Source: Candidatus Limnocylindrales bacterium
GTDB taxonomy: Bacteria; Chloroflexota; Limnocylindria; Limnocylindrales; CSP1-4
Length of the DNA stretch: 64,000 nt
Direction of reading: 5' to 3'
Assembly (NCBI GenBank): GCA_035693125.1
Contig: DASSHB010000039.1
Location: forward strand, 613 to 64,612
The notes beneath the pieces are model-generated. The model had not been told where the DNA came from. It searched no databases and saw only the letters and a program-made list of their open reading frames with translations. The position numbers and the translations under genes are program-made. Position 1 is the first letter of the stretch, and each line of letters begins with the position of its first letter. Below are positions 1 to 64,000 of the stretch, piece after piece.

Positions 1-1
1 C

Positions 2-148
2 CGGTCGCGACCGGCGCTCGTGCCGGTTCTCCAGGCTGCGCTCCAGGCGGATCGACGCGACGAGATCCGGCGGGCGCTCGACGACGTCGTCGCGATCGCC
101 GAGGACCGCCACCGGAAGGCCCGCGCGGCAGAGGAGGTGACGGCGTGA
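2..148 (+). CDS. 3' end of an upstream gene (C-terminal ~48 aa, ...PVLQAALQADRRDEIRRALDDVVAIAEDRHRKARAAEEVTA*), function unknown; position suggests a purine-catabolism partner of uricase
   Basis: Frame 2 has the high GC3 typical of coding sequence in this window. Its stop (146-148) overlaps the uricase GTG start (145-147) as GTGA, suggesting translational coupling. The product is not identified from the fragment. Confidence 0.3.
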   Translation, partial: RSRPALVPVLQAALQADRRDEIRRALDDVVAIAEDRHRKARAAEEVTA

Positions 149-996
149 TCGACATGGGTTCGAATCGCTATGGCAAGTCGGCGATCCGGCTCGTCCGGAT
201 CCAGCGGGACACGACGCCCCATCGGATCTGGGATCTGACCGTCTCGATCGCGCTCGACGGCGAGTTCGCCGCGTCCTATCGCGATGGCGACAACTCGGAC
301 GTGATCGCCACGGACACGATGAAGAACTCCGCCTATGCGCTCGCCAAGGAGCATCTGACCACGTCCATCGAGGACTATGCGATCGCCGTCGGTCGCCATT
401 TCGCGAGTCAGCCGAAGGTCCAGGGCGCAGACGTGTTCGTCGAGCAGCACCGCTGGCAGCCGATCGGCACCTCGCGCGACGCGTTCGTGCGCGAGGGGTC
501 CTTCACCCGGACGGCGCTTGCCCGGATCGGCGGCGACAGCCTGGACGTCCAGGCCGGGATCGACGGGATGTCGGTGATGAAGACGACGCGCTCGGCGTTC
601 GCCGGCTTCCCGCGCGACCGGTACACGACGCTCAAGGAGACGGACGATCGCGTCATGGCCACGAAGGTCAGCGCTCGGTGGGAGTACGAGCGAGGCGCGC
701 CGATCGACTTCAACGCGACCTACGACGCGGTCCTGGCGACGTTCCTCGACACCTTCGCCGACCACGACTCGGCGTCGGTCCAGGCATCGATCTGGATCGT
801 CGGCAAGGCGATCCTCGAACGACACGCGGCCGTGGAGTCGATCTCGATGTCGCTCCCGAACCTCCATCACTGGACGGTCGACCTCAGCCCGTTTGGCCTG
901 GAGAACGACCGCGAGATCTACGTCGCGACGACCGAGCCGCACGGCTTGATCGAGGCGACCGTCCGGCGATCGGACCTGGCCGCCAAGCGGCTGTGA
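145..996 (+). CDS. uox: urate oxidase (uricase; factor-independent urate hydroxylase)
   Basis: 283 aa. Contains the uricase signature blocks 'RYGKSAIRLV', 'NSDVIATDTMKNSAYALA', 'MKTTRSAFAGFPRDRYTTLKETDDR', 'MSLPNLHHWTVDLSPFG' and 'HGLIEATV'. These align block for block with Arthrobacter/Bacillus uricases (tunnel-fold family). Confidence 0.85.
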   Translation: MIDMGSNRYGKSAIRLVRIQRDTTPHRIWDLTVSIALDGEFAASYRDGDNSDVIATDTMKNSAYALAKEHLTTSIEDYAIAVGRHFASQPKVQGADVFVEQHRWQPIGTSRDAFVREGSFTRTALARIGGDSLDVQAGIDGMSVMKTTRSAFAGFPRDRYTTLKETDDRVMATKVSARWEYERGAPIDFNATYDAVLATFLDTFADHDSASVQASIWIVGKAILERHAAVESISMSLPNLHHWTVDLSPFGLENDREIYVATTEPHGLIEATVRRSDLAAKRL

Positions 997-1004
997 CAGC
1001 CTAG

Positions 1005-2297
1005 GTGTCACGCGGCCGGCGCACTGTGCCGGCCATGGAAGCCCGCATCGTCCACCTGCCCACCACGGAGATCCGCGTCGAGGGCGACCGGATCGTCATC
1101 GAGCGGTTCAGCCTGCGCGATCCGTCCCTCGCGGCGGTCCTCGCGGCTCGCGATCCGGCGGATCGGCCGGTCGTCGTGGAGCGCGCCCTCAAGGTGGGGC
1201 TGCTCGCGATCCAGGACGTCGCCGCGTCGATGGACGTGGACGTGGTCCGGGACGAGTTCGAGAAGCTCGCGCGGGCGAACGAGGAGGCGAACGCGAAGGC
1301 GGTCGAAGCGCTCGACCAGGTCCTGCGTTCGAACTTCGCCGACGTCGACGGCCGGCTGCCGAGGACCCTCGAGAAGTTCCTCGGGGACCGCGGCCAGTTG
1401 CGCGGCTTCGTGAACGAGCTGTTCGACGAATCGAAGCGCGACAGTGCGATCGGGCGGATGCGGACGCTGCTCGGGACGTACTTCGACGGCGACGCGTCCA
1501 AGCTCGCGTTGCTCCTGGACCCCACCCGTCAGCACTCGCCGATGCATCAGTTCCGGGCCGAGGTGACGGCCAGCTTCGAGAAGCTCCACGAGCGCCTGGC
1601 GGCGATCGAGGCGGCCGCGGCCGCCCGGGGGGCCGAGCGGGCCCGATCCGCCGCGAAGGGGGCCGATTTCGAGGACGTACTCGAGTCGATGCTCGGCGAG
1701 CTCAGCCGGGGCATGGGCGACCTGCTCGACCGGACCGGGTCCGAGGCCGGCGACCTCCTGCGGTCCAAGAAGGGCGACTTCGTGATCACGATCGATCCGG
1801 AGCGGACCGGCGGGGCGGACCTGCGGATCGTCGTCGAGGCGAAGGACCGGGCCATCTCGGGCCGGGTGATCCGCGAGGAGCTGCGCGAGGCGAAGCAGAA
1901 CCGTTGCGCGGCCGTCGGCCTGGTCGTCTTCAGTCCCGCTCACGCGCCGGCCGGGATCGCCCCGTTCGACGTGCGCGGCGGCGACGTCTACTGCGTCGTC
2001 GATCCGGCCGCTCCGGATCCTTCGACCCTCGAGGCCGCCGTCCGGCTCGCGCGGCTCCACGCGATCGCGAGCTTGCGCCAGGTCGCGGCGGAGATCGACG
2101 CCGACGCCGTCCGGGCCGCGCTCGTTGGCGTTCGAGCCGAGCTCGACGCCCTGCGCGGGATCAAGGCGACGCTCACGTCGATCGCGACCAGCGCGGGCGG
2201 GCTCCAGGCGGCCCTCGATCGGCTTCGGGATGGCGTCATCGCCCGCGTTGCCGAAGCCGAGGCGGAGATCCGGCTGAGTGGGACGCCCCGGCCCTGA
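1005..2297 (+). CDS. hypothetical protein (Ala/Arg/Glu-rich, predicted helical, with a possible PD-(D/E)xK-like 'D...VEAK' motif)
   Basis: 430-aa ORF with GC3-rich codon usage and no recognisable catalytic signature. The segment 'GDFVITIDPERTGGADLRIVVEAKDR' resembles a PD-(D/E)xK nuclease core (D-x(n)-E-x-K). An alternative start is the ATG at 1035. Confidence 0.4.
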   Translation: MSRGRRTVPAMEARIVHLPTTEIRVEGDRIVIERFSLRDPSLAAVLAARDPADRPVVVERALKVGLLAIQDVAASMDVDVVRDEFEKLARANEEANAKAVEALDQVLRSNFADVDGRLPRTLEKFLGDRGQLRGFVNELFDESKRDSAIGRMRTLLGTYFDGDASKLALLLDPTRQHSPMHQFRAEVTASFEKLHERLAAIEAAAAARGAERARSAAKGADFEDVLESMLGELSRGMGDLLDRTGSEAGDLLRSKKGDFVITIDPERTGGADLRIVVEAKDRAISGRVIREELREAKQNRCAAVGLVVFSPAHAPAGIAPFDVRGGDVYCVVDPAAPDPSTLEAAVRLARLHAIASLRQVAAEIDADAVRAALVGVRAELDALRGIKATLTSIATSAGGLQAALDRLRDGVIARVAEAEAEIRLSGTPRP

Positions 2298-2469
2298 TCC
2301 ACGCGCTCCGGTGCGGTCGAGGGAGGTCCGGTGCGATTGAGGGACATCCGGGCCATGCGCCCACGGGACCACCTCGCCATTGGCGCGGCGCACGCGTCAG
2401 GGAGAGACTGGGTTCCCGGTCGCCCAGGGCGGTGGACGGCGGACGTAGACTCAAGCCCGGAGACCCGTC

Positions 2470-4728
2470 ATGCGACGCAGCATCGTTCTGATCGCCGCCT
2501 CCGCCCTCGTCCTGTCCGTCGGCTCGCCGGCGTCCGCCACCCCCGCGCGCGTCGATGCGGCCGGTCCCGGCGCAGACACGGCGCCCGCGAACGGCCCGGC
2601 GGACCCGACCGGCCGCTGGATCGTGCGGCTCCGCGACGGCGCCGACGCGGCGGCATCCGCGGATCGCCAGGGTCGTCGCCTCGGGTTCAAGGCGGATCGG
2701 ACCTTCGAGCACGCCCTCCGCGGCTTCACCGCGAAGCTGGACCGGGCCCAGGTGGCGAGCCTCCGGGCTGACCCCGCGGTCGAGGAGATCGTTCCCGACG
2801 AGAAGATCGAGCTGACGGCGCAGAAGATCCCGACGGGCATCTCCCGGATCAACGCGATCGGCAATCCCCTCGCGGCGATCGATGGGGTCGACGATCGAGT
2901 CGACGCCGACGTCGCGATCGTCGACACGGGGATCGCCCTTCACCCCGACCTCAATGTCGTCGGCGGCTACAACTGCGCGACCTCTGCCCATGGGGCGTGG
3001 CGCGACGTCTACGGCCACGGGACCCACGTGGCCGGCACGGTCGGCGCGCTCGACAATGGCTCCGGGGTCGTGGGCGTCGCCCCGGGCGTCCGGCTGTGGG
3101 CGGTGCGGATCCTGAACGACAACGGCGACGGGCTGCTCAGCTGGTACGTCTGTGGTCTCGATTGGATCGCCGCCCAGCGCGACCCGGTCGATCCGACCCG
3201 GCCGCTCATCGAGGCGGTCAACATGAGCGTCACGAAGTGGGGCAGCGACGACCGCGCCTGCGGGACGAAGAACAACGACATCCTCCACGCCGCGATCTGC
3301 CGGCTCGTGGGGACCGGGGTCACCGTGGTGGCCGCAGCCGCCAACGACGCCGGCAACGCCTCGAAGCGCGTCCCCGCGGCCTACAACGAGGTGATCACCG
3401 TCTCGGCCCTGGCCGACACGGACGGGAAGCCCGGCAGCCTGGGCGGTCACCTGTGCTACTCGTGGGGTTCGTACGACGGCGACGACACGTTCGCGAACTT
3501 CAGCAACTACGGCAGCGACGTGGACCTGATCGCGCCCGGCAAGTGCATCTGGTCGACGATCCCGGGCGGCTACGCCTACATGTCGGGAACCTCCATGGCG
3601 GCACCGCACGTCACCGGCGCAGTCGCCCTGCTGAAGTCGACGCGGCCGGACCTGAGCCCGGCCGAGGTGAAGGGGGCGCTCCAGTACCTCGGCTCCGACA
3701 ACTGGAAGCGGTTCACCGATCCCGACTCGTCCCACGAGAAGCTGCTCGACCTGTCGCGGCTCGGTCCGCGTGGCGACTTCGACGTGGCCGATGCCGGGAC
3801 CCCGGGCGTGGGGGAGGCTGGCGGCGTCGCCCAGGTGCCGGTGGTCGTCACCCGGACCCCGACGTCGTTCGAGCGGATCGACCTCCGAGCCGGCGACCTC
3901 CCGTCCGGCTTCACGACCGGCACGGGCAGCACGTTCGGGTTCGGGACCCAGACCGCCCGGGTGCCGGTCCACATTCCGGCCGGGACCCGAACTGGAACGT
4001 ATGACGTGACGATCCGAGCCGACGAGCACGGCAACGTCCACACGACGACCGGCACGATCCAGGTCGTCCAGGACGATCCGACGGTGGGCTCGCCGACGGC
4101 TCGCCCGACGATCCGCGCCAGGGTCAGCGGCTCCCTCGTTCCCACGACGATCACCTGGCCGGCTGCGACCGATCCGACCAGCCCGATCGGTGCCTACCAG
4201 CTGGATCGAAGCGTCGATGGCGGCGCGTGGACGGCCGTCGGCACGACCACGAGCAGCGGCCTGGGCCTGGCCACGAGCGAGCGAAACGGCTCGAGCTACC
4301 GCTACCGCGTCCGGGCGGCGGACATCGCGGGCAACTGGAGCCCGTATGCCATCGGTCCGATCGCGACCCCCACGATCGTCCAGAACAGCTCGTCCTCGGT
4401 GCACTACTCGGGGTCCTGGCACCGCGCGGCGTACAAGTACGCGCTCGGCGGCTCGACCACGTGGTCCACGTCGATCTCCGCGCGAGCCACGCTCCGGTTC
4501 ACCGGGCGGGCCGTCTCCTATGTCACTCCGGTCGGCACCACGAAGGGCTCCGCCCGGATCTGGGTCGACGGGGTCTACCGTGGCAAGGTGAGCCTCCGGG
4601 CCACCGCCAACGGCAATGCCCGGATCCTGTTCACCGCGACGTTCGGCTCGGGCTCGACCCACACGATCGTGATCGCCCCGTCCAGCAGCGCCCGGATCGA
4701 CCTGGACGCGTTCGTCATCCGGAAGTGA
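2470..4728 (+). CDS. secreted subtilisin-like serine protease (peptidase S8) with a ~300-aa beta-rich C-terminal extension
   Basis: Signal peptide MRRSIVLIAASALVLSVGSPASA. Catalytic triad motifs 'VAIVDTGI' (Asp), 'HGTHVAGT' (His) and 'GTSMAAPHVTGA' (Ser). A Thr/Ser/Gly-rich C-terminal region is consistent with fibronectin-III / Ig-like domains. Confidence 0.8.
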   Translation: MRRSIVLIAASALVLSVGSPASATPARVDAAGPGADTAPANGPADPTGRWIVRLRDGADAAASADRQGRRLGFKADRTFEHALRGFTAKLDRAQVASLRADPAVEEIVPDEKIELTAQKIPTGISRINAIGNPLAAIDGVDDRVDADVAIVDTGIALHPDLNVVGGYNCATSAHGAWRDVYGHGTHVAGTVGALDNGSGVVGVAPGVRLWAVRILNDNGDGLLSWYVCGLDWIAAQRDPVDPTRPLIEAVNMSVTKWGSDDRACGTKNNDILHAAICRLVGTGVTVVAAAANDAGNASKRVPAAYNEVITVSALADTDGKPGSLGGHLCYSWGSYDGDDTFANFSNYGSDVDLIAPGKCIWSTIPGGYAYMSGTSMAAPHVTGAVALLKSTRPDLSPAEVKGALQYLGSDNWKRFTDPDSSHEKLLDLSRLGPRGDFDVADAGTPGVGEAGGVAQVPVVVTRTPTSFERIDLRAGDLPSGFTTGTGSTFGFGTQTARVPVHIPAGTRTGTYDVTIRADEHGNVHTTTGTIQVVQDDPTVGSPTARPTIRARVSGSLVPTTITWPAATDPTSPIGAYQLDRSVDGGAWTAVGTTTSSGLGLATSERNGSSYRYRVRAADIAGNWSPYAIGPIATPTIVQNSSSSVHYSGSWHRAAYKYALGGSTTWSTSISARATLRFTGRAVSYVTPVGTTKGSARIWVDGVYRGKVSLRATANGNARILFTATFGSGSTHTIVIAPSSSARIDLDAFVIRK

Positions 4729-4850
4729 CGCGACGGCCGCTCGGCGCGATGCGGAGCGGTTGCGACCCCGTGCTATCGTGCGGACCCGGCCGGCCCGTCC
4801 CGCTGCCTGCCTGACGAGCCGTCCCGCACACGACCGCACGAGGACCTGCC

Positions 4851-5810
4851 GTGGCGCGCGCGATGTGGAAGGGAGCCATCCAGTTCGGGCTGGTGACCAT
4901 CCCGGTCAAGCTCTACCTGGCGACCGAATCGGACTACACGATCCGCTTCAACATGCTCCACGAGAAGGATCACTCGCGGATCCAGATGAAGACGTGGTGC
5001 CCGGTCGAGGACGAGCCGATCTCCCGCGCCGACACGGTCAAGGGCTACGAGTACGCCCCGGGCGAGTACATCGTGATCACCGACGAGGATCTCGAGAAGG
5101 TCCCGCTCAAGACGGTCCGCTCGATCGAGATCGAGCAGTTCACGAAGGCCGACGACGAGGACGACACGAGCACCCGCTTCGTGAAGCAGGCCTACTACCT
5201 CGAGCCCGACAAGATCGGCCGCAAGCCGTTCTACCTCCTCCGCTCGGTCCTCCAGGAAGAGGGCCTCACCGCGATCTGCAAGGTCGTTATCAAGGACCGC
5301 GAAGCCCTCGCGGCGATGGATCCGTTCGGCGACACGATGCTCCTGACGACCCTCCACTGGCCCGATGAGATCCGCTCGACGAAGGAGCTCGACCTCCCCG
5401 ACGAGGACTACGACTTCAAGCCGGCCGAGCTCGCGATGGCCCGCCAGCTCGTGTCGGCGATGACCGGCGAGTTCGACGCGGCGGACTACAAGGACGAGTA
5501 CCGCGATGCCCTGATGGAGGTCATCGAGTCGAAGATCGAGGGCCACGAGGTGAAGGCGCCCGAGCCGGCCGAGGATGGCGGCAAGCTGATCGACCTGATG
5601 GCGGCCCTCGAGGCCTCGGTCAGCGCCGCGAAGGCCGCTCGCAAGGGCGAGGAGCCCGTGAGCGTCGCCGACGCGAAGAAGGCCCGCGAGGACAAGGCCG
5701 AGAAGCCGGCCGCCAAGACGGCGACGAAGGGCCGCAAGTCCGCCAAGGCCGACGAGGACGAGGCCGAGGAGGCCGCTCCGGCGCGGAGCCGCAAGCGGAA
5801 GACGGCCTGA
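4851..5810 (+). CDS. ku: Ku protein (non-homologous end joining DNA-end-binding protein) with Lys/Ala-rich C-terminal tail
   Basis: N-terminus 'MARAMWKGAIQFGLVTIPVKLYLA' is the bacterial Ku signature. The basic, low-complexity C-terminus (KAARKGEEP...KKAREDKAEKPAAKTATKGRK) is typical of actinobacterial Ku. Confidence 0.85.
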   Translation: MARAMWKGAIQFGLVTIPVKLYLATESDYTIRFNMLHEKDHSRIQMKTWCPVEDEPISRADTVKGYEYAPGEYIVITDEDLEKVPLKTVRSIEIEQFTKADDEDDTSTRFVKQAYYLEPDKIGRKPFYLLRSVLQEEGLTAICKVVIKDREALAAMDPFGDTMLLTTLHWPDEIRSTKELDLPDEDYDFKPAELAMARQLVSAMTGEFDAADYKDEYRDALMEVIESKIEGHEVKAPEPAEDGGKLIDLMAALEASVSAAKAARKGEEPVSVADAKKAREDKAEKPAAKTATKGRKSAKADEDEAEEAAPARSRKRKTA

Positions 5811-5839
5811 CCGCCGCCGACACGGCAGACTGAGCGGCG

Positions 5840-8635
5840 ATGCCGCTCGAGCAGTACTGGAAGAAGCGCGACTTCGGGCAAACGCCCGAGCCGGCGGGAG
5901 CCATTCCCGGCGCGGGGACCGGCCGGTTCGTCGTCCAGCGTCACCGCGCGACGCGGCTCCACTACGACTTCCGCCTCGAGATCGAGGGCGTCCTCGTCAG
6001 CTGGGCCGTCCCGAAGGGCCCGACCCTCGACTCGACGGTCCGCCGGATGGCCGTCCACGTCGAGGACCACCCGATCGAGTACTTCGACTTCGAGGGCGTG
6101 ATCCCCGCCAAGCAGTACGGCGCGGGCGACGTGATCGTCTGGGACTGGGGGACCTGGGAGCCCGAGTCCGAGACCCCCGATCCCGGCAAGGCGATCCGCG
6201 ACGGCGAGCTGAAGTTCGTCCTCCACGGCCAGAAGGTCCGCGGCCGGTTCACGATCGTGCGGACCTCCCGGCGGCCCGGCTCCGCGCCGGCGACGGCGTT
6301 CGAGGACGACAGCGAGCAATGGCTCCTGATCAAGAAGCGCGACGCGACCGCCGTCGCCGGCTGGGATGCCGAGGACCATCCGCAGAGCGTCAAGACCGGC
6401 CGGACGAACGACGAGGTCAAGGCGAACCGCGACGCGATCTGGATCAGCGAGCAGCCGGCGGCGGTCGCCCAGATCCATCTCGACGGGGCCGTCGAGCAGA
6501 AGATGCCCGACAGGCTCGAGCCGATGGCGGCAACCCTCGCTACGCGGGCCTTCACCGATCCGGATTGGCTGTTCGAGATCAAGTGGGACGGCTACCGGGT
6601 GGAGGCGGTCGTCCGGGACGGGACGGTCAAGCTCTGGACGCGGAGCCTGAAGGACGGAGAGACGTATTTCCCGAGCCTGCTCGCCTCGCCGGCCTCGTGG
6701 ATCGATGCCCGCGAGGCGATCGTCGATGGCGAGGTCGTGGCGCTGGACGAGGCGGGCCGGCCCGACTTCTCGCTCCTCCAGGAGCGGATCAGCGAACGGC
6801 GGGCTGGCACGAAGGGCGAGCGCGCGGCCAGCGGACCGCTCGTCTACCAGGCGTTCGACCTGCTCTACCTGGATGGGCGGTCGCTCCTGAAGGTGCCGCT
6901 CGAGGACCGCAAGCGTCTCCTCCGGAGCGTCCTGCGCGAGACGACCCGCGTCCGCTACGCCTCGCACGTGGTCGGGGAGGGCGAGGCGTTCATGGCCGCC
7001 GCCGCCTCGCAGGGCCTCGAGGGGATCGTCGCGAAGCTCCGTCGCTCCAAGTACGAGCCGGGCCGGCGGAGCCCGGCCTGGCTGAAGCTCAAGGTGCGGC
7101 CGGAGCAGGAGCTGGTGGTCGGCGGCTGGACGCCCGGCGAGGGCAACGCGCGTGACCTCGGCGCGGTCGCCGTGGGCGTGTACGAGGACGGCAAGCTGCG
7201 GTTCTGCGGCAAGGTCGGGTCCGGGTTCACTGCCGCGACCCGCAAGCGGCTGCTGGCGCTGATGGAGCCGCTCGTGGTGGAACGGCCGGCGTTCGACCCG
7301 CCGCCGCCGAAGGACTGGCGGAACCGCTGGGGCGGCGACCTCCGGGGGATCACGTGGATCCGCCCGGAGCTCGTGATCCGGGCCGAGATCGGCGGCTGGA
7401 CCCGGGACGGGCACGTCCGCCAGACCTCGTACAAGGGGATCGAGGCCGGACGCGACCCGCTGTCGGTGGTCCGCGAGGAGGCGGTCGCGTCGTCGTCCGC
7501 CGTCCGCGAGGCCGAAGCCGCGGAACCGGAGGCGCTGCCGTCGACGGACGGGCCCGAGGCGGCGTCCGGCCGGATCGGCGAGGATTTGGCGATGCCGGCC
7601 AAGAAACGCGCCCCGTCTCGGGCCGCCTCCGCGGCGGCGCCTCGGTCCACCGGGCCTGATGGCCTCCCCTGGACGGCCTCGGCCGAGGAGCTCGAGCGCC
7701 TGGCCTTGATGCCCGTCGAAGGGACATGGCACGTCGGCGGGGAGCGCGGCGAGGACCTGAAGCTCACGAACCTCGACAAGGTGATCTTCGAGCCGCACCC
7801 GGTCGACGGCGGCGATCCGGTCACGAAGCGGGAGCTGGTCCGTTACTTCGCCCGGATCGCGCCGGCGCTGCTGCCGCATCTCGCGGAGCGGCCGCTGAAC
7901 CTCCACCGATTCCCGAACGGCGCGTCGGGTCCCGGCTTCTGGCAGAAGGACACCCCCGACACGGTCCCCGGCTGGATCCGGCGCTGGAAGGAGGTCGGGG
8001 TCGAGGACCGCAAGGCGAACAGCCACGTGATCGCGGATCGCGTCGCGACCCTCTCATGGCTGGGCAACCAGACGGCATTCGAGGTCCACGCCTGGACCTC
8101 GCGCCTCGAGGAGCCGTTCCGGCCGACGTTCGCGCTGATCGACATCGACCCAGGCGCCAAGACGACCTGGGAGGAGACCCTCGTCATCGCCCGGCTGTAC
8201 CGGACGGCGCTCGGACACCTCGGGGTGCGCGGCTATCCGAAGGTCACCGGCCAGCGCGGAATCCAGGCGTGGATCCCGATCGAGCCGAAATACTCGTTCT
8301 CCGAGACGAGCGACTGGGTCGAGGGGATCAGCCGCGCGATCGGGGCGACCGTGCCCCACCTCGTGTCGTGGGAGTGGGCGAAGGGCTCACGGGGCGGTAA
8401 GGCACGCCTCGACTACACCCAGAACCAGCCGATCAAGACGCTCGTGTCGCCCTACTCGGTCCGGCCGGCGCCGGGCGCGCCGGTCTCCGCGCCGATCACC
8501 TGGGACGAGCTCGACGATCCCGAGCTGCGCCCGAACCGCTGGACGATCCGCACGATCGTCGAGCGCGTCGACGCCGTCGGGGACCTCTTCGCGGCGGCCC
8601 AGACGGACCTGCAGGTGCTGCCGCCGCTGGGGTGA
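5840..8635 (+). CDS. ligD: multidomain ATP-dependent DNA ligase D (LigD) with domain order phosphoesterase - ligase - polymerase/primase
   Basis: N-terminal 3'-phosphoesterase domain ('KRDFGQTPEP', 'FVVQRHRATRLHYDFRLE'). Ligase core with the adenylation lysine motif 'KWDGYRV'. An Ala/Pro/Ser-rich linker sits at about nt 7480-7680. The C-terminal LigD polymerase domain runs from 'GLPWTASAEELERL' to the end. The gene sits 30 bp after ku. Confidence 0.85.
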   Translation: MPLEQYWKKRDFGQTPEPAGAIPGAGTGRFVVQRHRATRLHYDFRLEIEGVLVSWAVPKGPTLDSTVRRMAVHVEDHPIEYFDFEGVIPAKQYGAGDVIVWDWGTWEPESETPDPGKAIRDGELKFVLHGQKVRGRFTIVRTSRRPGSAPATAFEDDSEQWLLIKKRDATAVAGWDAEDHPQSVKTGRTNDEVKANRDAIWISEQPAAVAQIHLDGAVEQKMPDRLEPMAATLATRAFTDPDWLFEIKWDGYRVEAVVRDGTVKLWTRSLKDGETYFPSLLASPASWIDAREAIVDGEVVALDEAGRPDFSLLQERISERRAGTKGERAASGPLVYQAFDLLYLDGRSLLKVPLEDRKRLLRSVLRETTRVRYASHVVGEGEAFMAAAASQGLEGIVAKLRRSKYEPGRRSPAWLKLKVRPEQELVVGGWTPGEGNARDLGAVAVGVYEDGKLRFCGKVGSGFTAATRKRLLALMEPLVVERPAFDPPPPKDWRNRWGGDLRGITWIRPELVIRAEIGGWTRDGHVRQTSYKGIEAGRDPLSVVREEAVASSSAVREAEAAEPEALPSTDGPEAASGRIGEDLAMPAKKRAPSRAASAAAPRSTGPDGLPWTASAEELERLALMPVEGTWHVGGERGEDLKLTNLDKVIFEPHPVDGGDPVTKRELVRYFARIAPALLPHLAERPLNLHRFPNGASGPGFWQKDTPDTVPGWIRRWKEVGVEDRKANSHVIADRVATLSWLGNQTAFEVHAWTSRLEEPFRPTFALIDIDPGAKTTWEETLVIARLYRTALGHLGVRGYPKVTGQRGIQAWIPIEPKYSFSETSDWVEGISRAIGATVPHLVSWEWAKGSRGGKARLDYTQNQPIKTLVSPYSVRPAPGAPVSAPITWDELDDPELRPNRWTIRTIVERVDAVGDLFAAAQTDLQVLPPLG

Positions 8636-8771
8636 GCCCTGGCGACACAGCGAAGCACAACGTTCGAGACCCTGGAGGTTCGTCCGGCCTTGAGCTCGTG
8701 GATCTCGAAGCGAAGGTCGGCACGGACTCGCTGCAAGTCCCCGGACACGCCCGATGGAGTGCCTTCCCCGA

Positions 8772-9446
8772 TCAGCTCCGCCAGGCGGAGGGGTCCCGTC
8801 GCGCGTAGGGCAGGACGAACCAGCCGAGCAGGGATTCGCCCGTCGATTGGTCGAGGTAGGAGGGGCGGAGCGCCGGGTCGAGGTGGATCGTGACGGTCAC
8901 GTCGTCGCGGTCGGGCCAATTCGGGTCGTACAGGCGCAGGGTCACCCCCCGCCCGTCCTCAGCGTAGCCCCAGGCGATCACCTGGTGGTTCTTCGTCAAT
9001 GCGTACGGGTTCATCGCGGCGACCCGGATCAGCCCGATCGGCACGAGCTCACCCCGGTCGAGCGCGGCGCGCGCCATGGGCCACTCGCGCTCGTACGTGG
9101 AGCGGGCCCGGTCACCACCGAACGAGCCACCGAGGGCCATCCGCAGCCAGAACCGGAGCGGGACGGTGAGCAGGTAGAGCGACTCCACCTGGCGGCGGAC
9201 GATCGCCTTGAACCGCGGCGAGCCATTGGCGAAGGGCTCCCGGTCGGGCGGGACCGCGACGTGGGCAGCGTGCAGGTCGGCGACCGTGTAGACCATCCCG
9301 CCGCATAGCCCGTGCGACGCATCGCCGACCCCGATCGCCCGCGGATCGAAGGGTCCGAGGGTCACCGTCGGGCCGGGCGGCCACGCGTTCGCGAAGTGGA
9401 AGCCGTGGGTGCTCGGCGCGAAGTTCGGGACCCGCTGCTCCTTCAT
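8772..9446 (-). CDS. hypothetical protein, possibly a papain-like cysteine peptidase / acyltransferase fold (Cys in 'HGLCGGM', His in 'KNHQVIAWGY')
   Basis: The six-frame ORF (8772..9752) has an Arg-rich, improbable N-terminus. The internal ATG at 9444-9446 (MKEQRVPNF...) gives a 224-aa product. The Cys...His arrangement is suggestive only. Confidence 0.4.
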   Translation of the reverse strand: MKEQRVPNFAPSTHGFHFANAWPPGPTVTLGPFDPRAIGVGDASHGLCGGMVYTVADLHAAHVAVPPDREPFANGSPRFKAIVRRQVESLYLLTVPLRFWLRMALGGSFGGDRARSTYEREWPMARAALDRGELVPIGLIRVAAMNPYALTKNHQVIAWGYAEDGRGVTLRLYDPNWPDRDDVTVTIHLDPALRPSYLDQSTGESLLGWFVLPYARRDPSAWRS

Positions 9447-9549
9447 CGCGCGGATCGTAGACCGGCGCTGCCTCCCGGGCGTTCGTGGTTGCGCCACCGC
9501 TCCGTGGGGCGGGCCGGCTCGGGCGAGCCTGCGGTCCCGGCGCCGCGGT

Positions 9550-11310
9550 CTAGCGGGTGACGCTGACGCGCACGATCCCCGGCGGAACGCCGAGCGCGGC
9601 CAGGGATCCGACGCTCGGATCGAGGACGTCGAGCACGAGCAGGTACTCGCCGGACGCCACCGGCGGGACGAGCGAGAGCGAGACGTCCGCTCCGGCGCCG
9701 GGCGCCAGCGCGGCCGGCAGGACCGCTGTCGTGGTCGCCGCGCCACCACCACCGCCAGCCCCGAGATCGACCCAGCGCGCGACGAGCGTCGCCCGAACCG
9801 CTGGTTCCATCTCGGCCTTGCCGATCGCCGGGAGGACCGCCGCGTGGCCCCACGCCGTCCGGCCGAGGTTCGTCACGTGGACATCGAGGGCGAACGGCTT
9901 GCCCGAGACGGCGGTCGCAGAGGCCGGGACCTTGTAGGCCGCCGTCACGGGGCCCGTCACGCGGACGATCAGCGCGGGAACGAGGGCCTGGGTGGCCGCG
10001 TCGTACGCCAGCCCGTTCGGCTGGTGGACGGTCGCGACGAGTCGATAGAGGCCGGGCGCCGTCGGGACGGCCACCGGAACCGACAGGCCACCGGTCTTCA
10101 GTCGCTTCGCGCGGACCGGCGCCACGACCTCGCCGGCCCGTTCGGGCACGACCAGCTCGTCGGATGGGGCCGCCGTCGCGGTCGTGCCCGGGTCCGCGTC
10201 GTCGGGCGCGGGTGTGGCCGCGGCCGGGCCGCCAGGCGCCGGCGTGGCGGTCGCGCCGAGGGCAACGCCCGTGTCGAGGAGATCCCAGCGGATCGCGACC
10301 ATCAGCTGGTCGGGCAGCAGCCCGACGGCATCCTGGGCGACCGGCAGGGTCAGCGTCGTGTGGCTGCCGGCCGTCGGCGGGCTGGCCAGGTCGGGCGACC
10401 CGAACGTCACCCCGAGCCCGGCCAGGGTCGGCTCGAAGATCGGCAGCGCTTCGTCCGGTGAGGCGACGGCGCCGGCCAGGACCCGCCCGGCCAGCAGGTG
10501 GGGCTTCAGGACGATCGAGCGGTGGAAGCCCGAGTCCTCCCCGTCCGGATCCATCATCGCGACGGCTCCGCGCGTTCGCTCGCTCGCGAACGAGAGGAAG
10601 TGGTCGTTCACGTTGGGAGCCGACCGCCACAGCGCTTCGACGCTGCCACGACCGCGCAGGACCGAGCGGACGTAGTAGGCCGGGCCGAGATACGCATCGG
10701 CGATGACCGCGCCGGCACCGGCCCGGAAGAACCCGGCGGCGTAGTTGTCGACGCGCTGCTGGGCCTGGTCCAGCGTCCCCTCGTCGAGCCCCGGCTCGGT
10801 GTTCCCGCTCGCGTAGCACAGGTGGCTGAAGACCACGACCGCGTCGGGCGCCAGGTGGACCTGGGCCCCGATCTGGTCCTCGCCGAAGTACTGGTGCGTG
10901 TCGGCCGCGCCGGCGGACGGATTCAGGCCGAACCCGTCCTGCGTGGGCGGGTAGAGCGCGTCGCGGTAGATGCTGGGCCAGCCATTGCCATGGCCGAGGT
11001 ACACGACGACCGATGCGCCCTCGAGCGCCGCTTTCACCTTGGGCCAGGTGGCGTCCGGCGAGTAGACCTTGACGATCTTCGAGGTGTACGGCGCGGCCGC
11101 GGACGCAGCTTCGTCCGCGAGACGGCGGTAGTAGGGGGTGGCGCTGCCCGCCGGTCCGACGATCAGGACGACCTTCGGGGCGACGTGCTTCGTCACGCTC
11201 CCGCCCGCCGAGCGGGCGGCAACCGGCGCGGCGCTGGCCAGGACGAGGCCGAGCGCACTGACGAGGGCGAAGCGAGCGGCGCCCGAGACGCCGATCCGGG
11301 AATGGAACAC
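9550..11310 (-). CDS. secreted protein with N-terminal candidate clan-CD (gingipain/clostripain/caspase-like) cysteine peptidase domain and C-terminal beta-rich (Ig-like) domains
   Basis: Signal peptide 'MFHSRIGVSGAARFALVSALGLVLASAAPVAA'. A hydrophobic strand followed by His-Gly ('ASVVVYLGHGNGW') and a second hydrophobic strand followed by Cys ('DAVVVFSHLCYASGN') reproduce the His/Cys dyad topology of clan-CD peptidases. The C-terminal half is Ala/Thr/Pro-rich. Confidence 0.4.
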   Translation of the reverse strand: MFHSRIGVSGAARFALVSALGLVLASAAPVAARSAGGSVTKHVAPKVVLIVGPAGSATPYYRRLADEAASAAAPYTSKIVKVYSPDATWPKVKAALEGASVVVYLGHGNGWPSIYRDALYPPTQDGFGLNPSAGAADTHQYFGEDQIGAQVHLAPDAVVVFSHLCYASGNTEPGLDEGTLDQAQQRVDNYAAGFFRAGAGAVIADAYLGPAYYVRSVLRGRGSVEALWRSAPNVNDHFLSFASERTRGAVAMMDPDGEDSGFHRSIVLKPHLLAGRVLAGAVASPDEALPIFEPTLAGLGVTFGSPDLASPPTAGSHTTLTLPVAQDAVGLLPDQLMVAIRWDLLDTGVALGATATPAPGGPAAATPAPDDADPGTTATAAPSDELVVPERAGEVVAPVRAKRLKTGGLSVPVAVPTAPGLYRLVATVHQPNGLAYDAATQALVPALIVRVTGPVTAAYKVPASATAVSGKPFALDVHVTNLGRTAWGHAAVLPAIGKAEMEPAVRATLVARWVDLGAGGGGGAATTTAVLPAALAPGAGADVSLSLVPPVASGEYLLVLDVLDPSVGSLAALGVPPGIVRVSVTR

Positions 11311-11501
11311 GCCGATATCGAGCTCCCGCGGTCCGGCCGATCATCGTCGGCGCGACCTGACCGCACCATACCAACAAGACATTCACTGCCCGTTCGCGAA
11401 AGGTTCACTCGCAATCACCGGTGCCGCGCCGCACCGAACCCGCCGCGAATGACCCTAACCTTTACGTGAACGGCAACGTTGTGGCATCATGACCCGCAAC
11501 G

Positions 11502-12056
11502 ATGAGCCACCTCGACCACGCACCCACGGCATCCGGCGGCCCCGCCACCGACGAGCGGTCCCTCCTCCGGATCCAGGAGGTCGCCGCGGTGCTGGGCCTG
11601 ACGACCCGCTCGATCCGCTACTACGAGGAGATCGGCCTCCTCGAGCCCGCCGCCCGCTCCGAGGGCGCCTACCGACTGTTCGATGACGACGACGTCGAAC
11701 GGCTCCGGTTCATCAAGGGCCTCCGTGACGACGCCGGCTTCAGCCTCGCCGAGATCGGCCGACTGCTCGAGGACGAGGCGACCCGGACCCGCAACCGGCT
11801 CCGGTTCCGCAGCTCGAAGGACGCCCTCGAGCGGCGGGCGATCATCGACGACGCGATCGATCGGGTGAGCCGTCAGATCGACTCACTCCAGGAGAAGCAG
11901 GCCCGCCTTGCCGAGATGATCGCCGAGGCCGAGGGCCGCCGCGAGCACCTCCGAGCCCACGTCGCCGAGCTCGAGGCCGGTCGGGAGCCCGCGCCGCACG
12001 ATCACGAGCCCAGCTCCGCCTCGCGCTCCGCCGCCACCCGCGCCCCGAAGCGATGA
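11502..12056 (+). CDS. MerR-family transcriptional regulator
   Basis: N-terminal HTH 'LLRIQEVAAVLGLTTRSIRYYEEIGLLEP' is the MerR signature, followed by a coiled-coil dimerisation region. It overlaps the downstream MFS gene by 4 bp (likely regulator-efflux pair). Confidence 0.8.
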   Translation: MSHLDHAPTASGGPATDERSLLRIQEVAAVLGLTTRSIRYYEEIGLLEPAARSEGAYRLFDDDDVERLRFIKGLRDDAGFSLAEIGRLLEDEATRTRNRLRFRSSKDALERRAIIDDAIDRVSRQIDSLQEKQARLAEMIAEAEGRREHLRAHVAELEAGREPAPHDHEPSSASRSAATRAPKR

Positions 12057-13393
12057 GTCTCGCCGCGCACCCCGGCGTCCGCGCCCTCCGCCACCACAAC
12101 TATCGGTTGTTCTTCAACGGTCAGCTGATCTCCCTGATCGGAACCTGGACGCAGCAGGTCGGTGAGGCCTGGCTCGTCCTCCAGCTCACTCACGACCCGC
12201 TCTGGCTCGGGATCGTCTCGGTCGCCCAGTTCGGCCCGGTCATCGCGTTCGGCCTGTTCGGCGGCGTGATCGCCGATCACCTCCCGAAGCGCCGGACCCT
12301 GATGGCCACCCAGTCGGTTGCGATGACCCTCGCGTTCATCCTCTTCGGGCTGAGCGCGACCGGCGTGATCCAGGTCTGGCACATCCTGATCATCGCGATG
12401 ATCCTCGGCTTCGCGAACGCGATCGACATGCCGACCCGTCAGTCGTTCGCGGTCGAGATGGTCGGGCGCGACGATGTGGCGAACGCCGTCGGACTGAACT
12501 CGGCCGTCTTCAACGCCGCGCGAATCGTCGGTCCCGCCGTCGGCGGCATCCTGATCGGCGTCTTCGGCGTACCGATCGCGTACCTGATCAACGGGCTCAG
12601 CTTCATCGCGGTCATCAGCGCGTATCGCCTGATGCGCGACACGGAGATGCGGGCGGCGCCGCGACCCGACCGGCCGAAAGATGCCCGCGACGTCCTCCAC
12701 AACCTCCAGGAAGGCGTCCACTACGTCCGCTCGACCCCGATGGTGCTCCTCGCCGCGTCGACCGTCGGGCTGGTCGCCACCTTCGGCATGAACTTCTCGG
12801 TGCTCGTGCCGCCCCTGGCCGACCATGTCCTGGTCGTGGGCGCGACCGGCTACGGCTTCCTCATGGCGGCCTCGGGCGTCGGCTCGACCGGCTCTGCGCT
12901 GAGCATCGCCTTCACGGCCAGACCTTCGCCGCGCGTGCTCGCGATCGGGGCGATGGCGCTCGGGGTCGGCTCGCTGATCCTGGCCTGGTCGCGCGCGTTC
13001 CCCCTGTCGCTGCTCGCGATGCTGATCTGCGGCGCGGGCGGCGTCGGGATGGCGGTGACCGCCAACACGACGATCCAGCTCAACGTCCCGGACAACCTGC
13101 GCGGCCGGGTGATGAGCGTCTACACGACGATCTTCGCGGGCTCCGTTCCAGCCGGCGGGCTCGTGATGGGCGCGATCGGGTCATCGATGGGCGTCCCGAG
13201 CGCGCTGGCGATCGGTGGCGTCCTGAGCGTGATCACCGCCGTGGGCTCGTGGCTTTGGTTGAACCGGATCCTGGCGAGCCGGCGTCCCTCACTCCGCGAG
13301 CTGGCGGGCTCCGCCACGGCCGCCGCCGACATCGGGGCGATCGACCCCGAAGGGCGCTCGGCGGGAACCCTCAGCGGCTCGTCACGCAGCTGA
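12053..13393 (+). CDS. MFS transporter (efflux-type, 12 predicted TM segments)
   Basis: 446 aa and hydrophobic throughout. The N-terminus 'RALRHHNYRLFFNGQLISLIGTWTQQVGEAWLV' is typical of an actinobacterial MFS exporter family. It is coupled to the MerR gene. Confidence 0.75.
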   Translation: MSLAAHPGVRALRHHNYRLFFNGQLISLIGTWTQQVGEAWLVLQLTHDPLWLGIVSVAQFGPVIAFGLFGGVIADHLPKRRTLMATQSVAMTLAFILFGLSATGVIQVWHILIIAMILGFANAIDMPTRQSFAVEMVGRDDVANAVGLNSAVFNAARIVGPAVGGILIGVFGVPIAYLINGLSFIAVISAYRLMRDTEMRAAPRPDRPKDARDVLHNLQEGVHYVRSTPMVLLAASTVGLVATFGMNFSVLVPPLADHVLVVGATGYGFLMAASGVGSTGSALSIAFTARPSPRVLAIGAMALGVGSLILAWSRAFPLSLLAMLICGAGGVGMAVTANTTIQLNVPDNLRGRVMSVYTTIFAGSVPAGGLVMGAIGSSMGVPSALAIGGVLSVITAVGSWLWLNRILASRRPSLRELAGSATAAADIGAIDPEGRSAGTLSGSSRS

Positions 13394-13429
13394 TCATCTG
13401 ACGCACCGGAGGCGGCGCCGGTCGAGCCC

Positions 13430-14314
13430 CTAACCGAGCTCCGCGATGTCCGCGAGGTGCTCGGCCGCCGCGAGGGACGCCTCCAGCGACGAGCCGCTCG
13501 GCCACAGCGCGAGGTGCTCCACGCCGATGTCCGCCCAGCGCTCGATCTCGGCCCGGACCTGCTGGTCGTCGCCGCGGATCGCATACGGCCGCGCCGATGA
13601 TTCCGCGGGCTCGTCGAACGCGACCCGCACCCGCGCGGAGAGGGTCGGCATCGGACGGCCGGCCGCCTCCGCCGCCGCGCGGATCGTCGGGATCCGCCGG
13701 GCGTATGACTCGGGCGAAGTCGCCGAGGAGTGGTAGCCGTCGGCGAGCCGGCCCGCCCGCGCCAGGGCCGCGTCGTTCCGGCCACCGATCCAGATCGGCA
13801 GCGACGAGCGCTGCGCCGGCAGCGGCCCGAACACGAAGTCCGACAGCTCGTGGAACCGGCCCGAAAACGGCTCCGAAGCGCCTGACCAGAGATGCCGCCA
13901 CAAGCGGATCGTCTCCTCGAGGTAGGCGCCGCGGACCGAGAACCGGTCGGCCACCCCAAGGTTCTCGAATTCCGCCTCGCTCCAGCCCACCCCGACGCCG
14001 GCGATGACCCGCCCGCCCGACAGCGCGTCGAGGGTCGCGAGCTGCTTGCCCACGACGACCCCGTTCCGCTGCGGGACGACGATCACCGACGTGCCTAGGC
14101 CCAGCCCGGGGTGCTTCGCGCCGACCCACGCCAGGACCTCCAGCACGTCGAAGTTCGTGCGGTAGTCGGCCGCGTCCTCCGAGGTGTCGACGAGGACATG
14201 GTCGGTCGTCCAGACGTCGGCGAAGCCGAGCCGATCGGCCGCCGCGGCCGCCGCCTCGATCGCCGGCGCCGAGGCGAGGCTGGTGAAGTTGGGGAGACAC
14301 AGGCCGTAGCGCAT
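13430..14314 (-). CDS. LLM-class (luciferase-like monooxygenase) F420-dependent oxidoreductase
   Basis: 294 aa. '[10 protein letters not shown]...[13 protein letters not shown]' and '[22 protein letters not shown]' are typical of the F420-dependent LLM family (TIGR03619-like). Confidence 0.7.
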
Positions 14315-14361
14315 CGGCCGATGGTAGGGCTCCCCGGGTCGAGCGGCCCTACCATCTCGCC

Positions 14362-16428
14362 ATGCCCAACCGACTCGCCGCCGAGACGAGCCCGTACCTC
14401 CTCCAGCACGCCCGCAACCCGGTCGACTGGTATCCGTGGGGCCCGGAGGCGCTCGCCCGGGCGAAGGCCGAGGACAAGCCGATCTTCCTGAGCATCGGCT
14501 ATGCCGCCTGCCATTGGTGCCACGTCATGGAGCGCGAGAGCTTCGAGGACGCGGCCACCGCCGCCGACCTGAACCGGGACTTCGTCGCGATCAAGGTCGA
14601 CCGCGAGGAGCGGCCCGATCTCGACCAGGTCTACATGGGCGCGGTCCAGGCGATGACCGGCGGGGGCGGCTGGCCGATGAGCGTGTTCCTGACGCCGGAT
14701 GGCCGGCCGTTCTTCGGCGGCACGTACTTCCCGCCGCGGCCGCATCACAACCTGCCCGCGTTCCGGGACGTGCTCGCGGGCGTCAACCGGGCGTGGCGCG
14801 AGAACCGCCTGGAGGTCGTCGCGGCGGGCCAGCGCCTCGTCGAGACGCTCGTCCAGCAGAACGCGCTGCCGCCGAGCGAGGGCGCGGCGATCCCCGACGA
14901 ACCGGCCCTGGCCCGCGCCGTCGCCGCGCTCCAGGCGCGGTTCGACACGTTGAACGGCAGCTGGGGCGGGGCCCCGAAGTTCCCCCAGCCGATGACCCTC
15001 GACTTCCTCCTCCGGCGGATCGCCGCCGGCGACGAGCGTGGCCGGATGATGGTCCGGTTCACGCTCGATCGGATGGCCGACGGCGGGATCCACGACCAGC
15101 TGGGTGGGGGCTTCCATCGCTACGCGACCGACCCGATCTGGCTCGTTCCGCATTTCGAGCAGATGCTCTACGACAACGCCCAGCTCGCCCGGACGTATCT
15201 CCGCGCCTGGGCCGTCCTCGGTGTCGAGCGCTACCGCGACGTGGCGGTCGGCGTCCTCGACTACCTGGTCCGCGAGCTCCGCCGCGACGACGGCACCTTC
15301 GCCGCGAGCCAGGACGCGGACACGGGCGGCGTGGAGGGCGCGACCTTCACGTGGACGCTCGACGAGATCGGCGAGGCCCTCGGCGACGAGGCGGCGACGG
15401 CCGAGCTCGCCCGGGTCTACGGGATCCGGGCCGGCGGAAACTGGGAGGGCCGGACGATCCTGTCGCGGATCGAACCGGCCTCGGCCGATGACGGTCGGGT
15501 CGACGATGCGCTCGAAGAGCGGCTCGCGTCCGCCCGGGAGCGCCTCCTGGCGGCGCGCGCCCGGCGCGCCCAGCCCGCTCGCGACGACAAGGCGCTCGCG
15601 GCCTGGAACGGGCTCGCGATCGGGGCCTTCGCCGACGCGGCCCGGCTGCTGCCGGCGCCCCTCGCGGAGCGGTACCGGGCCGTGGCCCAGGCGGCGGCCG
15701 AGGCGATCCTGGCGGGCCTCCGCGACGACGATGGTCGGCTCGGGCGCTCCTGGAAGGACGGCCGCTCGAGCGGCGCCGGCGTCCTCGACGACTACGCCGA
15801 CCTGGCCGACGGCCTGCTCGCGCTGTACGGCGCGACGTTCGACGAGCGCTGGTTCGTGGCCGCGCGCGATCTCGCGGCCGTGATCCTCGATCGGTTCGAG
15901 GACCCGGCCGGCGGGTTCTTCGACACCGCCGACGACCACGAGGCGCTCGTCACCCGGCCCAAGGATCCGCAGGACAACGCGACGCCGTCGGGCGGGTCGA
16001 TGGCGGCCCTCGTCCTGCTCCGGATCGCGGCGCTGACCGGAGACGAACGGGCTCGGACGGCCGCCGAACGCGCGATCGCCGCGGTCGCGCCGTTCCTCGA
16101 GCGCTACCCGACCGGGTTCGCGAACTGGCTGTCGGCTGCGCAGCTCGCGCTCGACGGTCCGCTCGAGCTCGCGATCGTCGGCGACCCGGCGTCGGCCGCG
16201 ACGCGCGCGCTCGTCGCCGTTGCCCGGTCCGGTGGCCGCGACGACATCGTGGTGGCGCTCGGGGACGTCGCCCGGGGCGGGCCGTCCGCGGTCCCGCTCC
16301 TCGCGGATCGGATCGCGATCGATGGGCGCCCGACGGCGTACCTTTGCCGCCGGTTCGTCTGTGAGCTGCCGGCCCGGGACGCCGACGCGCTCCGCCGCCA
16401 GCTCGACCAGAGGGGAGTGCCGCGATGA
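14362..16428 (+). CDS. thioredoxin-domain-containing protein (DUF255 / YyaL / SPATA20-like; N-terminal thioredoxin fold plus six-hairpin glycosidase-like domain)
   Basis: '[54 protein letters not shown]' is the DUF255 thioredoxin-like signature with a CxxC. The ~688-aa length matches the family. Confidence 0.8.
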
Positions 16429-16679
16429 GCGATCAGATCTTCCGTGACGAGGACGATCCCGGCCGGCCGATGCCCGCCGACGCGACGCCGTGGTCGGTCT
16501 GCCTGCGCTGCCGGAGTCCTCAGGGCTCGCTCGGGGTCACCGAGCTGCGGACCGGCGGCATGGGCGGCGCCGCGCATCTGCTCCTGGGTCAGTGGGCCGA
16601 GGTCGGCGAGGGCAAGCTCCCGGTCGAGCTGTTCCACTGCGCCACGTGCGGCCACCTCGAGCTCCGGGCACGCTCCTGA
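16425..16679 (+). CDS. small zinc-ribbon-like protein (84 aa), hypothetical
   Basis: The ATG overlaps the stop of the upstream gene (ATGA at 16425). Two Cys pairs, 'CLRCRSP' and 'CATCGH', suggest a zinc ribbon. GC3-rich. Confidence 0.45.
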
Positions 16680-16690
16680 GACCAAATCCG

Positions 16691-17731
16691 TTGACCGCGC
16701 CGGCGGCTCCCGGCGACCGGGCCGTGCCGCGCCTCGCGGCGACGGTCGTCCTGCTCCGGCCGTCGGCGGCCCGCGGGCCGGCCGAAGTCCTCCTGATCCA
16801 CCGGCCGGACACGATGGCCTTCGGGCCGGGCCTGCATGCCTTCCCCGGCGGCAAGGTCGACGAGGAGGATGCGTCCGCGCCGGCGCTCGATCGTCCCGAC
16901 GAGCTGACCGGCGCGGCGGCCGACGAGCGGCTCGCCACGATCCTCGGCCCGCGCGATGCCCTCGCCGTCCATCGGACCGCCGTCCGTGAGGCGGCCGAGG
17001 AAGTGGGTGTCGTGCTCCGGCCGGCGGAGCTCGCGCCGATCGCGCTCTGGACGACGCCGCCGTTCATGCCCCGCCGCTACGCGACGTGGTTCTTCGTGGC
17101 GGACCTTCCGGCCGGTGCCGAGCTCGCCTTCGAGCCCGCCGAGGTGGCGGCGCACCGCTGGCTGACCGCGCGCGACGCGCTGGAGGCGAGGGCGGAGCGG
17201 GCGATCGACATGTGGGTACCGACGACGAGCGTGCTCGAACGGCTCGTCGAGCTCGATGTCTGGACGGCCGCCGAGGTCCGCGCTCGGATCCGCATCCGAA
17301 GGCCCGACCCGCCGGCGATCGTCGCCGCCACGGATGGCAGCGTCACGATCGCCCTGGGCAGCACGGGCGGGACACCGGGCCGGCCCGGCCGCGCCGAGCT
17401 GATCGGCCGGCGCGCGGTGGTGGTCGTCGATCCGGGCGACCAGACCGAGGAATCGATCGACTTCATCGGGACGACCGCCGCGCAGCGCGGGTCGACGATC
17501 CGCGCCGTCGTCCTGACCCGGCCCGATCCCGATCATGCCGCGGGCGCCGAGGCGCTGGCGACCCCGCTCGGGATCCCCGTCCTCGTCGCGCCGGGCGCCG
17601 GCCGCTGGCTGCCGTACGAGACGGTGACGCTGACAGACGGAGAGCTCCTCCCGACCGACGTTCCCGCCAGCGTCCGCCTCGGCCCGCCCGGCTCGGGCGA
17701 GCTGTCGATCGTCCTCGGCTCAGCGAGGTAG
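16691..17731 (+). CDS. NUDIX hydrolase domain protein fused to a C-terminal truncated/degenerate metallo-beta-lactamase-fold segment
   Basis: Nudix box with an insertion: 'FPGGKVDEED...REAAEEVGVVL'. The C-terminus resembles an MBL fold ('AVVVVDPGDQTEESIDFIG...AVVLTRPDPDHAAG') but the HxHxDH motif is degenerate (TRPDPDH). The six-frame ORF starts at 16490. The in-frame TTG at 16691, just after the upstream stop, is a more plausible start. The 3' end overlaps the convergent mug gene by 12 bp. Confidence 0.5.
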   Translation: MTAPAAPGDRAVPRLAATVVLLRPSAARGPAEVLLIHRPDTMAFGPGLHAFPGGKVDEEDASAPALDRPDELTGAAADERLATILGPRDALAVHRTAVREAAEEVGVVLRPAELAPIALWTTPPFMPRRYATWFFVADLPAGAELAFEPAEVAAHRWLTARDALEARAERAIDMWVPTTSVLERLVELDVWTAAEVRARIRIRRPDPPAIVAATDGSVTIALGSTGGTPGRPGRAELIGRRAVVVVDPGDQTEESIDFIGTTAAQRGSTIRAVVLTRPDPDHAAGAEALATPLGIPVLVAPGAGRWLPYETVTLTDGELLPTDVPASVRLGPPGSGELSIVLGSAR

Positions 17732-18247
17732 CGACGCGCCCAGGTTGCGGATGAAGGTCAGCCCCAGGTCGACCTGCTCGCGCGGGGCGTACGGGCCCGG
17801 CATCAGGAAGCACGGCCGGCCCGACAGGGCAACGCCGGCGAGCTGGCCCCACGGTTCGGCGATGGGCCGCGCGGCCACGATCTCGGCGACCCGTTTCCAG
17901 ACGAAGACGACCGCCGCCGGCCGCCAGATCGCGACCTTCTGCCAGAGCGGCCCGACGCCGGCCCGGAGCGTGGCATCGGTCGCCTCGTCGCGCGGACTCG
18001 GGATCTTGTGGAGGTCGGTGATCCCGTGGCCCGCCGCCGCCAGCGCGTCGTCGGCGGTCTCGATCGGCGTCGCTCCGGGGAGGATCTGGGCGACCATCAA
18101 CCGGCCCCAGAACGCGCGCCCCAGGCGGCCCTGGAAGTAGTGGCCGGCCTCGACGCTGACCGGCGACGGGTTCAGGCCGACGAACAGGAGCCGGTCGCGG
18201 AGCGGCGGGAGGTCCTCGAGGGTCTCGACGGGGCGGCCGTCGAGCAC
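17720..18247 (-). CDS. mug: G/U mismatch-specific uracil-DNA glycosylase (Mug/TDG, UDG family 2)
   Basis: 'RLLFVGLNPSPVSVEAGHYFQGRLGRAFW' matches E. coli Mug '[28 protein letters not shown]'. The ORF extends to 18412, but the in-frame GTG at 18245-18247 gives the expected ~175-aa length and avoids overlap with the upstream microgene. Confidence 0.7.
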   Translation of the reverse strand: MLDGRPVETLEDLPPLRDRLLFVGLNPSPVSVEAGHYFQGRLGRAFWGRLMVAQILPGATPIETADDALAAAGHGITDLHKIPSPRDEATDATLRAGVGPLWQKVAIWRPAAVVFVWKRVAEIVAARPIAEPWGQLAGVALSGRPCFLMPGPYAPREQVDLGLTFIRNLGASLPR

Positions 18248-18294
18248 GAGCGTCGTCCGGTGCGAGCCCGGAGCCGGCCGCTCGATCTCGATCG

Positions 18295-18462
18295 TCAGGA
18301 CTTCGGCTCCGCGTCGCCGTCCTTGCGCAGCTTCGCCGACTCGCGCCGCGCCTCGCGGACGCCGCGGCCCAGCATCCCGCCGATCCCCGGCAGCGTCTTC
18401 GGGCCGCGCCACACGAGGACGATCACCAGGACGACGATCAGGACGACCAGCACGTCACTCAT
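18295..18462 (-). CDS. tatA: TatA/E-like Sec-independent translocase subunit (55 aa), orphan
   Basis: Not in the ORF list (<60 aa). I translated it as MSDVLVVLIVVLVIVLVWRGPKTLPGIGGMLGRGVREARRESAKLRKDGDAEPKS. It has an N-terminal TM helix followed by '(W)RGPKTLP..G..LGRGVRE', which follows the TatA 'FG.KKLP..G..LG...R.F' pattern. No tatC is present nearby. Confidence 0.5.
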   Translation of the reverse strand: MSDVLVVLIVVLVIVLVWRGPKTLPGIGGMLGRGVREARRESAKLRKDGDAEPKS

Positions 18463-18542
18463 GCGCGGATGGTACTCGCCCGCCCGGCGCTCGGACCGGG
18501 TGCCTTGAGCTGCGCTGGGTCGGGCGTCGGGTCAGCGCCGGA

Positions 18543-18974
18543 TCAGACCCGCGGGCGGAGGGCGACCGGGATCACCAGCCGGATCGACGTTCGGCGCGCC
18601 GAGAACGCGACGACCTTGTTGTCGATCAGGTCGACGGCCCGTGCGGCCGCCATCACCTCGACATCGCGGAGCGTCGATCCGCGGCCCTTGCGCGAAACGA
18701 CCCAGATCGCGCCGTTCGGTCGGAGGCTCGGACGAAGCCGGCCGAGGGCCTCGAGCTCCGCCGATGAATCGGCCGCCAGGAAGACGAGGTCCGTGTCGGA
18801 CGGTGCCGGTTCGCCGATCGTCACGTCGCTCGTCCGATCGGACAGCCGCTCGGCGAAGGAGCGGCCGTTCTCGAGCTCCTCCTCGTCCTCGACCGACCCC
18901 ACGATCGTGACCCGCATCCCCGGCCGCACGCCGAGCTTGTCGAGGACCGGCGCCGTGTAGATCCGCTCCATCAC
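18543..18974 (-). CDS. hypothetical protein (DUF3052-like, 143 aa)
   Basis: 'MMERIYTAPVLDKLGVRPGMRVTIVGS...' is a conserved actinobacterial small-protein pattern. Coding GC3 bias. Confidence 0.5.
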   Translation of the reverse strand: MMERIYTAPVLDKLGVRPGMRVTIVGSVEDEEELENGRSFAERLSDRTSDVTIGEPAPSDTDLVFLAADSSAELEALGRLRPSLRPNGAIWVVSRKGRGSTLRDVEVMAAARAVDLIDNKVVAFSARRTSIRLVIPVALRPRV

Positions 18975-18981
18975 CGGTATC

Positions 18982-20157
18982 GTGCCATCGATGCCGGACG
19001 ACCCGCTCCTCGTCTTCGGCCCGCGGTCGACCGACTACGACTTCGGTCCGTCGCATCCGTTGACGCCGCGCCGGTTCGGGCCCGGCATCGACCTGCTGCG
19101 CGCCCTCGGCGCGGAGGCCGGCCTGGCACCGGAGCCGGCATCCGACGACGACCTCCGGCTGTGCCACACCCCTGCCTACATCGACGTCGTCCGGCGTTTC
19201 TCGGAGGCCGACCACGGCTGGATGGAGCCTGAGGCCGGGATCGGGCCGTTCGGCGACAACCCGCCGTTCCACGGGATGCACGATGCCGCGGCGGCCGTCG
19301 CCGGTGGCTCGCTGCGGGCGATCGAGGCGATCATCGAGGGGCGTGTCGAGCACGCATTCCATCCGGGGGGCGGGCTCCACCACGCGATGCCGGGTCGGGC
19401 CTCGGGGTTCTGCATCTACGACGACCCGGCCCTGGCGGTCGCGCGGGCCCGGCAGCGGGACCTGCGCGTCCTGTACGTGGACCTGGATGTCCATCATGGC
19501 GACGGGGTCGAGGCGATCCATGCGGCCGACCCGGGGGTCCTGACCGTGTCGTTCCACGAGACGGGGCGGTCCCTGTTCCCCGGGACGGGTTTCACCGACG
19601 AGATCGGCTCGGGCGATGCCGTCGGGACGGTCGTCAACGTGCCGCTGCCGCCCGGGACCGGCGACCGGGCCTGGCTCGGAGCGGTGACGTCGTTGCTCCC
19701 CGACCTGGCTGCCGCGTTCCGGCCCGCGGTCGTGGTCTCCCAGCACGGCGCCGATTCGCACGCCTGGGACCCGCTTGCGCACCTCGACAACACGGTGACG
19801 GCGATGGGCGCCGCCGCGCGCCTCGTCCACGACCTCGCTCACGTGCACGCCGGCGGCCGCTGGCTCGCGACAGGCGGCGGTGGCTATGACGCGTACCGCG
19901 TCGTCCCCCGAACATGGTCGCTCGTGTGGCTGGCGATGGCCCATCGCGACGTCCCGGCCGAGACGCCCGCGGCCTGGCGCGAGCGTTGGGCGACCGAGGC
20001 CGCGCGGTACGGCCAGGCACCACTGCCACGGACCTTCGAGGACGCGCCGACCGCCACCGACCCGGCGGCGGTCCGGGCGATCGAACGGACGGTCGACGCC
20101 GTCCGCTCGGCGGTCCTGCCCTCCCTCTCGGCCCTCGGCGAGCGGGCAGGCCCATGA
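18982..20157 (+). CDS. histone deacetylase-family amidohydrolase (acetoin utilisation protein AcuC / acetylpolyamine amidohydrolase-like)
   Basis: Class I/II HDAC motifs 'GGGLHHAMPGRASGFCIYDD', 'DLDVHHGDGVE' and 'SFHETGRSLFPGTG'. Confidence 0.8.
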   Translation: MPSMPDDPLLVFGPRSTDYDFGPSHPLTPRRFGPGIDLLRALGAEAGLAPEPASDDDLRLCHTPAYIDVVRRFSEADHGWMEPEAGIGPFGDNPPFHGMHDAAAAVAGGSLRAIEAIIEGRVEHAFHPGGGLHHAMPGRASGFCIYDDPALAVARARQRDLRVLYVDLDVHHGDGVEAIHAADPGVLTVSFHETGRSLFPGTGFTDEIGSGDAVGTVVNVPLPPGTGDRAWLGAVTSLLPDLAAAFRPAVVVSQHGADSHAWDPLAHLDNTVTAMGAAARLVHDLAHVHAGGRWLATGGGGYDAYRVVPRTWSLVWLAMAHRDVPAETPAAWRERWATEAARYGQAPLPRTFEDAPTATDPAAVRAIERTVDAVRSAVLPSLSALGERAGP

Positions 20158-20215
20158 CGGCGAACGGCCCGGATCCGCGGGGACCCGGACCGTTCCGTCG
20201 GTGTGGCGACCTGGC

Positions 20216-20980
20216 TCAGCGGATCACCGGCGCGGTCCCGCGCGACGCGACCGGCGCTCGCCATGGGGTGCCGAGGAACGGCAGCAGGTAGCGATCCAGG
20301 CCGTAGTAGCCGGCCACCTTCCAACCGAGCATCAATCCGACGGCCATCGTGAACAGGACCGGATTCGTGGACGCGGAGCCGGCGAGCAGGAACGACATGT
20401 TCATCAGCGCGCCGAAGAACGCGGCGACGCCGGTCAGCGCCCCGAGGAGCAGCCCGATCCCGATCGCCATCTCGCCGAACGTGACGAGCCAGGCGAACCA
20501 GGTCTCGTGGTGCCCGTTCAACAGGAGGTTGATGAAGTCGCGGTACCACTCGAAGGAGATCGGCGGCTTGCCCTTGTCCGGCATCGCCACCGCGCCCTGC
20601 CAGTACGCGGCGAGCGCGGAACCGCCATCGAGCCAACCGCCGCCGGTCATCTTGTGCCAGCTCGCTTCGATCCACGAGAAGCCCAGGAACAGGCGGATCG
20701 GCAGCCAGAACAGGCCGGCCTGCGTGTTCGAGAAGAGGTACCGGGCGAAGGCGGGTCCTTCGACCTGGACCTCGGTCGCGCCCGCCTCCTTGCGGTCGCG
20801 GAACATCAGCACCACGACGGCGATGAAGAGGACCCAGAACGCGACCGTCGCGACCGTTCGCACGGCGTCGCTGATGTTCTCCGGGTTGAACCAGGGGTTC
20901 TCCATCCAGAACAGGATGAGGGCGGCCACGACCCCGAGGCCGGTGACCATCCGCCGATCGGTGCGCATCAGATCCTCCAC
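20216..20980 (-). CDS. integral membrane protein, DoxX-like
   Basis: 254 aa with several TM helices. 'TQAGLFWLPIRLFLGFSWIEASWHKM' resembles a DoxX/TQO small-subunit fold. Assignment is tentative. Confidence 0.4.
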   Translation of the reverse strand: MEDLMRTDRRMVTGLGVVAALILFWMENPWFNPENISDAVRTVATVAFWVLFIAVVVLMFRDRKEAGATEVQVEGPAFARYLFSNTQAGLFWLPIRLFLGFSWIEASWHKMTGGGWLDGGSALAAYWQGAVAMPDKGKPPISFEWYRDFINLLLNGHHETWFAWLVTFGEMAIGIGLLLGALTGVAAFFGALMNMSFLLAGSASTNPVLFTMAVGLMLGWKVAGYYGLDRYLLPFLGTPWRAPVASRGTAPVIR

Positions 20981-21155
20981 TGGCGAGGCACCACCGAGCC
21001 GGCGTCGGCGAGGTGCGGGACATCTGCTCGATCGTCCGGCCCGCTTCGATGCCGGTCGCGGGTCCGTTGGCCCGTCCTCAGGGGCCGATCCGCCCGATCC
21101 GCGCGACGCCGATCGGGCCGGGTTGTCCAGATTCTGCCGCTTCCGGAGTCCGGCT

Positions 21156-21932
21156 TCACCGCCCGACGCGCACCCGCCGGGGTGGACCGTCGAGGATCGT
21201 CACCCGGCCGCGCTCCACCCGGGCCCAGAGGATCGTCGGCCCGGGCCATCGGTTCGAGGGATTGCGCAGCGCCGCCAGGGCCGCGGACGAGGAGCCCGGG
21301 AACGCCGCTCGCAGGGTTTCCTCGAACGCTCGAACAACCTCGCGATTGGCCGCCGTGGTGCGAAGGACGAGCAGTCGCGAAATCGGAACGGACGGCCGGC
21401 CTGCCGAGAGCATCGACCAAGCCGTTGAGGACGGCAGCGCCTCAGCTTTCGCCTCGCCCCACCGGATCTGCTGTTCGAGGCGGCGGATTGCCGACTGGAT
21501 CTCCGTGGCAATCACCAGTTCGCCGGGATTCGCGAACACCGCATCGATGACACCGCGAACGGGGCGCCAGACAGGCACCTCGACCAAGCGCTTCCAATCG
21601 CGATGGATCTCACCAAGCAGGGCCTCGCCGATCGGCGCCTGGATATGATCACGGATCCTCGGTCCAGCGCTGGGAAACAGGCGGACGCTGACGTCGGCGC
21701 CCAGAACGTCCGCGACCGCCCACAGCGTCGCGAGACTCGCCTCGACCACTCCGCGTTCGATCTCCGAGAGGTGCCCTGGGGTCAGGCGGGCCGCCGCGGC
21801 CACCGCTCGTAGCGAGAGGTGAGCGTCCTCGCGGAGCCGGTGGAGCTCCTCGCCGATGGCACGCCGGCCCTGCTCGGCGCGACGTCCGCTGGTCGTCCGA
21901 AGGTCGCGCCGGCTGAGTGCGCTTCGGGTCAT
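21156..21932 (-). CDS. XRE-family helix-turn-helix transcriptional regulator (~258 aa)
   Basis: HTH 'LHRLREDAHLSLRAVAAAARLTPGHLSEIERGVVEAS'. The six-frame ORF reaches 22388, but that N-terminal extension is Arg/Pro/Gly junk. The ATG at 21930-21932 (MTRSALSRR...) gives a typical length. It is divergent from lhr. Confidence 0.65.
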   Translation of the reverse strand: MTRSALSRRDLRTTSGRRAEQGRRAIGEELHRLREDAHLSLRAVAAAARLTPGHLSEIERGVVEASLATLWAVADVLGADVSVRLFPSAGPRIRDHIQAPIGEALLGEIHRDWKRLVEVPVWRPVRGVIDAVFANPGELVIATEIQSAIRRLEQQIRWGEAKAEALPSSTAWSMLSAGRPSVPISRLLVLRTTAANREVVRAFEETLRAAFPGSSSAALAALRNPSNRWPGPTILWARVERGRVTILDGPPRRVRVGR

Positions 21933-22175
21933 CCGTGCATCCAACACGGCGGGGCTTATCGGTCGCGTATCGGATCGACCGGCGTTCGGTTTCACCGGAC
22001 GAATTGCGGCGCTGAGGTCCGCCGCCGCCGCCGTCCGACTCGTTCGTTCGGGCACAGCGATCATCTCGCCTGCTGGGCCGGTCTGGTGACCCAAACGCGG
22101 GAAAACGTCGGGTGTCACCGAACACCCGGGGCGGCGGGGCGACCCGCGACGCGCGACCCGCCACGCTCGAGGATT

Positions 22176-22213
22176 TCGAACGGGTGGTCGAATTGGCGAC
22201 TCGCCCCTATACT
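22176..22213 (+). promoter_or_regulatory. candidate LexA (SOS) box TCGAACgggtGGTCGA overlapping the -35 region, with a TATACT -10 hexamer, upstream of a leaderless lhr start
   Basis: TCGAAC-N4-GGTCGA at 22176-22191 differs at one position from the actinobacterial SOS-box consensus TCGAAC-N4-GTTCGA. TATACT at 22208-22213 lies 10 nt before the GTG at 22224. Confidence 0.4.
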
Positions 22214-22223
22214 CGCTGGTCCC

Positions 22224-25200
22224 GTGGCCACCGTGACGCTCCCACCCCGCGACGCTGCCACCAACGATCCGCTGGCGCCGTTCTCGCCGGCCGTCCGGGC
22301 CTGGTTCGAGGGGTCGTTCGCGGCGCCCACCCAGGCCCAGGCCGAGGGCTGGGCGGCGATCAGCCAGGGCCACCACACGCTGATCCACGCGCCGACGGGC
22401 AGCGGCAAGACGCTGGCCGCCTTCCTCTGGACCCTCGACCGCCTCGCGACCAGTCCGCCGCGACCCGCGCCCACTCGCGCCGACCCGGGCACGGTCCGGG
22501 TCCTGTACGTCAGCCCGCTCAAGGCCCTGACCTACGACGTCGAACGGAACCTGCGGGCGCCCCTCGCGGGGATCGGCCTGGCCGCGGCCCGCCTGGGGGC
22601 GCCGGTCCCCGACATCACGGTCGCCAGCCGCACCGGTGACACGCCGCAGGAGGACCGGCGGAATCTCGCCCGCCGCCCACCCGACATCCTGATCACGACC
22701 CCGGAGAGCCTGTACCTCCTCCTAACGAGCCAGGCCCGCGACATCCTGCGCGGCGTCGAGCACGTGATCGTCGACGAGGTCCACGCGATCGCCGGATCCA
22801 AGCGCGGCGCCCACCTGGCCCTGAGCCTCGAGCGACTCGAGCGGCTCGTGACCCAGAAGGAGGGGGCGAAACCGCCGCAGCGGATCGGCCTCAGCGCCAC
22901 CCAACGACCGCTCGAGCTGATCGCGGCCTTCCTCGGCGGCGTCGGGCCGGATCGCCAGGTGACGGTGGTCGACGCCGGCGCGCGCAAGCCGCTAGACCTC
23001 CAGGTGATCGTCCCGATCGAGGACATGACGGCTCCCGGTCAGGTCCTGCCGCTCGACGAGCAGCCGGGCGGCCCGGCGGCGGGTCCCGAGGCGCGCGCCA
23101 GCATCTGGCCGGCGATCCACCCCCGGATCCTCGAGCTGATCCGGACCCATCGCAGCACGATCGTCTTCACGAACAGCCGGCGCCTGAGCGAGCGACTCGC
23201 CCAGCGCCTGAACGAGCTTGCCGGCGAGGAGCTCGTCCGCGCCCACCACGGCAGCGTCGCCCGTGAGCAGCGCGTCCAGATCGAGGAGGACCTCAAGGCG
23301 GGCCGCGTCCCGGCGATCGTCGCGACGAGCTCGCTCGAGCTCGGGATCGACATGGGCGCGGTCGATCTCGTCGTCCAGGTCGAGAGCCCCACCTCGGTCG
23401 CGAGCGGCCTGCAACGGGTCGGCCGCGCCGGGCACCAGGTCGGCGCGCCGAGCAAGGGCGTGATCTTCCCGAAGTTCCGGGGCGATCTTCTGGAGGCCGC
23501 GGTCGTGGCCCGCCGGATGCACGAGGGCGCGATCGAATCGACGACGATCCCGCGCAATCCGCTTGACGTGCTCGCCCAGCAGCTCGTCGCGATGACCGTG
23601 ATGGACCCCATGCCGGTCGACGAGATCCTGGCGACGGTCACGCGGGCGACACCGTACGAGACGCTGAGCCGCGAGGTCCTCGAGGGCGTCCTGGGGATGC
23701 TCGCCGGCGCCTACCCGAGCGACGAGTTCGCCGAGCTGAAGCCGCGGGTCACCTGGGATCGCACCACCGACGTCGTCGCCGGCCGCCGTGACGCCCGCGT
23801 CGTGGCGGTGACGAGCGGCGGGACGATCCCCGATCGCGGGCTGTTCGGGGTGTTCATGGTCGGCGAGGCCGGGACGCCGGGCCGGCGGGTCGGTGAGCTC
23901 GACGAGGAGATGGTCTACGAGAGCCGCGCCGGCGAGGTGATCACGCTCGGGGCGAGCAGCTGGCGGATCGAGGAGATCGGCCACGACCGCGTGACCGTGT
24001 CGCCCGCACCCGGCGTTCCGGGCAAGCTGCCGTTCTGGCACGGCGACGCGGTGGGCCGGCCGATCGAGCTGGGCCGGGCGCTCGGGGTGTTCGTCGGCGA
24101 GGCAGAGGCCGATCTGGGCGGCGGCGCCAGGGGCCGGGCCGGCACGATCGCCCGACTCCGCGAACACCACGACCTCGATGCGCTGGCGGCCGAGAACCTC
24201 GTCGCCTACCTCGAGGACGAGCGCGAAGCCGCCGGCGCCCTGCCCACCGACAAGCGCGTCGTCGTCCAGCGCTTCCGCGACGAGCTCGGCGACTGGCGGC
24301 TCGTCATCCTGACCCCGTTCGGTGGCCGGGTCCACGCGCCGTGGTCGCTCGCCCTCGAGGCCCGCCTCGGCGAGCGCCTGGCCGGCGAGGTCCGGACGAT
24401 CTGGTCCGACGACGGGATCGCGATCCGCCTGCCCGACGGCGACGACGTCGTGTCCGTGGCGGAGGAGCTCCTCTTCCCCGACCCCGAGGACGTCGAGGAC
24501 GTGGTCGTCGGCCAGGTCGCCAGCTCGGCCCTCTTCGCGTCGCGGTTCCGCGAGAACGCGGCCCGGGCCCTCCTCCTGCCGCGCCGCCGGCCGGGGACGC
24601 GAACGCCGCTCTGGCAGCAACGCCAGCGCGCCGCGGATCTGCTCGCCGTCGCCAGTCGCTACGGCAGCTTCCCGATCCTGGTCGAGACCTACCGCGAGGT
24701 GCTCTCCGACGTCTTCGACCTGCCGGCCCTGCGCGACGTCCTGGCCGGGATCGCCCGGCGCGACATCACCGTCCACAGCGTCGAGACCCAGCGGGCCAGC
24801 CCGTTCGCCAGCTCGCTGCTCTTCGACTACGTCGCCGCCTACATGTACGACGGGGACGCCCCGCTCGCCGAGCGGCGGGCCGGCGCCCTGACCCTCGACC
24901 GCGACCTGCTCCGCGAGCTGCTCGGCCAGGAGGAGCTTCGCGAGCTGCTCGATCCGGACGCGCTCGCCGACCTGGAGCTCAGTCTCCAGGCACTCACCGA
25001 GGATCGCCGCGCCACGACCGCGGATCAGCTCCACGACCTGCTCCGGCGGCTGGGCGATCTCTCCGATGACGAGCTCGCGGCCCGAGCGGAGGGAGGCACC
25101 GCGAGCGCGGACGCGTGGCTCCGCGAGCTCGTGGCGTCGCGCCGGGCGGTGGCGGCCCGGATCGCGGGCGACGATCGCTGGATCGCGATCGAGGATGTCG

Positions 25201-26846
25201 CGCGCTACCGCGACGGCGTCGGCGTTGCGCCGCCGGTCGGCGTCCCGGAGGCCTTCCTCGTCCCGGCGGCGGCGGCCCTCGACGGGCTGCTCGCGCGCTG
25301 GGCTCGGACGCACGGCCCGTTCCTCGCGCCCGAGCCAGCCAGACGCTGGGGCCTCCCGATCGGGATCGTCGAGGATGCCCTGGAACGACTGGCGGCCGCG
25401 GGGACGATCCTGCGCGGCGAGTTTCGCCCGGGCGGCGCGGAGCGGGAATGGATCGATCCCGACGTGCTGCGGCTGCTCCGGCGTCGCTCGCTGGCGCGGC
25501 TCCGGCGCGATGTCGAGCCCGTGGATCCCGCTGCGTACGCCCGGTTCCTGCCGGCCTGGCACGGCGTGTCGCCCCTCGGCGAGGCGGGCCCACCGCTCCG
25601 CCAGGAAGCCGCACTCGAGCGGCTCGCCGAGGTCGTCGACCAGCTCGCGGGGGTGTCGCTCCCCGCGAGCGTCCTCGAGCGCGACATCCTCCCGGCCCGG
25701 GTCCCCGGCTACCAGCCGCGCCTGCTCGACGAGCTGGGTGCGCTCGGCGAGGTCCGCTGGGTGGGACGCGGCAGCCTGGGCCGTGATGACGGCCGGATCG
25801 CGCTGATCCGCCCCGGCCGCGAGCTCATCGCCCCGGCGGCCCCCTCGGATGGCGGCGATCCGGCCGCTCGCCCGTCGGACGCACGCCACGAGCGGATCCG
25901 CGAGCACCTGGCCGCCCGGGGCGCTTCGTTCTATCGCGAGCTGCACGCCGCAGCCGGGGGTGGCTCCGACCGGGACGTGCTCGACGCGCTGTGGGATCTG
26001 GTCTGGGCCGGCGAGGTCACGAACGACACCTTCGCGCCGCTCCGGGCGCTGCGCTGGAAGCGGACCGCGCGCGACGCTCGTGGGGCGCGCCGTCCGAGCC
26101 GCCTGACATCCCTCGGTCCGCCCGAGGCGGCCGGCCGCTGGTCGCTCGTGCCGGCGGCCACCGGCACGCCGACGGAACGGCTCCACGCGACGGCGCTCGC
26201 CCTGCTCGACCGGCACGGGATCGTCACCCGGGACGCCGTTGTCGCCGAGGGCGTCGAAGGCGGCTTCTCGGGCATCTATCCGATCCTGCGGGCCCTCGAG
26301 GAGGCCGGCCGGATCCGGCGCGGTTACTTCATCGACGGCCTGGGCGCCGCCCAGTTCGCGCTCGCGGGCGCAATCGAGCGACTGCGTGCCGTTCGCGACG
26401 GCGCACGAGATCCGGGCGAACGGGAGGTGGTCGTCCTGGCCGCCGCCGATCCGGCCAACCCGTACGGTGCCGCGGTCCCGTGGCCGCGTAGAGGCGAGGC
26501 CGACCGGCGGCCGTTCCAACGGGCGGCGGGCGCGTCGGTCGTGCTGGTGGACGGCGTGGCCGCGATCTATGTCGATCGCGGTGGCGGCTCGCTCCAAACG
26601 CTGCCCGCGGCCGATGATCCGGAGGTGGCGGTCGTTGCGGCGGCGGCGCTTCACGCGTTGCTCGCCGATGGTCGAGCGCGAGAGGTGGTGATCACGAAGG
26701 TCGACGGGGAACCGGTCGCGACATCCCCCTTCCGGGAGGCGCTCGTCGCCGCGGGCTTCGTTGCCGGCTACCGAGGGCTGGTCCTGCGGCGCGCGGTGGA
26801 CCGGCCGGCCGCGCGCGTGCCCGCCCGGGCGTCCGGTTACCGCTGA
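22224..26846 (+). CDS. lhr: ATP-dependent DNA helicase Lhr (large helicase-related protein, long form ~1540 aa)
   Basis: 'AVRAWFEGSFAAPTQAQAEGWAAISQGHHTLIHAPTGSGKTLAAFL' is the Lhr N-terminus with the Walker A motif. DEAH box 'VIVDEVHAI'. Helicase motif VI 'QRVGRAGH'. A long C-terminal domain follows. The ORF opens at 21819 but overlaps the XRE gene. The in-frame GTG at 22224 (or 22233) lies 10 nt after a TATACT -10-like hexamer. Confidence 0.85.
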   Translation: MATVTLPPRDAATNDPLAPFSPAVRAWFEGSFAAPTQAQAEGWAAISQGHHTLIHAPTGSGKTLAAFLWTLDRLATSPPRPAPTRADPGTVRVLYVSPLKALTYDVERNLRAPLAGIGLAAARLGAPVPDITVASRTGDTPQEDRRNLARRPPDILITTPESLYLLLTSQARDILRGVEHVIVDEVHAIAGSKRGAHLALSLERLERLVTQKEGAKPPQRIGLSATQRPLELIAAFLGGVGPDRQVTVVDAGARKPLDLQVIVPIEDMTAPGQVLPLDEQPGGPAAGPEARASIWPAIHPRILELIRTHRSTIVFTNSRRLSERLAQRLNELAGEELVRAHHGSVAREQRVQIEEDLKAGRVPAIVATSSLELGIDMGAVDLVVQVESPTSVASGLQRVGRAGHQVGAPSKGVIFPKFRGDLLEAAVVARRMHEGAIESTTIPRNPLDVLAQQLVAMTVMDPMPVDEILATVTRATPYETLSREVLEGVLGMLAGAYPSDEFAELKPRVTWDRTTDVVAGRRDARVVAVTSGGTIPDRGLFGVFMVGEAGTPGRRVGELDEEMVYESRAGEVITLGASSWRIEEIGHDRVTVSPAPGVPGKLPFWHGDAVGRPIELGRALGVFVGEAEADLGGGARGRAGTIARLREHHDLDALAAENLVAYLEDEREAAGALPTDKRVVVQRFRDELGDWRLVILTPFGGRVHAPWSLALEARLGERLAGEVRTIWSDDGIAIRLPDGDDVVSVAEELLFPDPEDVEDVVVGQVASSALFASRFRENAARALLLPRRRPGTRTPLWQQRQRAADLLAVASRYGSFPILVETYREVLSDVFDLPALRDVLAGIARRDITVHSVETQRASPFASSLLFDYVAAYMYDGDAPLAERRAGALTLDRDLLRELLGQEELRELLDPDALADLELSLQALTEDRRATTADQLHDLLRRLGDLSDDELAARAEGGTASADAWLRELVASRRAVAARIAGDDRWIAIEDVARYRDGVGVAPPVGVPEAFLVPAAAALDGLLARWARTHGPFLAPEPARRWGLPIGIVEDALERLAAAGTILRGEFRPGGAEREWIDPDVLRLLRRRSLARLRRDVEPVDPAAYARFLPAWHGVSPLGEAGPPLRQEAALERLAEVVDQLAGVSLPASVLERDILPARVPGYQPRLLDELGALGEVRWVGRGSLGRDDGRIALIRPGRELIAPAAPSDGGDPAARPSDARHERIREHLAARGASFYRELHAAAGGGSDRDVLDALWDLVWAGEVTNDTFAPLRALRWKRTARDARGARRPSRLTSLGPPEAAGRWSLVPAATGTPTERLHATALALLDRHGIVTRDAVVAEGVEGGFSGIYPILRALEEAGRIRRGYFIDGLGAAQFALAGAIERLRAVRDGARDPGEREVVVLAAADPANPYGAAVPWPRRGEADRRPFQRAAGASVVLVDGVAAIYVDRGGGSLQTLPAADDPEVAVVAAAALHALLADGRAREVVITKVDGEPVATSPFREALVAAGFVAGYRGLVLRRAVDRPAARVPARASGYR

Positions 26847-26853
26847 CCCGCCC

Positions 26854-27672
26854 ATGCCCGAGGGCGACACGCTCCACCGGACCGCCAACGGCCTCTCGCC
26901 GCACCTGGTGGGTCGAGCCGTCACCGCCGCGCGCGTCCGGCCGGGCGGGCCCCAGGTCCAGCGGATCGTGGGGGCGACCATCAGCTCCGTCGAGGCGCTC
27001 GGCAAGAACCTCCTGATCCGCTTCGACAACGGTCTGGAGATCCGGACCCATCTCCGGATGAACGGCTCGTGGCACCGCTACCGTCCGGGCGAGCGCTGGC
27101 GGCGCTCGCCGGCCCGGGCCCGGCTCGTCCTGGAAGTCCCGGGCGCCGTGGCCGTCTGTTTCGACGCCCCCGTCGTGGAGCTCTTCGAGACCCGCGCGGA
27201 GGCGATCCATCCGACGTTCGCCGCGCTCGGCCCGGATCTGCTGGACGCGGCCTGGACGGACGCGCACGAGGACGAGGCCGTCCGCCGCCTGGCTGATCCA
27301 GACCGCGCCGCGCTCACGATCTCGGCGGCGCTCCTGGACCAGCGCGCGCTCGCCGGGATCGGCAACATCTGGCGGAACGAGACGCTTTTCCACGAACGGC
27401 TGGGGCCGTGGGTCCGAGTCGCCGATCTCGACGAGAGCGACCTCCGACGGCTCGTCCGGCGGGCCCGCGAGCTGCTCCGGGCGAGCGTCATCCTGCCTCC
27501 GGGCAGGTCACCGATGTGGGTGTATGGGCGGGCCGGCCGACCGTGCCGGCGCTGCGGCACCCTCGTGCGGTCGGCCCCACAGGACACCACCGTCGCGCGC
27601 ACGACGTACTGGTGCCCGGCGTGCCAGGCGGGAAACGGGAGTGACGATGGCGGCGATCGCCGTCCGCTGTGA
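26854..27672 (+). CDS. nei: Fpg/Nei-family DNA glycosylase (endonuclease VIII-like, Nei2-type)
   Basis: Begins 'MPEGDTLHRTA' (catalytic Pro2/Glu3). Ends with the zinc-finger 'CRRCGTLVRS...YWCPACQ'. Start is 8 bp after the lhr stop. This arrangement matches the mycobacterial Lhr-Nei2 operon. Confidence 0.8.
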   Translation: MPEGDTLHRTANGLSPHLVGRAVTAARVRPGGPQVQRIVGATISSVEALGKNLLIRFDNGLEIRTHLRMNGSWHRYRPGERWRRSPARARLVLEVPGAVAVCFDAPVVELFETRAEAIHPTFAALGPDLLDAAWTDAHEDEAVRRLADPDRAALTISAALLDQRALAGIGNIWRNETLFHERLGPWVRVADLDESDLRRLVRRARELLRASVILPPGRSPMWVYGRAGRPCRRCGTLVRSAPQDTTVARTTYWCPACQAGNGSDDGGDRRPL

Positions 27673-27946
27673 GGGCAGCCGCTCCACCGGCTGGACCTGC
27701 ACGGTCACCCTCCGTGAAGGCGGCCTCGAGATCTCGACCCACCGCGTCCGCGTCCAGGCCGACGATCTGCAGCGTCTCGCGCTGGACGCATCGGAGCCCT
27801 CCCGACTCGTGCAGGAGTCCTTCCGGTTTCTCCTCGAGCACGAGCCGCCCCAGATGATCCTGCGGGTCTTCGACCTGGCGGACATCGGCCGCTACTGCCC
27901 CGAGTACGAGCCGGACATCCGGCGCCGGATGGGGGGTCCGGCCTAG
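27647..27946 (+). CDS. small hypothetical protein (99 aa) overlapping the 3' end of nei
   Basis: The ATG at 27647 lies inside the last 26 nt of nei in another frame. Product MAAIAVRCEGSRSTGWTCTVTLREGG... has GC3-rich codons and two Cys pairs. The ORF upstream of this ATG (from 27524) is low-complexity and unlikely to be translated. Confidence 0.4.
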   Translation: MAAIAVRCEGSRSTGWTCTVTLREGGLEISTHRVRVQADDLQRLALDASEPSRLVQESFRFLLEHEPPQMILRVFDLADIGRYCPEYEPDIRRRMGGPA

Positions 27947-27981
27947 GGCCTGGGCGATCCGCGGTCGTATCATCGCCGCCG

Positions 27982-28695
27982 ATGTGTGAGCACTTCGTGG
28001 CCCGCGCGGGCGAGCCGTTCCGGCTCGACGAGCTGTGGCCGTTCACCGGGCAGCTGGAACGGTTCGGGATCGCCGGATTCGGCTGGGGCGCGGCCTGGCT
28101 CGGCGGCGACGGGCGCCTGGTGAGCCACCGCGACATCCGCGCGTTTCGCGACGACCCCGCGGCAGCGGACGTCGGCGCCACCGAGACGACGAGCGTCCTC
28201 GTCCATCTCCGGCGGCCCTCGAAGCTGTCGACTCTCCAGCTCTCCGACACCCAGCCGTTCGACGACCCCGCGGGCAGATTCGCGTTCAGCCACAACGGCG
28301 ACCTGCGCCGTTACGCCGACTTCCGACGGCGATATCGGGCCGAAGGCCGGATCCACGGCCGGGCCGACACGGAGGTCGGTGCGCGCTGGCTCGAGGATGC
28401 CTGGGGCGACTGCCCGACCGCCGGCGATGCGCTCCGCGCGCTCCACGGCACCTTCGAGGGGAAGGCCAACCTGGCAACGATCGATCGGGCCGGTGGCGTG
28501 GTCCACTACGCGGGCAACGACGAGAACCCGGTCTTCGCCTTCCGGCTCGGCCGGATCGGGCTGATCGCCACGGCCCTGTACTCGATCGATCGCTCGCTGT
28601 TCCAGCTCGTCGCCCCGGGCGCCACGGAGCGCCGGCTGGCGCGGCCCGGGGTCGCCCTGGGACTGGCCCCGGACGGGAGCGCCTTCGCCGCCTGA
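27982..28695 (+). CDS. class II (Ntn-type) glutamine amidotransferase-domain protein (YafJ/EgtC-like)
   Basis: N-terminal 'MCEHF' (Cys2 nucleophile after Met removal) and a ~237-aa length typical of stand-alone class-II GATase/amidohydrolase proteins. Confidence 0.5.
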   Translation: MCEHFVARAGEPFRLDELWPFTGQLERFGIAGFGWGAAWLGGDGRLVSHRDIRAFRDDPAAADVGATETTSVLVHLRRPSKLSTLQLSDTQPFDDPAGRFAFSHNGDLRRYADFRRRYRAEGRIHGRADTEVGARWLEDAWGDCPTAGDALRALHGTFEGKANLATIDRAGGVVHYAGNDENPVFAFRLGRIGLIATALYSIDRSLFQLVAPGATERRLARPGVALGLAPDGSAFAA

Positions 28696-28787
28696 GGACC
28701 CCGTCGCGGCTCGCAACCGCAACATCGGGACAGCGCGAGCGTCGTACGCTTCGACCGAGGGCACGTCCGGGGGGAGGGAGGGGACCG

Positions 28788-30113
28788 GTGACCGATCGTT
28801 CCGGTGCGAGCGGCAGCTCGCCGAGCACGCGCCCGACCGCCGCACTGCCGACCTCCGCGCTCGTGCGGATCTCCCTGTTCTGGCTCGGCCTGACCTCGAT
28901 CGACGCGGTCGTCAACGCGGCCGTCCAGTCGCGGATCAAGTTCGAGCACCTGGTCGAACCCGGGACCGAGGGCAGCTCGCTCGCGCTCGTCGCCGTGCTG
29001 ACCTTCGTCTTCAGCGTCGCGATCCAGCCGACCGTCGGCTCGATCTCGGACTACGCCTCGACGCGTTGGGGCCGGCGCAAGCCGTTCATCGTCGGCGGCG
29101 CCCTGTTCGACGCCCTGTTCCTGGTCGGGATCGCGACGGCCAACTCGCTCCTGGCGATCGCCGCCTTCGCGACCCTGCTCGCGCTCTCCACGAACGTCGC
29201 CCGAGGGCCGTTCCAGGGCTACGTCCCGGATCTCGTGCCCGACCGCCAGGTCGGCCTCGCCAGCTCGATGGTCGGGCTCATGCAGGTGCTCGGCAATGTC
29301 GTGGGCTTCGCGCTCGCCTCGCTGGCCGACATCCAGGGCAACGTCGGCCTCGCGATCATCGCCGTCGCCTGCGTCGAGCTCGTCACGATGGCCTCGGTGG
29401 TCCTCCGCGTGCCGAACGGACCCCCGGCCAAGCCGCGCGAGGGCCGGTCATGGGTCGCGATCGCGGCCGAGACGTGGGGAACCGACATCCTCCGCGAGAC
29501 CAGCTACCTGTGGCTCCTCGCTTCGAGGCTGTTCATCCTCATGGGTGGGGCGGCCGTCCTGAACTTCGTGAAGCTCTACCTGGCCGACGTCCACGGCCTC
29601 GATCAGGCGGGGACCGGCGCCGCGTTCCTGAACATGCTCGTCGCCGCGACCGTCGTCAGCCTCCTGGCGATCGTTCCCGCCTCGCGCCTGTCGGATCGGT
29701 TCGGGCGCAAGCCGGTGATCTACGTCTGCACCGGGTTCGGCATCGCGGGCGTGGGCCTGATCGCCGCGGCCCCCGATCTGACCGTCGCGACGCTCGGGGC
29801 CGCGCTGTTCGGTGCCTCGCAGGGAACATTCCTCGCCGTCGATTGGGCGCTGATGACCGACATCATCCCGAAGGCCGCGTCCGGTCGGTACATGGGGCTC
29901 TCGAACGTCGTGACGGCCTCGTCGACCACGATCGCCGTCGCGATCGGCGGCCTCGTCATCGACGCGCTGAACCGCTCCGCGGGGATCGGCACGGGCGAGC
30001 GCGTCGAGCTGACGCTCGGCGTCCTCTACTTCGCGATCGGCGCCGTGGCCCTAGTCCGCGTCCACGAGCCGGACCGGCGCCGGCTGCGCGTGGATGCCGC
30101 CACGGCCGCGTAG
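28788..30113 (+). CDS. MFS transporter
   Basis: The ORF at 28035..30113 carries a low-complexity Arg/Pro N-terminal half that overlaps the GATase gene. The in-frame GTG at 28788 is preceded by GGGGAGGGAGGGG (strong RBS) and yields 441 aa with ~12 TM segments ('RISLFWLGLTSIDAVVNAAVQSRIKFEHLV...'). Confidence 0.7.
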   Translation: MTDRSGASGSSPSTRPTAALPTSALVRISLFWLGLTSIDAVVNAAVQSRIKFEHLVEPGTEGSSLALVAVLTFVFSVAIQPTVGSISDYASTRWGRRKPFIVGGALFDALFLVGIATANSLLAIAAFATLLALSTNVARGPFQGYVPDLVPDRQVGLASSMVGLMQVLGNVVGFALASLADIQGNVGLAIIAVACVELVTMASVVLRVPNGPPAKPREGRSWVAIAAETWGTDILRETSYLWLLASRLFILMGGAAVLNFVKLYLADVHGLDQAGTGAAFLNMLVAATVVSLLAIVPASRLSDRFGRKPVIYVCTGFGIAGVGLIAAAPDLTVATLGAALFGASQGTFLAVDWALMTDIIPKAASGRYMGLSNVVTASSTTIAVAIGGLVIDALNRSAGIGTGERVELTLGVLYFAIGAVALVRVHEPDRRRLRVDAATAA

Positions 30114-30116
30114 TCG

Positions 30117-31109
30117 CTAGTCCGGATCCGCGGCGGCCCCGGCCGAGCCGGCGGTGGGCGGATCGGTGGGGACGGTCCTCCGGCGGTCGTCCGGCGAGCC
30201 GTGCGGCAGCCCCAGCCACGTCCGTGCGCGGCGGATCCGCGAGCGGCGCTCGCGCCGCCACCGCTCGAGCAGTGAGCGCCAGGTCCGCGGTCGGAGCGAG
30301 GCGAACGGATCGGGCTGGCGCCAGAGGACCGGGACGAGCGCCCACAGGAACACGATGTAGTCGAGCCGGAGGGGCCGCCGCCCGAAGCCGAAGAGGGCGG
30401 TCAGCTGGGCGATCGTGCCGGGCAGGGTCGCCAGGCTGAGGGCGATCGACGCGACGAGGAACCCGAGCCCCCACAGCCGGGCCCGCGGCCGGAGGACGAT
30501 CATGAACACGATCGGGACCCACTTCATCCAGCTCGCGATCGCCCACAACGCGCCGGCCAGGATCGGGCCGCTGAACTGGGCGCCCCACAGGAGGAGCGCC
30601 AGGAGCAGGTTGATGTTGCCCGTGTCCAGGTTGGCCCCGAACGGGAAGCCCAGGAGCGCCACGGTGATCGCGGTCGCCAGCGGCCGGCGGCTGTAGGCCC
30701 AGTGGATCGTCCAGAGCAGGCCCAGGATCGTCCCGCCGCGCCAGACGAACCACGCCACGTCCCACGGCATCAGCGCCCAGGGCGCGAACAAGGGGAGCAT
30801 CCACGGCGCGTAGACGTACGGCAGGAACGGCCCCGTGGGCCGGTACGGATCGCCGCCGCCGAGCCAGATCCGGACCGCGGCCCAATAGGCGCGGGCGTCG
30901 GCCCCGGCCGGCTCGCCGCGGGCGACGAGCCCGGCGGCGATGCAGCCGAACGTGATGATCAACAGGGTCATCGCCAGGATCCGGCGCCGGTCCCGAATGC
31001 GGCTGACCTCCTGACGGAGGGCGCGCCGGATCACCGCGTAGCGCCGCCGGTGCGGACTGCCTGACACGTGCGGTGCGACCCCTCGGCTCGCCGCGTCACT
31101 GGTGGTCAT
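30117..31109 (-). CDS. polytopic membrane protein, possibly DUF2029/GT87-like (glycosyltransferase-C fold)
   Basis: Multiple Trp/Leu-rich TM helices ('LLIITFGCIAAGLVA', 'WMLPLFAPWALMPWDVAWFVWRGG', 'NINLLLALLLWGAQF') and a basic C-terminal tail. Family assignment is weak. The start could also be the internal MTLLIITFG. Confidence 0.4.
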   Translation of the reverse strand: MTTSDAASRGVAPHVSGSPHRRRYAVIRRALRQEVSRIRDRRRILAMTLLIITFGCIAAGLVARGEPAGADARAYWAAVRIWLGGGDPYRPTGPFLPYVYAPWMLPLFAPWALMPWDVAWFVWRGGTILGLLWTIHWAYSRRPLATAITVALLGFPFGANLDTGNINLLLALLLWGAQFSGPILAGALWAIASWMKWVPIVFMIVLRPRARLWGLGFLVASIALSLATLPGTIAQLTALFGFGRRPLRLDYIVFLWALVPVLWRQPDPFASLRPRTWRSLLERWRRERRSRIRRARTWLGLPHGSPDDRRRTVPTDPPTAGSAGAAADPD

Positions 31110-31335
31110 CGGGCGTCATTCTCGCACCGGGCCGGGTCGTTTCCGTTCGCCACGGCGATGTCGCTCGCCTCGCGCAGGATCGGTTCGCCGCGGGACGCCA
31201 CGCGACGAACGCCCGCGGGTCGCCGTCGTCGAACCGGGGTGATCGCCGCCGGACGGCCCCGGAGCGGCGCCGGTGCGGCTCGGCGCCCGGAGCGCACGCT
31301 ATCCTTCCCGGGATCAAGCGAGGGAGCGCGCGTCC

Positions 31336-32172
31336 GTGACTGACGGGACCGTCATCATCATCGGCGGGGCCGAGGACAAGGTCCGGGATCGGGTGATCCT
31401 GAACCGGTTCGTCTCGCTGGCTGGCGGACGCGACGCGACGATCGTCGTGATCTCGACGGCGTCGTCAATGGGCACCGAGGCCGGCGAGCGCTACCGCCAG
31501 ATCTTCACGGATCTCGGCGTCACGACGGTCCGGCCGCTCCACGCGGCGACCCGGCCCCAGGCGAACGACGAGAGCGTCGCCTTTGCCCTGCGTGACGCGA
31601 CCGGCGTCTTCCTGACCGGCGGCAATCAGCTGAAGCTTGCCTCGCAGGTCGGCGGGACGCGGCTGGCGGATGCGATGCTCGAGCGGTTCCGACACGGAGC
31701 GGTCATGGCGGGGACCTCCGCCGGCGCGTCGGCGATGTCGAGTCACATGATCGCGTTCGGGGCGTCGGGAGCCACGCCGAAGCACCGGATGGCCCAGATC
31801 GCGGCCGGCCTCGGGATGCTCCCGGGCGTCATCGTCGACCAGCACTTCCAGCAGCGGAACCGGCTGGGCCGGCTGCTTTCGCTGATCGCCCAGAACCCAT
31901 CGCTGCTGGGGCTGGGCGTGGACGAGGACACGGCCGGCGTCGTGGGTCCGGATCACGTGATGGAGGTCATCGGGCGTGGCTCGATCACGGTTGTCGACGG
32001 GTCCGCCTCCGAGACGGACGCCTGGGAGGTTCGCGGCCACAAGCCGCTGATGATCAGCGGCGTCGTGCTCCACTCGCTGCCGAGCGGCTACCGGTTCGAC
32101 CTGCGCCGCCGGCACCGGCTCGCGACGCCGACGCTCCACGCGCTGCCCGGCGGCGAGGCGGCCTCGGGCTGA
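31336..32172 (+). CDS. cphB: cyanophycinase (peptidase S51, CphB)
   Basis: 'VIIIGGAEDKVRDRVILNRF', 'GTSAGASAMSSHMIAFG' (catalytic Ser in GxSAG) and 'VIVDQHFQQRNRLGRLLSLI...LLGLGVDEDTA' align closely with Synechocystis CphB. The GTG at 31336 is preceded by the GAGGGAG RBS. The ORF opens at 31273. Confidence 0.85.
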   Translation: MTDGTVIIIGGAEDKVRDRVILNRFVSLAGGRDATIVVISTASSMGTEAGERYRQIFTDLGVTTVRPLHAATRPQANDESVAFALRDATGVFLTGGNQLKLASQVGGTRLADAMLERFRHGAVMAGTSAGASAMSSHMIAFGASGATPKHRMAQIAAGLGMLPGVIVDQHFQQRNRLGRLLSLIAQNPSLLGLGVDEDTAGVVGPDHVMEVIGRGSITVVDGSASETDAWEVRGHKPLMISGVVLHSLPSGYRFDLRRRHRLATPTLHALPGGEAASG

Positions 32173-32300
32173 GGCGGCGCGACGCCTGCACTGCCGGGCG
32201 TTCCGTGACCGCCGACCGTTCACCGAACGGGGCCGGCCCAGCAGCCCGAGGACGGCGCCCGCTACACTCGGCCGACTGGCACGAGGGGCAGGAGGGAACC

Positions 32301-35234
32301 GTGGCCCGGACCGCACCGCAGCCTCGCGAGAAGAAGGCCGGGTCAGCCGAGCCCGCGGCGACAGGGTCAGCGCCCGGCGCTGCCGCCGGGGCGCCGTTGG
32401 CGGTCGCCAGACCTCGCCGCCGCGCTGCCGACGGTCACGCGAACGGCAGGCGCCCCGAGCCGAGTCTCCGGATCGTCGAGACCCGGATCCTCCGCGGCCC
32501 GAACTACTGGGCTCGCGAGCCGGTCGTCCGGATGGTCGTCGACCTGGGCGTTCTCGAGGAGTTCCCGAGCAACAAGATCCCCGGCTTCACCGATGCCCTC
32601 GTGGGGCTGCTGCCCAGCCTGGAGGATCACGCCTGCTCGCTGGGCCGGCGGGGCGGCTTCATCACGCGGCTCCGCGAAGGGACGTGGGCCGGTCACATCG
32701 CCGAGCACATCGCGCTGGAGCTCCAGAACCTCGCCGGCACCGACGTCCGCCACGGCAAGACCCGCGGGACCGGCGAGACGGGCCGCTACAACGTGATCTA
32801 CGAGTTCCGCGAGGAGACCGTGGGGGTCGAGGCGGGCAAGATCGCGGTGGCCCTCGTCAACCATCTCGTCGCCCCGGACGACGAGGCCATGAACCTGGAC
32901 TTCATGGCCGAGCTGGAGCGCTTGATCCGGCTCGCGGAGCGGGCCGCGTTCGGCCCGAGCACCCAGGCGATCCTCGACGAGGCGGCCTCGCGCGACATCC
33001 CGTACATCCGGCTCGATCGCCATTCGCTCGTCCAGCTCGGACAGGGCGTTCACCAGCAGCGGATCCGGGCCACGATGACCTCGAAGACGTCGGGGATCGC
33101 GGTCGACATCGCGAGCGACAAGAGCCTGACGAACCGGCTCCTCGACTCGGCCGGCCTCCCGGTTCCCAAGAGCGCGGTCACCGACACCGAGGAGGACACG
33201 GTCGCTGCGGCGATCCGGATCGGCTTCCCGTGCGTGGTCAAGCCGCTCGATGGCAACCACGGCCGCGGCGTCCATCTCGACCTGCGCTCGGAGGAGGCGG
33301 TCCGGGCCGCCTTCCACGGGGCGCGCCGCGAGAGCCGGAGCGGCGATCTCGTCGTCGAGAGCTACGTCGCGGGCAACGACTACCGCTGTCTCGTGATCGG
33401 CGGCAAGGTCGCGGCGATCGCCGAGCGGGTCCCGGCCAGCGTGACCGGCGACGGCGAGCACACGATCCGCCAGCTCGTGGACGTGGCGAACGCGGATCCT
33501 CGTCGCGGAATCGGCCACGAGAAGGTCCTGACCCGGATCAAGGTCGACGCGGCCGCCGAGGAGCTCGTCCGCGAGCAGGGCTGGGGGCTGGACGACACGC
33601 CGCCCCCTGGCACGTTCGTGAAGCTCGCCCTGACCGGCAACATGTCGACGGGCGGAACGTCGATCGACCGGACGATCGAGGCCCACCCCGACAACGTCGA
33701 GATCGCCGAGACGGCCGCCCAGATCGTGGGCCTGGACATCGCCGGGATCGACTTCATCTGCCCCGATATCGCGACGCCCGTCCGGGAGACCGGCGGCGCG
33801 ATCGTCGAGGTCAACGCGGCGCCGGGCTTCCGGATGCACACCCACCCGACCGAGGGCGAGCCGCAGTACGTCGCCCGGCCGGTGATCGACGGCCTGTTCC
33901 CGCCGGGGTCCGGGGCCCGGATCCCGATCATCGCGGTGACCGGCACGAACGGGAAGACGACCACGGTCCGGATGATCGCCCACATCCTGAAGCTCAAGGG
34001 TCGGCGCGTCGGGATGACCTCGACGGATGGGATCGTCATCGACGGACGGCTGATCAAGAAGGGCGACATGTCAGGGCCCAGGTCGGCCCAGATGGTCCTC
34101 CAGAACCCGACCGTGGACACCGCGGTGTTCGAAGTCGCCCGGGGCGGGATCCTGCGCGAGGGCCTGGGGTACGACCGCAACGACGTGGCGGTCGTCACGA
34201 ACGTCACCGGCGACCATCTCGGCATCGGCGGGATCAACACGATCGGCCAGCTGGCGAACGTCAAGGCCGTGATCGTGGAGTCCGTGCCGCGCTCCGGGAC
34301 GGCGGTCCTCAACGCCGACGACGGTCACGTCTACCGGATGGGCCGGCACTGCGCCGGGAAGGTCGTCCTGTTCAGCATGTCGACCCAGAAGGGCGAGGAC
34401 GGCTACGACCGGGTCGACGGCCACACGTCGCGAGGCAACGCGGCGTTCGTCCTCCAGCCCGGTCCCGAGGGCGAGCTGATCGTGCTCCGCCACGGCCCGC
34501 GCACGATGCCGGTCCTGTACACCCACCTGATCCCGGCGACGTTCGGCGGGCGGGCCCGGATGAACGTGGCGAACGCGCTGGCGGCGGCGGCCGCGGCCTG
34601 GGCGGCGGGAGCCCACCTCCACGACATCCGCCAAGGGCTCCGCACCTTCTCCACGTCGTTCTTCCAGGCGCCGGGCCGGCTGAACCTCCTGGACGTGGGC
34701 GGGATCCGGGTCGTCATCGACTACTGCCACAACGTCGACGGGATGCGCCAGCTCGCCGACTTCGTGGACCGGATGATGACCGAGCCGCAGTCCAGGGCGG
34801 GCCGGATCGGACCCTCGACGAACGGCCACGCCCGGAGCGGGCGGGCGATCGGCGTGATCGGCATCCCCGGCGACCGGCGCGACGAGGACCAGCACGAGTA
34901 CGGCGCGATCGCGGCGCGCTCGTTCGACGAGATCATCGTGCGCGAGGACAAGAACCTCCGTGGCCGGGCGCCCGGCGTCTCGGCCGGGAACGTGATCGAA
35001 GGGGTGCGCGCGGCCCGGGCGGGTGGCGGCGCGCGAGCCCTCAAGGCCGAGAAGATCCTCGATGAGATCACCGCCGTCCGGGCCGCCCTCCGCCGAGCCG
35101 CGCCGGGCGACCTCGTCGTGTGCTGCGTCGACGAGGCGATCGCGGTCTACCGCGAGGCGATGGCGGCGGCTGGATCCGCGCGCGGCGCCACGGCGTTCGC
35201 CGACCCGGGCGAGCTCGAGGCCCCCGAAGGCTGA
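32301..35234 (+). CDS. cphA: cyanophycin synthetase CphA (L-aspartate- and L-arginine-adding), full N + ATP-grasp (G) + Mur-ligase-like (M) architecture
   Basis: N-domain 'LRIVETRILRGPNYWAREPVVRMVVDLGVLEEFPSNKIPGF'. ATP-grasp 'GFPCVVKPLDGNHGRGVHLDL...VVESYVAGNDYRCLVIGGKVAAIAERVPASVTGDGEHTIRQL'. M-domain P-loop 'IIAVTGTNGKTTTVRM' and 'VVTNVTGDHLG'. The six-frame ORF starts at 32205. The GTG at 32301 has a GGAGGG RBS. Either way there is a 55-87-aa Ala/Pro/Gly-rich N-terminal extension before the conserved N domain, so the start is uncertain. Confidence 0.85.
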   Translation: MARTAPQPREKKAGSAEPAATGSAPGAAAGAPLAVARPRRRAADGHANGRRPEPSLRIVETRILRGPNYWAREPVVRMVVDLGVLEEFPSNKIPGFTDALVGLLPSLEDHACSLGRRGGFITRLREGTWAGHIAEHIALELQNLAGTDVRHGKTRGTGETGRYNVIYEFREETVGVEAGKIAVALVNHLVAPDDEAMNLDFMAELERLIRLAERAAFGPSTQAILDEAASRDIPYIRLDRHSLVQLGQGVHQQRIRATMTSKTSGIAVDIASDKSLTNRLLDSAGLPVPKSAVTDTEEDTVAAAIRIGFPCVVKPLDGNHGRGVHLDLRSEEAVRAAFHGARRESRSGDLVVESYVAGNDYRCLVIGGKVAAIAERVPASVTGDGEHTIRQLVDVANADPRRGIGHEKVLTRIKVDAAAEELVREQGWGLDDTPPPGTFVKLALTGNMSTGGTSIDRTIEAHPDNVEIAETAAQIVGLDIAGIDFICPDIATPVRETGGAIVEVNAAPGFRMHTHPTEGEPQYVARPVIDGLFPPGSGARIPIIAVTGTNGKTTTVRMIAHILKLKGRRVGMTSTDGIVIDGRLIKKGDMSGPRSAQMVLQNPTVDTAVFEVARGGILREGLGYDRNDVAVVTNVTGDHLGIGGINTIGQLANVKAVIVESVPRSGTAVLNADDGHVYRMGRHCAGKVVLFSMSTQKGEDGYDRVDGHTSRGNAAFVLQPGPEGELIVLRHGPRTMPVLYTHLIPATFGGRARMNVANALAAAAAAWAAGAHLHDIRQGLRTFSTSFFQAPGRLNLLDVGGIRVVIDYCHNVDGMRQLADFVDRMMTEPQSRAGRIGPSTNGHARSGRAIGVIGIPGDRRDEDQHEYGAIAARSFDEIIVREDKNLRGRAPGVSAGNVIEGVRAARAGGGARALKAEKILDEITAVRAALRRAAPGDLVVCCVDEAIAVYREAMAAAGSARGATAFADPGELEAPEG

Positions 35235-35244
35235 CCATCCCGTG

Positions 35245-35955
35245 ATGCCTCGCCCCTGGCTGATCCGGATGCGTTGGCTCGACCTGTTGTTCGCCCACTG
35301 GCCCGTCGACCCGGCCCCGCTGGAGCGGCTGATCCCGCCCCAGCTGGAGCTCGACCGGTTCGAGGACCAGGCTTGGCTGGGCATCGTGCCGTTCACGATG
35401 GACGACGTCGCGCCACGCGGTGTGCCGGCGCCGGGCCGCTTCGCGACGTTCCCCGAGCTCAATGTCCGGACCTATGTCCGGCGCCGGGATCGGCCCGCGG
35501 ATCGCGGAGTCTGGTTCCTCAGCCTGGACGCGGCGTCGTGGTCGACGGTGTGGGGCTCGCGGCTCATCTTCCACCTGCCCTACGTCCACGCCCGGATGTC
35601 GTCGCGACGTGACGGCGACGACGTGCTCTACCGATCGGACCGGGACGATGGGCGATGGCCGCCAGTTCGATTCGCAGCACGCTACCGGTCGACGGGGCCG
35701 CCGGCCCTTGCCGAACCGGGGACCTTCGACGAATGGGCGACGAACCGCCTCCGCCTGTTCTCGGTCGACTCGCGCCGGCGGCTCATCCACGGCGACATCG
35801 CCCACACCGCCTGGCCGCTGGAACCCGCGGAGGCCGAGCTCGACGCGGCCGAGCTGGCCGCCTCGCACGGGATCACCTTCCCGGGCTTCGCGCCGCGGCT
35901 CCGGTTCGCTCGCCGCCTCGACGTCCGCGGCTGGCTGCCCGTCCGCTCTCGGTAG
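35245..35955 (+). CDS. DUF2071 (YqjF-family) protein
   Basis: 'WLDLLFAHWPVDPAPLERLIPPQLELDRFEDQAWLGIVPFTMDDV' is the DUF2071 N-terminal signature. The start is 10 bp after the cphA stop, so it is probably co-transcribed. Confidence 0.6.
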   Translation: MPRPWLIRMRWLDLLFAHWPVDPAPLERLIPPQLELDRFEDQAWLGIVPFTMDDVAPRGVPAPGRFATFPELNVRTYVRRRDRPADRGVWFLSLDAASWSTVWGSRLIFHLPYVHARMSSRRDGDDVLYRSDRDDGRWPPVRFAARYRSTGPPALAEPGTFDEWATNRLRLFSVDSRRRLIHGDIAHTAWPLEPAEAELDAAELAASHGITFPGFAPRLRFARRLDVRGWLPVRSR

Positions 35956-36142
35956 CGGATCGTCGGACCGCCACCAGCGTTATTCCTGGCGTTCACGGTG
36001 CCCGATGGACGATTTGTCCGCCGGATTCGCTTGCACTCGCGTCGATCCAGCGCCGTCAGTGCTAGATCGTCCCCAACGAGCAGCGGATCAGTGCCAATAA
36101 CGCTGACAGCGGTACGCGACGGTCGTCGGAGGATGCGGCCAG

Positions 36143-37927
36143 CTACGCCCGGCGCGGCCGCTCCTGGAGCCGTGGAATCAGCGTCGTCAGCTCGCTGCCG
36201 ACGTCCACCGGACGAGCGCCGAGATCGGCCAAGAGCATGAAGACCTCCTCCCGCTCCTCGTGGCACATCAGGACGATCACCCGGGGCGCGTCGGGCTTCG
36301 CCGCGCCGTCGGCCCGGGCCAGCTCGCCGCGGAGCGCGTCCGTCTCCGAGTCGTACACGGTCACGTCGGCCGTCGATCGTCGAGCCGACGCGATCCCGGC
36401 CAGGATCTCGCCGATCACCGACTCCCGGCTGCGGCCGCGGAGGTACTTCTGCGTCTCCTTGATCGCGACCCGCTGCGCCCGCTGGCCCGCGATCCGGCCG
36501 ATCCCACGGAGGGTGTCGTCCGGCCGATCGCCCGCGGTCCCGATGATCGCCGTGACCGGTGCCGCGCGGCCCGCCGCCCCGCCCGCGATCCCCTCGGCCA
36601 CGTCGAGGACGGCGTTGACCCCGGCCTCGTTGTGGGCGAAGTCGACGATGACGATCCGGGCGCCCAGGCGGAACAGGTTCAGCCGGCCCGGTGAGCGCTC
36701 GGACGAGGGCTGGAAGTCGGCCAGGCCGTCGCGGAGATCGGCGAGCGTCACGCCGAGCCCGCGGGCCGCGCCCGCGGCGGCCAACGCGTTCGCGACGTTG
36801 TGCCGAGCCAGGCCGCCCAGCGTGATCGGCACCCGCTCGACTTCGACGATCCGGTGCTCGACCGGTTCGCCGTCGCGCTCGGCCGCGGCGGAGTGGCCGT
36901 CGATCTCGATCAGCCAGCCGTCGCGGAGGACGTAGCCGCGCCCGCCGCCTGCCACGGCCCGCCGGACGTTCGCGGCGCCACCGGTCCCACCGATCGAGAA
37001 CATCGCGACGTTCGCCCGGACCCGCCGGGAGATCCCGGCAACGAGGGGGTCGTCCCCGTTGAGAACCGCCCAGCCACCTTCGCGGGTGGCCCGCGCGACG
37101 GTCGACTTCACCTCGGCCAGCTCGGGCAGCGTGTGGATCCCCTGGAGGTCCAGGTGATCCGAGCTGACGTTCGTGACGACGCTCGCATCATTCGACTCGT
37201 AGCCCATCCCGCGGAGGACGAGTCCGCCCCGCGCGGTCTCGAGGACGCCGACGTCGAGATCCGATCGTTCGAGGACCTGCCAGGCGCCGCCAGGTCCGGT
37301 CCAGTCGCCCGGCTCGACGAGCCGCTCGTCGACGAGGACGCCATCCGAGGTGGTCGTCCCGACGCGCTTCCCGGCCACCTTGAGGATGTGCGTGATCAGA
37401 CGGGTGACGGTGCTCTTGCCGTTCGTGCCGGTGATCGACACGACCGGGATCCGCCGATCCGCGTCGCGGATCCAGGCCGGCGGCGTGGCACGCGCGTCGG
37501 CGATCCGCGCGGACCAGCGGGCGACCAGCCGCTCCTGGCTCCCCGTCAGGCGAGCTCGGCGAACTGATGACACGTCTCGCTCGGTCAGGGCCAGTGACGC
37601 TTCGGCGATCGTCCGCGCCCGTTCGGCGCCGAGCCATGGCGACGTGACGATCCAGTGGCCCGGGTCGGATGAGCGATGGACGTCGACGCCGCCGCTGCCC
37701 TCGCCGTGATCGGTCCGCAGGCGGCGGATCCAGGCGACGAGCTCGGCGATCGGCTGGGGCCAGTCGCGGGCCGGCACGACGGCGCCGAGATGGACGAGGG
37801 CGTGCCGTCCGGGGCTGCGCTGGCCGTACCACGTCCGGCGCCGCCCGATCGCGACCTCGACCTTCACCACCGGCTCGAGCCGGTAGACGTTGGGGCCTTC
37901 CAGGAGACGGATCTCGATCAGGCGCAC
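36143..37927 (-). CDS. cyanophycin-synthetase-like protein lacking the ATP-grasp domain: CphA-type N-terminal domain fused directly to a Mur-ligase-like (M) domain (~594 aa)
   Basis: The six-frame ORF is 1084 aa (to 39397), but its upstream half is antisense to the M20/ridA genes. The in-frame GTG at 37925-37927 gives 'VRLIEIRLLEGPNVYRLEPVVKVEV...', matching the CphA N-domain opening of 'LRGPNYW'. About 170 aa later comes 'VVSITGTNGKSTVTRLITHILKVAGKRVGTTTSDGVLVDERL...VVTNVSSDHLDLQG...LNGDDPLV', which is near-identical in pattern to the M domain of the cphA in this window. No ATP-grasp segment lies between them. The C-terminal region is CphA-like. Confidence 0.65.
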   Translation of the reverse strand: MRLIEIRLLEGPNVYRLEPVVKVEVAIGRRRTWYGQRSPGRHALVHLGAVVPARDWPQPIAELVAWIRRLRTDHGEGSGGVDVHRSSDPGHWIVTSPWLGAERARTIAEASLALTERDVSSVRRARLTGSQERLVARWSARIADARATPPAWIRDADRRIPVVSITGTNGKSTVTRLITHILKVAGKRVGTTTSDGVLVDERLVEPGDWTGPGGAWQVLERSDLDVGVLETARGGLVLRGMGYESNDASVVTNVSSDHLDLQGIHTLPELAEVKSTVARATREGGWAVLNGDDPLVAGISRRVRANVAMFSIGGTGGAANVRRAVAGGGRGYVLRDGWLIEIDGHSAAAERDGEPVEHRIVEVERVPITLGGLARHNVANALAAAGAARGLGVTLADLRDGLADFQPSSERSPGRLNLFRLGARIVIVDFAHNEAGVNAVLDVAEGIAGGAAGRAAPVTAIIGTAGDRPDDTLRGIGRIAGQRAQRVAIKETQKYLRGRSRESVIGEILAGIASARRSTADVTVYDSETDALRGELARADGAAKPDAPRVIVLMCHEEREEVFMLLADLGARPVDVGSELTTLIPRLQERPRRA

Positions 37928-38027
37928 GGTTCGGGGATCGTACTGCGCCGCCTCGCGCCGTTTCGAGGGCTGTCGCGCCTGCGCGACGAACGCCGTCGTC
38001 ACGTGGTGCGCCGATAGACTTTCGGCG

Positions 38028-39266
38028 ATGGACACCCTGATCGAACCGGGCGCTGGCGTCTCCGACGCGGAGTTGACGGCGCTTCGCGACACGGTGGCCG
38101 CGGCCGAGGCGGAGTACCTCGAGGAGCTCGCCCGGCTCGTCGACACCGACTGCGGCTCGTACACGCCGGCGGGCGTCGACGAGATCGGCCGTTTCGTCGG
38201 GTCCTTCATGGCCGCCGACGGAGCGCGGGTCGAGGTCCGGCCGGACCCCGACGGGCGGCTCGGGGCGACGGTCATCGGGACGTGGGACGGCGCCGCCGGG
38301 ACGGCAGGCGGCCCGCGGATCCTCCTGATCGGCCACATGGACACGGTCTTCGATCCGGGCACCGCCGCGGCTCGACCGTTCGCGATCGATGCAGCGGGCA
38401 TCGCCCGCGGTCCGGGCGTGACGGATATGAAATCGGGACTGCTCGCCGGCCTCCATGCGGTGCGCGCGCTGCGCGCCGCGGGGCCGCTGCCGTTCGAGCG
38501 GCTGACGTTCGTGGCGAACCCCGACGAGGAGATCGGCTCGCCGAGCTCGACCCCCCACATCCGCGAGATCGCGGCGGAATCGGACGTGTGCCTGGTCCTG
38601 GAGTGCGCTCGGGCGAACGGCAACATCGTGTCGTCCCGGAAGGGGATCCTCGACGCTCGCGTGGAGGTCCACGGGCGTGCCGCGCATGCCGGGGTCGAGC
38701 CGGAGAAGGGCCGCTCGGCGATCCTCGCCGCGGCCGATCTGGTGACCCGGCTCCACGCGTTGAACGGGCGCTGGGACGGGGTGACGATCAACGTCGGCGT
38801 GATCGGCGGTGGCACGCGGCCCAACGTCGTCGCCGAGTCCTGCTCGTTCGAGGTCGATCTGCGGGCCGTCCGCCGCGCCGATCTCGAGGCAGCCGAGGCC
38901 GTCATCCGCGCCGAGCTGAGGCGGCTCGCCGTGCCCGACACGACTGCCGAGCTGACCGAGATGGCGCGATGGTGGCCGATGGAGAAGCTCGAACGGTCCG
39001 GCCGGCTCGTCGACCATGCCGAGGCGGTCGCCCGCCGGCTCGGCTTCGAGATCCACGACCAGGCCACCGGCGGCGCATCGGACGCGAACACGACCGCCGG
39101 GATGGGCGTCCCCTCGATCGACGGACTGGGCCCGATCGGCGGACGGGACCACTCGCCCGCGGAATACCTGGAGGTCGCCTCGATCGTGCCGCGGACCGCG
39201 CTGCTCGCCGGGCTGCTCGCCGCGATCGGGCGCGACCCGGCCGTCCTGGGCTGGCGCGCCGGGTGA
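38028..39266 (+). CDS. M20-family metallopeptidase (glutamate carboxypeptidase / dipeptidase-like)
   Basis: 'ILLIGHMDTVF', 'GVTDMKSGL', 'NPDEEIGSPSS' and 'HGRAAHAGVEPEKGRSAI' are the M20 metal-binding and catalytic blocks. The ATG at 38028 (MDTLIEPGAG) is used. The ORF upstream from 37890 is junk. It is divergent from the CphA-like gene, with a 100-bp intergenic region. Confidence 0.75.
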   Translation: MDTLIEPGAGVSDAELTALRDTVAAAEAEYLEELARLVDTDCGSYTPAGVDEIGRFVGSFMAADGARVEVRPDPDGRLGATVIGTWDGAAGTAGGPRILLIGHMDTVFDPGTAAARPFAIDAAGIARGPGVTDMKSGLLAGLHAVRALRAAGPLPFERLTFVANPDEEIGSPSSTPHIREIAAESDVCLVLECARANGNIVSSRKGILDARVEVHGRAAHAGVEPEKGRSAILAAADLVTRLHALNGRWDGVTINVGVIGGGTRPNVVAESCSFEVDLRAVRRADLEAAEAVIRAELRRLAVPDTTAELTEMARWWPMEKLERSGRLVDHAEAVARRLGFEIHDQATGGASDANTTAGMGVPSIDGLGPIGGRDHSPAEYLEVASIVPRTALLAGLLAAIGRDPAVLGWRAG

Positions 39267-39652
39267 GCGGGCGGCAGCTCGTGTCGAGTGGCGGCCCGTA
39301 CGAGGCGGCCTACGGCTACAGCCGCGCCGTGGCCGTCGGCGACGGCTGCTGGGTCGCCGGCACGACCGACGCCGGGCCGGACGGTCGATCCACCCACGCG
39401 GGCGACGCGGCCGGCCAGGCGCGGGCCGCGTTCGGGATCGCCATCCGGGCCCTCGCGGACGCGGGGTTCCGGAGCGAGGAGGTCGTCCGGGTCCGGATGT
39501 ACGTGGTCCGGGCGGAGGATGCGACGGCCGTCGCCGGCGTCAACGGCGAGCTGTTCGGGTCGATCCGGCCCGCCGCCACCCTCGTCCGCGTGGCCGGGTT
39601 GATCGATCCGTCGCTCCTCGTCGAGGTCGAGCTCGAGGCGCGCCGCGCCTGA
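39263..39652 (+). CDS. RidA/YjgF-family reactive-intermediate deaminase
   Basis: 'SSGGPYEAAYGYSRAV...' (the GPY motif) and the C-terminal 'RPAATLVRVAGLIDPSLLVEVELEA' are typical of RidA. The GTG at 39263 overlaps the M20 stop (GTGA). An alternative GTG is at 39281. Confidence 0.65.
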   Translation: MSGRQLVSSGGPYEAAYGYSRAVAVGDGCWVAGTTDAGPDGRSTHAGDAAGQARAAFGIAIRALADAGFRSEEVVRVRMYVVRAEDATAVAGVNGELFGSIRPAATLVRVAGLIDPSLLVEVELEARRA

Positions 39653-39701
39653 CGATGGCTGGCGCGGATCGCGACTCGCGGCTGCTCGCCGGGCGACGCG
39701 A

Positions 39702-39989
39702 TCAGCGGTCGGTGGTGCGCGTTGCCTGGCCCACGCGTCCGTAGACGATGGCGACGGCCGTCTTCGTCTGGTAGCCGCTTGCCTCGGAGAACATCGCGCC
39801 GGCGTGGCGGAGGGGCATGACCGTCATCGAGACGATCCATTCGCCGCCGGCGGCTCGGCGGCCGGCATCGTCGGCGACCGCCCCGAAGATCGCCCTCGGG
39901 TCGAGCTCCTGGCCGCTGTCCAGCGGCTCGTAGACGACGATCGCCTGATCCGGACCCGCCGGCAGCTCGACCATCTGGATCGGATCCAT
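39702..39989 (-). CDS. hypothetical protein (95 aa)
   Basis: GC3-rich ORF 'MDPIQMVELPAGPDQAIVVYEPLDSGQELDPRAIFGAVADDAGRRAAGGEWIVSMTVMPLRHAG...'. No recognisable motif. Confidence 0.35.
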   Translation of the reverse strand: MDPIQMVELPAGPDQAIVVYEPLDSGQELDPRAIFGAVADDAGRRAAGGEWIVSMTVMPLRHAGAMFSEASGYQTKTAVAIVYGRVGQATRTTDR

Positions 39990-40004
39990 CGCGCCCCCTT
40001 CGAG

Positions 40005-40334
40005 CTACTCCCAACCGGCTCCGCGGCCGGCGATCGCGATGATGACCGCAACGAGCAGGCCGAGGAAGAGGTTCCGCCGCCAGGCGACGAGCGCGATGCA
40101 GGCCCCGACTGCCAGCCACGGCAGGCCGACGACGACGAGGGATTGGCCGTTCCGTGTCTGGACGACGGTGTTGACGGTCGCGAGCGAGGCCAGGACGGCA
40201 GGTCCCACCAGCTGGAGATAGGCCAGGGCGCGCCGCGGCAGCCGGTCGATCGCCGGGTTCAGGAGGCCGATCGCCCGCGAGGGATAGGTCACCGCCCACA
40301 TCACGACGGCGAGCGGGACGAGGTCGGTGCTCAC
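40005..40334 (-). CDS. azlD: AzlD-family branched-chain amino acid transport protein (small subunit)
   Basis: The real product starts at the GTG at 40332-40334 (VSTDLVPLAVVMWAVTYPSRAIGLL..., ~109 aa, three to four TM). This overlaps the azlC stop (GTGA). The long ORF to 40724 is Arg/Gly-rich junk. Confidence 0.65.
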   Translation of the reverse strand: MSTDLVPLAVVMWAVTYPSRAIGLLNPAIDRLPRRALAYLQLVGPAVLASLATVNTVVQTRNGQSLVVVGLPWLAVGACIALVAWRRNLFLGLLVAVIIAIAGRGAGWE

Positions 40335-41269
40335 GACGGTCGGCCGCGGTCGTCGGTCGGGTGATCGTGGACCACTCCGGGCATCCCGAAGCGCTCGGCC
40401 GAGGCCTCGGTCCCGAGGGGCGCGGTCTCGCGCGCGGCAGCCTCGGGGACGAGCAGGCCCGCGAGCGGACCCGCGATGCCCCCCGCGATCACCCCGATCG
40501 TCGGATCCCACGCGACGGAGGCCGCGACCCCGATGACGCCCCCGGCGATGGCCGCGACCAGCTCGCGCCGCCCGGTCAGCAGGGTGACGGCGAGGCCGCC
40601 CATCGCGGCGGGGAAGATCACGTCGATGCCGAGCGCCTTCGGATCCACGACGGCGCCACCGAGCATCACCCCGGCGAACGTCGCCACGTTCCACGGGATC
40701 AGCGTCGTGACGATCGCCGCCCACCAGTAGCCGAAGCCATCGAACCGGCCGATCCGCCGGAAATGGGCGATCGTCAGCGCGAACGCCTCATCCGTGAGGA
40801 GGTGGGCGGCGACGGCCCGCTCCACGAACGAGCGACCCCGGAACCACGGGGCCATGGCCGCGGAGTACAGCACGTGGCGGGCGTTGAGCAGGAGCGTGAA
40901 GAGCGCGATCGCCGGCCAGCCGAGACCGCGCGCCACGAACCCGACGGCCGCGAACTGGGCCGCGCCCGCGAACGCCACCAGGCTGAACGCCATCGCCTCG
41001 AGCGGCGAGAAGCCGGCGCTGGTCCGCGCGGTCAGCCCGAAGACGAAGCCGAAGCCGGCCGCGCTGACGACGATCCCGAGGCCGTCGATGACCAGCTGGC
41101 GCCGAGAGGCGCGGAGATCGCCCGCGCCGCCCGCTGCGGGATCGGTCAGCGGAGGAAGGTCTTGGCGCAGGTTCCGTCGCAGACGACGAACAGGGCGTGC
41201 TTGTCCAGGGCGTAGCCGGCCACGTGGAGCAGGCCGGGACAGCCCGTCGTGGGGCATTTCCAGACCCAC
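40331..41269 (-). CDS. azlC: AzlC-family branched-chain amino acid permease (large subunit); start uncertain
   Basis: 'LVIDGLGIVVSAAGFGFVFGLTARTSAGFSPLEAMAFSLVAFAGAAQFAAVGFV' matches the AzlC N-terminal region. The M1 (41269) and M5 starts would overlap the small ORF at 41146..41418 by ~120 bp. I found no ATG/GTG/TTG between residues 41 and 65. Confidence 0.6.
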   Translation of the reverse strand: MGLEMPHDGLSRPAPRGRLRPGQARPVRRLRRNLRQDLPPLTDPAAGGAGDLRASRRQLVIDGLGIVVSAAGFGFVFGLTARTSAGFSPLEAMAFSLVAFAGAAQFAAVGFVARGLGWPAIALFTLLLNARHVLYSAAMAPWFRGRSFVERAVAAHLLTDEAFALTIAHFRRIGRFDGFGYWWAAIVTTLIPWNVATFAGVMLGGAVVDPKALGIDVIFPAAMGGLAVTLLTGRRELVAAIAGGVIGVAASVAWDPTIGVIAGGIAGPLAGLLVPEAAARETAPLGTEASAERFGMPGVVHDHPTDDRGRPS

Positions 41270-41418
41270 CAGCGGCTCTGCCCGTCGAGCGGGGTCGTCT
41301 CGGCCTTCAGCGTGTCGGCCAGACCCTCACGCGACGTTACGAGGGCACCCACGCGCGCCGAGCGTTCCGCTTCGGTCTCGCTCGTGTACGGGTAGTTCTG
41401 GCCGACGTTCGAGGTCAC
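41146..41418 (-). CDS. small Cys-rich hypothetical protein (90 aa)
   Basis: '...WWVWKCPTTGCPGLLHVAGYALDKHALFVVCDGTCAKTF' has a CxxxxC...CxxxC arrangement suggesting a metal-binding microprotein. GC3-rich. Its status is unclear because of the overlap with the azlC 5' region. Confidence 0.3.
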   Translation of the reverse strand: MTSNVGQNYPYTSETEAERSARVGALVTSREGLADTLKAETTPLDGQSRWWVWKCPTTGCPGLLHVAGYALDKHALFVVCDGTCAKTFLR

Positions 41419-41570
41419 GGGGCCTCCCTCGGGCTGGGCGAAGAGAAGCCGGTGGCGGCAGTCGTGTGAGCGCAGCGCGCCACCGGAGCCCCGAGTCTAA
41501 CGCGAGGACCCGCGAGACGGAATGACCGCGTCGTCCGTTGGCCTTGCGGCGCGGGCGCCCGGCCCGAGCG

Positions 41571-43253
41571 CTACCAGACCGCCGGCAGGCCGGCGCTCCG
41601 GGGGTCCGTGGCCGCCGCCAGGGAGCCGCCGTCCTGGGCCGGCCCGCCGTTCACGAGTTCGATCCCGTGGGCGTGCCCCAACGCGCCGTTGAACGGGATC
41701 GTTCGCTTCAGCGGATGGCCCATCGCCTCTAGCGCATCGAGCACCTCGGCGGCGTAGCGTCGCTCCGCGCGGACGTTGACGGGCGGGGTGAAATGGGCTG
41801 GGCCGTCCACGAACCAGCGTGGCGCCCCGACGGCGCTCGCGACGTCCAGCCCGCCATCGACCAACGCGGACACGACCTGGGCGTGGATCTGCGGCTGGGC
41901 GTCCCCGCCCATCGACCCGGTCACGATCCACGGCCGCCGCTCGCCGCTCCGGAACAGCATCCCGGGGAGGAGCGTGTGGAGGGTCCGCTTGCGCGGCGCC
42001 AGGACGTTGGGATGATCCGGGTCCAGGGAGAAGTACGAGCCGCGGTTCTGGTAGTGGATGCCGGTCACGGGATCGACGACGCCCGAGCCGAAGCCCATGT
42101 AGTTCGACTCGATCAGGCTGACCGCGTTGCCCGCCGCATCGACCGTCGCGAGGTAGATCGTCCCGCCGCCGCGCGGGTTGGTCGCCGCCGGCGGCATGGC
42201 GGCCCGGGCGGGATCGATCGAGCGGGCGAGCTCGGCGGCGTAGGCCTTCGAGATCAGCCGCTCGACGGGGATGTCCAGGAACTCCGGGTCCGTCAGCCAG
42301 CGATCCCGATCGGCCATCGCCAGCTTCGCGGCCTCGATCCCGAGATGGACCCAGCGCGCCTCGGCGACCCCGTTCGGCCCGAACGCCTCGGGCGCCGGCG
42401 GCTCGAAGGTCTCGAGGAGGTTCAGGAGCTCGAGGGCGACCATCCCGGAGCTGTTGGGCGGATGAGTCGTCACCCGGACGCCGCGGTAGTCGGCCGCGAT
42501 CGGCTCCGTCCAGGTCGAGCGGTGCTCCCGGAGGTCCCCCGCGGTGATCAGCGACCCGACAGCGGCCAGCCCGGCGGCCTGCCGATCGGCCAGGTCGGAG
42601 TCGTAGTAGGCATCGAAGCCGTCGTCGGCGAGCCGCCGGAGGGTCGCCGCGAGGGCCGGCAGGCGGACCAGCTCGCCCGGGTGCCACGGGCGTCCGGCCG
42701 GTCGGTAGACCTGCTCGAAGCCCGATCCGGGGCCCAGCGCCTCAACGACTGCCGGGAGCGTCGTCTCGACCGCCGAGATGAAGCCGTCCCACGCGGGGAA
42801 TCCGTCCTCCGCGAGCTGGATCGCGGGGCCCAGGATGTCCGCACGTGACAGGCGGCCGTGACGGGCGTGGGCATCGCCCCACGAGCGAACGGCACCCGGG
42901 ACGGTGATCGTGTGCGGACCGCGCGCCGGCAGCGTCTCGAGGCCCTGGGCGAGCATCCGCCCCGGATCCGCGGCGGCGGGTGCCCGGCCCGATCCATTCA
43001 ACGCGGTTTGGTTGCCGGTCGCCTCGTCCCAGATGAGCCAGAACGCGTCGCCGCCGATCCCGCACCCGGACGGCAGGACGACGCCGAGGACCGCATTCGT
43101 CGCGATCGCCGCGTCGACCGCGTGTCCACCGCCGCGGAGGATCGCCAGACCCGCGGCCGTCGCCAGATGATGCGGCGCGACGACGGCTCCGTGCCCGCCG
43201 CGGACCAGCGGCTGCGGGACGAGCGGGTGCGCCCGGGTCTCGACCTCGGCCAT
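41571..43253 (-). CDS. ggt: gamma-glutamyltransferase (GGT, Ntn hydrolase)
   Basis: Part of a 1318-aa run-on ORF. The ATG at 43251-43253 (MAEVETRAHPL...) gives 561 aa. 'GGHAVDAAIATNAVLGVVLPSGCGIGGDAF', 'TITVPGAVRSWGDAHARHG' and the catalytic-Thr region 'PRGGGTIYLATVDAAGNAVSLIESNY' are GGT signatures. Confidence 0.8.
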   Translation of the reverse strand: MAEVETRAHPLVPQPLVRGGHGAVVAPHHLATAAGLAILRGGGHAVDAAIATNAVLGVVLPSGCGIGGDAFWLIWDEATGNQTALNGSGRAPAAADPGRMLAQGLETLPARGPHTITVPGAVRSWGDAHARHGRLSRADILGPAIQLAEDGFPAWDGFISAVETTLPAVVEALGPGSGFEQVYRPAGRPWHPGELVRLPALAATLRRLADDGFDAYYDSDLADRQAAGLAAVGSLITAGDLREHRSTWTEPIAADYRGVRVTTHPPNSSGMVALELLNLLETFEPPAPEAFGPNGVAEARWVHLGIEAAKLAMADRDRWLTDPEFLDIPVERLISKAYAAELARSIDPARAAMPPAATNPRGGGTIYLATVDAAGNAVSLIESNYMGFGSGVVDPVTGIHYQNRGSYFSLDPDHPNVLAPRKRTLHTLLPGMLFRSGERRPWIVTGSMGGDAQPQIHAQVVSALVDGGLDVASAVGAPRWFVDGPAHFTPPVNVRAERRYAAEVLDALEAMGHPLKRTIPFNGALGHAHGIELVNGGPAQDGGSLAAATDPRSAGLPAVW

Positions 43254-43255
43254 CG

Positions 43256-44617
43256 TCACGCGGCTCCCGGTTCGCTGGTTCCCGCCGCGAGCTCCGGCTG
43301 CTCCATCGCCAGTCGATGCTCCGCGTTTCGCAGGAATGACAGCGGCAGCAGCGCGACGATCAGGACGGCGATCGTTCCGAACAGGAGCCCGTCGATGCCC
43401 TGCCACTCGGCCGCGTAGCCGCCGATCAGGCTCCCACCGATCTGGCCGAACGCAAGGAACACCGAATAGAGGCCCATGATCGCGCCGCGATCCTTCGGGA
43501 ATTTCTCGGACATGTCGGCGAGCAGGCCGACAGCGGCGGGAGTCGCACCCGCGAGGACGAACAAGCCCCCGGCCGCGACGGCGGCGGCCGCGAGCGGCAG
43601 GGCGATCGGCATCCCGTCCGCATGGTTCACGACGAACGCGCCAATCGCCATCACGCCGCCCCCGAGGATGCCCATGCCGATGATCGTGGTGCGACGGAAC
43701 GTCTGGAACCGGTTGCCCCAGTACAGCAGCCCGGCCGCGAAGACGACGCCGATCGCCACGGCCGCGAGCGAGATCTGCATCGGCGAGAAGCCGCGCATCA
43801 GCAGCTGTTCGGGGAAGCGCGGATTCGCCCGCGAGAAGTTGAAGATCGCCTGGCTGAACCAGAGCCCGATCGAGGCGTTCACCGCGACCCATGTCGGGGC
43901 CAGGAGCCAGACGTGCGACGAGCGCAGCAGGTCGACGTAGCGGTGCAGGTCCATCCGGGGCCGCCGCGCGGCCGCCCGCCGTTCGGCCCGCTCGAGGCCC
44001 TGCCGATCTTCCACGCCGAGGAAGTACACGAGGAACGAGGCCCCGTAGACGAGCGCGTTCAGGAAGAACGCCGCCGGCCCGATCGCCGCGAAGAGCAGCG
44101 GCGCGGCAACGAGTCCGACCCCGATCCCCGCCAGCGTCGCCCCCTCGAACCGGGCGGCCGCCTTCCCTCGGAGCAGCTCGTTGCCCGCGGTCACGAGCGC
44201 GATGTAGCCCAGGATCGATGGAACGCTCGCCGCGGTCGACGCGCCTTCGAGGACCCGCGTCCCGCCCAGGACGGCGAGGTTCGTGGTCAGGCCCGTGAGG
44301 ATCACCGCCACCGCGCCGAACGCCGGTCCGGCCAGCATCATCCGGTGGTGGCCGAACCGGTCGGACAGGACACCGAACAACGGCGAGAGGATCAGCTCGC
44401 TGACGTAGAAGGCCGCGTACAACCAGGCAATGGTCGTGGCCTCGATGAACGGGCCGCCGTGGAGGTGGAGCTGCGACAGGTAGATGCCCAGCATCGTCCC
44501 CGTGAGGCCGGTGCTGAAGCGGAGCGTGAAGGTGCCGCCGAGCACGGCCCAGAGGGAACGATCCATTCCCTTCCAGCGTAGCGGCTCGGCGGGATGGACC
44601 ACGGCAACCGATGTCAC
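43256..44617 (-). CDS. MFS transporter
   Basis: 453 aa and polytopic ('GTFTLRFSTGLTGTMLGIYLSQL', 'ILSPLFGVLSDRFGHHRMMLAG'). Its stop abuts the ggt start (2-bp gap). An alternative start is the internal MDRSLWAV. Confidence 0.7.
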   Translation of the reverse strand: MTSVAVVHPAEPLRWKGMDRSLWAVLGGTFTLRFSTGLTGTMLGIYLSQLHLHGGPFIEATTIAWLYAAFYVSELILSPLFGVLSDRFGHHRMMLAGPAFGAVAVILTGLTTNLAVLGGTRVLEGASTAASVPSILGYIALVTAGNELLRGKAAARFEGATLAGIGVGLVAAPLLFAAIGPAAFFLNALVYGASFLVYFLGVEDRQGLERAERRAAARRPRMDLHRYVDLLRSSHVWLLAPTWVAVNASIGLWFSQAIFNFSRANPRFPEQLLMRGFSPMQISLAAVAIGVVFAAGLLYWGNRFQTFRRTTIIGMGILGGGVMAIGAFVVNHADGMPIALPLAAAAVAAGGLFVLAGATPAAVGLLADMSEKFPKDRGAIMGLYSVFLAFGQIGGSLIGGYAAEWQGIDGLLFGTIAVLIVALLPLSFLRNAEHRLAMEQPELAAGTSEPGAA

Positions 44618-44726
44618 ACCCCTCGTACGGACGTTCGGCCTGCTCCGGTCGCGAAGTCGGAGCGCGAAATCTCGGCGTCCGCCCCCGTATCATCCGGCCC
44701 TGGGGAGTGCCACTCTGGAGGGAGCC

Positions 44727-45575
44727 GTGGCCCGCATCGCGTTCGTCACCGATTCGGCGTCCGACCTGGACGCGGCGGTCGCCACCGCCCGCGGGATCCG
44801 CATCGTCCCGCTGGAGGTCACCTTCGGCGACGAGAAGTTCCGGGCCGGGGTCGACCTGTCGACCGCGGCGTTCTGGGAGCGGATGACGGCGCCGGACGCC
44901 CCGTTCCCCAAGACTGCCGCCGCCTCGCCCGGCGACTTCAAGGCGATCTACGACGGGATCTTCGCCGAGGGGGCCGAGGCGATCATCTCGGTCCACGTCT
45001 CGGGCTCCCTGTCGGGTGCGATCAAGAGCGCCGAGATCGCGCGCGGGATGCTCGCCGACCGGGAGATCCACGTCGTCGACTCGCAGGGCGCCTCGATGGC
45101 GGAGGCGATCCTGTGCTTCCTGGGCCAGGAGCTCGCGGCGAGCGGGGCCGCGCCGGTCGAGATCGCCGCCACCCTGACGACGCGGGCGAACGACCTGCGC
45201 ATGGCGGTCTCGCTCGAGACGCTCGAATACCTGAAGCGCGGTGGCCGGATCAGTGCCGCACGGGCGGCGCTCGGGACGCTCCTCTCGGTCAAGCCGATCA
45301 TCGAGGTCGAGCATGGTCAGGTCGACGTCGCGGAGAAGCCGCGGACCCGCTCCAAGTCGCGCGAGCGCTGCATCGAGATCCTGTGCGAGCGGCCGATCGA
45401 GCAGATCTCGATCCTGCACACGATGGCCCCCGACGTCGACGCCTTCCGCGACGAGGTGATCCGGCGCGGCAACCTGAACCCGGACGATGTGATGGTCTCG
45501 ATCGTTGGCCCCTCCGTGGGGCCGCACCTGGGCCCCGGCTGCGTCGGCGCGGCGGTGCTGTACCGGTCCGCCTGA
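44727..45575 (+). CDS. DegV-family fatty-acid-binding protein
   Basis: 'ARIAFVTDSASDLDAAVATARGIRIVPLEVTFGDEKF', 'AIISVHVSGSLSGA' and 'MAVSLETLEYLKRGGRIS' are DegV signatures. The GTG at 44727 follows a GGAGGGA RBS. The ORF opens at 44484. Confidence 0.75.
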   Translation: MARIAFVTDSASDLDAAVATARGIRIVPLEVTFGDEKFRAGVDLSTAAFWERMTAPDAPFPKTAAASPGDFKAIYDGIFAEGAEAIISVHVSGSLSGAIKSAEIARGMLADREIHVVDSQGASMAEAILCFLGQELAASGAAPVEIAATLTTRANDLRMAVSLETLEYLKRGGRISAARAALGTLLSVKPIIEVEHGQVDVAEKPRTRSKSRERCIEILCERPIEQISILHTMAPDVDAFRDEVIRRGNLNPDDVMVSIVGPSVGPHLGPGCVGAAVLYRSA

Positions 45576-45849
45576 GGCGGCTGGGAGGGGCTCGCCAACA
45601 GGCGGGCTGGCCGTGCCATTCGGCCGGGAGGATCAGGACCTTGGTTGCGGGTCGGTTGCGGCCGAGTTGCGCTAGGGTCATTCGGCGAGGACCGTCGCGG
45701 AGACGCCCGGCTATACTCGCAGCGGCATTTGACGCGCCGATCGCCCAACGACGCGAGCGGCGCCCCGTGGGGTCGTCCGGGAGACGACTCGGAACCTTGC
45801 CGCCCCGGCCCCGATCGGGGGAGGCGGCCACGGAGGTCCACTTCACACC

Positions 45850-47115
45850 ATGACGACCGAGCACGTCGCCGCGGCGATCAACCCGTGGCAGGTCGCTCAG
45901 CAGCAGTTCGACCTGGCCGCCGAGCGGCTCAACCTCGACCCCGGCTTGCGCCGCGTCCTGCGCGAGCCGCGCCGTGAGCTGACGGTCCACTTCCCCGTGA
46001 AGATGGACGACGGTTCCGTCCAGGTCTACACGGGCTACCGCGTCCAGCACAACCTGGGCCGCGGCCCCGCCAAGGGCGGCATCCGCTACCACCAGGACGT
46101 GAGCATCGACGAGGTCAAGGCCCTCGCGATGTGGATGACCTGGAAGTGCGCGGTCGTCGGGATCCCGTACGGCGGCGGCAAGGGCGGCGTGATCGTCGAC
46201 CCCAAGAAGCTCAGCCAGAAGGAGCTCGAAGGGCTCAGCCGGCGCTTCTTCACCGAGATCGAGGTCCTCGTCGGGCCCGAGAAGGACATCCCCGCGCCGG
46301 ACGTCAACACGAACGCCCAGGTCATGGCCTGGTTCATGGACACCTACTCGATGCATGCCGGGCACACGGTCCCGGGCGTCGTGACCGGCAAGCCGATCTC
46401 GCTCGGCGGCTCGGAAGGCCGCAACGAGGCGACGGCGCGCGGCACGGTCTTCTGCATCATCGAGGCGTCGCGCCATCTCGGGATCGAGCTCGGCAAGGCC
46501 ACGGTCGCGATCCAGGGCTTCGGCAACGCCGGCTCGATCGCGGCCCAGCTGATCAGCGAAGAAGGCTCCACGGTCGTGGCGGTGTCCGACTCGACCGGCG
46601 GCATCCACAACCCGGCCGGGCTCGACATCAAGCGCGTCGTCGCCTGGAAGAAGGAGCACGGCACGGTCCAGGGCTTCCCCGGCGCGACCGACATCACGAA
46701 CGCCGAAGTCCTCGAGGTCGACTGCAGCATCCTGATCCCGGCCGCCCTCGAGGGCCAGATCACCGAGCGCAACGCCGGCAACATCAAGGCGAAGCTGATC
46801 GCCGAGGCCGCCAACGGACCGACCACGCCCGAGGCCGACCGGATCCTGTTCAAGAACTCGAAGTTCATGATCCCGGACATCCTGTGCAACGCCGGCGGCG
46901 TGACCGTCAGCTACTTCGAGTGGGTCCAGGACCTGAACCGCGATCATTGGTCCGAGCGAGTCGTCAACGACAAGCTCCGCGAGATCATGATCAAGGCGTT
47001 CCAGGAGGTCCTGGCGATCGCCCGCCGCGAGCAGTGCGACATGCGGACGGCCGCTTACCTCCTGGCGGTCCAGCGAGTGGCCGACGCGACCGCGATGCGC
47101 GGGCTGTACCCGTAG
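45850..47115 (+). CDS. gdh: NAD(P)-dependent glutamate dehydrogenase (Glu/Leu/Phe/Val dehydrogenase family)
   Basis: 'GPAKGGIRYHQDVSIDEVKALAMWMTWKCAVVGIPYGGGKGGV' (catalytic Lys box) and the Rossmann motif 'VAIQGFGNAGS'. Length 421 aa. Confidence 0.85.
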   Translation: MTTEHVAAAINPWQVAQQQFDLAAERLNLDPGLRRVLREPRRELTVHFPVKMDDGSVQVYTGYRVQHNLGRGPAKGGIRYHQDVSIDEVKALAMWMTWKCAVVGIPYGGGKGGVIVDPKKLSQKELEGLSRRFFTEIEVLVGPEKDIPAPDVNTNAQVMAWFMDTYSMHAGHTVPGVVTGKPISLGGSEGRNEATARGTVFCIIEASRHLGIELGKATVAIQGFGNAGSIAAQLISEEGSTVVAVSDSTGGIHNPAGLDIKRVVAWKKEHGTVQGFPGATDITNAEVLEVDCSILIPAALEGQITERNAGNIKAKLIAEAANGPTTPEADRILFKNSKFMIPDILCNAGGVTVSYFEWVQDLNRDHWSERVVNDKLREIMIKAFQEVLAIARREQCDMRTAAYLLAVQRVADATAMRGLYP

Positions 47116-47130
47116 ATCGTCGTTCCGCGA

Positions 47131-47168
47131 CGCCGGCCGGTCCCGAGGACCGGCCGGCGTTTTCGATT
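47131..47168 (+). terminator. Rho-independent terminator downstream of gdh
   Basis: Perfect 13-bp GC-rich stem (cgccggccggtcc / ggaccggccggcg) with a 3-nt loop, followed by TTTTCGATT. Confidence 0.7.
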
Positions 47169-47172
47169 CCCG

Positions 47173-47196
47173 CATCACCATCACCATCACCACCAC
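47173..47196 (+). repeat. (CATCAC)3-CACCAC hexanucleotide microsatellite (His6-tag-like sequence) in noncoding DNA
   Basis: catcaccatcaccatcaccaccac, read directly. It lies between the gdh terminator and the TetR promoter and is not within any credible ORF. Confidence 0.8.
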
Positions 47197-47236
47197 GGAC
47201 CGGTTGCGCGCCGTCCCGGATCGTCGTATCGTGACC

Positions 47237-47254
47237 TGACTGACCGGTCAGTCA
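47237..47254 (+). promoter_or_regulatory. 18-bp perfect palindrome TGACTGACCGGTCAGTCA, candidate operator for the downstream TetR regulator
   Basis: Perfect inverted repeat 32 bp upstream of the TetR start (47286). This is the typical position and size for a TetR autoregulatory operator. Confidence 0.55.
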
Positions 47255-47285
47255 ATTTCGATGGGCCGGCATCGCCGAGGCTCCC

Positions 47286-47921
47286 GTGACCCGAGCGTCG
47301 TCCTCCAAGGCCCAGCACATCCTCGCCGCCGCCACCTCGGTGTTCGCCCGCCTCGGCTTCGGTCCAGCCCGGATGGACGACGTCGCCGCCGAGGCCGGCG
47401 TCAGCAAGGGCGGCGTCTACCTGTACTACAAGGGCAAGGACGAGCTGATCGACGCCCTCGTCGGCTGGCTGTTCGAGCGGGAGACGAAGCGGCTCGCCGA
47501 TGCGCGGACGGCGGCGGGCTCGGTCGAGGATCGGCTGGTGAGGTTCGTCCACGGCTGGATCTCGGAGGTCAGCGGGATGCGCGCCGTCGCCCCGGTCGTC
47601 CTCGAGGTCTATCTGCGCTCCGTCCGGAACGCCCACGTCCGAGCCGGCCTCGAGCGGTTCCTCGATGCCTTCGAGGAGGAGCTCGCCGGGCTGATCGGGG
47701 AGGGGATCGCCAGCGGGGAGTTCCGCCCGGTCGACGCCCGGATGACCGCCGTCCAGCTCACGGCGCTCCTCGAGGGCCTCACCCTCTTTTGGCTGATCGT
47801 CCCGGATCGGATCGACCTCGTTCCGAACGCGGACGGCGGAATCCACCTCCTCCTCGACGGACTGCGGGCCCGGCCCGCGCCGGAACCGGCCCAGCCGGCT
47901 GCCACGGGAGCCGGGACGTGA
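47286..47921 (+). CDS. TetR/AcrR-family transcriptional regulator
   Basis: N-terminal HTH 'AQHILAAATSVFARLGFGPARMDDVAAEAGVSKGGVYLYYKGKDEL'. An 18-bp perfect palindrome lies 32 bp upstream. Confidence 0.8.
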   Translation: MTRASSSKAQHILAAATSVFARLGFGPARMDDVAAEAGVSKGGVYLYYKGKDELIDALVGWLFERETKRLADARTAAGSVEDRLVRFVHGWISEVSGMRAVAPVVLEVYLRSVRNAHVRAGLERFLDAFEEELAGLIGEGIASGEFRPVDARMTAVQLTALLEGLTLFWLIVPDRIDLVPNADGGIHLLLDGLRARPAPEPAQPAATGAGT

Positions 47922-48814
47922 CCCGGGATGCCGTCATCTCGGTCGAGGCGCTCACCAAGCGATATGGCTCCGTGGAGGCGGTCCGGGGAATCGACTTCGA
48001 CGTCCGGCGCGGCGAGGTCCTCGGCTTCCTCGGCCCCAACGGCGCGGGCAAGAGCACGACGATCCGTTGCCTGCTGGACCTCATTCGGCCGTCGGGGGGG
48101 AACGTCCGGATGTTCGGGCTCGACCCTCGGCACGACGGCGTCGCAATCCGCTCTCGGGTCGGCTACGTCCCCGGCGAGCTGCGACTGCCCGACCGGATGA
48201 CCGGTCGCCAGCTGGTCGCGGCGGTCTCGATCGACCGAGGCCCCGTCGATCCCGACCGGCTTGCCGCGCTGGCAGAGCGATTGGCGGTGGATCTCGGGCG
48301 TCAGAACCGTCAGCTTTCGACCGGCAACCGGCGGAAGCTCGCCCTCCTCCTGGCGTTCCTCTGGCCGGTGGAGCTGCTGATCCTCGACGAGCCGACGAAC
48401 GGGCTCGACCCCCTCATGCAGCAGACGTTCCTCGGGATGGTGGCCGAGGCGCGGGCCGCCGGCGCGACCGTTCTGTTGTCCTCACACGTCTTGAGTGAGG
48501 TCCAGCGATCCGCGGATCGGGTCGTGGTCCTGCGGGCCGGCAGGATCGCCGCCGAGGGCCCGATCGAGGAGCTCCGTCGCCGAGCTCGTCAGCGCCTGGA
48601 GGTCTGGTTCGCCGGCCCGGCCCCTGCCCAGCGGCTGGCCGGGCTCGAGGAGCTGGAGGACGTGCGGGTCGATGGGCGCCGGGTCAACGCGACGATCCGG
48701 GGCTCCGTTCGGCCGGTCCTCCGGCTGCTTGCCGACGAGCCCGTCGAGAACGTGCTGATCGAAGAGCCCGATCTCGAGGAAGCGTTCCTCGACCTGTACG
48801 GCGCCGCCTCGTGA
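47918..48814 (+). CDS. ABC transporter ATP-binding protein
   Basis: Walker A 'GPNGAGKST', signature 'LSTGNRRKL' and Walker B 'LLILDEPTNGLD'. The GTG at 47918 overlaps the TetR stop (GTGA). Confidence 0.8.
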   Translation: MTRDAVISVEALTKRYGSVEAVRGIDFDVRRGEVLGFLGPNGAGKSTTIRCLLDLIRPSGGNVRMFGLDPRHDGVAIRSRVGYVPGELRLPDRMTGRQLVAAVSIDRGPVDPDRLAALAERLAVDLGRQNRQLSTGNRRKLALLLAFLWPVELLILDEPTNGLDPLMQQTFLGMVAEARAAGATVLLSSHVLSEVQRSADRVVVLRAGRIAAEGPIEELRRRARQRLEVWFAGPAPAQRLAGLEELEDVRVDGRRVNATIRGSVRPVLRLLADEPVENVLIEEPDLEEAFLDLYGAAS

Positions 48815-49614
48815 CGGCGGTCGTCCGGTCCGTGCTGGGCGCGATGCGAGCGACGCGTCGTGGCGCGATCGCGTGGTGGCTGGCCACCGGGCTGCTCATC
48901 GTCGCCACCGTCGCGTTCTGGCCCGCGTTCCGGGGAGCGTCCGGACTGTCCGACGCGTTCTCCCAGCTGCCGAGCGGGCTCATCCAGGCGCTCGGTCTCG
49001 AGGACTTCGCGACGCCGGCCGGCTTCCTGCGCGGCAACCTGTACGAGCTGCTCGTGCCGCTCCTTCTGGTCGGTGCGGCGGTCGGCTTCGCGAATGGGCT
49101 CACGGCCGGCGAGGAAGACGCCGGCCGGCTCGAGCTCCTCCTTGCCCAGCCGGCGAGCCGGCAGCGCGTCTTCCTGGCTCGCGCCGTCGCAGTCGCGGCT
49201 TGGCTCGGCCTGATCGTGCTGGGCCTGATCGCCCTGCAGCTCCTCGCCGATCGCTGGTTCGACCTGCAGCTCGAGGCGGGCCGGATCGCCGCGACGGTCG
49301 CCGTCGTGGGGTTGCTGGCGGCGCTGCATGGCGCCCTGGCCATCGCGATCGCGGGCCTGCGGCCTCGTCCGTCGCTCGTCCTCGGTCTGACGGTCGCGAT
49401 CGCCATCGGCGGCTTCGCGGTGAGCGCCCTGTTCCCGCTCAGCGCGAGCCTCCGCCCGTGGGCGGACCTCTCCCCGTGGCGCTGGGCGTTGGCGGGGGAT
49501 CCGTTGGTCAACGGCGTCGAGCCCTGGCGCTGGCTGGCTTTGGCGGCCCCCTCGCTCCTCCTCGTCCTCGTCGGGACGGTGGCCTTCACGCGACGCGACG
49601 TCCGCTCGGCCTGA
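48811..49614 (+). CDS. ABC-2-type transporter permease
   Basis: 267 aa and six TM. Overlaps the ATPase gene via ATGA. Together with the TetR and ATPase genes this forms a likely efflux operon. Confidence 0.7.
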   Translation: MTAVVRSVLGAMRATRRGAIAWWLATGLLIVATVAFWPAFRGASGLSDAFSQLPSGLIQALGLEDFATPAGFLRGNLYELLVPLLLVGAAVGFANGLTAGEEDAGRLELLLAQPASRQRVFLARAVAVAAWLGLIVLGLIALQLLADRWFDLQLEAGRIAATVAVVGLLAALHGALAIAIAGLRPRPSLVLGLTVAIAIGGFAVSALFPLSASLRPWADLSPWRWALAGDPLVNGVEPWRWLALAAPSLLLVLVGTVAFTRRDVRSA

Positions 49615-49664
49615 TCGCTGGTCATGCGGCCTCGGCGGCCTCGGCCGCGTCGGCGGCTGGGCGG

Positions 49665-50300
49665 TCAGGCGGCCGGCTGACCGGGCGGACGGTCTCGCTG
49701 CTTCGCGCCGCCGGCTTCGCGCCACATCGTCGTGATCCGGGCGTCGTCGCGGACGGCCCGGAAGCTGCCGGCCGGCCGGAATCCGGCGCGGGCGTAGCGG
49801 TGGTCGTTCGCCGGGTTCGTCGATTCGAGCCATTGCGGGACGCCGCGCTCGTCCCAGTCCCGGAGGTTCGCCGCGAGCAGCCGCTGGCCGAGGCCGCGAC
49901 CGCGCCGATCGGGATGGGTCGCGAGGAGGCTCAGGTAGGCGTGCGGCTCAGTCGGGGTGTGGTTCGCCTCGAATCGCTCGTACAGCTCGGCGATCTCGGT
50001 GGCGCCGTCCGGGCCCAGCACGCGCCCGTTGAAGGCGAGGATCCGGGCCATCGTGGCGGCGTCGACCTCCTCGCCGCCCGGCGGGATCCAGACCGCGACC
50101 GCGGCGCCATCGTCGAGGAGCCAAAGGCCGCCCTGGGCCTGCGCCGCGGCGACGAAGAACCGCCAGTACGGCCGGTGGTGGTCCATCCGGCCGTCCGCCC
50201 GGCGCAGTGCCACCTGCCACACGGGGTCCGTGGCGAAGGCGAGGGCGACCGTCTCGGTCGCGCGGTCGATCTCGGCGGCGGTCGCCACTCGGATGTCCAC
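49665..50300 (-). CDS. GNAT-family N-acetyltransferase
   Basis: The C-terminal part of a 492-aa ORF. The GTG at 50298-50300 (VDIRVATAAEIDRATETVALAF...) gives 211 aa. It carries the acetyl-CoA-binding motif 'HPDRRGRGLGQRLL'. Confidence 0.65.
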   Translation of the reverse strand: MDIRVATAAEIDRATETVALAFATDPVWQVALRRADGRMDHHRPYWRFFVAAAQAQGGLWLLDDGAAVAVWIPPGGEEVDAATMARILAFNGRVLGPDGATEIAELYERFEANHTPTEPHAYLSLLATHPDRRGRGLGQRLLAANLRDWDERGVPQWLESTNPANDHRYARAGFRPAGSFRAVRDDARITTMWREAGGAKQRDRPPGQPAA

Positions 50301-50372
50301 CGGCGCAGGATGCGCCGCGGTCGATCGGCCCGGGGTCTGGTTCCCGAACCGGCGGCTGCTACCATCGGCCGC

Positions 50373-50978
50373 ATGCTCGACCACGAAGAGAAGTTCCTGT
50401 TCAAGGAGGAGATCCTCCACCTCGCGAACGCGGTGGCGGAGCCGGGCACGCTCGACAACGTCGAGGACCTCCTGACGGACGTGATCACCAGCCCGCGTTT
50501 CGATTCCGAGGTGTTCACCCTCGAGCGGAGCCTCCAGGTGATGCTCGGACCGCGCGCGGGCACGACCCTCGTGGGGCTGCTGACCGTGGCGCCCGAGGTC
50601 TTCGAGGAGGTCGCCGAGGTCCGGATCCCGTCCGAGGTCCACGAGCGGCTGGTCGCCTGGCGGGCGCGGTTCGGGCTGGCGATCGACAACGCGCTGAACT
50701 TCCTGAACAATCCCGACGGGATCCAGGGCCACAACTTCGCGACCCAGGTGGCCCACGTCGAGGAGCGGCGAGTCCTCCAGGGCCGGCTGACCCTCGTCCG
50801 CTACAACAACGAGCCGCAGTTCTTCCAGGCCGACGCGAGCGTGTTCATGGGCCTGATCACCGACGTCATGGAGCGGCTCGGGCCGTATCTCGAGCCGGAC
50901 GCGATCGACGCCGAGACGCTGTCGCGCCTCCGCGACGCGGTGGCTCTGATCGAACGGAAGACCGCCTCTCGGGGCTGA
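50373..50978 (+). CDS. hypothetical protein (201 aa, acidic)
   Basis: ATG at 50373 (MLDHEEKFLFKEEILHLANAV...). Coding GC3 bias. Divergent from the GNAT gene. No motif recognised. Confidence 0.45.
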   Translation: MLDHEEKFLFKEEILHLANAVAEPGTLDNVEDLLTDVITSPRFDSEVFTLERSLQVMLGPRAGTTLVGLLTVAPEVFEEVAEVRIPSEVHERLVAWRARFGLAIDNALNFLNNPDGIQGHNFATQVAHVEERRVLQGRLTLVRYNNEPQFFQADASVFMGLITDVMERLGPYLEPDAIDAETLSRLRDAVALIERKTASRG

Positions 50979-51226
50979 CGCCCGGCGGGAGTCACCCCGG
51001 CGAAGGGGCCCGATACGGCACGGTTCACGAGACGGACCATCCGACCGCCGGTTCGCGCCAATCGGGGCCAGATCATCGGGAATCCGGTCGCGTTGCCCGG
51101 TGCGCGAACGATTCGACCGGATTCGGCGTGCTGCCGCGGCCATTTCCGGTCGTTTGGTTCAGCGGGTGAACGAGCACCGCGCGTGAGTCCGCCTCGGGCC
51201 CAACGACTCCGGCACACTGACCGCCG

Positions 51227-52417
51227 ATGAAGCAGCTTTACCTCGCCGCGACCGGGCAGAACCGCGGAAAGACCACCGCGTCGCTCGGGCTGTTCGACGG
51301 GTTCATGCGAGCCGGGCTCCGGACGGCGTTCATGAAGCCGGTCGGCCAGCGGACCGTGATCGACCACGGGATGCCCGCCGACGAGGACGCCGTCCTGATG
51401 CACGAGGTCTTCCCGCTCGAGGCCGATTACGCGGCGATGAGCCCGGTCCACATCCCGCGCGGATTCACGAAGCGCTACATCGCCGGCGACGTCGTCGACG
51501 ACCTCGGCGCCAAGATCGTGGCCGCCCGCGACACGTTCCGCCAGCGCTTCGACATGCTCCTGATCGAGGGCACCGGCCACGCTGGCGTCGGTGCAGTCAT
51601 CGGCTTGAGCAACGCGGTCGTCGCTGAGATGCTGGGCGCCCCCGCGATCATCGTCAGCGAGGGCGGCGTCGGCCGGCCCATCGACGAGATCGTCCTGAAC
51701 GCGTCGCTGTTCGCGGCTCATGGCGTGCCGGTGGCCGGGGCGATCGTCAACAAGGTCGACCTCCACGCCCAGCCCGGGATCGAGGACGTCCTCGAACGCG
51801 GCCTGGCCCTCAACGGCATCCGCCTGCTCGGCGTCCTGCCGGTCCGGCCGATCCTGTCGAACCCGACCCTGGGGATGGTCCTCGAGGGTGTCCGGGGCGA
51901 GACGCTCCATCAAGGCCCGGACCTGGACCGCGTGATCGACGGGGTCGCGATCGGCGCGATGGAACCGAGCCACATGCTCCAGCGGGTCGGGCCGAAGACC
52001 CTCGTCATCGTCCCCGGCGACCGTGAGGACGTGATCCTGACCCTGACGACCGCCCATCTCGCGCGGCGGTTCCGGATCGCCGGGGCCAGCGAGGCGGCGC
52101 GCATCGCCCAGATCGCGGCCGAGGCGACGAACGAGCGGACCGCCAACGTGGAGGGCCACGAAGGTGCCGCGATCGGGCTGGTCCTGACCGGCGGCTACCG
52201 CCCACGCGACCCGGTGATCGCGGCGATCCGCCAGGCCGATCTGTTCGCGACCCTCGTCAAGGAGGACACGTACATCGTGGCGTCCGAGCTCCACGACCTG
52301 CTCGTGAAGACGCATCCCGCCGACCACGAGAAGATCTCGCTGATCAAGGCCCTCGTGGCGGACCACCTGGACATCGATCGGATCCTGACCGTCGCGACCG
52401 AGGTGCCCGCGGCCTGA
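51227..52417 (+). CDS. phosphotransacetylase N-terminal-like protein (BioD-like P-loop domain + DRTGG domain, no C-terminal Pta catalytic domain)
   Basis: 'MKQLYLAATGQNRGKTTASLGL...AFMKPVGQ' is the BioD/CobQ/Pta-N P-loop. The downstream 'LVIVPGDREDVILT' is the DRTGG-domain motif. Confidence 0.6.
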   Translation: MKQLYLAATGQNRGKTTASLGLFDGFMRAGLRTAFMKPVGQRTVIDHGMPADEDAVLMHEVFPLEADYAAMSPVHIPRGFTKRYIAGDVVDDLGAKIVAARDTFRQRFDMLLIEGTGHAGVGAVIGLSNAVVAEMLGAPAIIVSEGGVGRPIDEIVLNASLFAAHGVPVAGAIVNKVDLHAQPGIEDVLERGLALNGIRLLGVLPVRPILSNPTLGMVLEGVRGETLHQGPDLDRVIDGVAIGAMEPSHMLQRVGPKTLVIVPGDREDVILTLTTAHLARRFRIAGASEAARIAQIAAEATNERTANVEGHEGAAIGLVLTGGYRPRDPVIAAIRQADLFATLVKEDTYIVASELHDLLVKTHPADHEKISLIKALVADHLDIDRILTVATEVPAA

Positions 52418-52480
52418 CCACGAGCGGAGCGGCCGGCGGCTCCCCCCGGGCCGCCGGCCGCCGCACGGACGAGGGGGCGG

Positions 52481-53473
52481 TCAGCCGGGCTCGCGCCCTC
52501 CGACGAGCCCCGCTCGGCGGGCGCCGAGCCAGGCCAGCCGGAGGATCCCCAGGCCGATCGCCAGCGAGAGCACGATCGGGATTCCGACGATCGCCAGCCA
52601 GATCGCCGCCGTCGTCCCCACCTGGCCGATCCGGACGAGCTTGCCGCCGGCCAGCTCGGCGTCGCGCCCCGGATCCCAGAGCGGCGGACGGCTCGCGACG
52701 GGCGTCGGCGTCGCGGCTGGCGCGGGGACTGACAGGGTCAGCGTCAGGCTGCCGAAGGCCGCCGCGTCCCGCAGCGCCGCCGCCTTCGCGACGAGCTCTT
52801 CGATCTGGCCGCGCGTGTCGGTCAGCTGCTCCTGGACGGCGAGGATGTCGTCGATCTTCGCCGCCTTCGCCATGATCGCCTGGAGCGCGGCCTCGGTCGC
52901 CCGGAGGTTGGCGACCCTGGCGTCGAGGTCGACGACCTGGCCGGTGACCTCATCGGACCCGATCTCCTGGTCCAGCACCGTTCCGAGCCCACGCAGCGTC
53001 GTGAGCGCTGGGTCCCAGGCTGCCGCCGGGATCCGGACCTCGAGCGTCGCCGACGCCTCCGCTCCGTTGCCGGTTGCCTTCGATGTCGCGACGAATCCGC
53101 CGGCATCGCCGACGACCGCGCTGATCCGATCGATCGCCGCGGGGATCGCCGGCACCCGGATCGCGAGCGTACCGGTGTGGACGATGAGGAGGCCGGGGGC
53201 GGGTGCGAGGGCCGCGGCGTTCGCGTCGGCGACCTGTGGGCCGCCGCTCGGGGCGGACCCGAGGCCGGGCGTCGCTGGCCCGTCCGCGTCCGAACCGTCG
53301 GTCGAGCTGCCGTCGTTCGAGCCATCGGTGGGCGGGCCGACGGCCGCACCGACGGTCGACAGGATCTGCGGCTGGTGCGAGCCCTCCACGATGAGGAACC
53401 CGATCACGAGGACGAGGCCACCGATCAACGCGGCCAGGCTCAGGATCGGCCGCCGTCCCAAGAAATCTCCCAT
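52481..53473 (-). CDS. membrane-anchored DUF4349-like protein
   Basis: N-terminal TM, Gly/Ser/Asp-rich linker, coiled-coil-like core ('VDLDARVANLRATEAALQAIMAKAAKIDDILAVQEQLTDTRGQIEELVA') and C-terminal TM. This architecture matches DUF4349. Confidence 0.5.
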   Translation of the reverse strand: MGDFLGRRPILSLAALIGGLVLVIGFLIVEGSHQPQILSTVGAAVGPPTDGSNDGSSTDGSDADGPATPGLGSAPSGGPQVADANAAALAPAPGLLIVHTGTLAIRVPAIPAAIDRISAVVGDAGGFVATSKATGNGAEASATLEVRIPAAAWDPALTTLRGLGTVLDQEIGSDEVTGQVVDLDARVANLRATEAALQAIMAKAAKIDDILAVQEQLTDTRGQIEELVAKAAALRDAAAFGSLTLTLSVPAPAATPTPVASRPPLWDPGRDAELAGGKLVRIGQVGTTAAIWLAIVGIPIVLSLAIGLGILRLAWLGARRAGLVGGREPG

Positions 53474-53594
53474 GCGCCGGATCGTGCGTGCCCGGGCTCC
53501 TTGCGCGCGAGCGATGAGGACCCTGAACGACGCTTCGGCGGTCGCCCGGGAGCAGGACCGTCGGGCCCGCGGCTACCCATCGGACGCCTCGAGA

Positions 53595-54455
53595 TCAGCC
53601 GATGGGCTCGTTGTCGATCAGCCGCGTCGCCCCGAACCGGACCGCCAGCGAGAGGAGTACGGGTTCGCCGTCGACGACCCGCTCGAGCTCCGCGAGCGTT
53701 CGGCCGTCGGCCACGCTGACGTAGGCCGGGGTCGCCAGCGGCTCGCCGGCGAGCTGCTCGGCCATCGTGGCGCGCAGGATGTCGGCCGACCGCTCGCCCG
53801 CCTCCCAGCGCGCTCGCGCCGCGAGCAGCGCCCGCCGCAGGACCGGCGCCGCGGCGCGCTGCACGGCCGTGAGGTGGACGTTCCGCGATGAGAGCGCGAG
53901 ACCGTCGGGCTCGCGGACCGTGGGGCAGGCGATCACCTCGGTCGCGATCGCCAGGTCGCGGGCCATCTGGCGGATGACCATGACCTGCTGGGCGTCCTTC
54001 TGTCCGAAGTAGGCGTGCTCCGCGCCGACGAGGCTGAAGAGGATCGCCACGACCGTTGCGACGCCGTCGAAGTGGCCGGGCCGGGCGGCGCCTTCGAGCG
54101 GACGCGCGACCGCCCCGACCGAGACGGTCGTGTCGAACCCGGACGGGTAGATCTCCTCGACCGACGGGACGAACACGAGGTCGACGCCTTCCTCGCGGAG
54201 GATCGCAAGATCGCGGGCCTCGTTGCGTGGGTAGCGCTGGAAGTCGGCGGCCTCGTTGAACTGGCGCGGGTTGACGAAGATCGTCGCAATCGTCGTCGCG
54301 TTGTCGGACCGCGCCCGCCGGATCAGCGAGCGATGGCCGTCGTGGAGCCAGCCCATCGTCGGGACCAGTCCGACCGGCCTCGGCGCCGCCGCGAGCGCGG
54401 AGTGCAGCTCGTCACGAGTCCGCAGGACACGCGTGGAGGGCCGGCTCTCGCTCAT
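53595..54455 (-). CDS. panC: pantoate--beta-alanine ligase (pantothenate synthetase)
   Basis: 'GLVPTMGWLHDGHRSLI', 'FVNPRQF', 'YFGQKDAQQ' and 'LALSSRN' are PanC motifs. Confidence 0.9.
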   Translation of the reverse strand: MSESRPSTRVLRTRDELHSALAAAPRPVGLVPTMGWLHDGHRSLIRRARSDNATTIATIFVNPRQFNEAADFQRYPRNEARDLAILREEGVDLVFVPSVEEIYPSGFDTTVSVGAVARPLEGAARPGHFDGVATVVAILFSLVGAEHAYFGQKDAQQVMVIRQMARDLAIATEVIACPTVREPDGLALSSRNVHLTAVQRAAAPVLRRALLAARARWEAGERSADILRATMAEQLAGEPLATPAYVSVADGRTLAELERVVDGEPVLLSLAVRFGATRLIDNEPIG

Positions 54456-54628
54456 GTCGCGAGGCTACGGCATCCGCGCCGGCCTTGGTCGCGCTCGACG
54501 CCCGGAGACATGCCGAACGGCGAGGTCCTTGCGGATCTCGCCGTTCGTGGAAGGGTGGGCGACGGTTGAGGAGCGACCACCCTCGTGGCTACCGGTTCCG
54601 GCCCCCCGGCCGGTCCGGATCTGCGATG

Positions 54629-55315
54629 TCAGGCGGGCATCGGCGCCCGCTGGAAGGCCGGGGCCTTGGCCGTGACCGGGCGGACCGCCCAGACCAGGCC
54701 CAGCCCGGCGACGATGAGCACGAAGCCCAGGCCACCGAAGAGGGCGGCGAGGCCGAGCCCCAGCTGCAGGGTCGAGGCGGTGACGCTGCCCACACCGAGC
54801 TCGGCGATCAGCCCGTGGGCGAGAGCGCTCCAGGCCTGATCACGAGCCTTGGCTTCGATCGGGTTGGCCCGGTTGAAGTCCGAGAAGTACCGGCCGTCCA
54901 CCTGGAAGTCGTAGCTGCCGGCCTTGAAGACCGTGCCGTCCGCGGCGGTGACGTCCTTGTCGAGAACGACCGTCTGGGTGCTGTCGAGGGTGTGATGGGC
55001 GATCGTCGCCATCTGGACCATGTACTCGCTCGCCGTGTTGACGATCGGGTCGTTCGGATTCAGCTCGCCGCTGTCGACCTTGTAGCCCCAGTCGTTCTGG
55101 AGGAGCGATAGGATCGCCTGGCCGCCCGCGGCGTCGCCGTGGTCGGTGAGCTTGCCCTGGGCGTCGTAGGTGAGCTTCACGTTCTGCACCGCGCTGAACG
55201 CCTGGAGGGACTTGGCGCCGTCCTGGGTGCGAATGAACGCGTACCCGCCGGCTGCGACGAAGCCCAGGCCGAAGAGCGCGAGGACGAGGCCCAGCTTCTT
55301 GATTCGACCGTTCAT
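54629..55315 (-). CDS. hypothetical bitopic membrane protein (N- and C-terminal TM anchors, 228 aa)
   Basis: ATG at 55313-55315 (MNGRIKKLGLVLALFGLGFVAAG...). The C-terminal 'LGLGLAALFGGLGFVLIVAGLGLVWAV' forms the second anchor. The longer ORF to 55753 is low-complexity. It lies between panC and panB. Confidence 0.45.
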   Translation of the reverse strand: MNGRIKKLGLVLALFGLGFVAAGGYAFIRTQDGAKSLQAFSAVQNVKLTYDAQGKLTDHGDAAGGQAILSLLQNDWGYKVDSGELNPNDPIVNTASEYMVQMATIAHHTLDSTQTVVLDKDVTAADGTVFKAGSYDFQVDGRYFSDFNRANPIEAKARDQAWSALAHGLIAELGVGSVTASTLQLGLGLAALFGGLGFVLIVAGLGLVWAVRPVTAKAPAFQRAPMPA

Positions 55316-55530
55316 GTTCCTGCCCTTCCCGTTGTGGCGAAGCGGTTCGGCCGCTTCCTGGCCATCGCTGTATTCGATGACCGAAGGGTCAGGCCTCGGG
55401 ACGGTCCGGCCAAGGTGACAGGCGGACCGTTGTGCTGGGACCCGGACCCATGCCATGCGGGCCGGACGGCATGGGCCGGGCTGGGCAATTTGGATCGGCC
55501 GCGGGCGCGACTTCGCGCGGTCCCGCCGGG

Positions 55531-56445
55531 CTAGAGGTCGCGGTCGAGCGGGATTCCCTCGGGGATGGGCTCGTCGGCGCCGCGGTCGTGGGCCGTCCGA
55601 CCCAGGACCTCGTCGAGGACGAGGTCGTCCATCCGAACGGTCTGGTCCGGACCGGGGAACGTTCCTGCGGCGACGTCCTCGCCGTAGGCGCGGGCGGCGG
55701 CGAGGATCGTGCCGCGCAGATCGGCATAGGGCTTGGCGTGCTTGGGATGCCACGCATCCCAGCCGAGGAGGTCGGTGATCACCTGGACCTGGCCGCTGCA
55801 GCCGGCCCCGGCCCCGATCCCGATCGTGGGGATCCGCAGCCGTTGGGTGATCGCGCCAGCGAGCTGCTCTGGGACCAGCTCCAGGACGATCGCGAAGGCG
55901 CCGGCCTCCTGGACGGCGAGCGCGTCGTGGAGGAGGGCCCGGGCCTGCTCGCGGCTCTTGCCGAGGACCCGGACCTTGCCGGCGGCGTTGGCCGCCTGGG
56001 GCGTCCAGCCGATGTGGCCCATCGTCGGGATCCCGGCCTTCACGAGTGCCTCGATGATCCGTGAGCTTCGGACGCCGCCCTCGATCTTCACCGCCTGGGC
56101 GCCCGCCTCGGCGAGGAACCGCCCCGCGTTCCCGACGGCGGCTTCTGGCGTCGCGTACGACAGGAACGGCATGTCGCCGACGACGAGGGCGTGCTTCGCC
56201 CCGCGGGTCACGGCCGCGGTGTGGTGGATCATGTCGGCCATCGAGACCGGGATCTCGTTCTCGTAGCCGAGCATCGCCCGGCCCAGCGAGTCGCCCACGA
56301 GCAGGAGCGGGATGCCCGCCTCGTCGAGGAGCTTGGCGGTGGGGTAGTCGTAGGCGGTCAGCATCGCGATCCGCTGGCCGTCTGCGTGCATCCGGGCGAT
56401 GTCGCCGACCGTCAGGCGGCGGACGGTCTCCGCGGTCGCACTCAT
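55531..56445 (-). CDS. panB: 3-methyl-2-oxobutanoate hydroxymethyltransferase (ketopantoate hydroxymethyltransferase)
   Basis: 'IAMLTAYDYPTAKLLDEAGIPLLLVGDSLG', 'VVGDMPFLSY' and 'GAQAVKIEGG' are PanB motifs. Confidence 0.9.
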   Translation of the reverse strand: MSATAETVRRLTVGDIARMHADGQRIAMLTAYDYPTAKLLDEAGIPLLLVGDSLGRAMLGYENEIPVSMADMIHHTAAVTRGAKHALVVGDMPFLSYATPEAAVGNAGRFLAEAGAQAVKIEGGVRSSRIIEALVKAGIPTMGHIGWTPQAANAAGKVRVLGKSREQARALLHDALAVQEAGAFAIVLELVPEQLAGAITQRLRIPTIGIGAGAGCSGQVQVITDLLGWDAWHPKHAKPYADLRGTILAAARAYGEDVAAGTFPGPDQTVRMDDLVLDEVLGRTAHDRGADEPIPEGIPLDRDL

Positions 56446-57797
56446 CGGCGTGTCTCCTGCGTCACGGCGTCAGTCTGCACCCCGGCCACGCGAGGGTCCA
56501 GCGCGGCGGCCACCCGATCGAGGATCTCATCGGCCACCTCTCGTTTCGTCAGGAGTGGCAGCTCGTCCCGCGAGCCGCCGGCCCCGAGGATCACGACCCG
56601 GTTCGTGTCCGTCCCGAAGCCGGAGCCCGCCTCCGCGACATCGTTGGCGACGAGGAGGTCGACGCCCTTTCGGCGCAGCTTCGCGGCGGCTCGATCGAGG
56701 GAGCCGGTCTCCGCCGCGAACCCGACGACGAACGGTCGGGTCGTCCGGTGGGGCGCGCTGAACTGCTCGCGCACGCCCAGCAGGATGTCCTCGGTCGGCT
56801 CGAGCTCGAGGGAGAGCCCCGCGTCACGGGTCAGCTTCGTCCCTGCGATGGAGCGCGGTCGGAAGTCGGCCACCGCCGCCGCCATGATCAGGACGTCGGC
56901 GCTCTCGGCGTCGCGGGAGACGGCCCGGGCCATCTCGGCAGTGGTCTCGACGCGGATGACGGACAGCCGCGGGTCTTCCGGAACCGGGACGGCGATGTGG
57001 CCGACGATCAGGGACACGAGCTTCGCGCCGCGATCGAGCGCGGCCTGGGCGACGGCGATCCCCATCTTCCCGGTCGAGCGGTTGCCGATGAACCGGACCG
57101 GGTCGATGGGCTCCGCGGTGCCGCCGGCCGTCACGACGATCCAGCGGCCCTCCAGGTCGGCGTCGCGCGCCGGCGCCACGAGGGGCGGTCGGGCGCCGGG
57201 ATCGGCGGCCCGCACCGGGTGGCCCGCGACCGCGCCGACCAGCGCGTCGACGATCGTCGCCGTCTCGGCGAGCCGTCCCTGGCCGGTCTGCCCGGACGCG
57301 AGCGGTCCGGCGCCTGGCTCGACGATCACGTAGCCGAAGTCGTCGCGGAGTCGGGCGACGTTCGAGCGCGTCGCGGGATGGGCATACATCTCACCGTCCA
57401 TCGCGGGCGCGACGACGACCGGCGCGGCCGTCGCGAGACAGGTGGCGGTGACGGCATCGCCAGCCAGTCCCGATGCCATCGCGGCCAGCCAGTGGGCCGT
57501 GGCCGGCGCCACGACGATGGCGTCCGCGCTGTCGGCGACGACGATGTGGCCGATCCGGTTGTCGGGCAGGAGGCCACCGACATCCGTCTCGACCGGGTGA
57601 CGGGTGAGGGCGGCGAACGTGAGCGGGCCCACGAAGCGAGCCGCCGAGGGGGTCATCAGGACGACGACGTCGGCGCCTTCGTCGCGCACGCGGCGGACGA
57701 GGTCCGCCGCCTTGTAGGCCGCGATCGAGCCGGTGACGCCGACCGCGATCAGGCGGCCGTCGAGCCGGCGTGGGGCGGAACGCCGGGATTCGCTCAT
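56442..57797 (-). CDS. coaBC: bifunctional phosphopantothenoylcysteine decarboxylase / phosphopantothenate--cysteine ligase
   Basis: Flavoprotein N-domain 'LIAVGVTGSIAAYKAADLVR'. CoaB domain 'VRFIGNRSTGKMGIAVA' and 'AAAVADFRP'. The ATG at 57795-57797 is used. It overlaps panB via ATGA. Confidence 0.9.
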   Translation of the reverse strand: MSESRRSAPRRLDGRLIAVGVTGSIAAYKAADLVRRVRDEGADVVVLMTPSAARFVGPLTFAALTRHPVETDVGGLLPDNRIGHIVVADSADAIVVAPATAHWLAAMASGLAGDAVTATCLATAAPVVVAPAMDGEMYAHPATRSNVARLRDDFGYVIVEPGAGPLASGQTGQGRLAETATIVDALVGAVAGHPVRAADPGARPPLVAPARDADLEGRWIVVTAGGTAEPIDPVRFIGNRSTGKMGIAVAQAALDRGAKLVSLIVGHIAVPVPEDPRLSVIRVETTAEMARAVSRDAESADVLIMAAAVADFRPRSIAGTKLTRDAGLSLELEPTEDILLGVREQFSAPHRTTRPFVVGFAAETGSLDRAAAKLRRKGVDLLVANDVAEAGSGFGTDTNRVVILGAGGSRDELPLLTKREVADEILDRVAAALDPRVAGVQTDAVTQETRR

Positions 57798-58609
57798 CCG
57801 GGGAGCCCGAGCTCGAGCGGGTGACCGCCGCCGACCTCGGCGTGGAGGATCGCAAGGCCCTTGAGGGTCAGGTCCGGATCGATCGCGTCGACCGCCTCGA
57901 TCGATCGAGCCCACGGCGCGGCCGACAGCCCGCCGGTCAGGACGACCCGGACGTCGCCGCGTTCGGCGCCCGAGGCGTCGGCGAGCTCGAGCCGGATCCG
58001 CGCGAGAAGACCTTCGACGAGCGACTGGTAGCCCAGGATCGCGCCGCTCTGGATCGCGCTCACGGTGTCCCGCCCGATCGCGCGGTCCGGCGCACGAAGC
58101 TCGATCCGTGGCAGCTTCGCCGTTCGCTGGGCGAGCGCGTCGAGGCCCAGCTCGAGGCCGGGCGCGATCGCCCCGCCGACGAACGCGCCGTCGGCGGCCA
58201 CGCAGTCGAAGGTCGTCGCCGTCCCGAGATCGACGACCACGGCCGGCGTCCCGTGGATCCGGGCAACCGCCAGCGCGTTGACGAGGCGATCGGGCCCGAC
58301 CTCCGCCGGCCGGTCCGTCCGGACCGCGATCGGGATCGTGCCGGCTGACGCGACGAGGAGGGGTCGCTCGCGCCGCGCGGCAACCGTCTCCAGTGCGCCC
58401 GTGACGGACGGAACCACGGACGCGGCGACGATCGACGAGACGTCCCCGAACGTCAGATCGTCGAGGGCGAGCAAGGCCCCGAGCAGGTGCTCCAGCTCGT
58501 CCGGCGACGTCCGGGCGCGGGTCGCCGCGCGGCGCGAGCCGGCGAGGACGCCGTTGCGGAACCGCCCGATCGTGACGTTCGTGTTGCCGACGTCGACCGC
58601 GAGGAGCAT
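57794..58609 (-). CDS. coaX: type III pantothenate kinase
   Basis: 'MLLAVDVGNTNVTIG', 'VVVDLGTATTFD' and 'VVLTGGLS' are type III PanK (CoaX) motifs. The ATG at 58607-58609 is used. It overlaps coaBC via ATGA. Confidence 0.85.
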   Translation of the reverse strand: MLLAVDVGNTNVTIGRFRNGVLAGSRRAATRARTSPDELEHLLGALLALDDLTFGDVSSIVAASVVPSVTGALETVAARRERPLLVASAGTIPIAVRTDRPAEVGPDRLVNALAVARIHGTPAVVVDLGTATTFDCVAADGAFVGGAIAPGLELGLDALAQRTAKLPRIELRAPDRAIGRDTVSAIQSGAILGYQSLVEGLLARIRLELADASGAERGDVRVVLTGGLSAAPWARSIEAVDAIDPDLTLKGLAILHAEVGGGHPLELGLPG

Positions 58610-58691
58610 GCGCGGATCATACGGGCCGTCGCATCGGCTCTCGGTCGCGCGTCCATCCGCCGCCCAACCCGCCCGCCGAGGAAGCCGACCG

Positions 58692-59441
58692 ATGGCCGCT
58701 CCGCACCCATTTCGAGCGTCGGTTCGGTGGCTCCCGATGAGCGCCGCCGTGCTCCTCGTCGCATGCAGCGCCGCCTCGCCGACCAGCCCTGCCACGCCTG
58801 CCGGGTCGCCGAGCGCGAGTGCGCCGCCACTGGGGGTCGTGTCGCCGTCAGTGTCCGTTTCGGTGGCCCCGTCGCCCGTTCCGACCGCCGCGCCCGCCTC
58901 CGTCGAGCCGAGCGAGGAACCGGAGCCCACTCCGGAGCCCACGCCGGTCCCCACGCCCGTCCCTTCGGACCTCGCCGCCTGCGGCGACGGCCAGGCCGCG
59001 CTCCTCGACCACCGATCGGAGGTTCCGGCGGACCTCCACTTCGGTGGCGCGACGCTCGAGTTCACCACCGCCGGGATCAGCCTCCGGAACGGCAGCTACG
59101 GTGCTGACGACGCGATCCCGGGCGGCCTGGGCCTCGACCGCGACGAGATCGCCGTCCGGGTCGATCCCGGGACGCACATCATCCTGCGGGGCACGGGGCT
59201 GACGTTGCGCGACCTCACGGCGGGATCGCATTCCTGGGCAGCGGTGGACTTCAGCGGCGGGCTCGCCGCCTTCCGCGACGATCCGGTCGGGCTCGACTGG
59301 CGACTGCGTGCCGACGGCTCGATCTCGGTGTCCGCCCCGCTGGCGCCCGGTGACTACGCGGTCGAGCTCTTCCCCCGATGGCAGTCCGCCTGCCTCGAAG
59401 GGGACGGGACGGCCTACGGGCGGATCAAGGTGAACGGCTGA
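58692..59441 (+). CDS. putative secreted lipoprotein (249 aa), function unknown
   Basis: The lipobox 'LLVACS' follows a basic n-region. The mature N-terminus is Pro/Ser/Thr/Glu-rich. Confidence 0.5.
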   Translation: MAAPHPFRASVRWLPMSAAVLLVACSAASPTSPATPAGSPSASAPPLGVVSPSVSVSVAPSPVPTAAPASVEPSEEPEPTPEPTPVPTPVPSDLAACGDGQAALLDHRSEVPADLHFGGATLEFTTAGISLRNGSYGADDAIPGGLGLDRDEIAVRVDPGTHIILRGTGLTLRDLTAGSHSWAAVDFSGGLAAFRDDPVGLDWRLRADGSISVSAPLAPGDYAVELFPRWQSACLEGDGTAYGRIKVNG

Positions 59442-59531
59442 CGATCCCGGCGGATTCGGCGTTCTGCTGGGGCGCGGCTGGGTTACCATCCTCCTCGCCC
59501 ACCGCCGCCCGTCTTCCCCAGGAGACCTGCC

Positions 59532-59966
59532 GTGTCGAGTGCTCCGACGGCCAAGTTCTTCGTGAACCATGGCGTCGTCTCGAGCCGCACCGACATGCAG
59601 AACATCCTGCGGCCGCTCCTGAAGCAGACGGTCTCCTACCGCTACCAGCGCGGGCGCGAGCTCGTGGCCCACGGCAGCGGCTGGGTCGAGCGGATCGTCG
59701 TCGATGATCCCGACACCTCGACCTACTTCACGCCGATCTCGATCAGCCTGAACGTCGACTCGTTCGAGCACCTCGAGTTCGAGACCCGGCCCGACCAGCT
59801 CCTCGTGTACAGCCTCGTCCAGGGCGATGAGCGGGTCATCATCGAGTACGCGCCCCTCGTCGTGAGCGCCGACGCGGATGCGCCGGCACCCGGCCAGCTC
59901 TCGTTCGACACGAGCGGCTTCGTCCAGATGGAGCTGCAGGGCCTCGCGATCGAGGAGGCGGACTAG
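59532..59966 (+). CDS. hypothetical protein (144 aa)
   Basis: GC3-rich ORF 'MSSAPTAKFFVNHGVVSSRTDMQNILRPLLKQTVSYRYQRGRELVAHGSGWVERIVVDDPD...'. No motif recognised. Confidence 0.45.
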   Translation: MSSAPTAKFFVNHGVVSSRTDMQNILRPLLKQTVSYRYQRGRELVAHGSGWVERIVVDDPDTSTYFTPISISLNVDSFEHLEFETRPDQLLVYSLVQGDERVIIEYAPLVVSADADAPAPGQLSFDTSGFVQMELQGLAIEEAD

Positions 59967-60109
59967 GCGATCCGCGGCCGGCTCGGCCGGCCGTCAGCGG
60001 CGGGGGGATTCGTACCGGGCCGGAGGAGGGGCCCGGCGGCTCAGGCGTCAGGCGCGGTCCGAGCCCGCGTTGGGCCACGGCGTGCCGAGGGAGAGGAGGG
60101 ACCGTCGGC

Positions 60110-61474
60110 TTGGACGGCATCGCGACCTACTTCAAGTTCTCCGAGCGGGGGACGAACCTGGCCACCGAGGTGCGGGCGGGCATCACGACCTTCATGGTCA
60201 TGGCCTACATCCTGTTCCTGAACGGGAACATCATCGCGAAGCCACTGGGTCTCGATCCTGTTGCCGTCTCGGCCGGGACCGCCCTCGTGGCCGGGATCAT
60301 GACGATCGCGATGGGGGTGTTCGGGAACTATCCCTTCGCCCTCGCCGCGGGCCTCGGGATCAATGCGATCGTGGCGTTCAGCCTCACGGCCAAGGGCCTC
60401 GACGCGAAGGGCGCAATGGGCGTCATCGTCCTGGAGGGCGTCGCGATCACGGTCCTCGTCGCCGTCGGGCTGCGCGAGGCGATCATGAACGCGGTGCCGC
60501 TGGCGCTGAAGCGCTCGATCGGCGTGGGCATCGGGCTGTTCATCCTGTTCATCGGGTTCGCCAACGGCGGGCTGATCGTGTCCGGGTGCGGGCCCGACTC
60601 GGCCGACCTCGGGTTCTGCAACGGCACCCTCGTGACCCTGTCATTTCCGACGACCCCGGCCCAATTCGTGTTCGTCCTGGGCCTGGTGCTGACCTTCGTG
60701 CTCTACGCCCGTGGCATCAAGGCCGCCCTGATCATCAGCATCGTCGGGACCACGATCATCGCGATGGCCGCGGGCGTCCAGCCCGTCAGCAGCGATCTGG
60801 TCCGGGCGCCCAGCTTCGCCACCCTGGGGCTCGGCCTCCAGGATCCCCTCCAGGTCTTCACGAAGCTCGGGCTCATCACCGCGCTGCTGACGATCTTCGC
60901 GATCATGCTCAGTGACTTCTTCGACACGATGGGGACGGTCACCGGCATCGCGGCGGAGGCGGGCCTCGCCCGCGAGGACGGCTCGGTGCCGGGCGTGGGA
61001 CGTGTCCTGCTGGTGGACTCGGTCGCCGCGATCGCCGGCGGCGTCGGCGGCGTCTCGTCGAACACGACCTACATCGAGAGCGCGGCGGGGGTCGCCGACG
61101 GCGGCCGGACGGGCATGGCCTCGGTGGTGACCGGGCTGCTGTTCCTGGCCGCGATCGTGCTGTCGCCGATCGCCGGCCTCATTCCCGCGCAGGCCACGGC
61201 GCCGGCCCTGGTCCTCGTGGGCTACCTGATGTTCGTGCTCGTCAAGGACATCGACGTCGCCAACATCGAGGACGGGCTCCCGGCGCTGCTCACGATGATC
61301 CTGATGCCGCTGACCTACGACATCACGGTCGGGATCGGGGCGGGCTTCGTCAGCTGGGTCCTGATCAAGTCGGTGCGCGGCAAGATGGGCGAGGTCCACC
61401 CGCTCGTCTGGGTGGTCTCGATCGCGTTCCTGGTCTTCTTCGCCAACACCTGGATCCAGTCCGTCGTGCACTGA
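60110..61474 (+). CDS. NCS2-family nucleobase permease (AzgA/PbuG/PurP-type adenine-guanine-hypoxanthine permease)
   Basis: 'MDGIATYFKFSERGTNLATEVRAGITTFMVMAYILFLN' is the AzgA-subfamily N-terminus. 454 aa, ~13 TM. Confidence 0.8.
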   Translation: MDGIATYFKFSERGTNLATEVRAGITTFMVMAYILFLNGNIIAKPLGLDPVAVSAGTALVAGIMTIAMGVFGNYPFALAAGLGINAIVAFSLTAKGLDAKGAMGVIVLEGVAITVLVAVGLREAIMNAVPLALKRSIGVGIGLFILFIGFANGGLIVSGCGPDSADLGFCNGTLVTLSFPTTPAQFVFVLGLVLTFVLYARGIKAALIISIVGTTIIAMAAGVQPVSSDLVRAPSFATLGLGLQDPLQVFTKLGLITALLTIFAIMLSDFFDTMGTVTGIAAEAGLAREDGSVPGVGRVLLVDSVAAIAGGVGGVSSNTTYIESAAGVADGGRTGMASVVTGLLFLAAIVLSPIAGLIPAQATAPALVLVGYLMFVLVKDIDVANIEDGLPALLTMILMPLTYDITVGIGAGFVSWVLIKSVRGKMGEVHPLVWVVSIAFLVFFANTWIQSVVH

Positions 61475-61502
61475 CGGTCTCCCAAGGCGACCCGACAGCG
61501 CG

Positions 61503-61547
61503 GCGCCCGGTCCCGGCTCCACTGCCGGACCGGGCGCTGCCTTGTCT
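61503..61547 (+). terminator. GC-rich hairpin (11-bp stem gcgcccggtcc/ggaccgggcgc) followed by a T-containing tract, downstream of the NCS2 permease
   Basis: Read from sequence. The weak U-tract makes intrinsic termination uncertain. Confidence 0.3.
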
Positions 61548-61630
61548 GCCCGGAGCTTGGTCGCACGCCGGTCCGGCACGCCCGGCCCCCCGACGGGCCG
61601 TCGACCGGGCGTCCTGTACCATCCCGACCG

Positions 61631-62902
61631 ATGTTCGAACGAACCGCGCTGCCGCACGGGCCGCGCGTGATCAGCGCCAGGCTCCCGGGCGCCCGTTCGG
61701 TCTCCATCGCGGCGTATGTCCTGGCCGGTTCGCGCCTGGAGACGCCCGAGCAGGCCGGCGTGGCCCACTTCATGGAGCACATCACGTTCAAGGGCACCGA
61801 GCGGTTCCCCTCGACCCGGGCGATCTCCGAGGCGATCGAGGGCGTGGGCGGGTCGTTCAACGCGGCCACGGACCGCGAGTCCACGGTCTACTGGGTCCGC
61901 GTCCCCCGTCGCGAGGCGACCCGCGCGATGGACGTGTTGGGCGAGCTGATCGTCCGGCCCAACCTCGACGAAGGCGAGATCGACGGCGAGCGGGCCGTGA
62001 TCGTCGAGGAGATCCGGTCCTATCTCGACGATCCGGCGGAGGCGGCCCAGATCCTCTTCCAGCAGGCGATGTTCGGGACCGGCGAGCTGGGCCGTGAGAT
62101 CTGCGGCGACGAGGACGGGATCCGGGCGCTCCCGTCCGAGACGATCCGCGACTTCTGGCGGACGACCTACCGGCCGGCGAACACGGTCATCGCGATCGCC
62201 GGCGACATCGGCCACGACGAGGCGACGGATCTCGCGGCCGGCGCGTTCGGGACGGGCAACGGGGTCGTGCCCGGGTTCGCGCCCGCGCCCGCCTTGCCGG
62301 CGGGCGAGCGCTCGATCCTCAAGGCCCGGCGCGACACGAGCCAGGCCCAGCTGATCGTCGGCGTGCCGGCCCTCGAGCGGGACCACCCCGACGCGTGGAT
62401 CCTGGCCGTCCTGAACGCGATCCTCGGCGACGGGATGTCGAGCCGGCTGTTCCTGTCGGTCCGCGAGGCCCAGGGGCTGGCCTACGACGTGTCGTCGGGC
62501 CTTGTCGACTACGCCGACGCCGGTTCGCTCGAAGTCTCGGCGGGCGTCGACCCGACGCGGCTCCCGGCCGCCCTCGACGCCGTCCTCGCCGAGCTGGCCC
62601 GGCTCCGGGACGAGCTCGTGCCCGAGGACGAGCTGGCGAAGACGAAGGCGTACCTGTCCGGTGGGCTCGAGCTGCGAATGGACGAGACGCGCCATCTCGC
62701 CTCGTGGATCGGTGGCCAGGAGGCCCTCCACGATCGCGTCCTCGATCTGGACGAGGCCCTCGCCCACGTGGCGTCCGTGTCCGCGAGCGACGTCCAGCGG
62801 CTGGCCGGCGAGCTGTTCCGGGACGACGGCCTGCGCCTGGCGGTCGTCGCGCCGACCCGCCACCTGCGCGGCCTCGAGCGGCGCCTGCGGCTGCCGGCAT
62901 GA
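61631..62902 (+). CDS. M16-family (pitrilysin/insulinase-like) zinc peptidase
   Basis: Inverted zinc motif 'HFMEH' (HxxEH) followed by 'FKGT' and the downstream Glu-rich region '[11 protein letters not shown]'. Confidence 0.8.
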
Positions 62903-63798
62903 GGACGAGCGAGACCTTGGAGACGCGCCCGGTGCGGGACCCGGACCTGATCCTGGCCCGGGTCCACCTCCGGCTCGGAACGCTCGGCCTCGCGCGGGTG
63001 GAGCTCGAGACGATCGCGGGCCGCGGCGAGCTCGACGACGACGGCGTCCGCGACCTGGCGGAAGCGCGCTGGCGGACGGGCGACATCGCGGGGGCCGGCG
63101 AGGCGGCGAGCGCCTATCTCGAGACGCAGCCGGGCGACATCCTGGGCCTCGTGATCGCGGCGGAAGCGCAGGCGGCGTCGGGGCGTCCGGGCGAGGCCCG
63201 CCGGCTGGCCGGCCTCGCGATCGACCGCGCCGACGGCTCGCTCGACCCGATCTTCGCCGGAATGCCGAAGAGCGCGATCTGGCCGATCGAGCCCGGCGCC
63301 GCCGCCGGACCGGCCGGCGTGCTGTTCGACGACCTGCATCCCGGCCCCCACGCCGTTCCGGCCCTCGAACAGGACGACGCGCAGCCGCTCGATCCGCGAC
63401 CCGAGGCTCCGATCGACGGACCGAGCCTGTGGGGCGACGATGCCCCGGGCGAGCATGCGACCGCCGCTCCGACCGACGCCGGCGCGCGCTTCCGCCAGGC
63501 TCGCGAGGCCCTGGACGCCGGGCGCCCGGCCGACGCCGCCGCCGCGCTCCTGCTGGCCCTGCGCGGCTCTCCTTCGATCGCCCCGGCCGTCCTCGACCTG
63601 CTGGCCGGCCGGAGCGAGCCGATCCTGGCGGTTGTCCGCGGCGACGCGTCCGCGATCGTGGGCCACGACGTCGATGCGATGCGCGATCATGCTGCCGCGG
63701 CCGCGATCCTCGACGAGCGCTCTCCGGCGACCACCGCCGAACCCGAGGCGGCGGATCCCGCCCCGATCGACCCACCCCCCGACCAGGAGATTTCGTGA
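62899..63798 (+). CDS. hypothetical acidic, Ala/Pro-rich protein (possible TPR-like repeats)
   Basis: The ATG at 62899 overlaps the M16 stop (ATGA). 299 aa, low complexity toward the C-terminus. Confidence 0.4.
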
Positions 63799-64000
63799 AC
63801 GAACGCACCCTCGTCCTGATCAAGCCCGACGGCGTCCAGCGCCTGCTGACGGGCCGGATCCTCGCACGCTACGAAGACCGCGGCCTGAAGCTCGTGGGAC
63901 TGAAGCTCATCCACGTCACGCGCGATCTCGCCGAGCGCCATTACGCGGTCCATCGCGAGAAGCCGTTCTTCCGCGGCCTGGTCGACTTCATCACCAGCGC
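63795..64000 (+). CDS. ndk: nucleoside diphosphate kinase, 5' part (continues past window end)
   Basis: '[57 protein letters not shown]' is the Ndk N-terminus. The GTG at 63795 overlaps the upstream stop. Confidence 0.85.

Follow-up and report, generated by a model that had tools for sequence, protein, structure and literature searches.

Cyanophycin is a nitrogen-storage polymer that is made by cyanophycin synthetase 1 (CphA1), an enzyme built from N, G and M domains (N-G-M), and, in some cyanobacteria, by CphA2. Within CphA1, the N domain and the Mcore jointly form a polymer site that holds the end of the polymer at the M active site, where roles for K499 and T500 of the M domain have been described in SuCphA1 and TeCphA1 (PMC9427784), and the D585A/H586A mutation inactivates the M domain (PMC9262961). 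CphA2, a paralogue found together with CphA1, retains only one of the two catalytic activities: its G domain is active, and its M domain is truncated and inactive (PMC10273328). Additionally, further CphA relatives were classed as "cyanophycin ligase-like" in groups VII and X of Füser and Steinbüchel (2007), which were re-tabulated in 2013 (PMC3646047, Table S2 and Fig. S3); the tabulated and figured portion of these phylogeny papers gives neither a domain analysis nor a function for the two groups.

This study considered a cyanophycin locus within a window of 64,000 nucleotides (the whole stretch of DNA that was analyzed) from a Limnocylindrales-like Chloroflexota metagenome-assembled genome. 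The six-gene layout proposed in a first-pass annotation was recovered gene for gene and position for position. The genes cphB and cphA1 and a DUF2071 gene, all on the plus strand, converge on a gene on the minus strand (36143-37927) encoding a CphA paralogue that has N and M domains and no G domain (an N-M protein), and genes encoding an M20 metallopeptidase and a RidA-family protein diverge from that paralogue; both orientations were confirmed in the sequence, from which a divergent intergenic spacer of exactly 100 bp (37928-38027) was read. A simple scan of positions 35900-38100 returned no sigma-70-like or terminator-like sites, a result that is uninformative at the 72% GC of this Chloroflexota DNA. 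Overall, the locus is an ordinary cyanophycin cluster (cphB-cphA1) together with a conserved stand-alone N-M enzyme.

Results and Discussion

Genes surrounding the paralogue

The cphB gene (31336-32172, plus strand) encodes a cyanophycinase of peptidase family S51 that is matched by PF03575 and reaches the equivalog cutoff of TIGR02069 (E 2e-79; 266.6 bits versus a cutoff of 126.6), and cphB also adjoins cphA1 at related loci including L001-L003, L006, L008, L011 and L013. The neighboring cphA1 (32301-35234, plus strand, with an alternative GTG start at 32205) encodes a full-length N-G-M synthetase according to TIGR02068 (1133 bits versus a cutoff of 850) and to its Pfam domains: Cyanophycin_syn N (PF18921), ATP-grasp/RimK, Mur_ligase_M and Mur_ligase_C. 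An Ala/Pro/Arg-rich leader of about 55 residues precedes the N domain, which carries the Cx19HxxEH motif, and all of the M-domain catalytic residues are present. The DUF2071 gene (35245-35955, plus strand; PF09844, E 4e-64) starts 10 bp past the cphA1 stop codon, and its product has no sequence relative in the PDB. This gene is missing from the same position in L001 and L002, so its presence in the cluster is not conserved; as a candidate core partner it was ruled out, with none found at N-M loci outside the lineage of the window.

On the other side of the paralogue, the M20 metallopeptidase (38028-39266, plus strand; PF01546 and the M20_dimer domain PF07687) resembles carboxypeptidase G2. Its best NCBIfam match was the glutamate carboxypeptidase model PRK06133 (275 bits, below the cutoff of 349), and its PDB matches were 1CG2 (E 7e-39) and, weakly, the poly(aspartic acid) hydrolase 7LJH (E 4e-11). 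The gene for the RidA/YjgF-family protein (39263-39652, plus strand; PF01042, E 6e-16; TIGR00004 at 36 bits, below cutoff) has a GTG start that overlaps the M20 stop codon (GTGA), so the two are translationally coupled, and the same 4-bp overlap was seen in L001. It had been proposed that this pair would fit the turnover of beta-dipeptides or imino intermediates. The window, L001 and L002 are, however, the only loci at which the pair adjoins the paralogue, and every N-M locus outside this lineage lacks it; the pair was therefore rejected as a core component of the system. M20-RidA is a lineage-specific neighbor that may act as a hydrolase of peptides with C-terminal acidic residues or of beta-Asp peptides.

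Architecture and fold of the paralogue

The paralogue comprises 594 residues and starts at a GTG codon at position 37927 (MRLIEIRLLEGPNVY), where most of its homologues also begin. Its N domain (residues 1-155; 37463-37927, minus strand) has a CphA-type fold, and its M domain (residues 156-594; 36143-37462, minus strand) is full length, with both Mcore and Mlid. Mur_ligase_M and Mur_ligase_C were the only Pfam matches: PF08245 was matched with an E value of 1e-20, with Mur ligase superfamily domains and an ATP P-loop present, and PF02875 with an E value of 2e-5 and 26 bits, slightly below its cutoff of 28.4, the same model being matched in 55 of 56 members of the family. On TIGR02068, the paralogue aligned only to model positions 474-839 of 862 and scored 366.7 bits, under the cutoff of 850. 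A search for a hidden ATP-grasp domain found none in Pfam or NCBIfam at any threshold, and no N-M member gave a phmmer match to cphG. Lacking the ATP-grasp G domain, the paralogue therefore cannot extend a poly-Asp backbone.

The N-terminal 155 residues aligned with CphA1 N domains by hhalign over 153 columns (98.5% probability, E 3e-15). When the N-terminal 159 residues were searched in isolation against Pfam, no match was returned even at an E value of 10, PF18921 included; recognizing the CphA N-domain homology took a profile-profile comparison. A structure model built from close homologues only was unusable (pLDDT 49), and a diverse alignment was used instead, yielding a model with pLDDT 90 and pTM 0.91. 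The top Foldseek match of this model was SuCphA1 (7LGJ), in an alignment that runs from N into M and skips G (TMq 0.73-0.74), and an M-only alignment to TeCphA1 gave a TMq of 0.61; the M domain was aligned to residues 485-842 of SuCphA1 with Mcore and Mlid complete. The N domain is without the Cx19HxxEH metallopeptidase site, A61, V64 and A65 standing at the equivalents of H79, E82 and H83. The domain searches, the TIGR02068 span, hhalign and Foldseek all bear out the N-M-only architecture that had been read from the sequence at first pass. A vestigial G-domain stub was also noted in the N-M protein.

Catalytic residues and a family-specific loop

The ATP-binding P-loop TGTNGKST (residues 166-173; 37409-37432, minus strand), in which K171 corresponds to K499 of SuCphA1 and TeCphA1, is invariant throughout the N-M family, and the catalytic Asp-His pair D257-H258 (37154-37159, minus strand), corresponding to D585-H586 of SuCphA1, is invariant in both the N-M and CphA1 families. 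In total, N169, K171, S/T172, E230, D257-H258, K274, R415 and H432 are invariant in N-M proteins, with N497, K499, T500, E557/558, D585-H586, R731 and H748 as the SuCphA1 and TeCphA1 matches. All ATP, Mg and catalytic residues of the CphA1 M domain are thus retained in the paralogue, and the two families have approximately 50 conserved positions in common, some of them in CphA-specific motifs like GD-x-(T/S)GP.

Decay of the gene had been named as one outcome that would undermine the initial reading. The gene has not decayed into a pseudogene: it is under purifying selection, with a dN/dS of 0.18 (0.13 for the N domain alone), the catalytic residues are intact, and many orthologues share the architecture. 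By its sequence it is apparently an active enzyme. A remnant of a decaying second cphA, or a cell-wall (MurE-like) Mur ligase present here by chance, would fit the loss of a whole CphA1 domain and the generic annotations "Mur ligase family protein" and "UDP-N-acetylmuramyl tripeptide synthase"; the data on the paralogue already refute this explanation, leaving it a negligible probability. A purely non-catalytic role for the N-M protein, in which it would bind to CphA1 or to the polymer as a partner or regulator (scaffold, granule protein or ATP sensor), is also very unlikely. Tight operon linkage would suit such a function, and CphA2 offers a precedent for CphA domains that persist without catalysis (PMC10273328), but the ATP, Mg and catalytic residues of N-M proteins are invariant at approximately 30% identity, which is typical of an active enzyme, and the inactive M domains of CphA2 are truncated whereas those of N-M proteins are full length.

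A sharp departure from CphA1 in the M domain lies in a family-specific loop, KETQKYLRGR (residues 490-499; 36431-36460, minus strand), directly before the conserved RGR. CphA1 enzymes have (K/R)(E/R)D-x-x-LRGR at this site, and the Asp ahead of RGR is kept in 93% of CphA1 versus 2% of N-M proteins, which additionally carry a one-residue insertion, usually Tyr. A few full-length N-G-M enzymes (L033, L050 and P0233) have the N-M-type loop, showing that this loop type can occur without the loss of G. By a by-eye alignment, this loop may be the counterpart of the amino-acid-binding DNPR loop of MurE. With the amino-acid-side loop remodelled by the loss of Asp and the insertion of Tyr, the amine substrate, or its recognition, probably differs from the arginine of CphA1. 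The earlier suggestion that a different amino acid is used thereby gains one supporting point. The sequence does not single out any one role among side-chain exchange, priming and branching.

Distribution of N-M proteins and linkage to cphA1

More than 120 close full-length homologues of the paralogue, of approximately 590 residues, were found, along with dozens of full-length N-M representatives at 33-45% identity, and the family as a whole diverges to approximately 30% identity. In the tree, 60 of 63 N-M M domains fall in one clade that is separate from, and sister to, the CphA1 M domains, and the N-M tree parallels that of the neighboring CphA1s. The class is represented in Chloroflexota, Actinomycetota, Pseudomonadota, Myxococcota, Planctomycetota and Acidobacteriota, and its genes generally lie no more than a few kb from cphA1/cphB. 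Specifically, N-M genes stand beside cphA1/cphB in the window, L001-L004, L006, L008, L009, L011-L013 and L017 (Chloroflexota and Actinomycetota) and in L042, L052, L056, L059, L065, L073, L079 and L081 (Pseudomonadota, Myxococcota, Planctomycetota and Acidobacteriota). The finding of the same paralogue near cphA1 in many unrelated lineages indicates that the arrangement in the window is not a chance juxtaposition. Culturable carriers include Kribbella, Terrabacter, Plesiocystis and Luteimonas.

Among the N-M-seeded loci with enough flank, approximately 15 of 19 have a cphA1 within 8 kb. In L084, the gene is part of an amidohydrolase-cphB-cphA1-NM operon, and in L086 and L087 the cphA1 stop codon lies 2-3 bp ahead of the NM start. 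No cphA1 was found within 8 kb of the N-M gene in L010, L083, L088 and the outlier L076; either the association is not obligatory, or these genomes carry cphA1 at another site. Conversely, in a sample that was deliberately enriched, about one cphA1 locus in four had an N-M neighbor. Recurrent neighbors in Actinomycetota (fabG1-inhA, moaA, an ECF sigma factor, a Dyp peroxidase and others) were attributed to synteny within the lineage and showed no evident connection to the paralogue. Combined, synteny conserved in at least six phyla and operon fusion in some members strongly support a functional tie between the paralogue and the neighboring CphA1, as the first-pass annotation had supposed from co-localization in a single genome.

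The loci without a nearby cphA1 would suit a ligase of small molecules, in which the N domain would be only a structural cap and the product an amino acid conjugated to a beta-aspartyl or other acyl group, such as a beta-Asp-X dipeptide, a primer or an osmolyte. The missing cyanophycin-cleaving Zn site in the N domain is also in keeping with this explanation, as are most Mur-ligase relatives, whose substrates are small molecules. It is nevertheless considered unlikely, given the proximity of cphA1 at most N-M-seeded loci and the parallel phylogenies, and given an N domain that is under strong purifying selection and that, in CphA1, forms the polymer site with Mcore.

In the partner CphA1s, the catalytic residues of the M domain are all present, as is the peptidase motif of the N domain. 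The N-M protein is therefore an addition and not a replacement, and the candidate explanation that it substitutes for a dead M domain in the neighboring CphA1 was ruled out. The same intact M domains bear on whether the N-M protein could be an auxiliary arginine ligase with the chemistry of CphA1-M, supplying extra M capacity or rescuing released Asp-ended chains with no change in composition. Nearly all conserved M positions, including RGR and E528/E834, are common to the two families, and the translational coupling to cphA1 in L086 and L087 suggests co-expression at a fixed ratio. Such a function would, however, be added to partners whose M domains are already intact, and 98% of N-M proteins lack the family-distinguishing acidic residue, which is of the kind expected to contact a basic side chain; the auxiliary arginine ligase is accordingly rated as improbable. 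Use of arginine at the same chain end would duplicate the CphA1 M domain, and the benefit of that is unexplained.

Proposed role

The reading preferred here, to which roughly even chances are given, is that the N-M enzyme may be a side-chain ligase acting in trans on chains made by CphA1, possibly with an amine other than the arginine used by CphA1. The data establish the architecture and fold, the intact catalytic residues, the purifying selection, the clade structure and the genomic linkage; the polymer substrate, the chemistry and any change in specificity are what we infer. The enzyme would have descended from a CphA1-like synthetase through loss of the ATP-grasp G domain. It would bind a cyanophycin or oligo-Asp chain ending in a C-terminal Asp with a free beta-carboxylate, activate that carboxylate with ATP to an acyl-phosphate, and then couple an amino acid to it via the alpha-amino group, the chains being supplied in trans by the neighboring CphA1.

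A more specific version, which is put forward tentatively and is rather doubtful, is that the N-M protein is a dedicated ligase of a non-arginine residue onto the Asp beta-carboxylates of CphA1 chains, so that bacteria with both cphA1 and the N-M gene would make an unrecognised mixed or capped cyanophycin-like polymer. If this were true, specificity would be set by the remodelled KE-x-x-x-Y-LRGR loop. More generally, if the N-M enzyme modifies, caps or completes the polymer, the natural composition of cyanophycin and its regulation outside cyanobacteria would need to be revisited, and the enzyme could become a tool for tailored cyanophycin side chains. The loop signature, the G-domain stub and the culturable carriers make the role of the N-M protein directly testable.

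Comparison with known systems

The M20 gene product belongs to none of the families of the isoaspartyl and cyanophycin dipeptidases IadA, IaaA and CphZ (amidohydrolase, Ntn-asparaginase and M14/AstE). The paralogue itself appears, from sequence comparison, to share the central and C-terminal fold, the P-loop and the acyl-phosphate chemistry with MurE, other peptidoglycan Mur ligases, FolC and MurT, from which it differs in its N-terminal domain, in similarity (E values of approximately 1e-12 or weaker) and in reaching no family cutoff. Scores on the NCBIfam models for MurE, MurC, MurD and MurF were far below cutoff (101 versus 257 for murE, TIGR01085), and, unlike the cell-wall Mur ligases, the paralogue has a CphA-type N domain and a cyanophycin genomic context. 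The uncharacterised Pfam family DUF4938 (PF16292) covers the N-terminal region and the start of M in some long-N members of the same clade as the paralogue (for example P0200, E 5e-29); at its cutoff of 32 bits it is matched by 4 of 56 relatives and by neither the window paralogue nor most short-N members. No functional study of a G-less CphA, of CphA3 or of DUF4938 was found in the literature.

The premise that N-M-only relatives of CphA had gone unrecorded probably does not hold in view of the "cyanophycin ligase-like" groups of the 2007 and 2013 phylogenies (PMC3646047), whose members, as listed there, are CphA paralogues encoded beside a true cphA, as are most of the N-M proteins here. From the organism and the adjacent accessions, the Plesiocystis pacifica SIR-1 pair ZP_01912973 (group VI) and ZP_01912972 (group VII) would correspond to the cphA1 and N-M genes of L059, and the tabulated actinobacterial IX/X pairs (Kribbella, Janibacter and Nakamurella) are spaced as in L004, L017, L008 and L011. 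The accession pairs of Plesiocystis, Kribbella and Janibacter, as opposed to sequences, thus suggest that the N-M class equals groups VII and X. On this correspondence, the paralogue would belong to a class that is already known but uncharacterised. The metagenome-assembled genome of the window is not among the PMC3646047 table entries.

Compared with CphA1 (7LG5, 7LGJ, 7LGQ, 7WAC and 7LGM), the paralogue shares the CphA-type N domain and the full-length M domain, whereas it is without the entire G domain and the Cx19HxxEH primer-generating peptidase site, has a pre-RGR loop that lacks the conserved Asp and is one residue (Tyr) longer, and scores below the TIGR02068 cutoff. Like CphA2 (7TA5), it is a CphA relative that has lost one catalytic activity and stands alongside CphA1; unlike CphA2, it is the G domain that is gone and the M domain that is full length. 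The N-M protein represents a third conserved architecture beside CphA1 and CphA2, with its catalytic residues intact and with a genetic association with cphA1/cphB that extends over at least six phyla.

Gene content of the locus

Every gene reported here by the first-pass annotation was confirmed at its coordinates by ORF listing together with Pfam and NCBIfam searches. Within the window (72% GC), cphB (31336-32172) passes the NCBIfam cyanophycinase equivalog model, and cphA1 (32301-35234, or from 32205), encoding N, ATP-grasp (G, backbone-extending) and Mur-ligase (M) domains, passes the cyanophycin synthetase equivalog at 1133 bits. An Ala/Pro/Arg-rich leader of ~55-88 residues (32205-32468) precedes the N domain of this full-length synthetase, and its true start (32205, 32301 or later) is uncertain. 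The protein carries the Cx19HxxEH motif, which has been tied to primer-generating activity (PMC9262961). A DUF2071 gene starts 10 bp past cphA1. On the opposite strand to cphA1, the CphA paralog (36143-37927) is a 594-aa ORF whose GTG start at 37927 is fixed by an alignment of 28 homologs; exactly 100 bp separate it from a divergent M20 peptidase gene (38028-39266), and the GTG start of a RidA-family gene (39263-39652) overlaps the M20 stop as GTGA.

Architecture and conservation of the paralog

The claim that the paralog consists of N and M domains without G was upheld by several lines of evidence. Pfam returned Mur_ligase_M and Mur_ligase_C and nothing else, and the cyanophycin synthetase model matched at positions 474-839 only (367 bits, below the 850 cutoff). 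BLASTP against the window CphA1 gave 39% identity across the M domain; residues 1-40 additionally showed a short match with the beginning of its N domain. The N-terminal 155 residues were not recognized by Pfam; a profile of N-termini from the paralog and its relatives (the N-M family) aligned with the CphA1 N-domain profile at 98.5% probability (E 3e-15, 153 columns). In this alignment, the helix that bears H79/E82/H83 in SuCphA1, a structurally characterized CphA1, is kept with A61/V64/A65 in their place, and the Cys loop is absent, so the N-M N domain has lost the zinc peptidase site. A confident AlphaFold model built from a diverse alignment (pLDDT 90.1, pTM 0.91) had SuCphA1 as its top Foldseek match (E 5e-37, ~900 alignment columns), with an alignment that covers N and then M to its end and bypasses G. 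The query-normalized TM-score was 0.73-0.74 for SuCphA1 versus 0.61 for an M-only alignment to the second reference structure, TeCphA1.

The first-pass annotation had also allowed for a decayed pseudogene, a reading that was rejected because the reading frame is uninterrupted, over 120 equally long proteins are 81-100% identical, dN/dS against the ortholog in L001 (the locus of an 83%-identical relative) is 0.18 overall (N domain 0.13, M 0.21), and the catalytic residues are invariant. Specifically, the Su/TeCphA1 M-domain residues for ATP/Mg binding and catalysis (N497, K499, T500, E557/558, D585-H586, R731 and H748; PMC9427784, PMC9262961) all have invariant equivalents across the N-M family. 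A 100%-identical protein in a 'Candidatus Limnocylindrales' (Chloroflexota) MAG carries no annotation beyond 'Mur ligase family protein', and names across the family are similarly generic or wrong ('cyanophycin synthetase', 'hypothetical protein', 'UDP-N-acetylmuramyl tripeptide synthase').

The N-M family and its linkage to cphA1

When 1.8 billion representatives were searched exhaustively with HMMER, many full-length N-M proteins (520-610 aa, 33-45% identity) were recovered, none of which had a G-domain match. In a neighbor-joining tree built from 93 M domains, which is distance-based and not bootstrapped so that the broad split alone is trusted, 60 of the 63 N-M sequences form one pure clade apart from CphA1. 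This clade has two halves: group i, with a short N region, from Chloroflexota and Actinomycetota and including the window paralog, and group ii, with a longer N region partly matched by Pfam DUF4938, from Pseudomonadota, Myxococcota, Planctomycetota and Acidobacteriota. Within the N-terminal ~190 aa of group ii proteins (L056, L059, L073, L081, P0197, P0208, P0241 and others), a vestige of ~40 residues (consensus paL-aL--aA--RgvPfL..DDd-vsvG-G) can be aligned with the opening segment of G in CphA1, suggesting that an N-G-M, CphA1-like ancestor gave rise to the family through deletion of its G domain.

Linkage was surveyed in a scan covering a single genome for each species, after which the window proteins were used as tblastn queries. 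In many loci cphA1, usually with cphB, lies 0.1-6 kb from the N-M gene. For group i these are L001-L003 (Limnocylindrales, Chloroflexia), L013 (Thermomicrobiales), L004 and L017 (Kribbella), L008 and L011 (Terrabacter), and L006, L009 and L012 (Actinomycetota MAGs); for group ii, L042, L052 and L056 (Luteimonas and other Gammaproteobacteria), L059 (Plesiocystis), L065, L073 (Planctomycetaceae), and L079 and L081 (Acidobacteriota). For three further group ii representatives, the N-M protein served as an independent entry point to the locus: P0197 belongs to an amidohydrolase-cphB-cphA1-NM operon, and only 2-3 bp lie between the cphA1 stop and the N-M start in P0208 and P0241. Approximately 15 of the 19 N-M-seeded loci with enough flank are linked to cphA1, a gene present in only ~6% of complete genomes (PMC9974463). 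No cphA1 was found within 8 kb of the N-M gene in L010, L083 (P0146), L088 (P0140) and the outlier L076.

Two further features of these neighborhoods were observed. The Sphaerobacteraceae locus L010 has a second Mur-ligase-like gene (11423-12889), MurT-like by eye. In seven Actinomycetota loci (L004, L005, L008, L009, L011, L012, L017) the N-M gene is directly downstream of fabG1 (mabA)-inhA-like SDR genes, with moaA nearby, a conserved gene order that has no evident connection to cyanophycin.

In the same M-domain tree, the CphA1s beside group i and group ii N-M genes form two matching clusters. Because the neighboring CphA1s keep intact M domains and N-domain peptidase motifs, the N-M enzyme is an addition to CphA1 and no substitute for it.

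M-domain loop and proposed role

The CphA1 and N-M families share an identical residue, conserved at 85% or more, at approximately 50 positions of the alignment, including motifs judged to be CphA-specific such as GD-x-(T/S)GP. A single position is strongly kept in CphA1 and gone from N-M: the Asp of (K/R)(E/R)D-x-x-LRGR, which 93% of CphA1 and 2% of N-M proteins carry. The N-M consensus, K-E-x-x-x-(Y/H)-L-R-G-R, is one residue longer, and the window paralog reads KETQKYLRGR (residues 490-499). By our own by-eye alignment, this pre-RGR loop would correspond to the DNPR motif with which MurE holds the diamino acid to be added. Absence of the acidic residue there would fit a changed amine substrate; use of an amine other than Arg, giving a mixed or capped polymer, is a tentative possibility. 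A few full-length N-G-M enzymes (L033, Pyrinomonadaceae; L050, Gemmatimonadetes; protein P0233) share the N-M loop type (e.g., KENEAYRRGR) and may be CphA1 variants with altered side-chain specificity.

As judged from sequence and predicted structure, the N-M protein keeps the N and Mcore parts that form the CphA1 polymer site, plus a complete catalytic set, making a trans-acting ligase on cyanophycin or oligo-Asp ends its most likely role. Such an enzyme would bind a chain end with a free beta-carboxylate, activate that carboxylate with ATP and ligate an amino acid onto it, working in trans on CphA1-made chains, with backbone extension impossible. A small-molecule acceptor in place of a polymer and ligation of Arg, as rescue or extra capacity, are each considered unlikely; the N-M protein may also bind CphA1. 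The interest lies in the possible effect of these widespread enzymes on cyanophycin, which is now sharply testable.

Other neighboring genes

Of the earlier interpretation, the N-M architecture and the cphA1 linkage stand, and the proposed pairing with M20-RidA is limited to the window, L001 and L002 (a Chloroflexia MAG); this association is lineage-specific. The M20 enzyme is carboxypeptidase-G2-like (E 7e-39) and weakly resembles poly(aspartic acid) hydrolase in sequence (PDB 7LJH, E 4e-11); it could conceivably trim acidic C-termini or beta-Asp peptides. According to PMC10206079, which makes no mention of M20, loci that lack IadA and IaaA have other hydrolases clustered with cphA1-cphB.

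The DUF2071 position is taken by other genes in L001, where it is a beta-lactamase-family gene, and in L002. In L001, cphB and cphA1 are additionally separated by an inserted PhdYeFM antitoxin gene with a small partner ORF (16555-17286). In L002 the M20 and cphA1 matches (6652-7872 and 10039-12762) are split over reading frames, probably through long-read assembly frameshift errors rather than as real pseudogenes. Downstream, window positions 39700-47200 constitute an amino-acid metabolism neighborhood of AzlC/AzlD-like genes, gamma-glutamyltranspeptidase, MFS transporters and a Glu/Leu/Phe/Val dehydrogenase (identities inferred from the L001 Pfam table), in an order common to L001 and L002.

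Comparison with catalogued groups

The first-pass premise that known synthetases are N-G-M or N-G-truncated-M probably overlooked an existing class: Table S2 and Fig. S3 of PMC3646047 list 'cyanophycin ligase-like proteins' under the groups of Füser & Steinbüchel (2007), and the paralog class is therefore probably already catalogued phylogenetically. In the literature searched, nothing on a G-less CphA was found beyond this listing, and no domain dissection, specificity analysis or function of the class. The window protein would thus add a Chloroflexota member to an already catalogued, uncharacterized class. The listing includes adjacent group VI/VII pairs in Colwellia, Francisella, Congregibacter, Octadecabacter, Herpetosiphon and Plesiocystis pacifica SIR-1 (ZP_01912973/ZP_01912972), and IX/X pairs in Janibacter, Kribbella flavida and Nakamurella. 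In our survey, L059 is Plesiocystis pacifica SIR-1, with cphA1 followed directly by the N-M gene; its match to the published VI/VII pair rests on the organism and the adjacent accessions. The same source lists IV/V tandems in Betaproteobacteria, where we observed tandem cphA genes in L055, L062, L064 (Nitrosomonas europaea), L069, L070, L077 and L080: one N-G gene in first place, whose M domain stops after ~250 residues, then a full-length gene that matches weakly in the N domain. These tandems correspond to groups IV/V and differ in kind from the pair in the window.

Follow-up and report, generated by a model that had tools for sequence, protein, structure and literature searches.

Cyanophycin synthesis is understood to rest with a single enzyme of three domains, in which backbone and side-chain steps take turns at the chain end, and CphA2, which has backbone activity only, is to our knowledge the only known reduced form of CphA. 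A 64,000-nucleotide stretch of DNA from a Candidatus Limnocylindrales bacterium (hereafter the window) contains a minus-strand gene that a sequence-only reading had taken to encode a CphA-type N domain fused to a Mur-ligase M domain without an ATP-grasp (G) domain in between. This raises the question of whether such a protein is real and, if it is, what it does beside a full-length CphA1. The features that bear on this question are the following.

36143–37927, minus strand: whole gene for the G-less CphA paralog (N-M protein), 594 codons plus stop, GTG start at 37927
37568–37927, minus strand: N domain, aa 1 to ~120, of CphA-type N fold but lacking the Cx19HxxEH zinc site
37877–37897, minus strand: loop G11-P12-N13-V14-Y15-R16-L17, equivalent to GPNYWSI of SuCphA1 (Y14, I17)
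37454–37567, minus strand: linker, aa 121–158, one helix by secondary structure, with a PPxWIRDxxRR motif; occupies the place of the 326-aa G domain
36698–37453, minus strand: Mcore, aa 159 to ~410, ATP-binding Mur ligase middle domain (PF08245 at aa 165–388)
37409–37429, minus strand: P-loop G167-T-N-G-K171-S-T173, aligning with P-loop residues 495–501 of TeCphA1 (PMC9427784)
36203–36697, minus strand: Mlid, aa ~411–575, Mur ligase C-terminal domain, with PGR415, H432, GDR468 and K490-E-T-Q-K-Y-L-R-G-R499
36143–36202, minus strand: C-terminal tail, aa 576–594 (ELTxLxPRLQxRPRR), plus stop, conserved only in the Limnocylindria clade
37937–37942, minus strand: −10-like box TACGAT (relatives: TATCCT), 9 nt before the target GTG
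38015–38020, plus strand: −10-like box TAGACT, 7 nt before the ATG start codon of the divergent M20 gene
38028–39266, plus strand: M20 peptidase (glutamate-carboxypeptidase-like, by profile matches), divergent neighbour
32301–35234, plus strand: full-length cphA1 (N-G-M, with Cx19HxxEH), convergent with the target (TIGR02068, 1132.8 bits; cutoff 850)
31273–32172, plus strand: cphB, cyanophycinase (TIGR02069, 266.2 bits; cutoff 126.6)

The target protein of 594 aa opens V/M-RLIEIRLLEGPNVYRLEPVV, and its 100% database match is named 'Mur ligase family protein [Candidatus Limnocylindrales bacterium]'. A 1084-aa open reading frame on the same strand would add 490 aa upstream of this start, and the sequence-only reading had considered that the true start might lie there and bring in further domains with real homology. 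The additional 490 aa have no Pfam match and lie antisense to the well-supported M20 peptidase gene (38028–39266, plus strand), and conservation of the intergenic DNA begins at the −10-like box 9 nt 5′ of GTG 37927 (27 of 27 regions aligned, those of the window and of 26 related loci). We therefore regard the long frame as a high-GC shadow ORF whose upstream part is non-coding and reject it as the true protein. The target GTG is kept in the 26 related loci, and the target mRNA is probably leaderless; an Rfam search of the window returned no match. The same observations bear on whether the gene is an artefact, either a mis-called start hiding domains in the 1084-aa frame, which does exist, or a decaying duplicate of cphA. 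Start and promoter box are conserved in the 26 related loci, intact orthologues occur in at least 390 Limnocylindria species-level genomes, and dN/dS is ~0.25 (0.21–0.29 across N domain, linker, M domain and tail), showing that the gene is under purifying selection. The probability of an artefact is accordingly negligible.

Profile searches and P-loop offsets bear out the direct fusion of N and M domains. The P-loop motif ITGTNGKST starts at target residue 165, close to the ~170 aa estimated earlier; in the window CphA1 (977 aa, GTG start at 32301 preceded by the Shine-Dalgarno sequence AGGAGG), VTGTNGKTT starts at residue 546 and not, as had been estimated, at ~570. Measured from the first N-domain residue, the P-loop lies 490 aa in for the window CphA1 versus 164 aa for the target. 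The two offsets differ by 326 aa, equal to the length of the TeCphA1 G domain (residues 162–487; PMC9427784). The M domains of the two proteins are 39% identical over 370 aa (BLASTP, E 2e-62). No ATP-grasp family matched the target at E ≤ 0.1 in a Pfam search, whereas eight ATP-grasp-type families matched the window CphA1 in that same search. A divergent but complete ATP-grasp domain hidden between N domain and P-loop, the scenario that would have overturned the fusion, is excluded, as only ~40 residues separate the N core from the P-loop. We also rejected a recent origin of the target by deletion from the cphA1 next to it: its M domain is about equally far from that of its own window CphA1 (38.6% identity) and that of Synechocystis CphA1 (40.4%).

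The target is not a local oddity but belongs to a conserved and wide family of CphA paralogs. A second, diverse G-less subfamily of 519–571 aa, found in metagenomes, is 35–42% identical to it. As we define it here, since no curated model covers it, the N-M family comprises proteins of 519–630 aa with the P-loop at aa ~133–180, and the target shows its signature: an EIRxLxGPN...PxxKxE start, H91/W98, K[ED]T..YLRGR and no ATP-grasp domain. The family M domains form a clade apart from the sampled CphA1 M domains in a neighbour-joining tree built with neither bootstrap nor outgroup. A protein search with a divergent member as query returned Limnocylindria fragments only, and in the literature and curated families we came across no account of a CphA homologue that lacks the G domain, the name 'cphA3' referring to beta-lactamases. 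Family members are annotated 'cyanophycin synthetase' by JGI and 'Mur ligase family protein' by NCBI, names that mislead in both directions.

The target, like CphA1, carries an N domain of CphA-type fold. Its residues 1–40 are 38% identical to the N-domain start of the window CphA1 (BLASTP, E 1e-5). The best conserved piece common to both is the loop GPN[VY][YW]x[LI], in which G11, P12 and N13 are invariant in three alignments. The target has no HxxEH and no equivalent Cys, whereas the window CphA1 carries the zinc-site motif C...HIAEH; this site generates primer and is found in 83% of CphA1, so it is not universal. Around the zinc-site region the target N domain is ~16 residues shorter than that of CphA1. 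It also lacks the residues that have been described as binding cyanophycin in the CphA1 N domain, and it bears conserved residues of its own. Searches with the N domain against Pfam and NCBIfam gave no match (PF18921 begins downstream of the GPN motif), and an HMM of the N domain searched against PDB sequences found no CphA. A phmmer search with aa 1–159 against 1.8 billion representatives gave 145 matches, nearly all of them same-family members or fragments, many frame-shifted, and no recognisable CphA1 N domain. A first hhalign comparison of the N domain with CphA, from shallow alignments, gave a probability of 62%, which is suggestive at most. We drew no conclusion from a full-length AlphaFold model built from 60 close homologues (pLDDT 66, N domain below 50); the usable structure model is one of the N domain alone, built from a more diverse alignment. 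In CphA1 the hydrophobic loop of the SuCphA1 type (GPNYWSI) packs on the M domain (PMC9262961).

The M domain is that of a Mur-like ligase and resembles CphA1 most closely. The target matches PF08245 (Mur_ligase_M) with 75.3 bits against a gathering score of 24; for PF02875 (Mur_ligase_C) it reaches 26.0 bits against a cutoff of 28.4, while one relative in the family reaches 49.1 bits and precomputed matches are on record for most close relatives. Its matches to the cyanophycin synthetase models TIGR02068 (366.7 bits, profile positions 474–839 only) and NF010623 (312.1 bits) lie within profile positions 474–841 and stay below the curated cutoffs of 850 and 877, and its M domain matches that of CphA1 in PDB 7lg5 with E 1.1e-68 over 485–842. 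None of the MurC-F models comes near its cutoff (at most 105.8 bits versus 257–373), the best being MurE NF001126 (105.8 bits versus 373, profile positions 96–428 only). Comparison with the catalytic residues of TeCphA1 (PMC9427784) aligned K499 with K171, T500 with S172, N497 with N169, T522 with S194, E558 with E230, R731 with R415 and H748 with H432. N169, K171, E230, R415 and H432 are at least 90% conserved among 41 diverse family members, and S172 and S194 alternate between Ser and Thr. By these residues the ATP/Mg site of the Mur-like M domain is intact, as in CphA1, and the predicted catalytic residues of the target are retained or conservatively substituted. CphA-specific motifs such as GD.[ST]GP are also kept in the family. 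Of the motifs that had been described as near-identical in the target and the window CphA1, VVTNV..DHL, VLN.DD and PGRLNL are exact in both, but TSDG.V.D.RL (TTSDGVLVDERL versus TSTDGIVIDGRL) and ETARGG.LR.G.GY (ETARGGLVLRGMGY versus EVARGGILREGLGY) hold only approximately.

These residues bear on whether the target is an enzyme at all. The protein might instead lack catalysis and act by binding CphA1 or cyanophycin granules as a partner or regulator, in the manner of the inactive CphA2 M domain or of second cphA copies with degenerate active sites. Such a role would account for the closeness to cphA1 and for the kept domain-contact loop of the N domain, and CphA2 is a precedent for CphA domains turning purely structural (PMC10273328). 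However, the ATP-, Mg- and phosphate-binding residues that we checked are conserved across the family (Ser/Thr at 172 and 194), and purifying selection acts as strongly on M as on N, both of which are unexpected for a dead enzyme; we think a non-catalytic role very improbable.

The target also departs from CphA1 at presumed substrate sites. The motif at which Mur ligases bind the incoming amino acid reads K[ED]T..YLRGR in the family versus [KR]ED.N.RGR in CphA1, a systematic difference, so arginine is not assured as the substrate and a specificity other than arginine may apply. A second substrate-proximal motif reads GDYTGP.GA.R in the family versus GDMSGP.SAQ in CphA1, and D523 is missing from most family members. 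The family may therefore use another acceptor, or another incoming amino acid, than CphA1 does. In addition, an invariant Thr/Ser stands in place of D801 of CphA1, and a Tyr is inserted at the presumed amino-acid site. The Mur-fold enzymes PgsB and folylpolyglutamate synthase (FPGS) polymerise without an ATP-grasp partner, and both are weak matches to the target. The target could thus be a self-sufficient iterative ligase of their kind that makes its own isopeptide chain, for example by repeated addition of Asp or Glu to a side-chain carboxyl, instead of placing one residue at each site; the change at D801 and the inserted Tyr would fit a non-basic incoming substrate. Set against this are the absence of any direct sign of polymerisation, the confinement of the PgsB/FolC similarity to the P-loop, and the lack of PgsC/PgsA-like partners in the loci examined, which make such a ligase improbable.

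The gene neighbourhood repeatedly places the family with cphA1 and cphB. In 54 Limnocylindria loci the sequence continues for at least 10.4 kb downstream of the target; 49 of them carry cphA1 there, with a median gap of ~1.1 kb. In the second subfamily, eight distinct loci have cphA1 and cphB within 1–3 kb, in two arrangements, one of them co-directional (N-M > cphB > cphA1). At least four separate N-M subclades show the linkage, the cphA1-linked members being scattered over the N-M tree, and the CphA1 tree has the same groupings. The tightest neighbour in Limnocylindria is nevertheless the M20 gene, which adjoins the target in 78 of 82 loci and is possibly a functional partner there, and only there; it is unlinked in the second subfamily and therefore cannot define the function of the family.

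This M20 association would fit a different account, in which the target is a Mur-type amide ligase acting on a non-cyanophycin substrate (a small-molecule or peptide carboxylate), its N domain serving as a structural cap, and which in Limnocylindria would form a synthesis/hydrolysis pair with the divergent M20 amidohydrolase and RidA. The back-to-back −10 boxes of the two genes would suit such a pair. So would the variable spacing between target and cphA1, with unrelated genes inserted between them, the incoming-amino-acid motif unlike that of CphA1, and the second-subfamily loci that lack cphA1 nearby: in at least seven long ones there is no cphA1 within about 6–8 kb, the context being parB / Rce1-like / N-M / moaA. 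What tells against it, besides the missing M20 linkage in the second subfamily, is the recurrent cphA1-cphB linkage, which includes an operon-like order, the score of 366.7 bits for a cyanophycin synthetase model against at most 105.8 for any Mur, FolC or PgsB model, and the kept CphA-specific motifs. We consider an unrelated substrate unlikely, if the most serious of the competing accounts.

The best explanation, to which we assign a probability of roughly 0.55, is that the target is a stand-alone N-M paralog that acts as an ATP-dependent side-chain ligase on a cyanophycin-type substrate. The enzyme would convert a carboxylate to an acyl-phosphate with ATP, as in the CphA1 M domain, and would then form an amide bond with the alpha-amino group of the incoming amino acid, arginine or another. 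As the target lacks the G domain it could not extend the backbone; its substrate would be chains from the CphA1 encoded nearby, whose side chains it would add, complete or vary. The sequence-only reading, by which the protein does no more than ligate side chains to a poly-Asp or cyanophycin chain that already exists, is plausible; in its favour are the intact catalytic residues, the kept M-contact loop and the linkage of several subclades to cphA1-cphB. Caution as to function is in order, given an N domain without the zinc site, a different amino-acid-site motif and a part of the family that is not beside cphA1.

It is doubtful, but conceivable, that N-M proteins are instead an autonomous enzyme class and not a helper of CphA1. 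In one version, a poly-Asp scaffold would be charged with side chains independently of backbone synthesis, and in Limnocylindria the divergent M20 amidohydrolase would strip them off, so that nitrogen would be stored and released without backbone depolymerisation. In another, the product would be a distinct isopeptide made from a non-arginine substrate. A related evolutionary reading would have the N-M form as ancestral, CphA1 arising by insertion of the ATP-grasp domain between N and M.

If side-chain ligation on a cyanophycin-type substrate is indeed the function, a family consisting of an N domain and a side-chain ligase would be the missing counterpart to CphA2, and nature would have separated side-chain ligation from the growth of the backbone. 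The family might then repair or complete under-arginylated polymer, incorporate other amino acids or serve a side-chain loading cycle. An N-M protein (~55–65 kDa) would also offer a small module with which to study and engineer the M reaction and to tailor cyanophycin composition, and the family would be a marker for uncharacterised biology of nitrogen storage in Chloroflexota that are abundant in soil and fresh water.

Compared with known systems, the target shares with MurC-F and MurE (PF08245 plus PF02875) the middle domain with its P-loop, probably the C-terminal domain, the canonical motif G..HN..N..A (with H376 in the target) and, judging from conserved residues, acyl-phosphate chemistry; where MurC-F have a UDP-MurNAc-binding N-terminal domain, it has a CphA-type N domain. 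PgsB/CapB and FolC/FPGS are likewise stand-alone Mur folds that need no ATP-grasp partner to join amino acids to a carboxylate, but they differ in partners and N-terminal regions, and the P-loop region alone matches (31–39 bits). CphA1 (TIGR02068; PDB 7LG5, 7WAC, 7LGM, 7LGN) has in common with the target the N-domain fold, the GPN loop that docks N on M, an M domain (Mcore plus Mlid) that is 39–40% identical, and the motifs ETARGG, N..DH, PGR, D..HN, GDR.D and RGR. Unlike the target, it has the 326-aa G domain that extends the Asp backbone, the Cx19HxxEH site, other motifs at the presumed substrate sites and M domains in a separate clade. In CphA2 the G domain is kept and the M domain is truncated and inactive (PMC10273328), whereas the target M domain is full-length with an active site and the G domain is absent. 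CphA2 (PDB 7TA5, 8FXH), which polymerises beta-Asp-Arg, is thus the mirror image of the target: the one keeps G, and the other keeps a full M.

The target gene encodes a CphA-type N domain joined to a Mur-ligase M domain (N-M) and lies close to the cyanophycin genes of the window, among the following features.

28800-30113 (+), MFS transporter gene
30117-31109 (-), gene for a GT87-like membrane protein
31273-32172 (+), cphB, cyanophycinase gene
32301-35234 (+), cphA1, full-length cyanophycin synthetase gene (N, G and M domains, G being the ATP-grasp backbone domain)
32301-32465 (+), N-terminal extension of CphA1, ~55 aa, low-complexity, Ala/Pro/Arg/Gly-rich, before the conserved N domain
35245-35955 (+), DUF2071 gene (PF09844), between cphA1 and the target; product weakly acetoacetate-decarboxylase-like
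36143-37927 (-), target gene, ORF of 594 residues, N-terminus V/M-RLIEIRLLEGPNVYRLEPVV
37937-37942 (-), TANNNT box of the target, 9 nt before its GTG; TACGAT in the window, TATCCT elsewhere
38015-38020 (+), TAGACT box of the M20 gene, 7 nt before its ATG
38028-39266 (+), M20 peptidase gene, glutamate-carboxypeptidase-like, under equivalog cutoffs
39260-39652 (+), RidA-family gene, directly after the M20 gene
40005-41269 (-), AzlC/AzlD branched-chain amino-acid exporter pair

The sequence-only reading had allowed that the true start might lie far upstream, in a 1084-aa ORF with additional domains. We reject this ORF as a shadow ORF because the 490 residues that it adds match nothing in Pfam and are antisense to the well-supported M20 peptidase gene, because orthologues elsewhere have the identical start residue, and because conservation of the intergenic DNA at 26 related loci sets in at the TANNNT box beside the target GTG. 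This box and the TAGACT box of the M20 gene indicate a compact divergent promoter region common to the two genes, whose start codons are only ~100 bp apart; back-to-back boxes also occur at related loci L003-L080 (around position 9900-10000). No Shine-Dalgarno sequence precedes either gene, in contrast to cphA1, whose GTG at 32301 is preceded at 5 nt by a clear AGGAGG, and this together with the boxes suggests that both mRNAs may be leaderless. The G+C content of the window is ~72%, and nothing over positions 1-64000 attains an Rfam gathering score. The top match is labelled as a metagenome-assembled genome of Candidatus Limnocylindrales (Chloroflexota).

The M domain is of the cyanophycin synthetase type. 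Residues 155-540 match TIGR02068 (NCBIfam cyanophycin synthetase) at 366.7 bits, a match that spans profile positions 474-839 only of a model whose cutoff is 850 bits; Mur, FolC and PgsB models all score 105.8 bits or less, and Pfam identifies Mur_ligase_M (75.3 bits) and, just under its cutoff of 28.4 bits, Mur_ligase_C (26.0 bits). The top PDB sequences are CphA1 structures (7LG5, E 1.1e-68, residues 485-842), and the pairwise alignment with the window's own CphA1 that had been proposed as a check gives, by BLASTP, 39% identity over 370 residues, in the M domain. ATP/Mg-binding residues have been described for TeCphA1 (PMC9427784), and in the alignment TeCphA1 N497, K499, T500, T522, E558, F692, R731 and H748 correspond to target N169, K171, S172, S194, E230, H376, R415 and H432, respectively. 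H376 sits within the canonical Mur G..HN..N motif. Among 41 diverse family members conservation is 90% or more at N169, K171, E230, H376, R415 and H432, and Ser and Thr alternate at S172 and S194.

The claim that the protein has no ATP-grasp domain held up. Between the N core and the P-loop there are only ~40 residues, one helix included, which leaves no place for the divergent but complete ATP-grasp domain that had been considered as an alternative. Pfam finds no ATP-grasp family in the target, whereas the same search returns eight ATP-grasp-type families in the neighbouring CphA1. Relative to the beginning of the N domain, the P-loop lies at +164 in the target and at +490 in CphA1, and the difference, 326 residues, exactly equals the span of G in TeCphA1 (residues 162-487).

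The N domain is harder to recognize. Pfam has no match to residues 1-159, a family HMM of the domain finds nothing among PDB sequences, and the 145 phmmer matches of these residues in 1.8 billion representative proteins include no recognisable CphA1 N domain, nearly all belonging to the N-M family itself, whole or as fragments. Pairwise BLAST aligns residues 1-40 with the start of the CphA1 N domain at 38% identity, and profile-profile comparison aligns the two collinearly along 118-119 columns, with a probability of 62% for shallow alignments and of 90.7% (E 1.2e-6) after addition of a second N-M subfamily (described below) and more CphA1 sequences. An alignment of 129 sequences yielded an AlphaFold model of residues 1-159 with a pLDDT of 89.8 and a pTM of 0.85, and a Foldseek search with it of 350,542 PDB chains places CphA1/CphA2 chains in the top 15 positions (E 5e-4 to 0.14, TM 0.41-0.61). 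Next in the ranking come LuxS, M16 peptidases and RNA-polymerase alpha-like subunits, folds earlier likened to the CphA1 N domain. We regard this model-based search as the decisive test of the predicted CphA-type N fold, and it bears out the sequence-only reading. The Cx19HxxEH zinc site through which most CphA1 N domains act as endopeptidases that generate primers (PMC9262961) is absent from the target but present in the neighbouring CphA1 (C...HIAEH), which is therefore predicted to be of the primer-independent type. The best conserved element common to the target N domain and CphA1 is G11-P12-N13-V-Y-R-L, the counterpart of GPNYWSI in SuCphA1, where Y14 and I17 form a hydrophobic loop contacting the M domain (PMC9262961). 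Retention of this loop would be expected if the two domains still bind substrate as one unit; the full-length AlphaFold model (pLDDT 66) is too poor to show their arrangement. Conserved N-domain residues of the family are E5, R7, K22, E24, H91 and W98.

A pattern scan over GTDB, with each species represented by one genome, returned 390 N-M loci, the best 80 of which come almost all from Limnocylindria/Chloroflexota metagenome-assembled genomes; two carry the labels Methylomirabilota and Verrucomicrobiia. In a set of 21 orthologues the dN/dS values are 0.21 (N domain), 0.26 (linker), 0.27 (M domain) and 0.29 (tail). After a faint match to short Thermomicrobiales fragments, a scan of metagenome contigs found 75 loci that form a second, far more diverse N-M subfamily. 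Its 42 complete ORFs (519-571 aa) begin MxLVEIRDLDGPNLFLLQPAIKLE, have the P-loop at residues 133-180, with no space for a G domain, and align with the target over their whole length at 35-42% identity (E 1e-81 to 1e-111). The C-terminal tail ELTxLxPRLQxRPRR (aa 576-594, 36143-36202 (-)) is near-invariant in the Limnocylindria clade and missing from this subfamily. Many metagenomic 'representatives' (proteins P0123-P0260) are frame-shifted chimeras in which correct stretches alternate with Arg/Pro-rich out-of-frame ones, likely from indel errors in long-read assemblies of a high-GC lineage, and these exaggerate the apparent diversity of the family.

A recent deletion in the neighbouring cphA1 might have produced the target, but its M domain is as distant from its own CphA1 (38.6% identity) as from that of Synechocystis (40.4%), and we reject this origin; the two CphA1 proteins are 45% identical to each other. 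A neighbour-joining tree of the M domains, rooted at the midpoint and made without bootstrap or outgroup, places all N-M proteins on one side and all CphA1, Synechocystis included, on the other. By these sequence comparisons N-M is an old paralog family.

The M20 gene is the divergent neighbour of the target gene in 78 of 82 Limnocylindria loci, and in the window, as in the other loci inspected, the RidA gene comes next; the order AzlCD-RidA-M20-target recurs in loci L001 and L002. M20 is a possible candidate for the hydrolase of beta-Asp-Arg or of side chains that is missing in Limnocylindria genomes. Downstream, cphA1 is convergent in 49 of the 54 loci with at least 10.4 kb of downstream sequence (median gap 1.1 kb). 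The inserts between vary: the slot holds DUF2071 in 27/82 loci, and otherwise a beta-lactamase-family gene or an ABC transporter (polyamine-type permeases). No M20 peptidase lies beside second-subfamily genes, eight distinct loci of which have cphA1 and cphB at most 1-3 kb away, either convergent or co-directional (N-M > cphB > cphA1); these loci are spread over at least three distinct N-M subclades, and the groups recur among their CphA1 proteins. In other long loci, which lack cphA1 within 6-8 kb, the gene order is parB / Rce1-like membrane protease / N-M / moaA. The Rce1-like (CPBP) gene (~305-330 aa) lies immediately 5' of N-M on the same strand (L083, L090, L103, L121, L127, L146, L150), with or without a following cphA1-cphB, and often with parB and RF-2 near. 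The association with cyanophycin genes is thus recurrent and old, yet not obligatory in the immediate neighbourhood.

The conserved chemistry points to an enzyme that would activate a carboxylate with ATP and then form an amide, and the CphA-type scaffold and gene context point to a cyanophycin-type acceptor; since the G domain is missing, the protein would not synthesize backbone. Two invariant signatures set N-M apart: K[ED]T..YLRGR, where CphA1 has [KR]ED.N.RGR, a segment we take to be the equivalent of the MurE DNPR amino-acid-binding motif, and GDYTGP.GA.R in place of GDMSGP.SAQ. Taken together, these features lead us to put the probability that N-M is a stand-alone side-chain ligase on cyanophycin-related chains at roughly 0.55. 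Arginine is a tentative choice for the residue added, with the odds somewhat against it.

Neither Pfam nor NCBIfam has a curated model for the N domain or the entire N-M family, databases name the target 'Mur ligase family protein' or 'cyanophycin synthetase' by source, and the searchable literature, including a bioinformatics survey of cyanophycin (PMC10206079), makes no mention of a G-less CphA. The known reduced paralog CphA2, in which G is active and M truncated (PMC10273328), is its mirror image: CphA2 keeps G, whereas the target keeps the full M domain.
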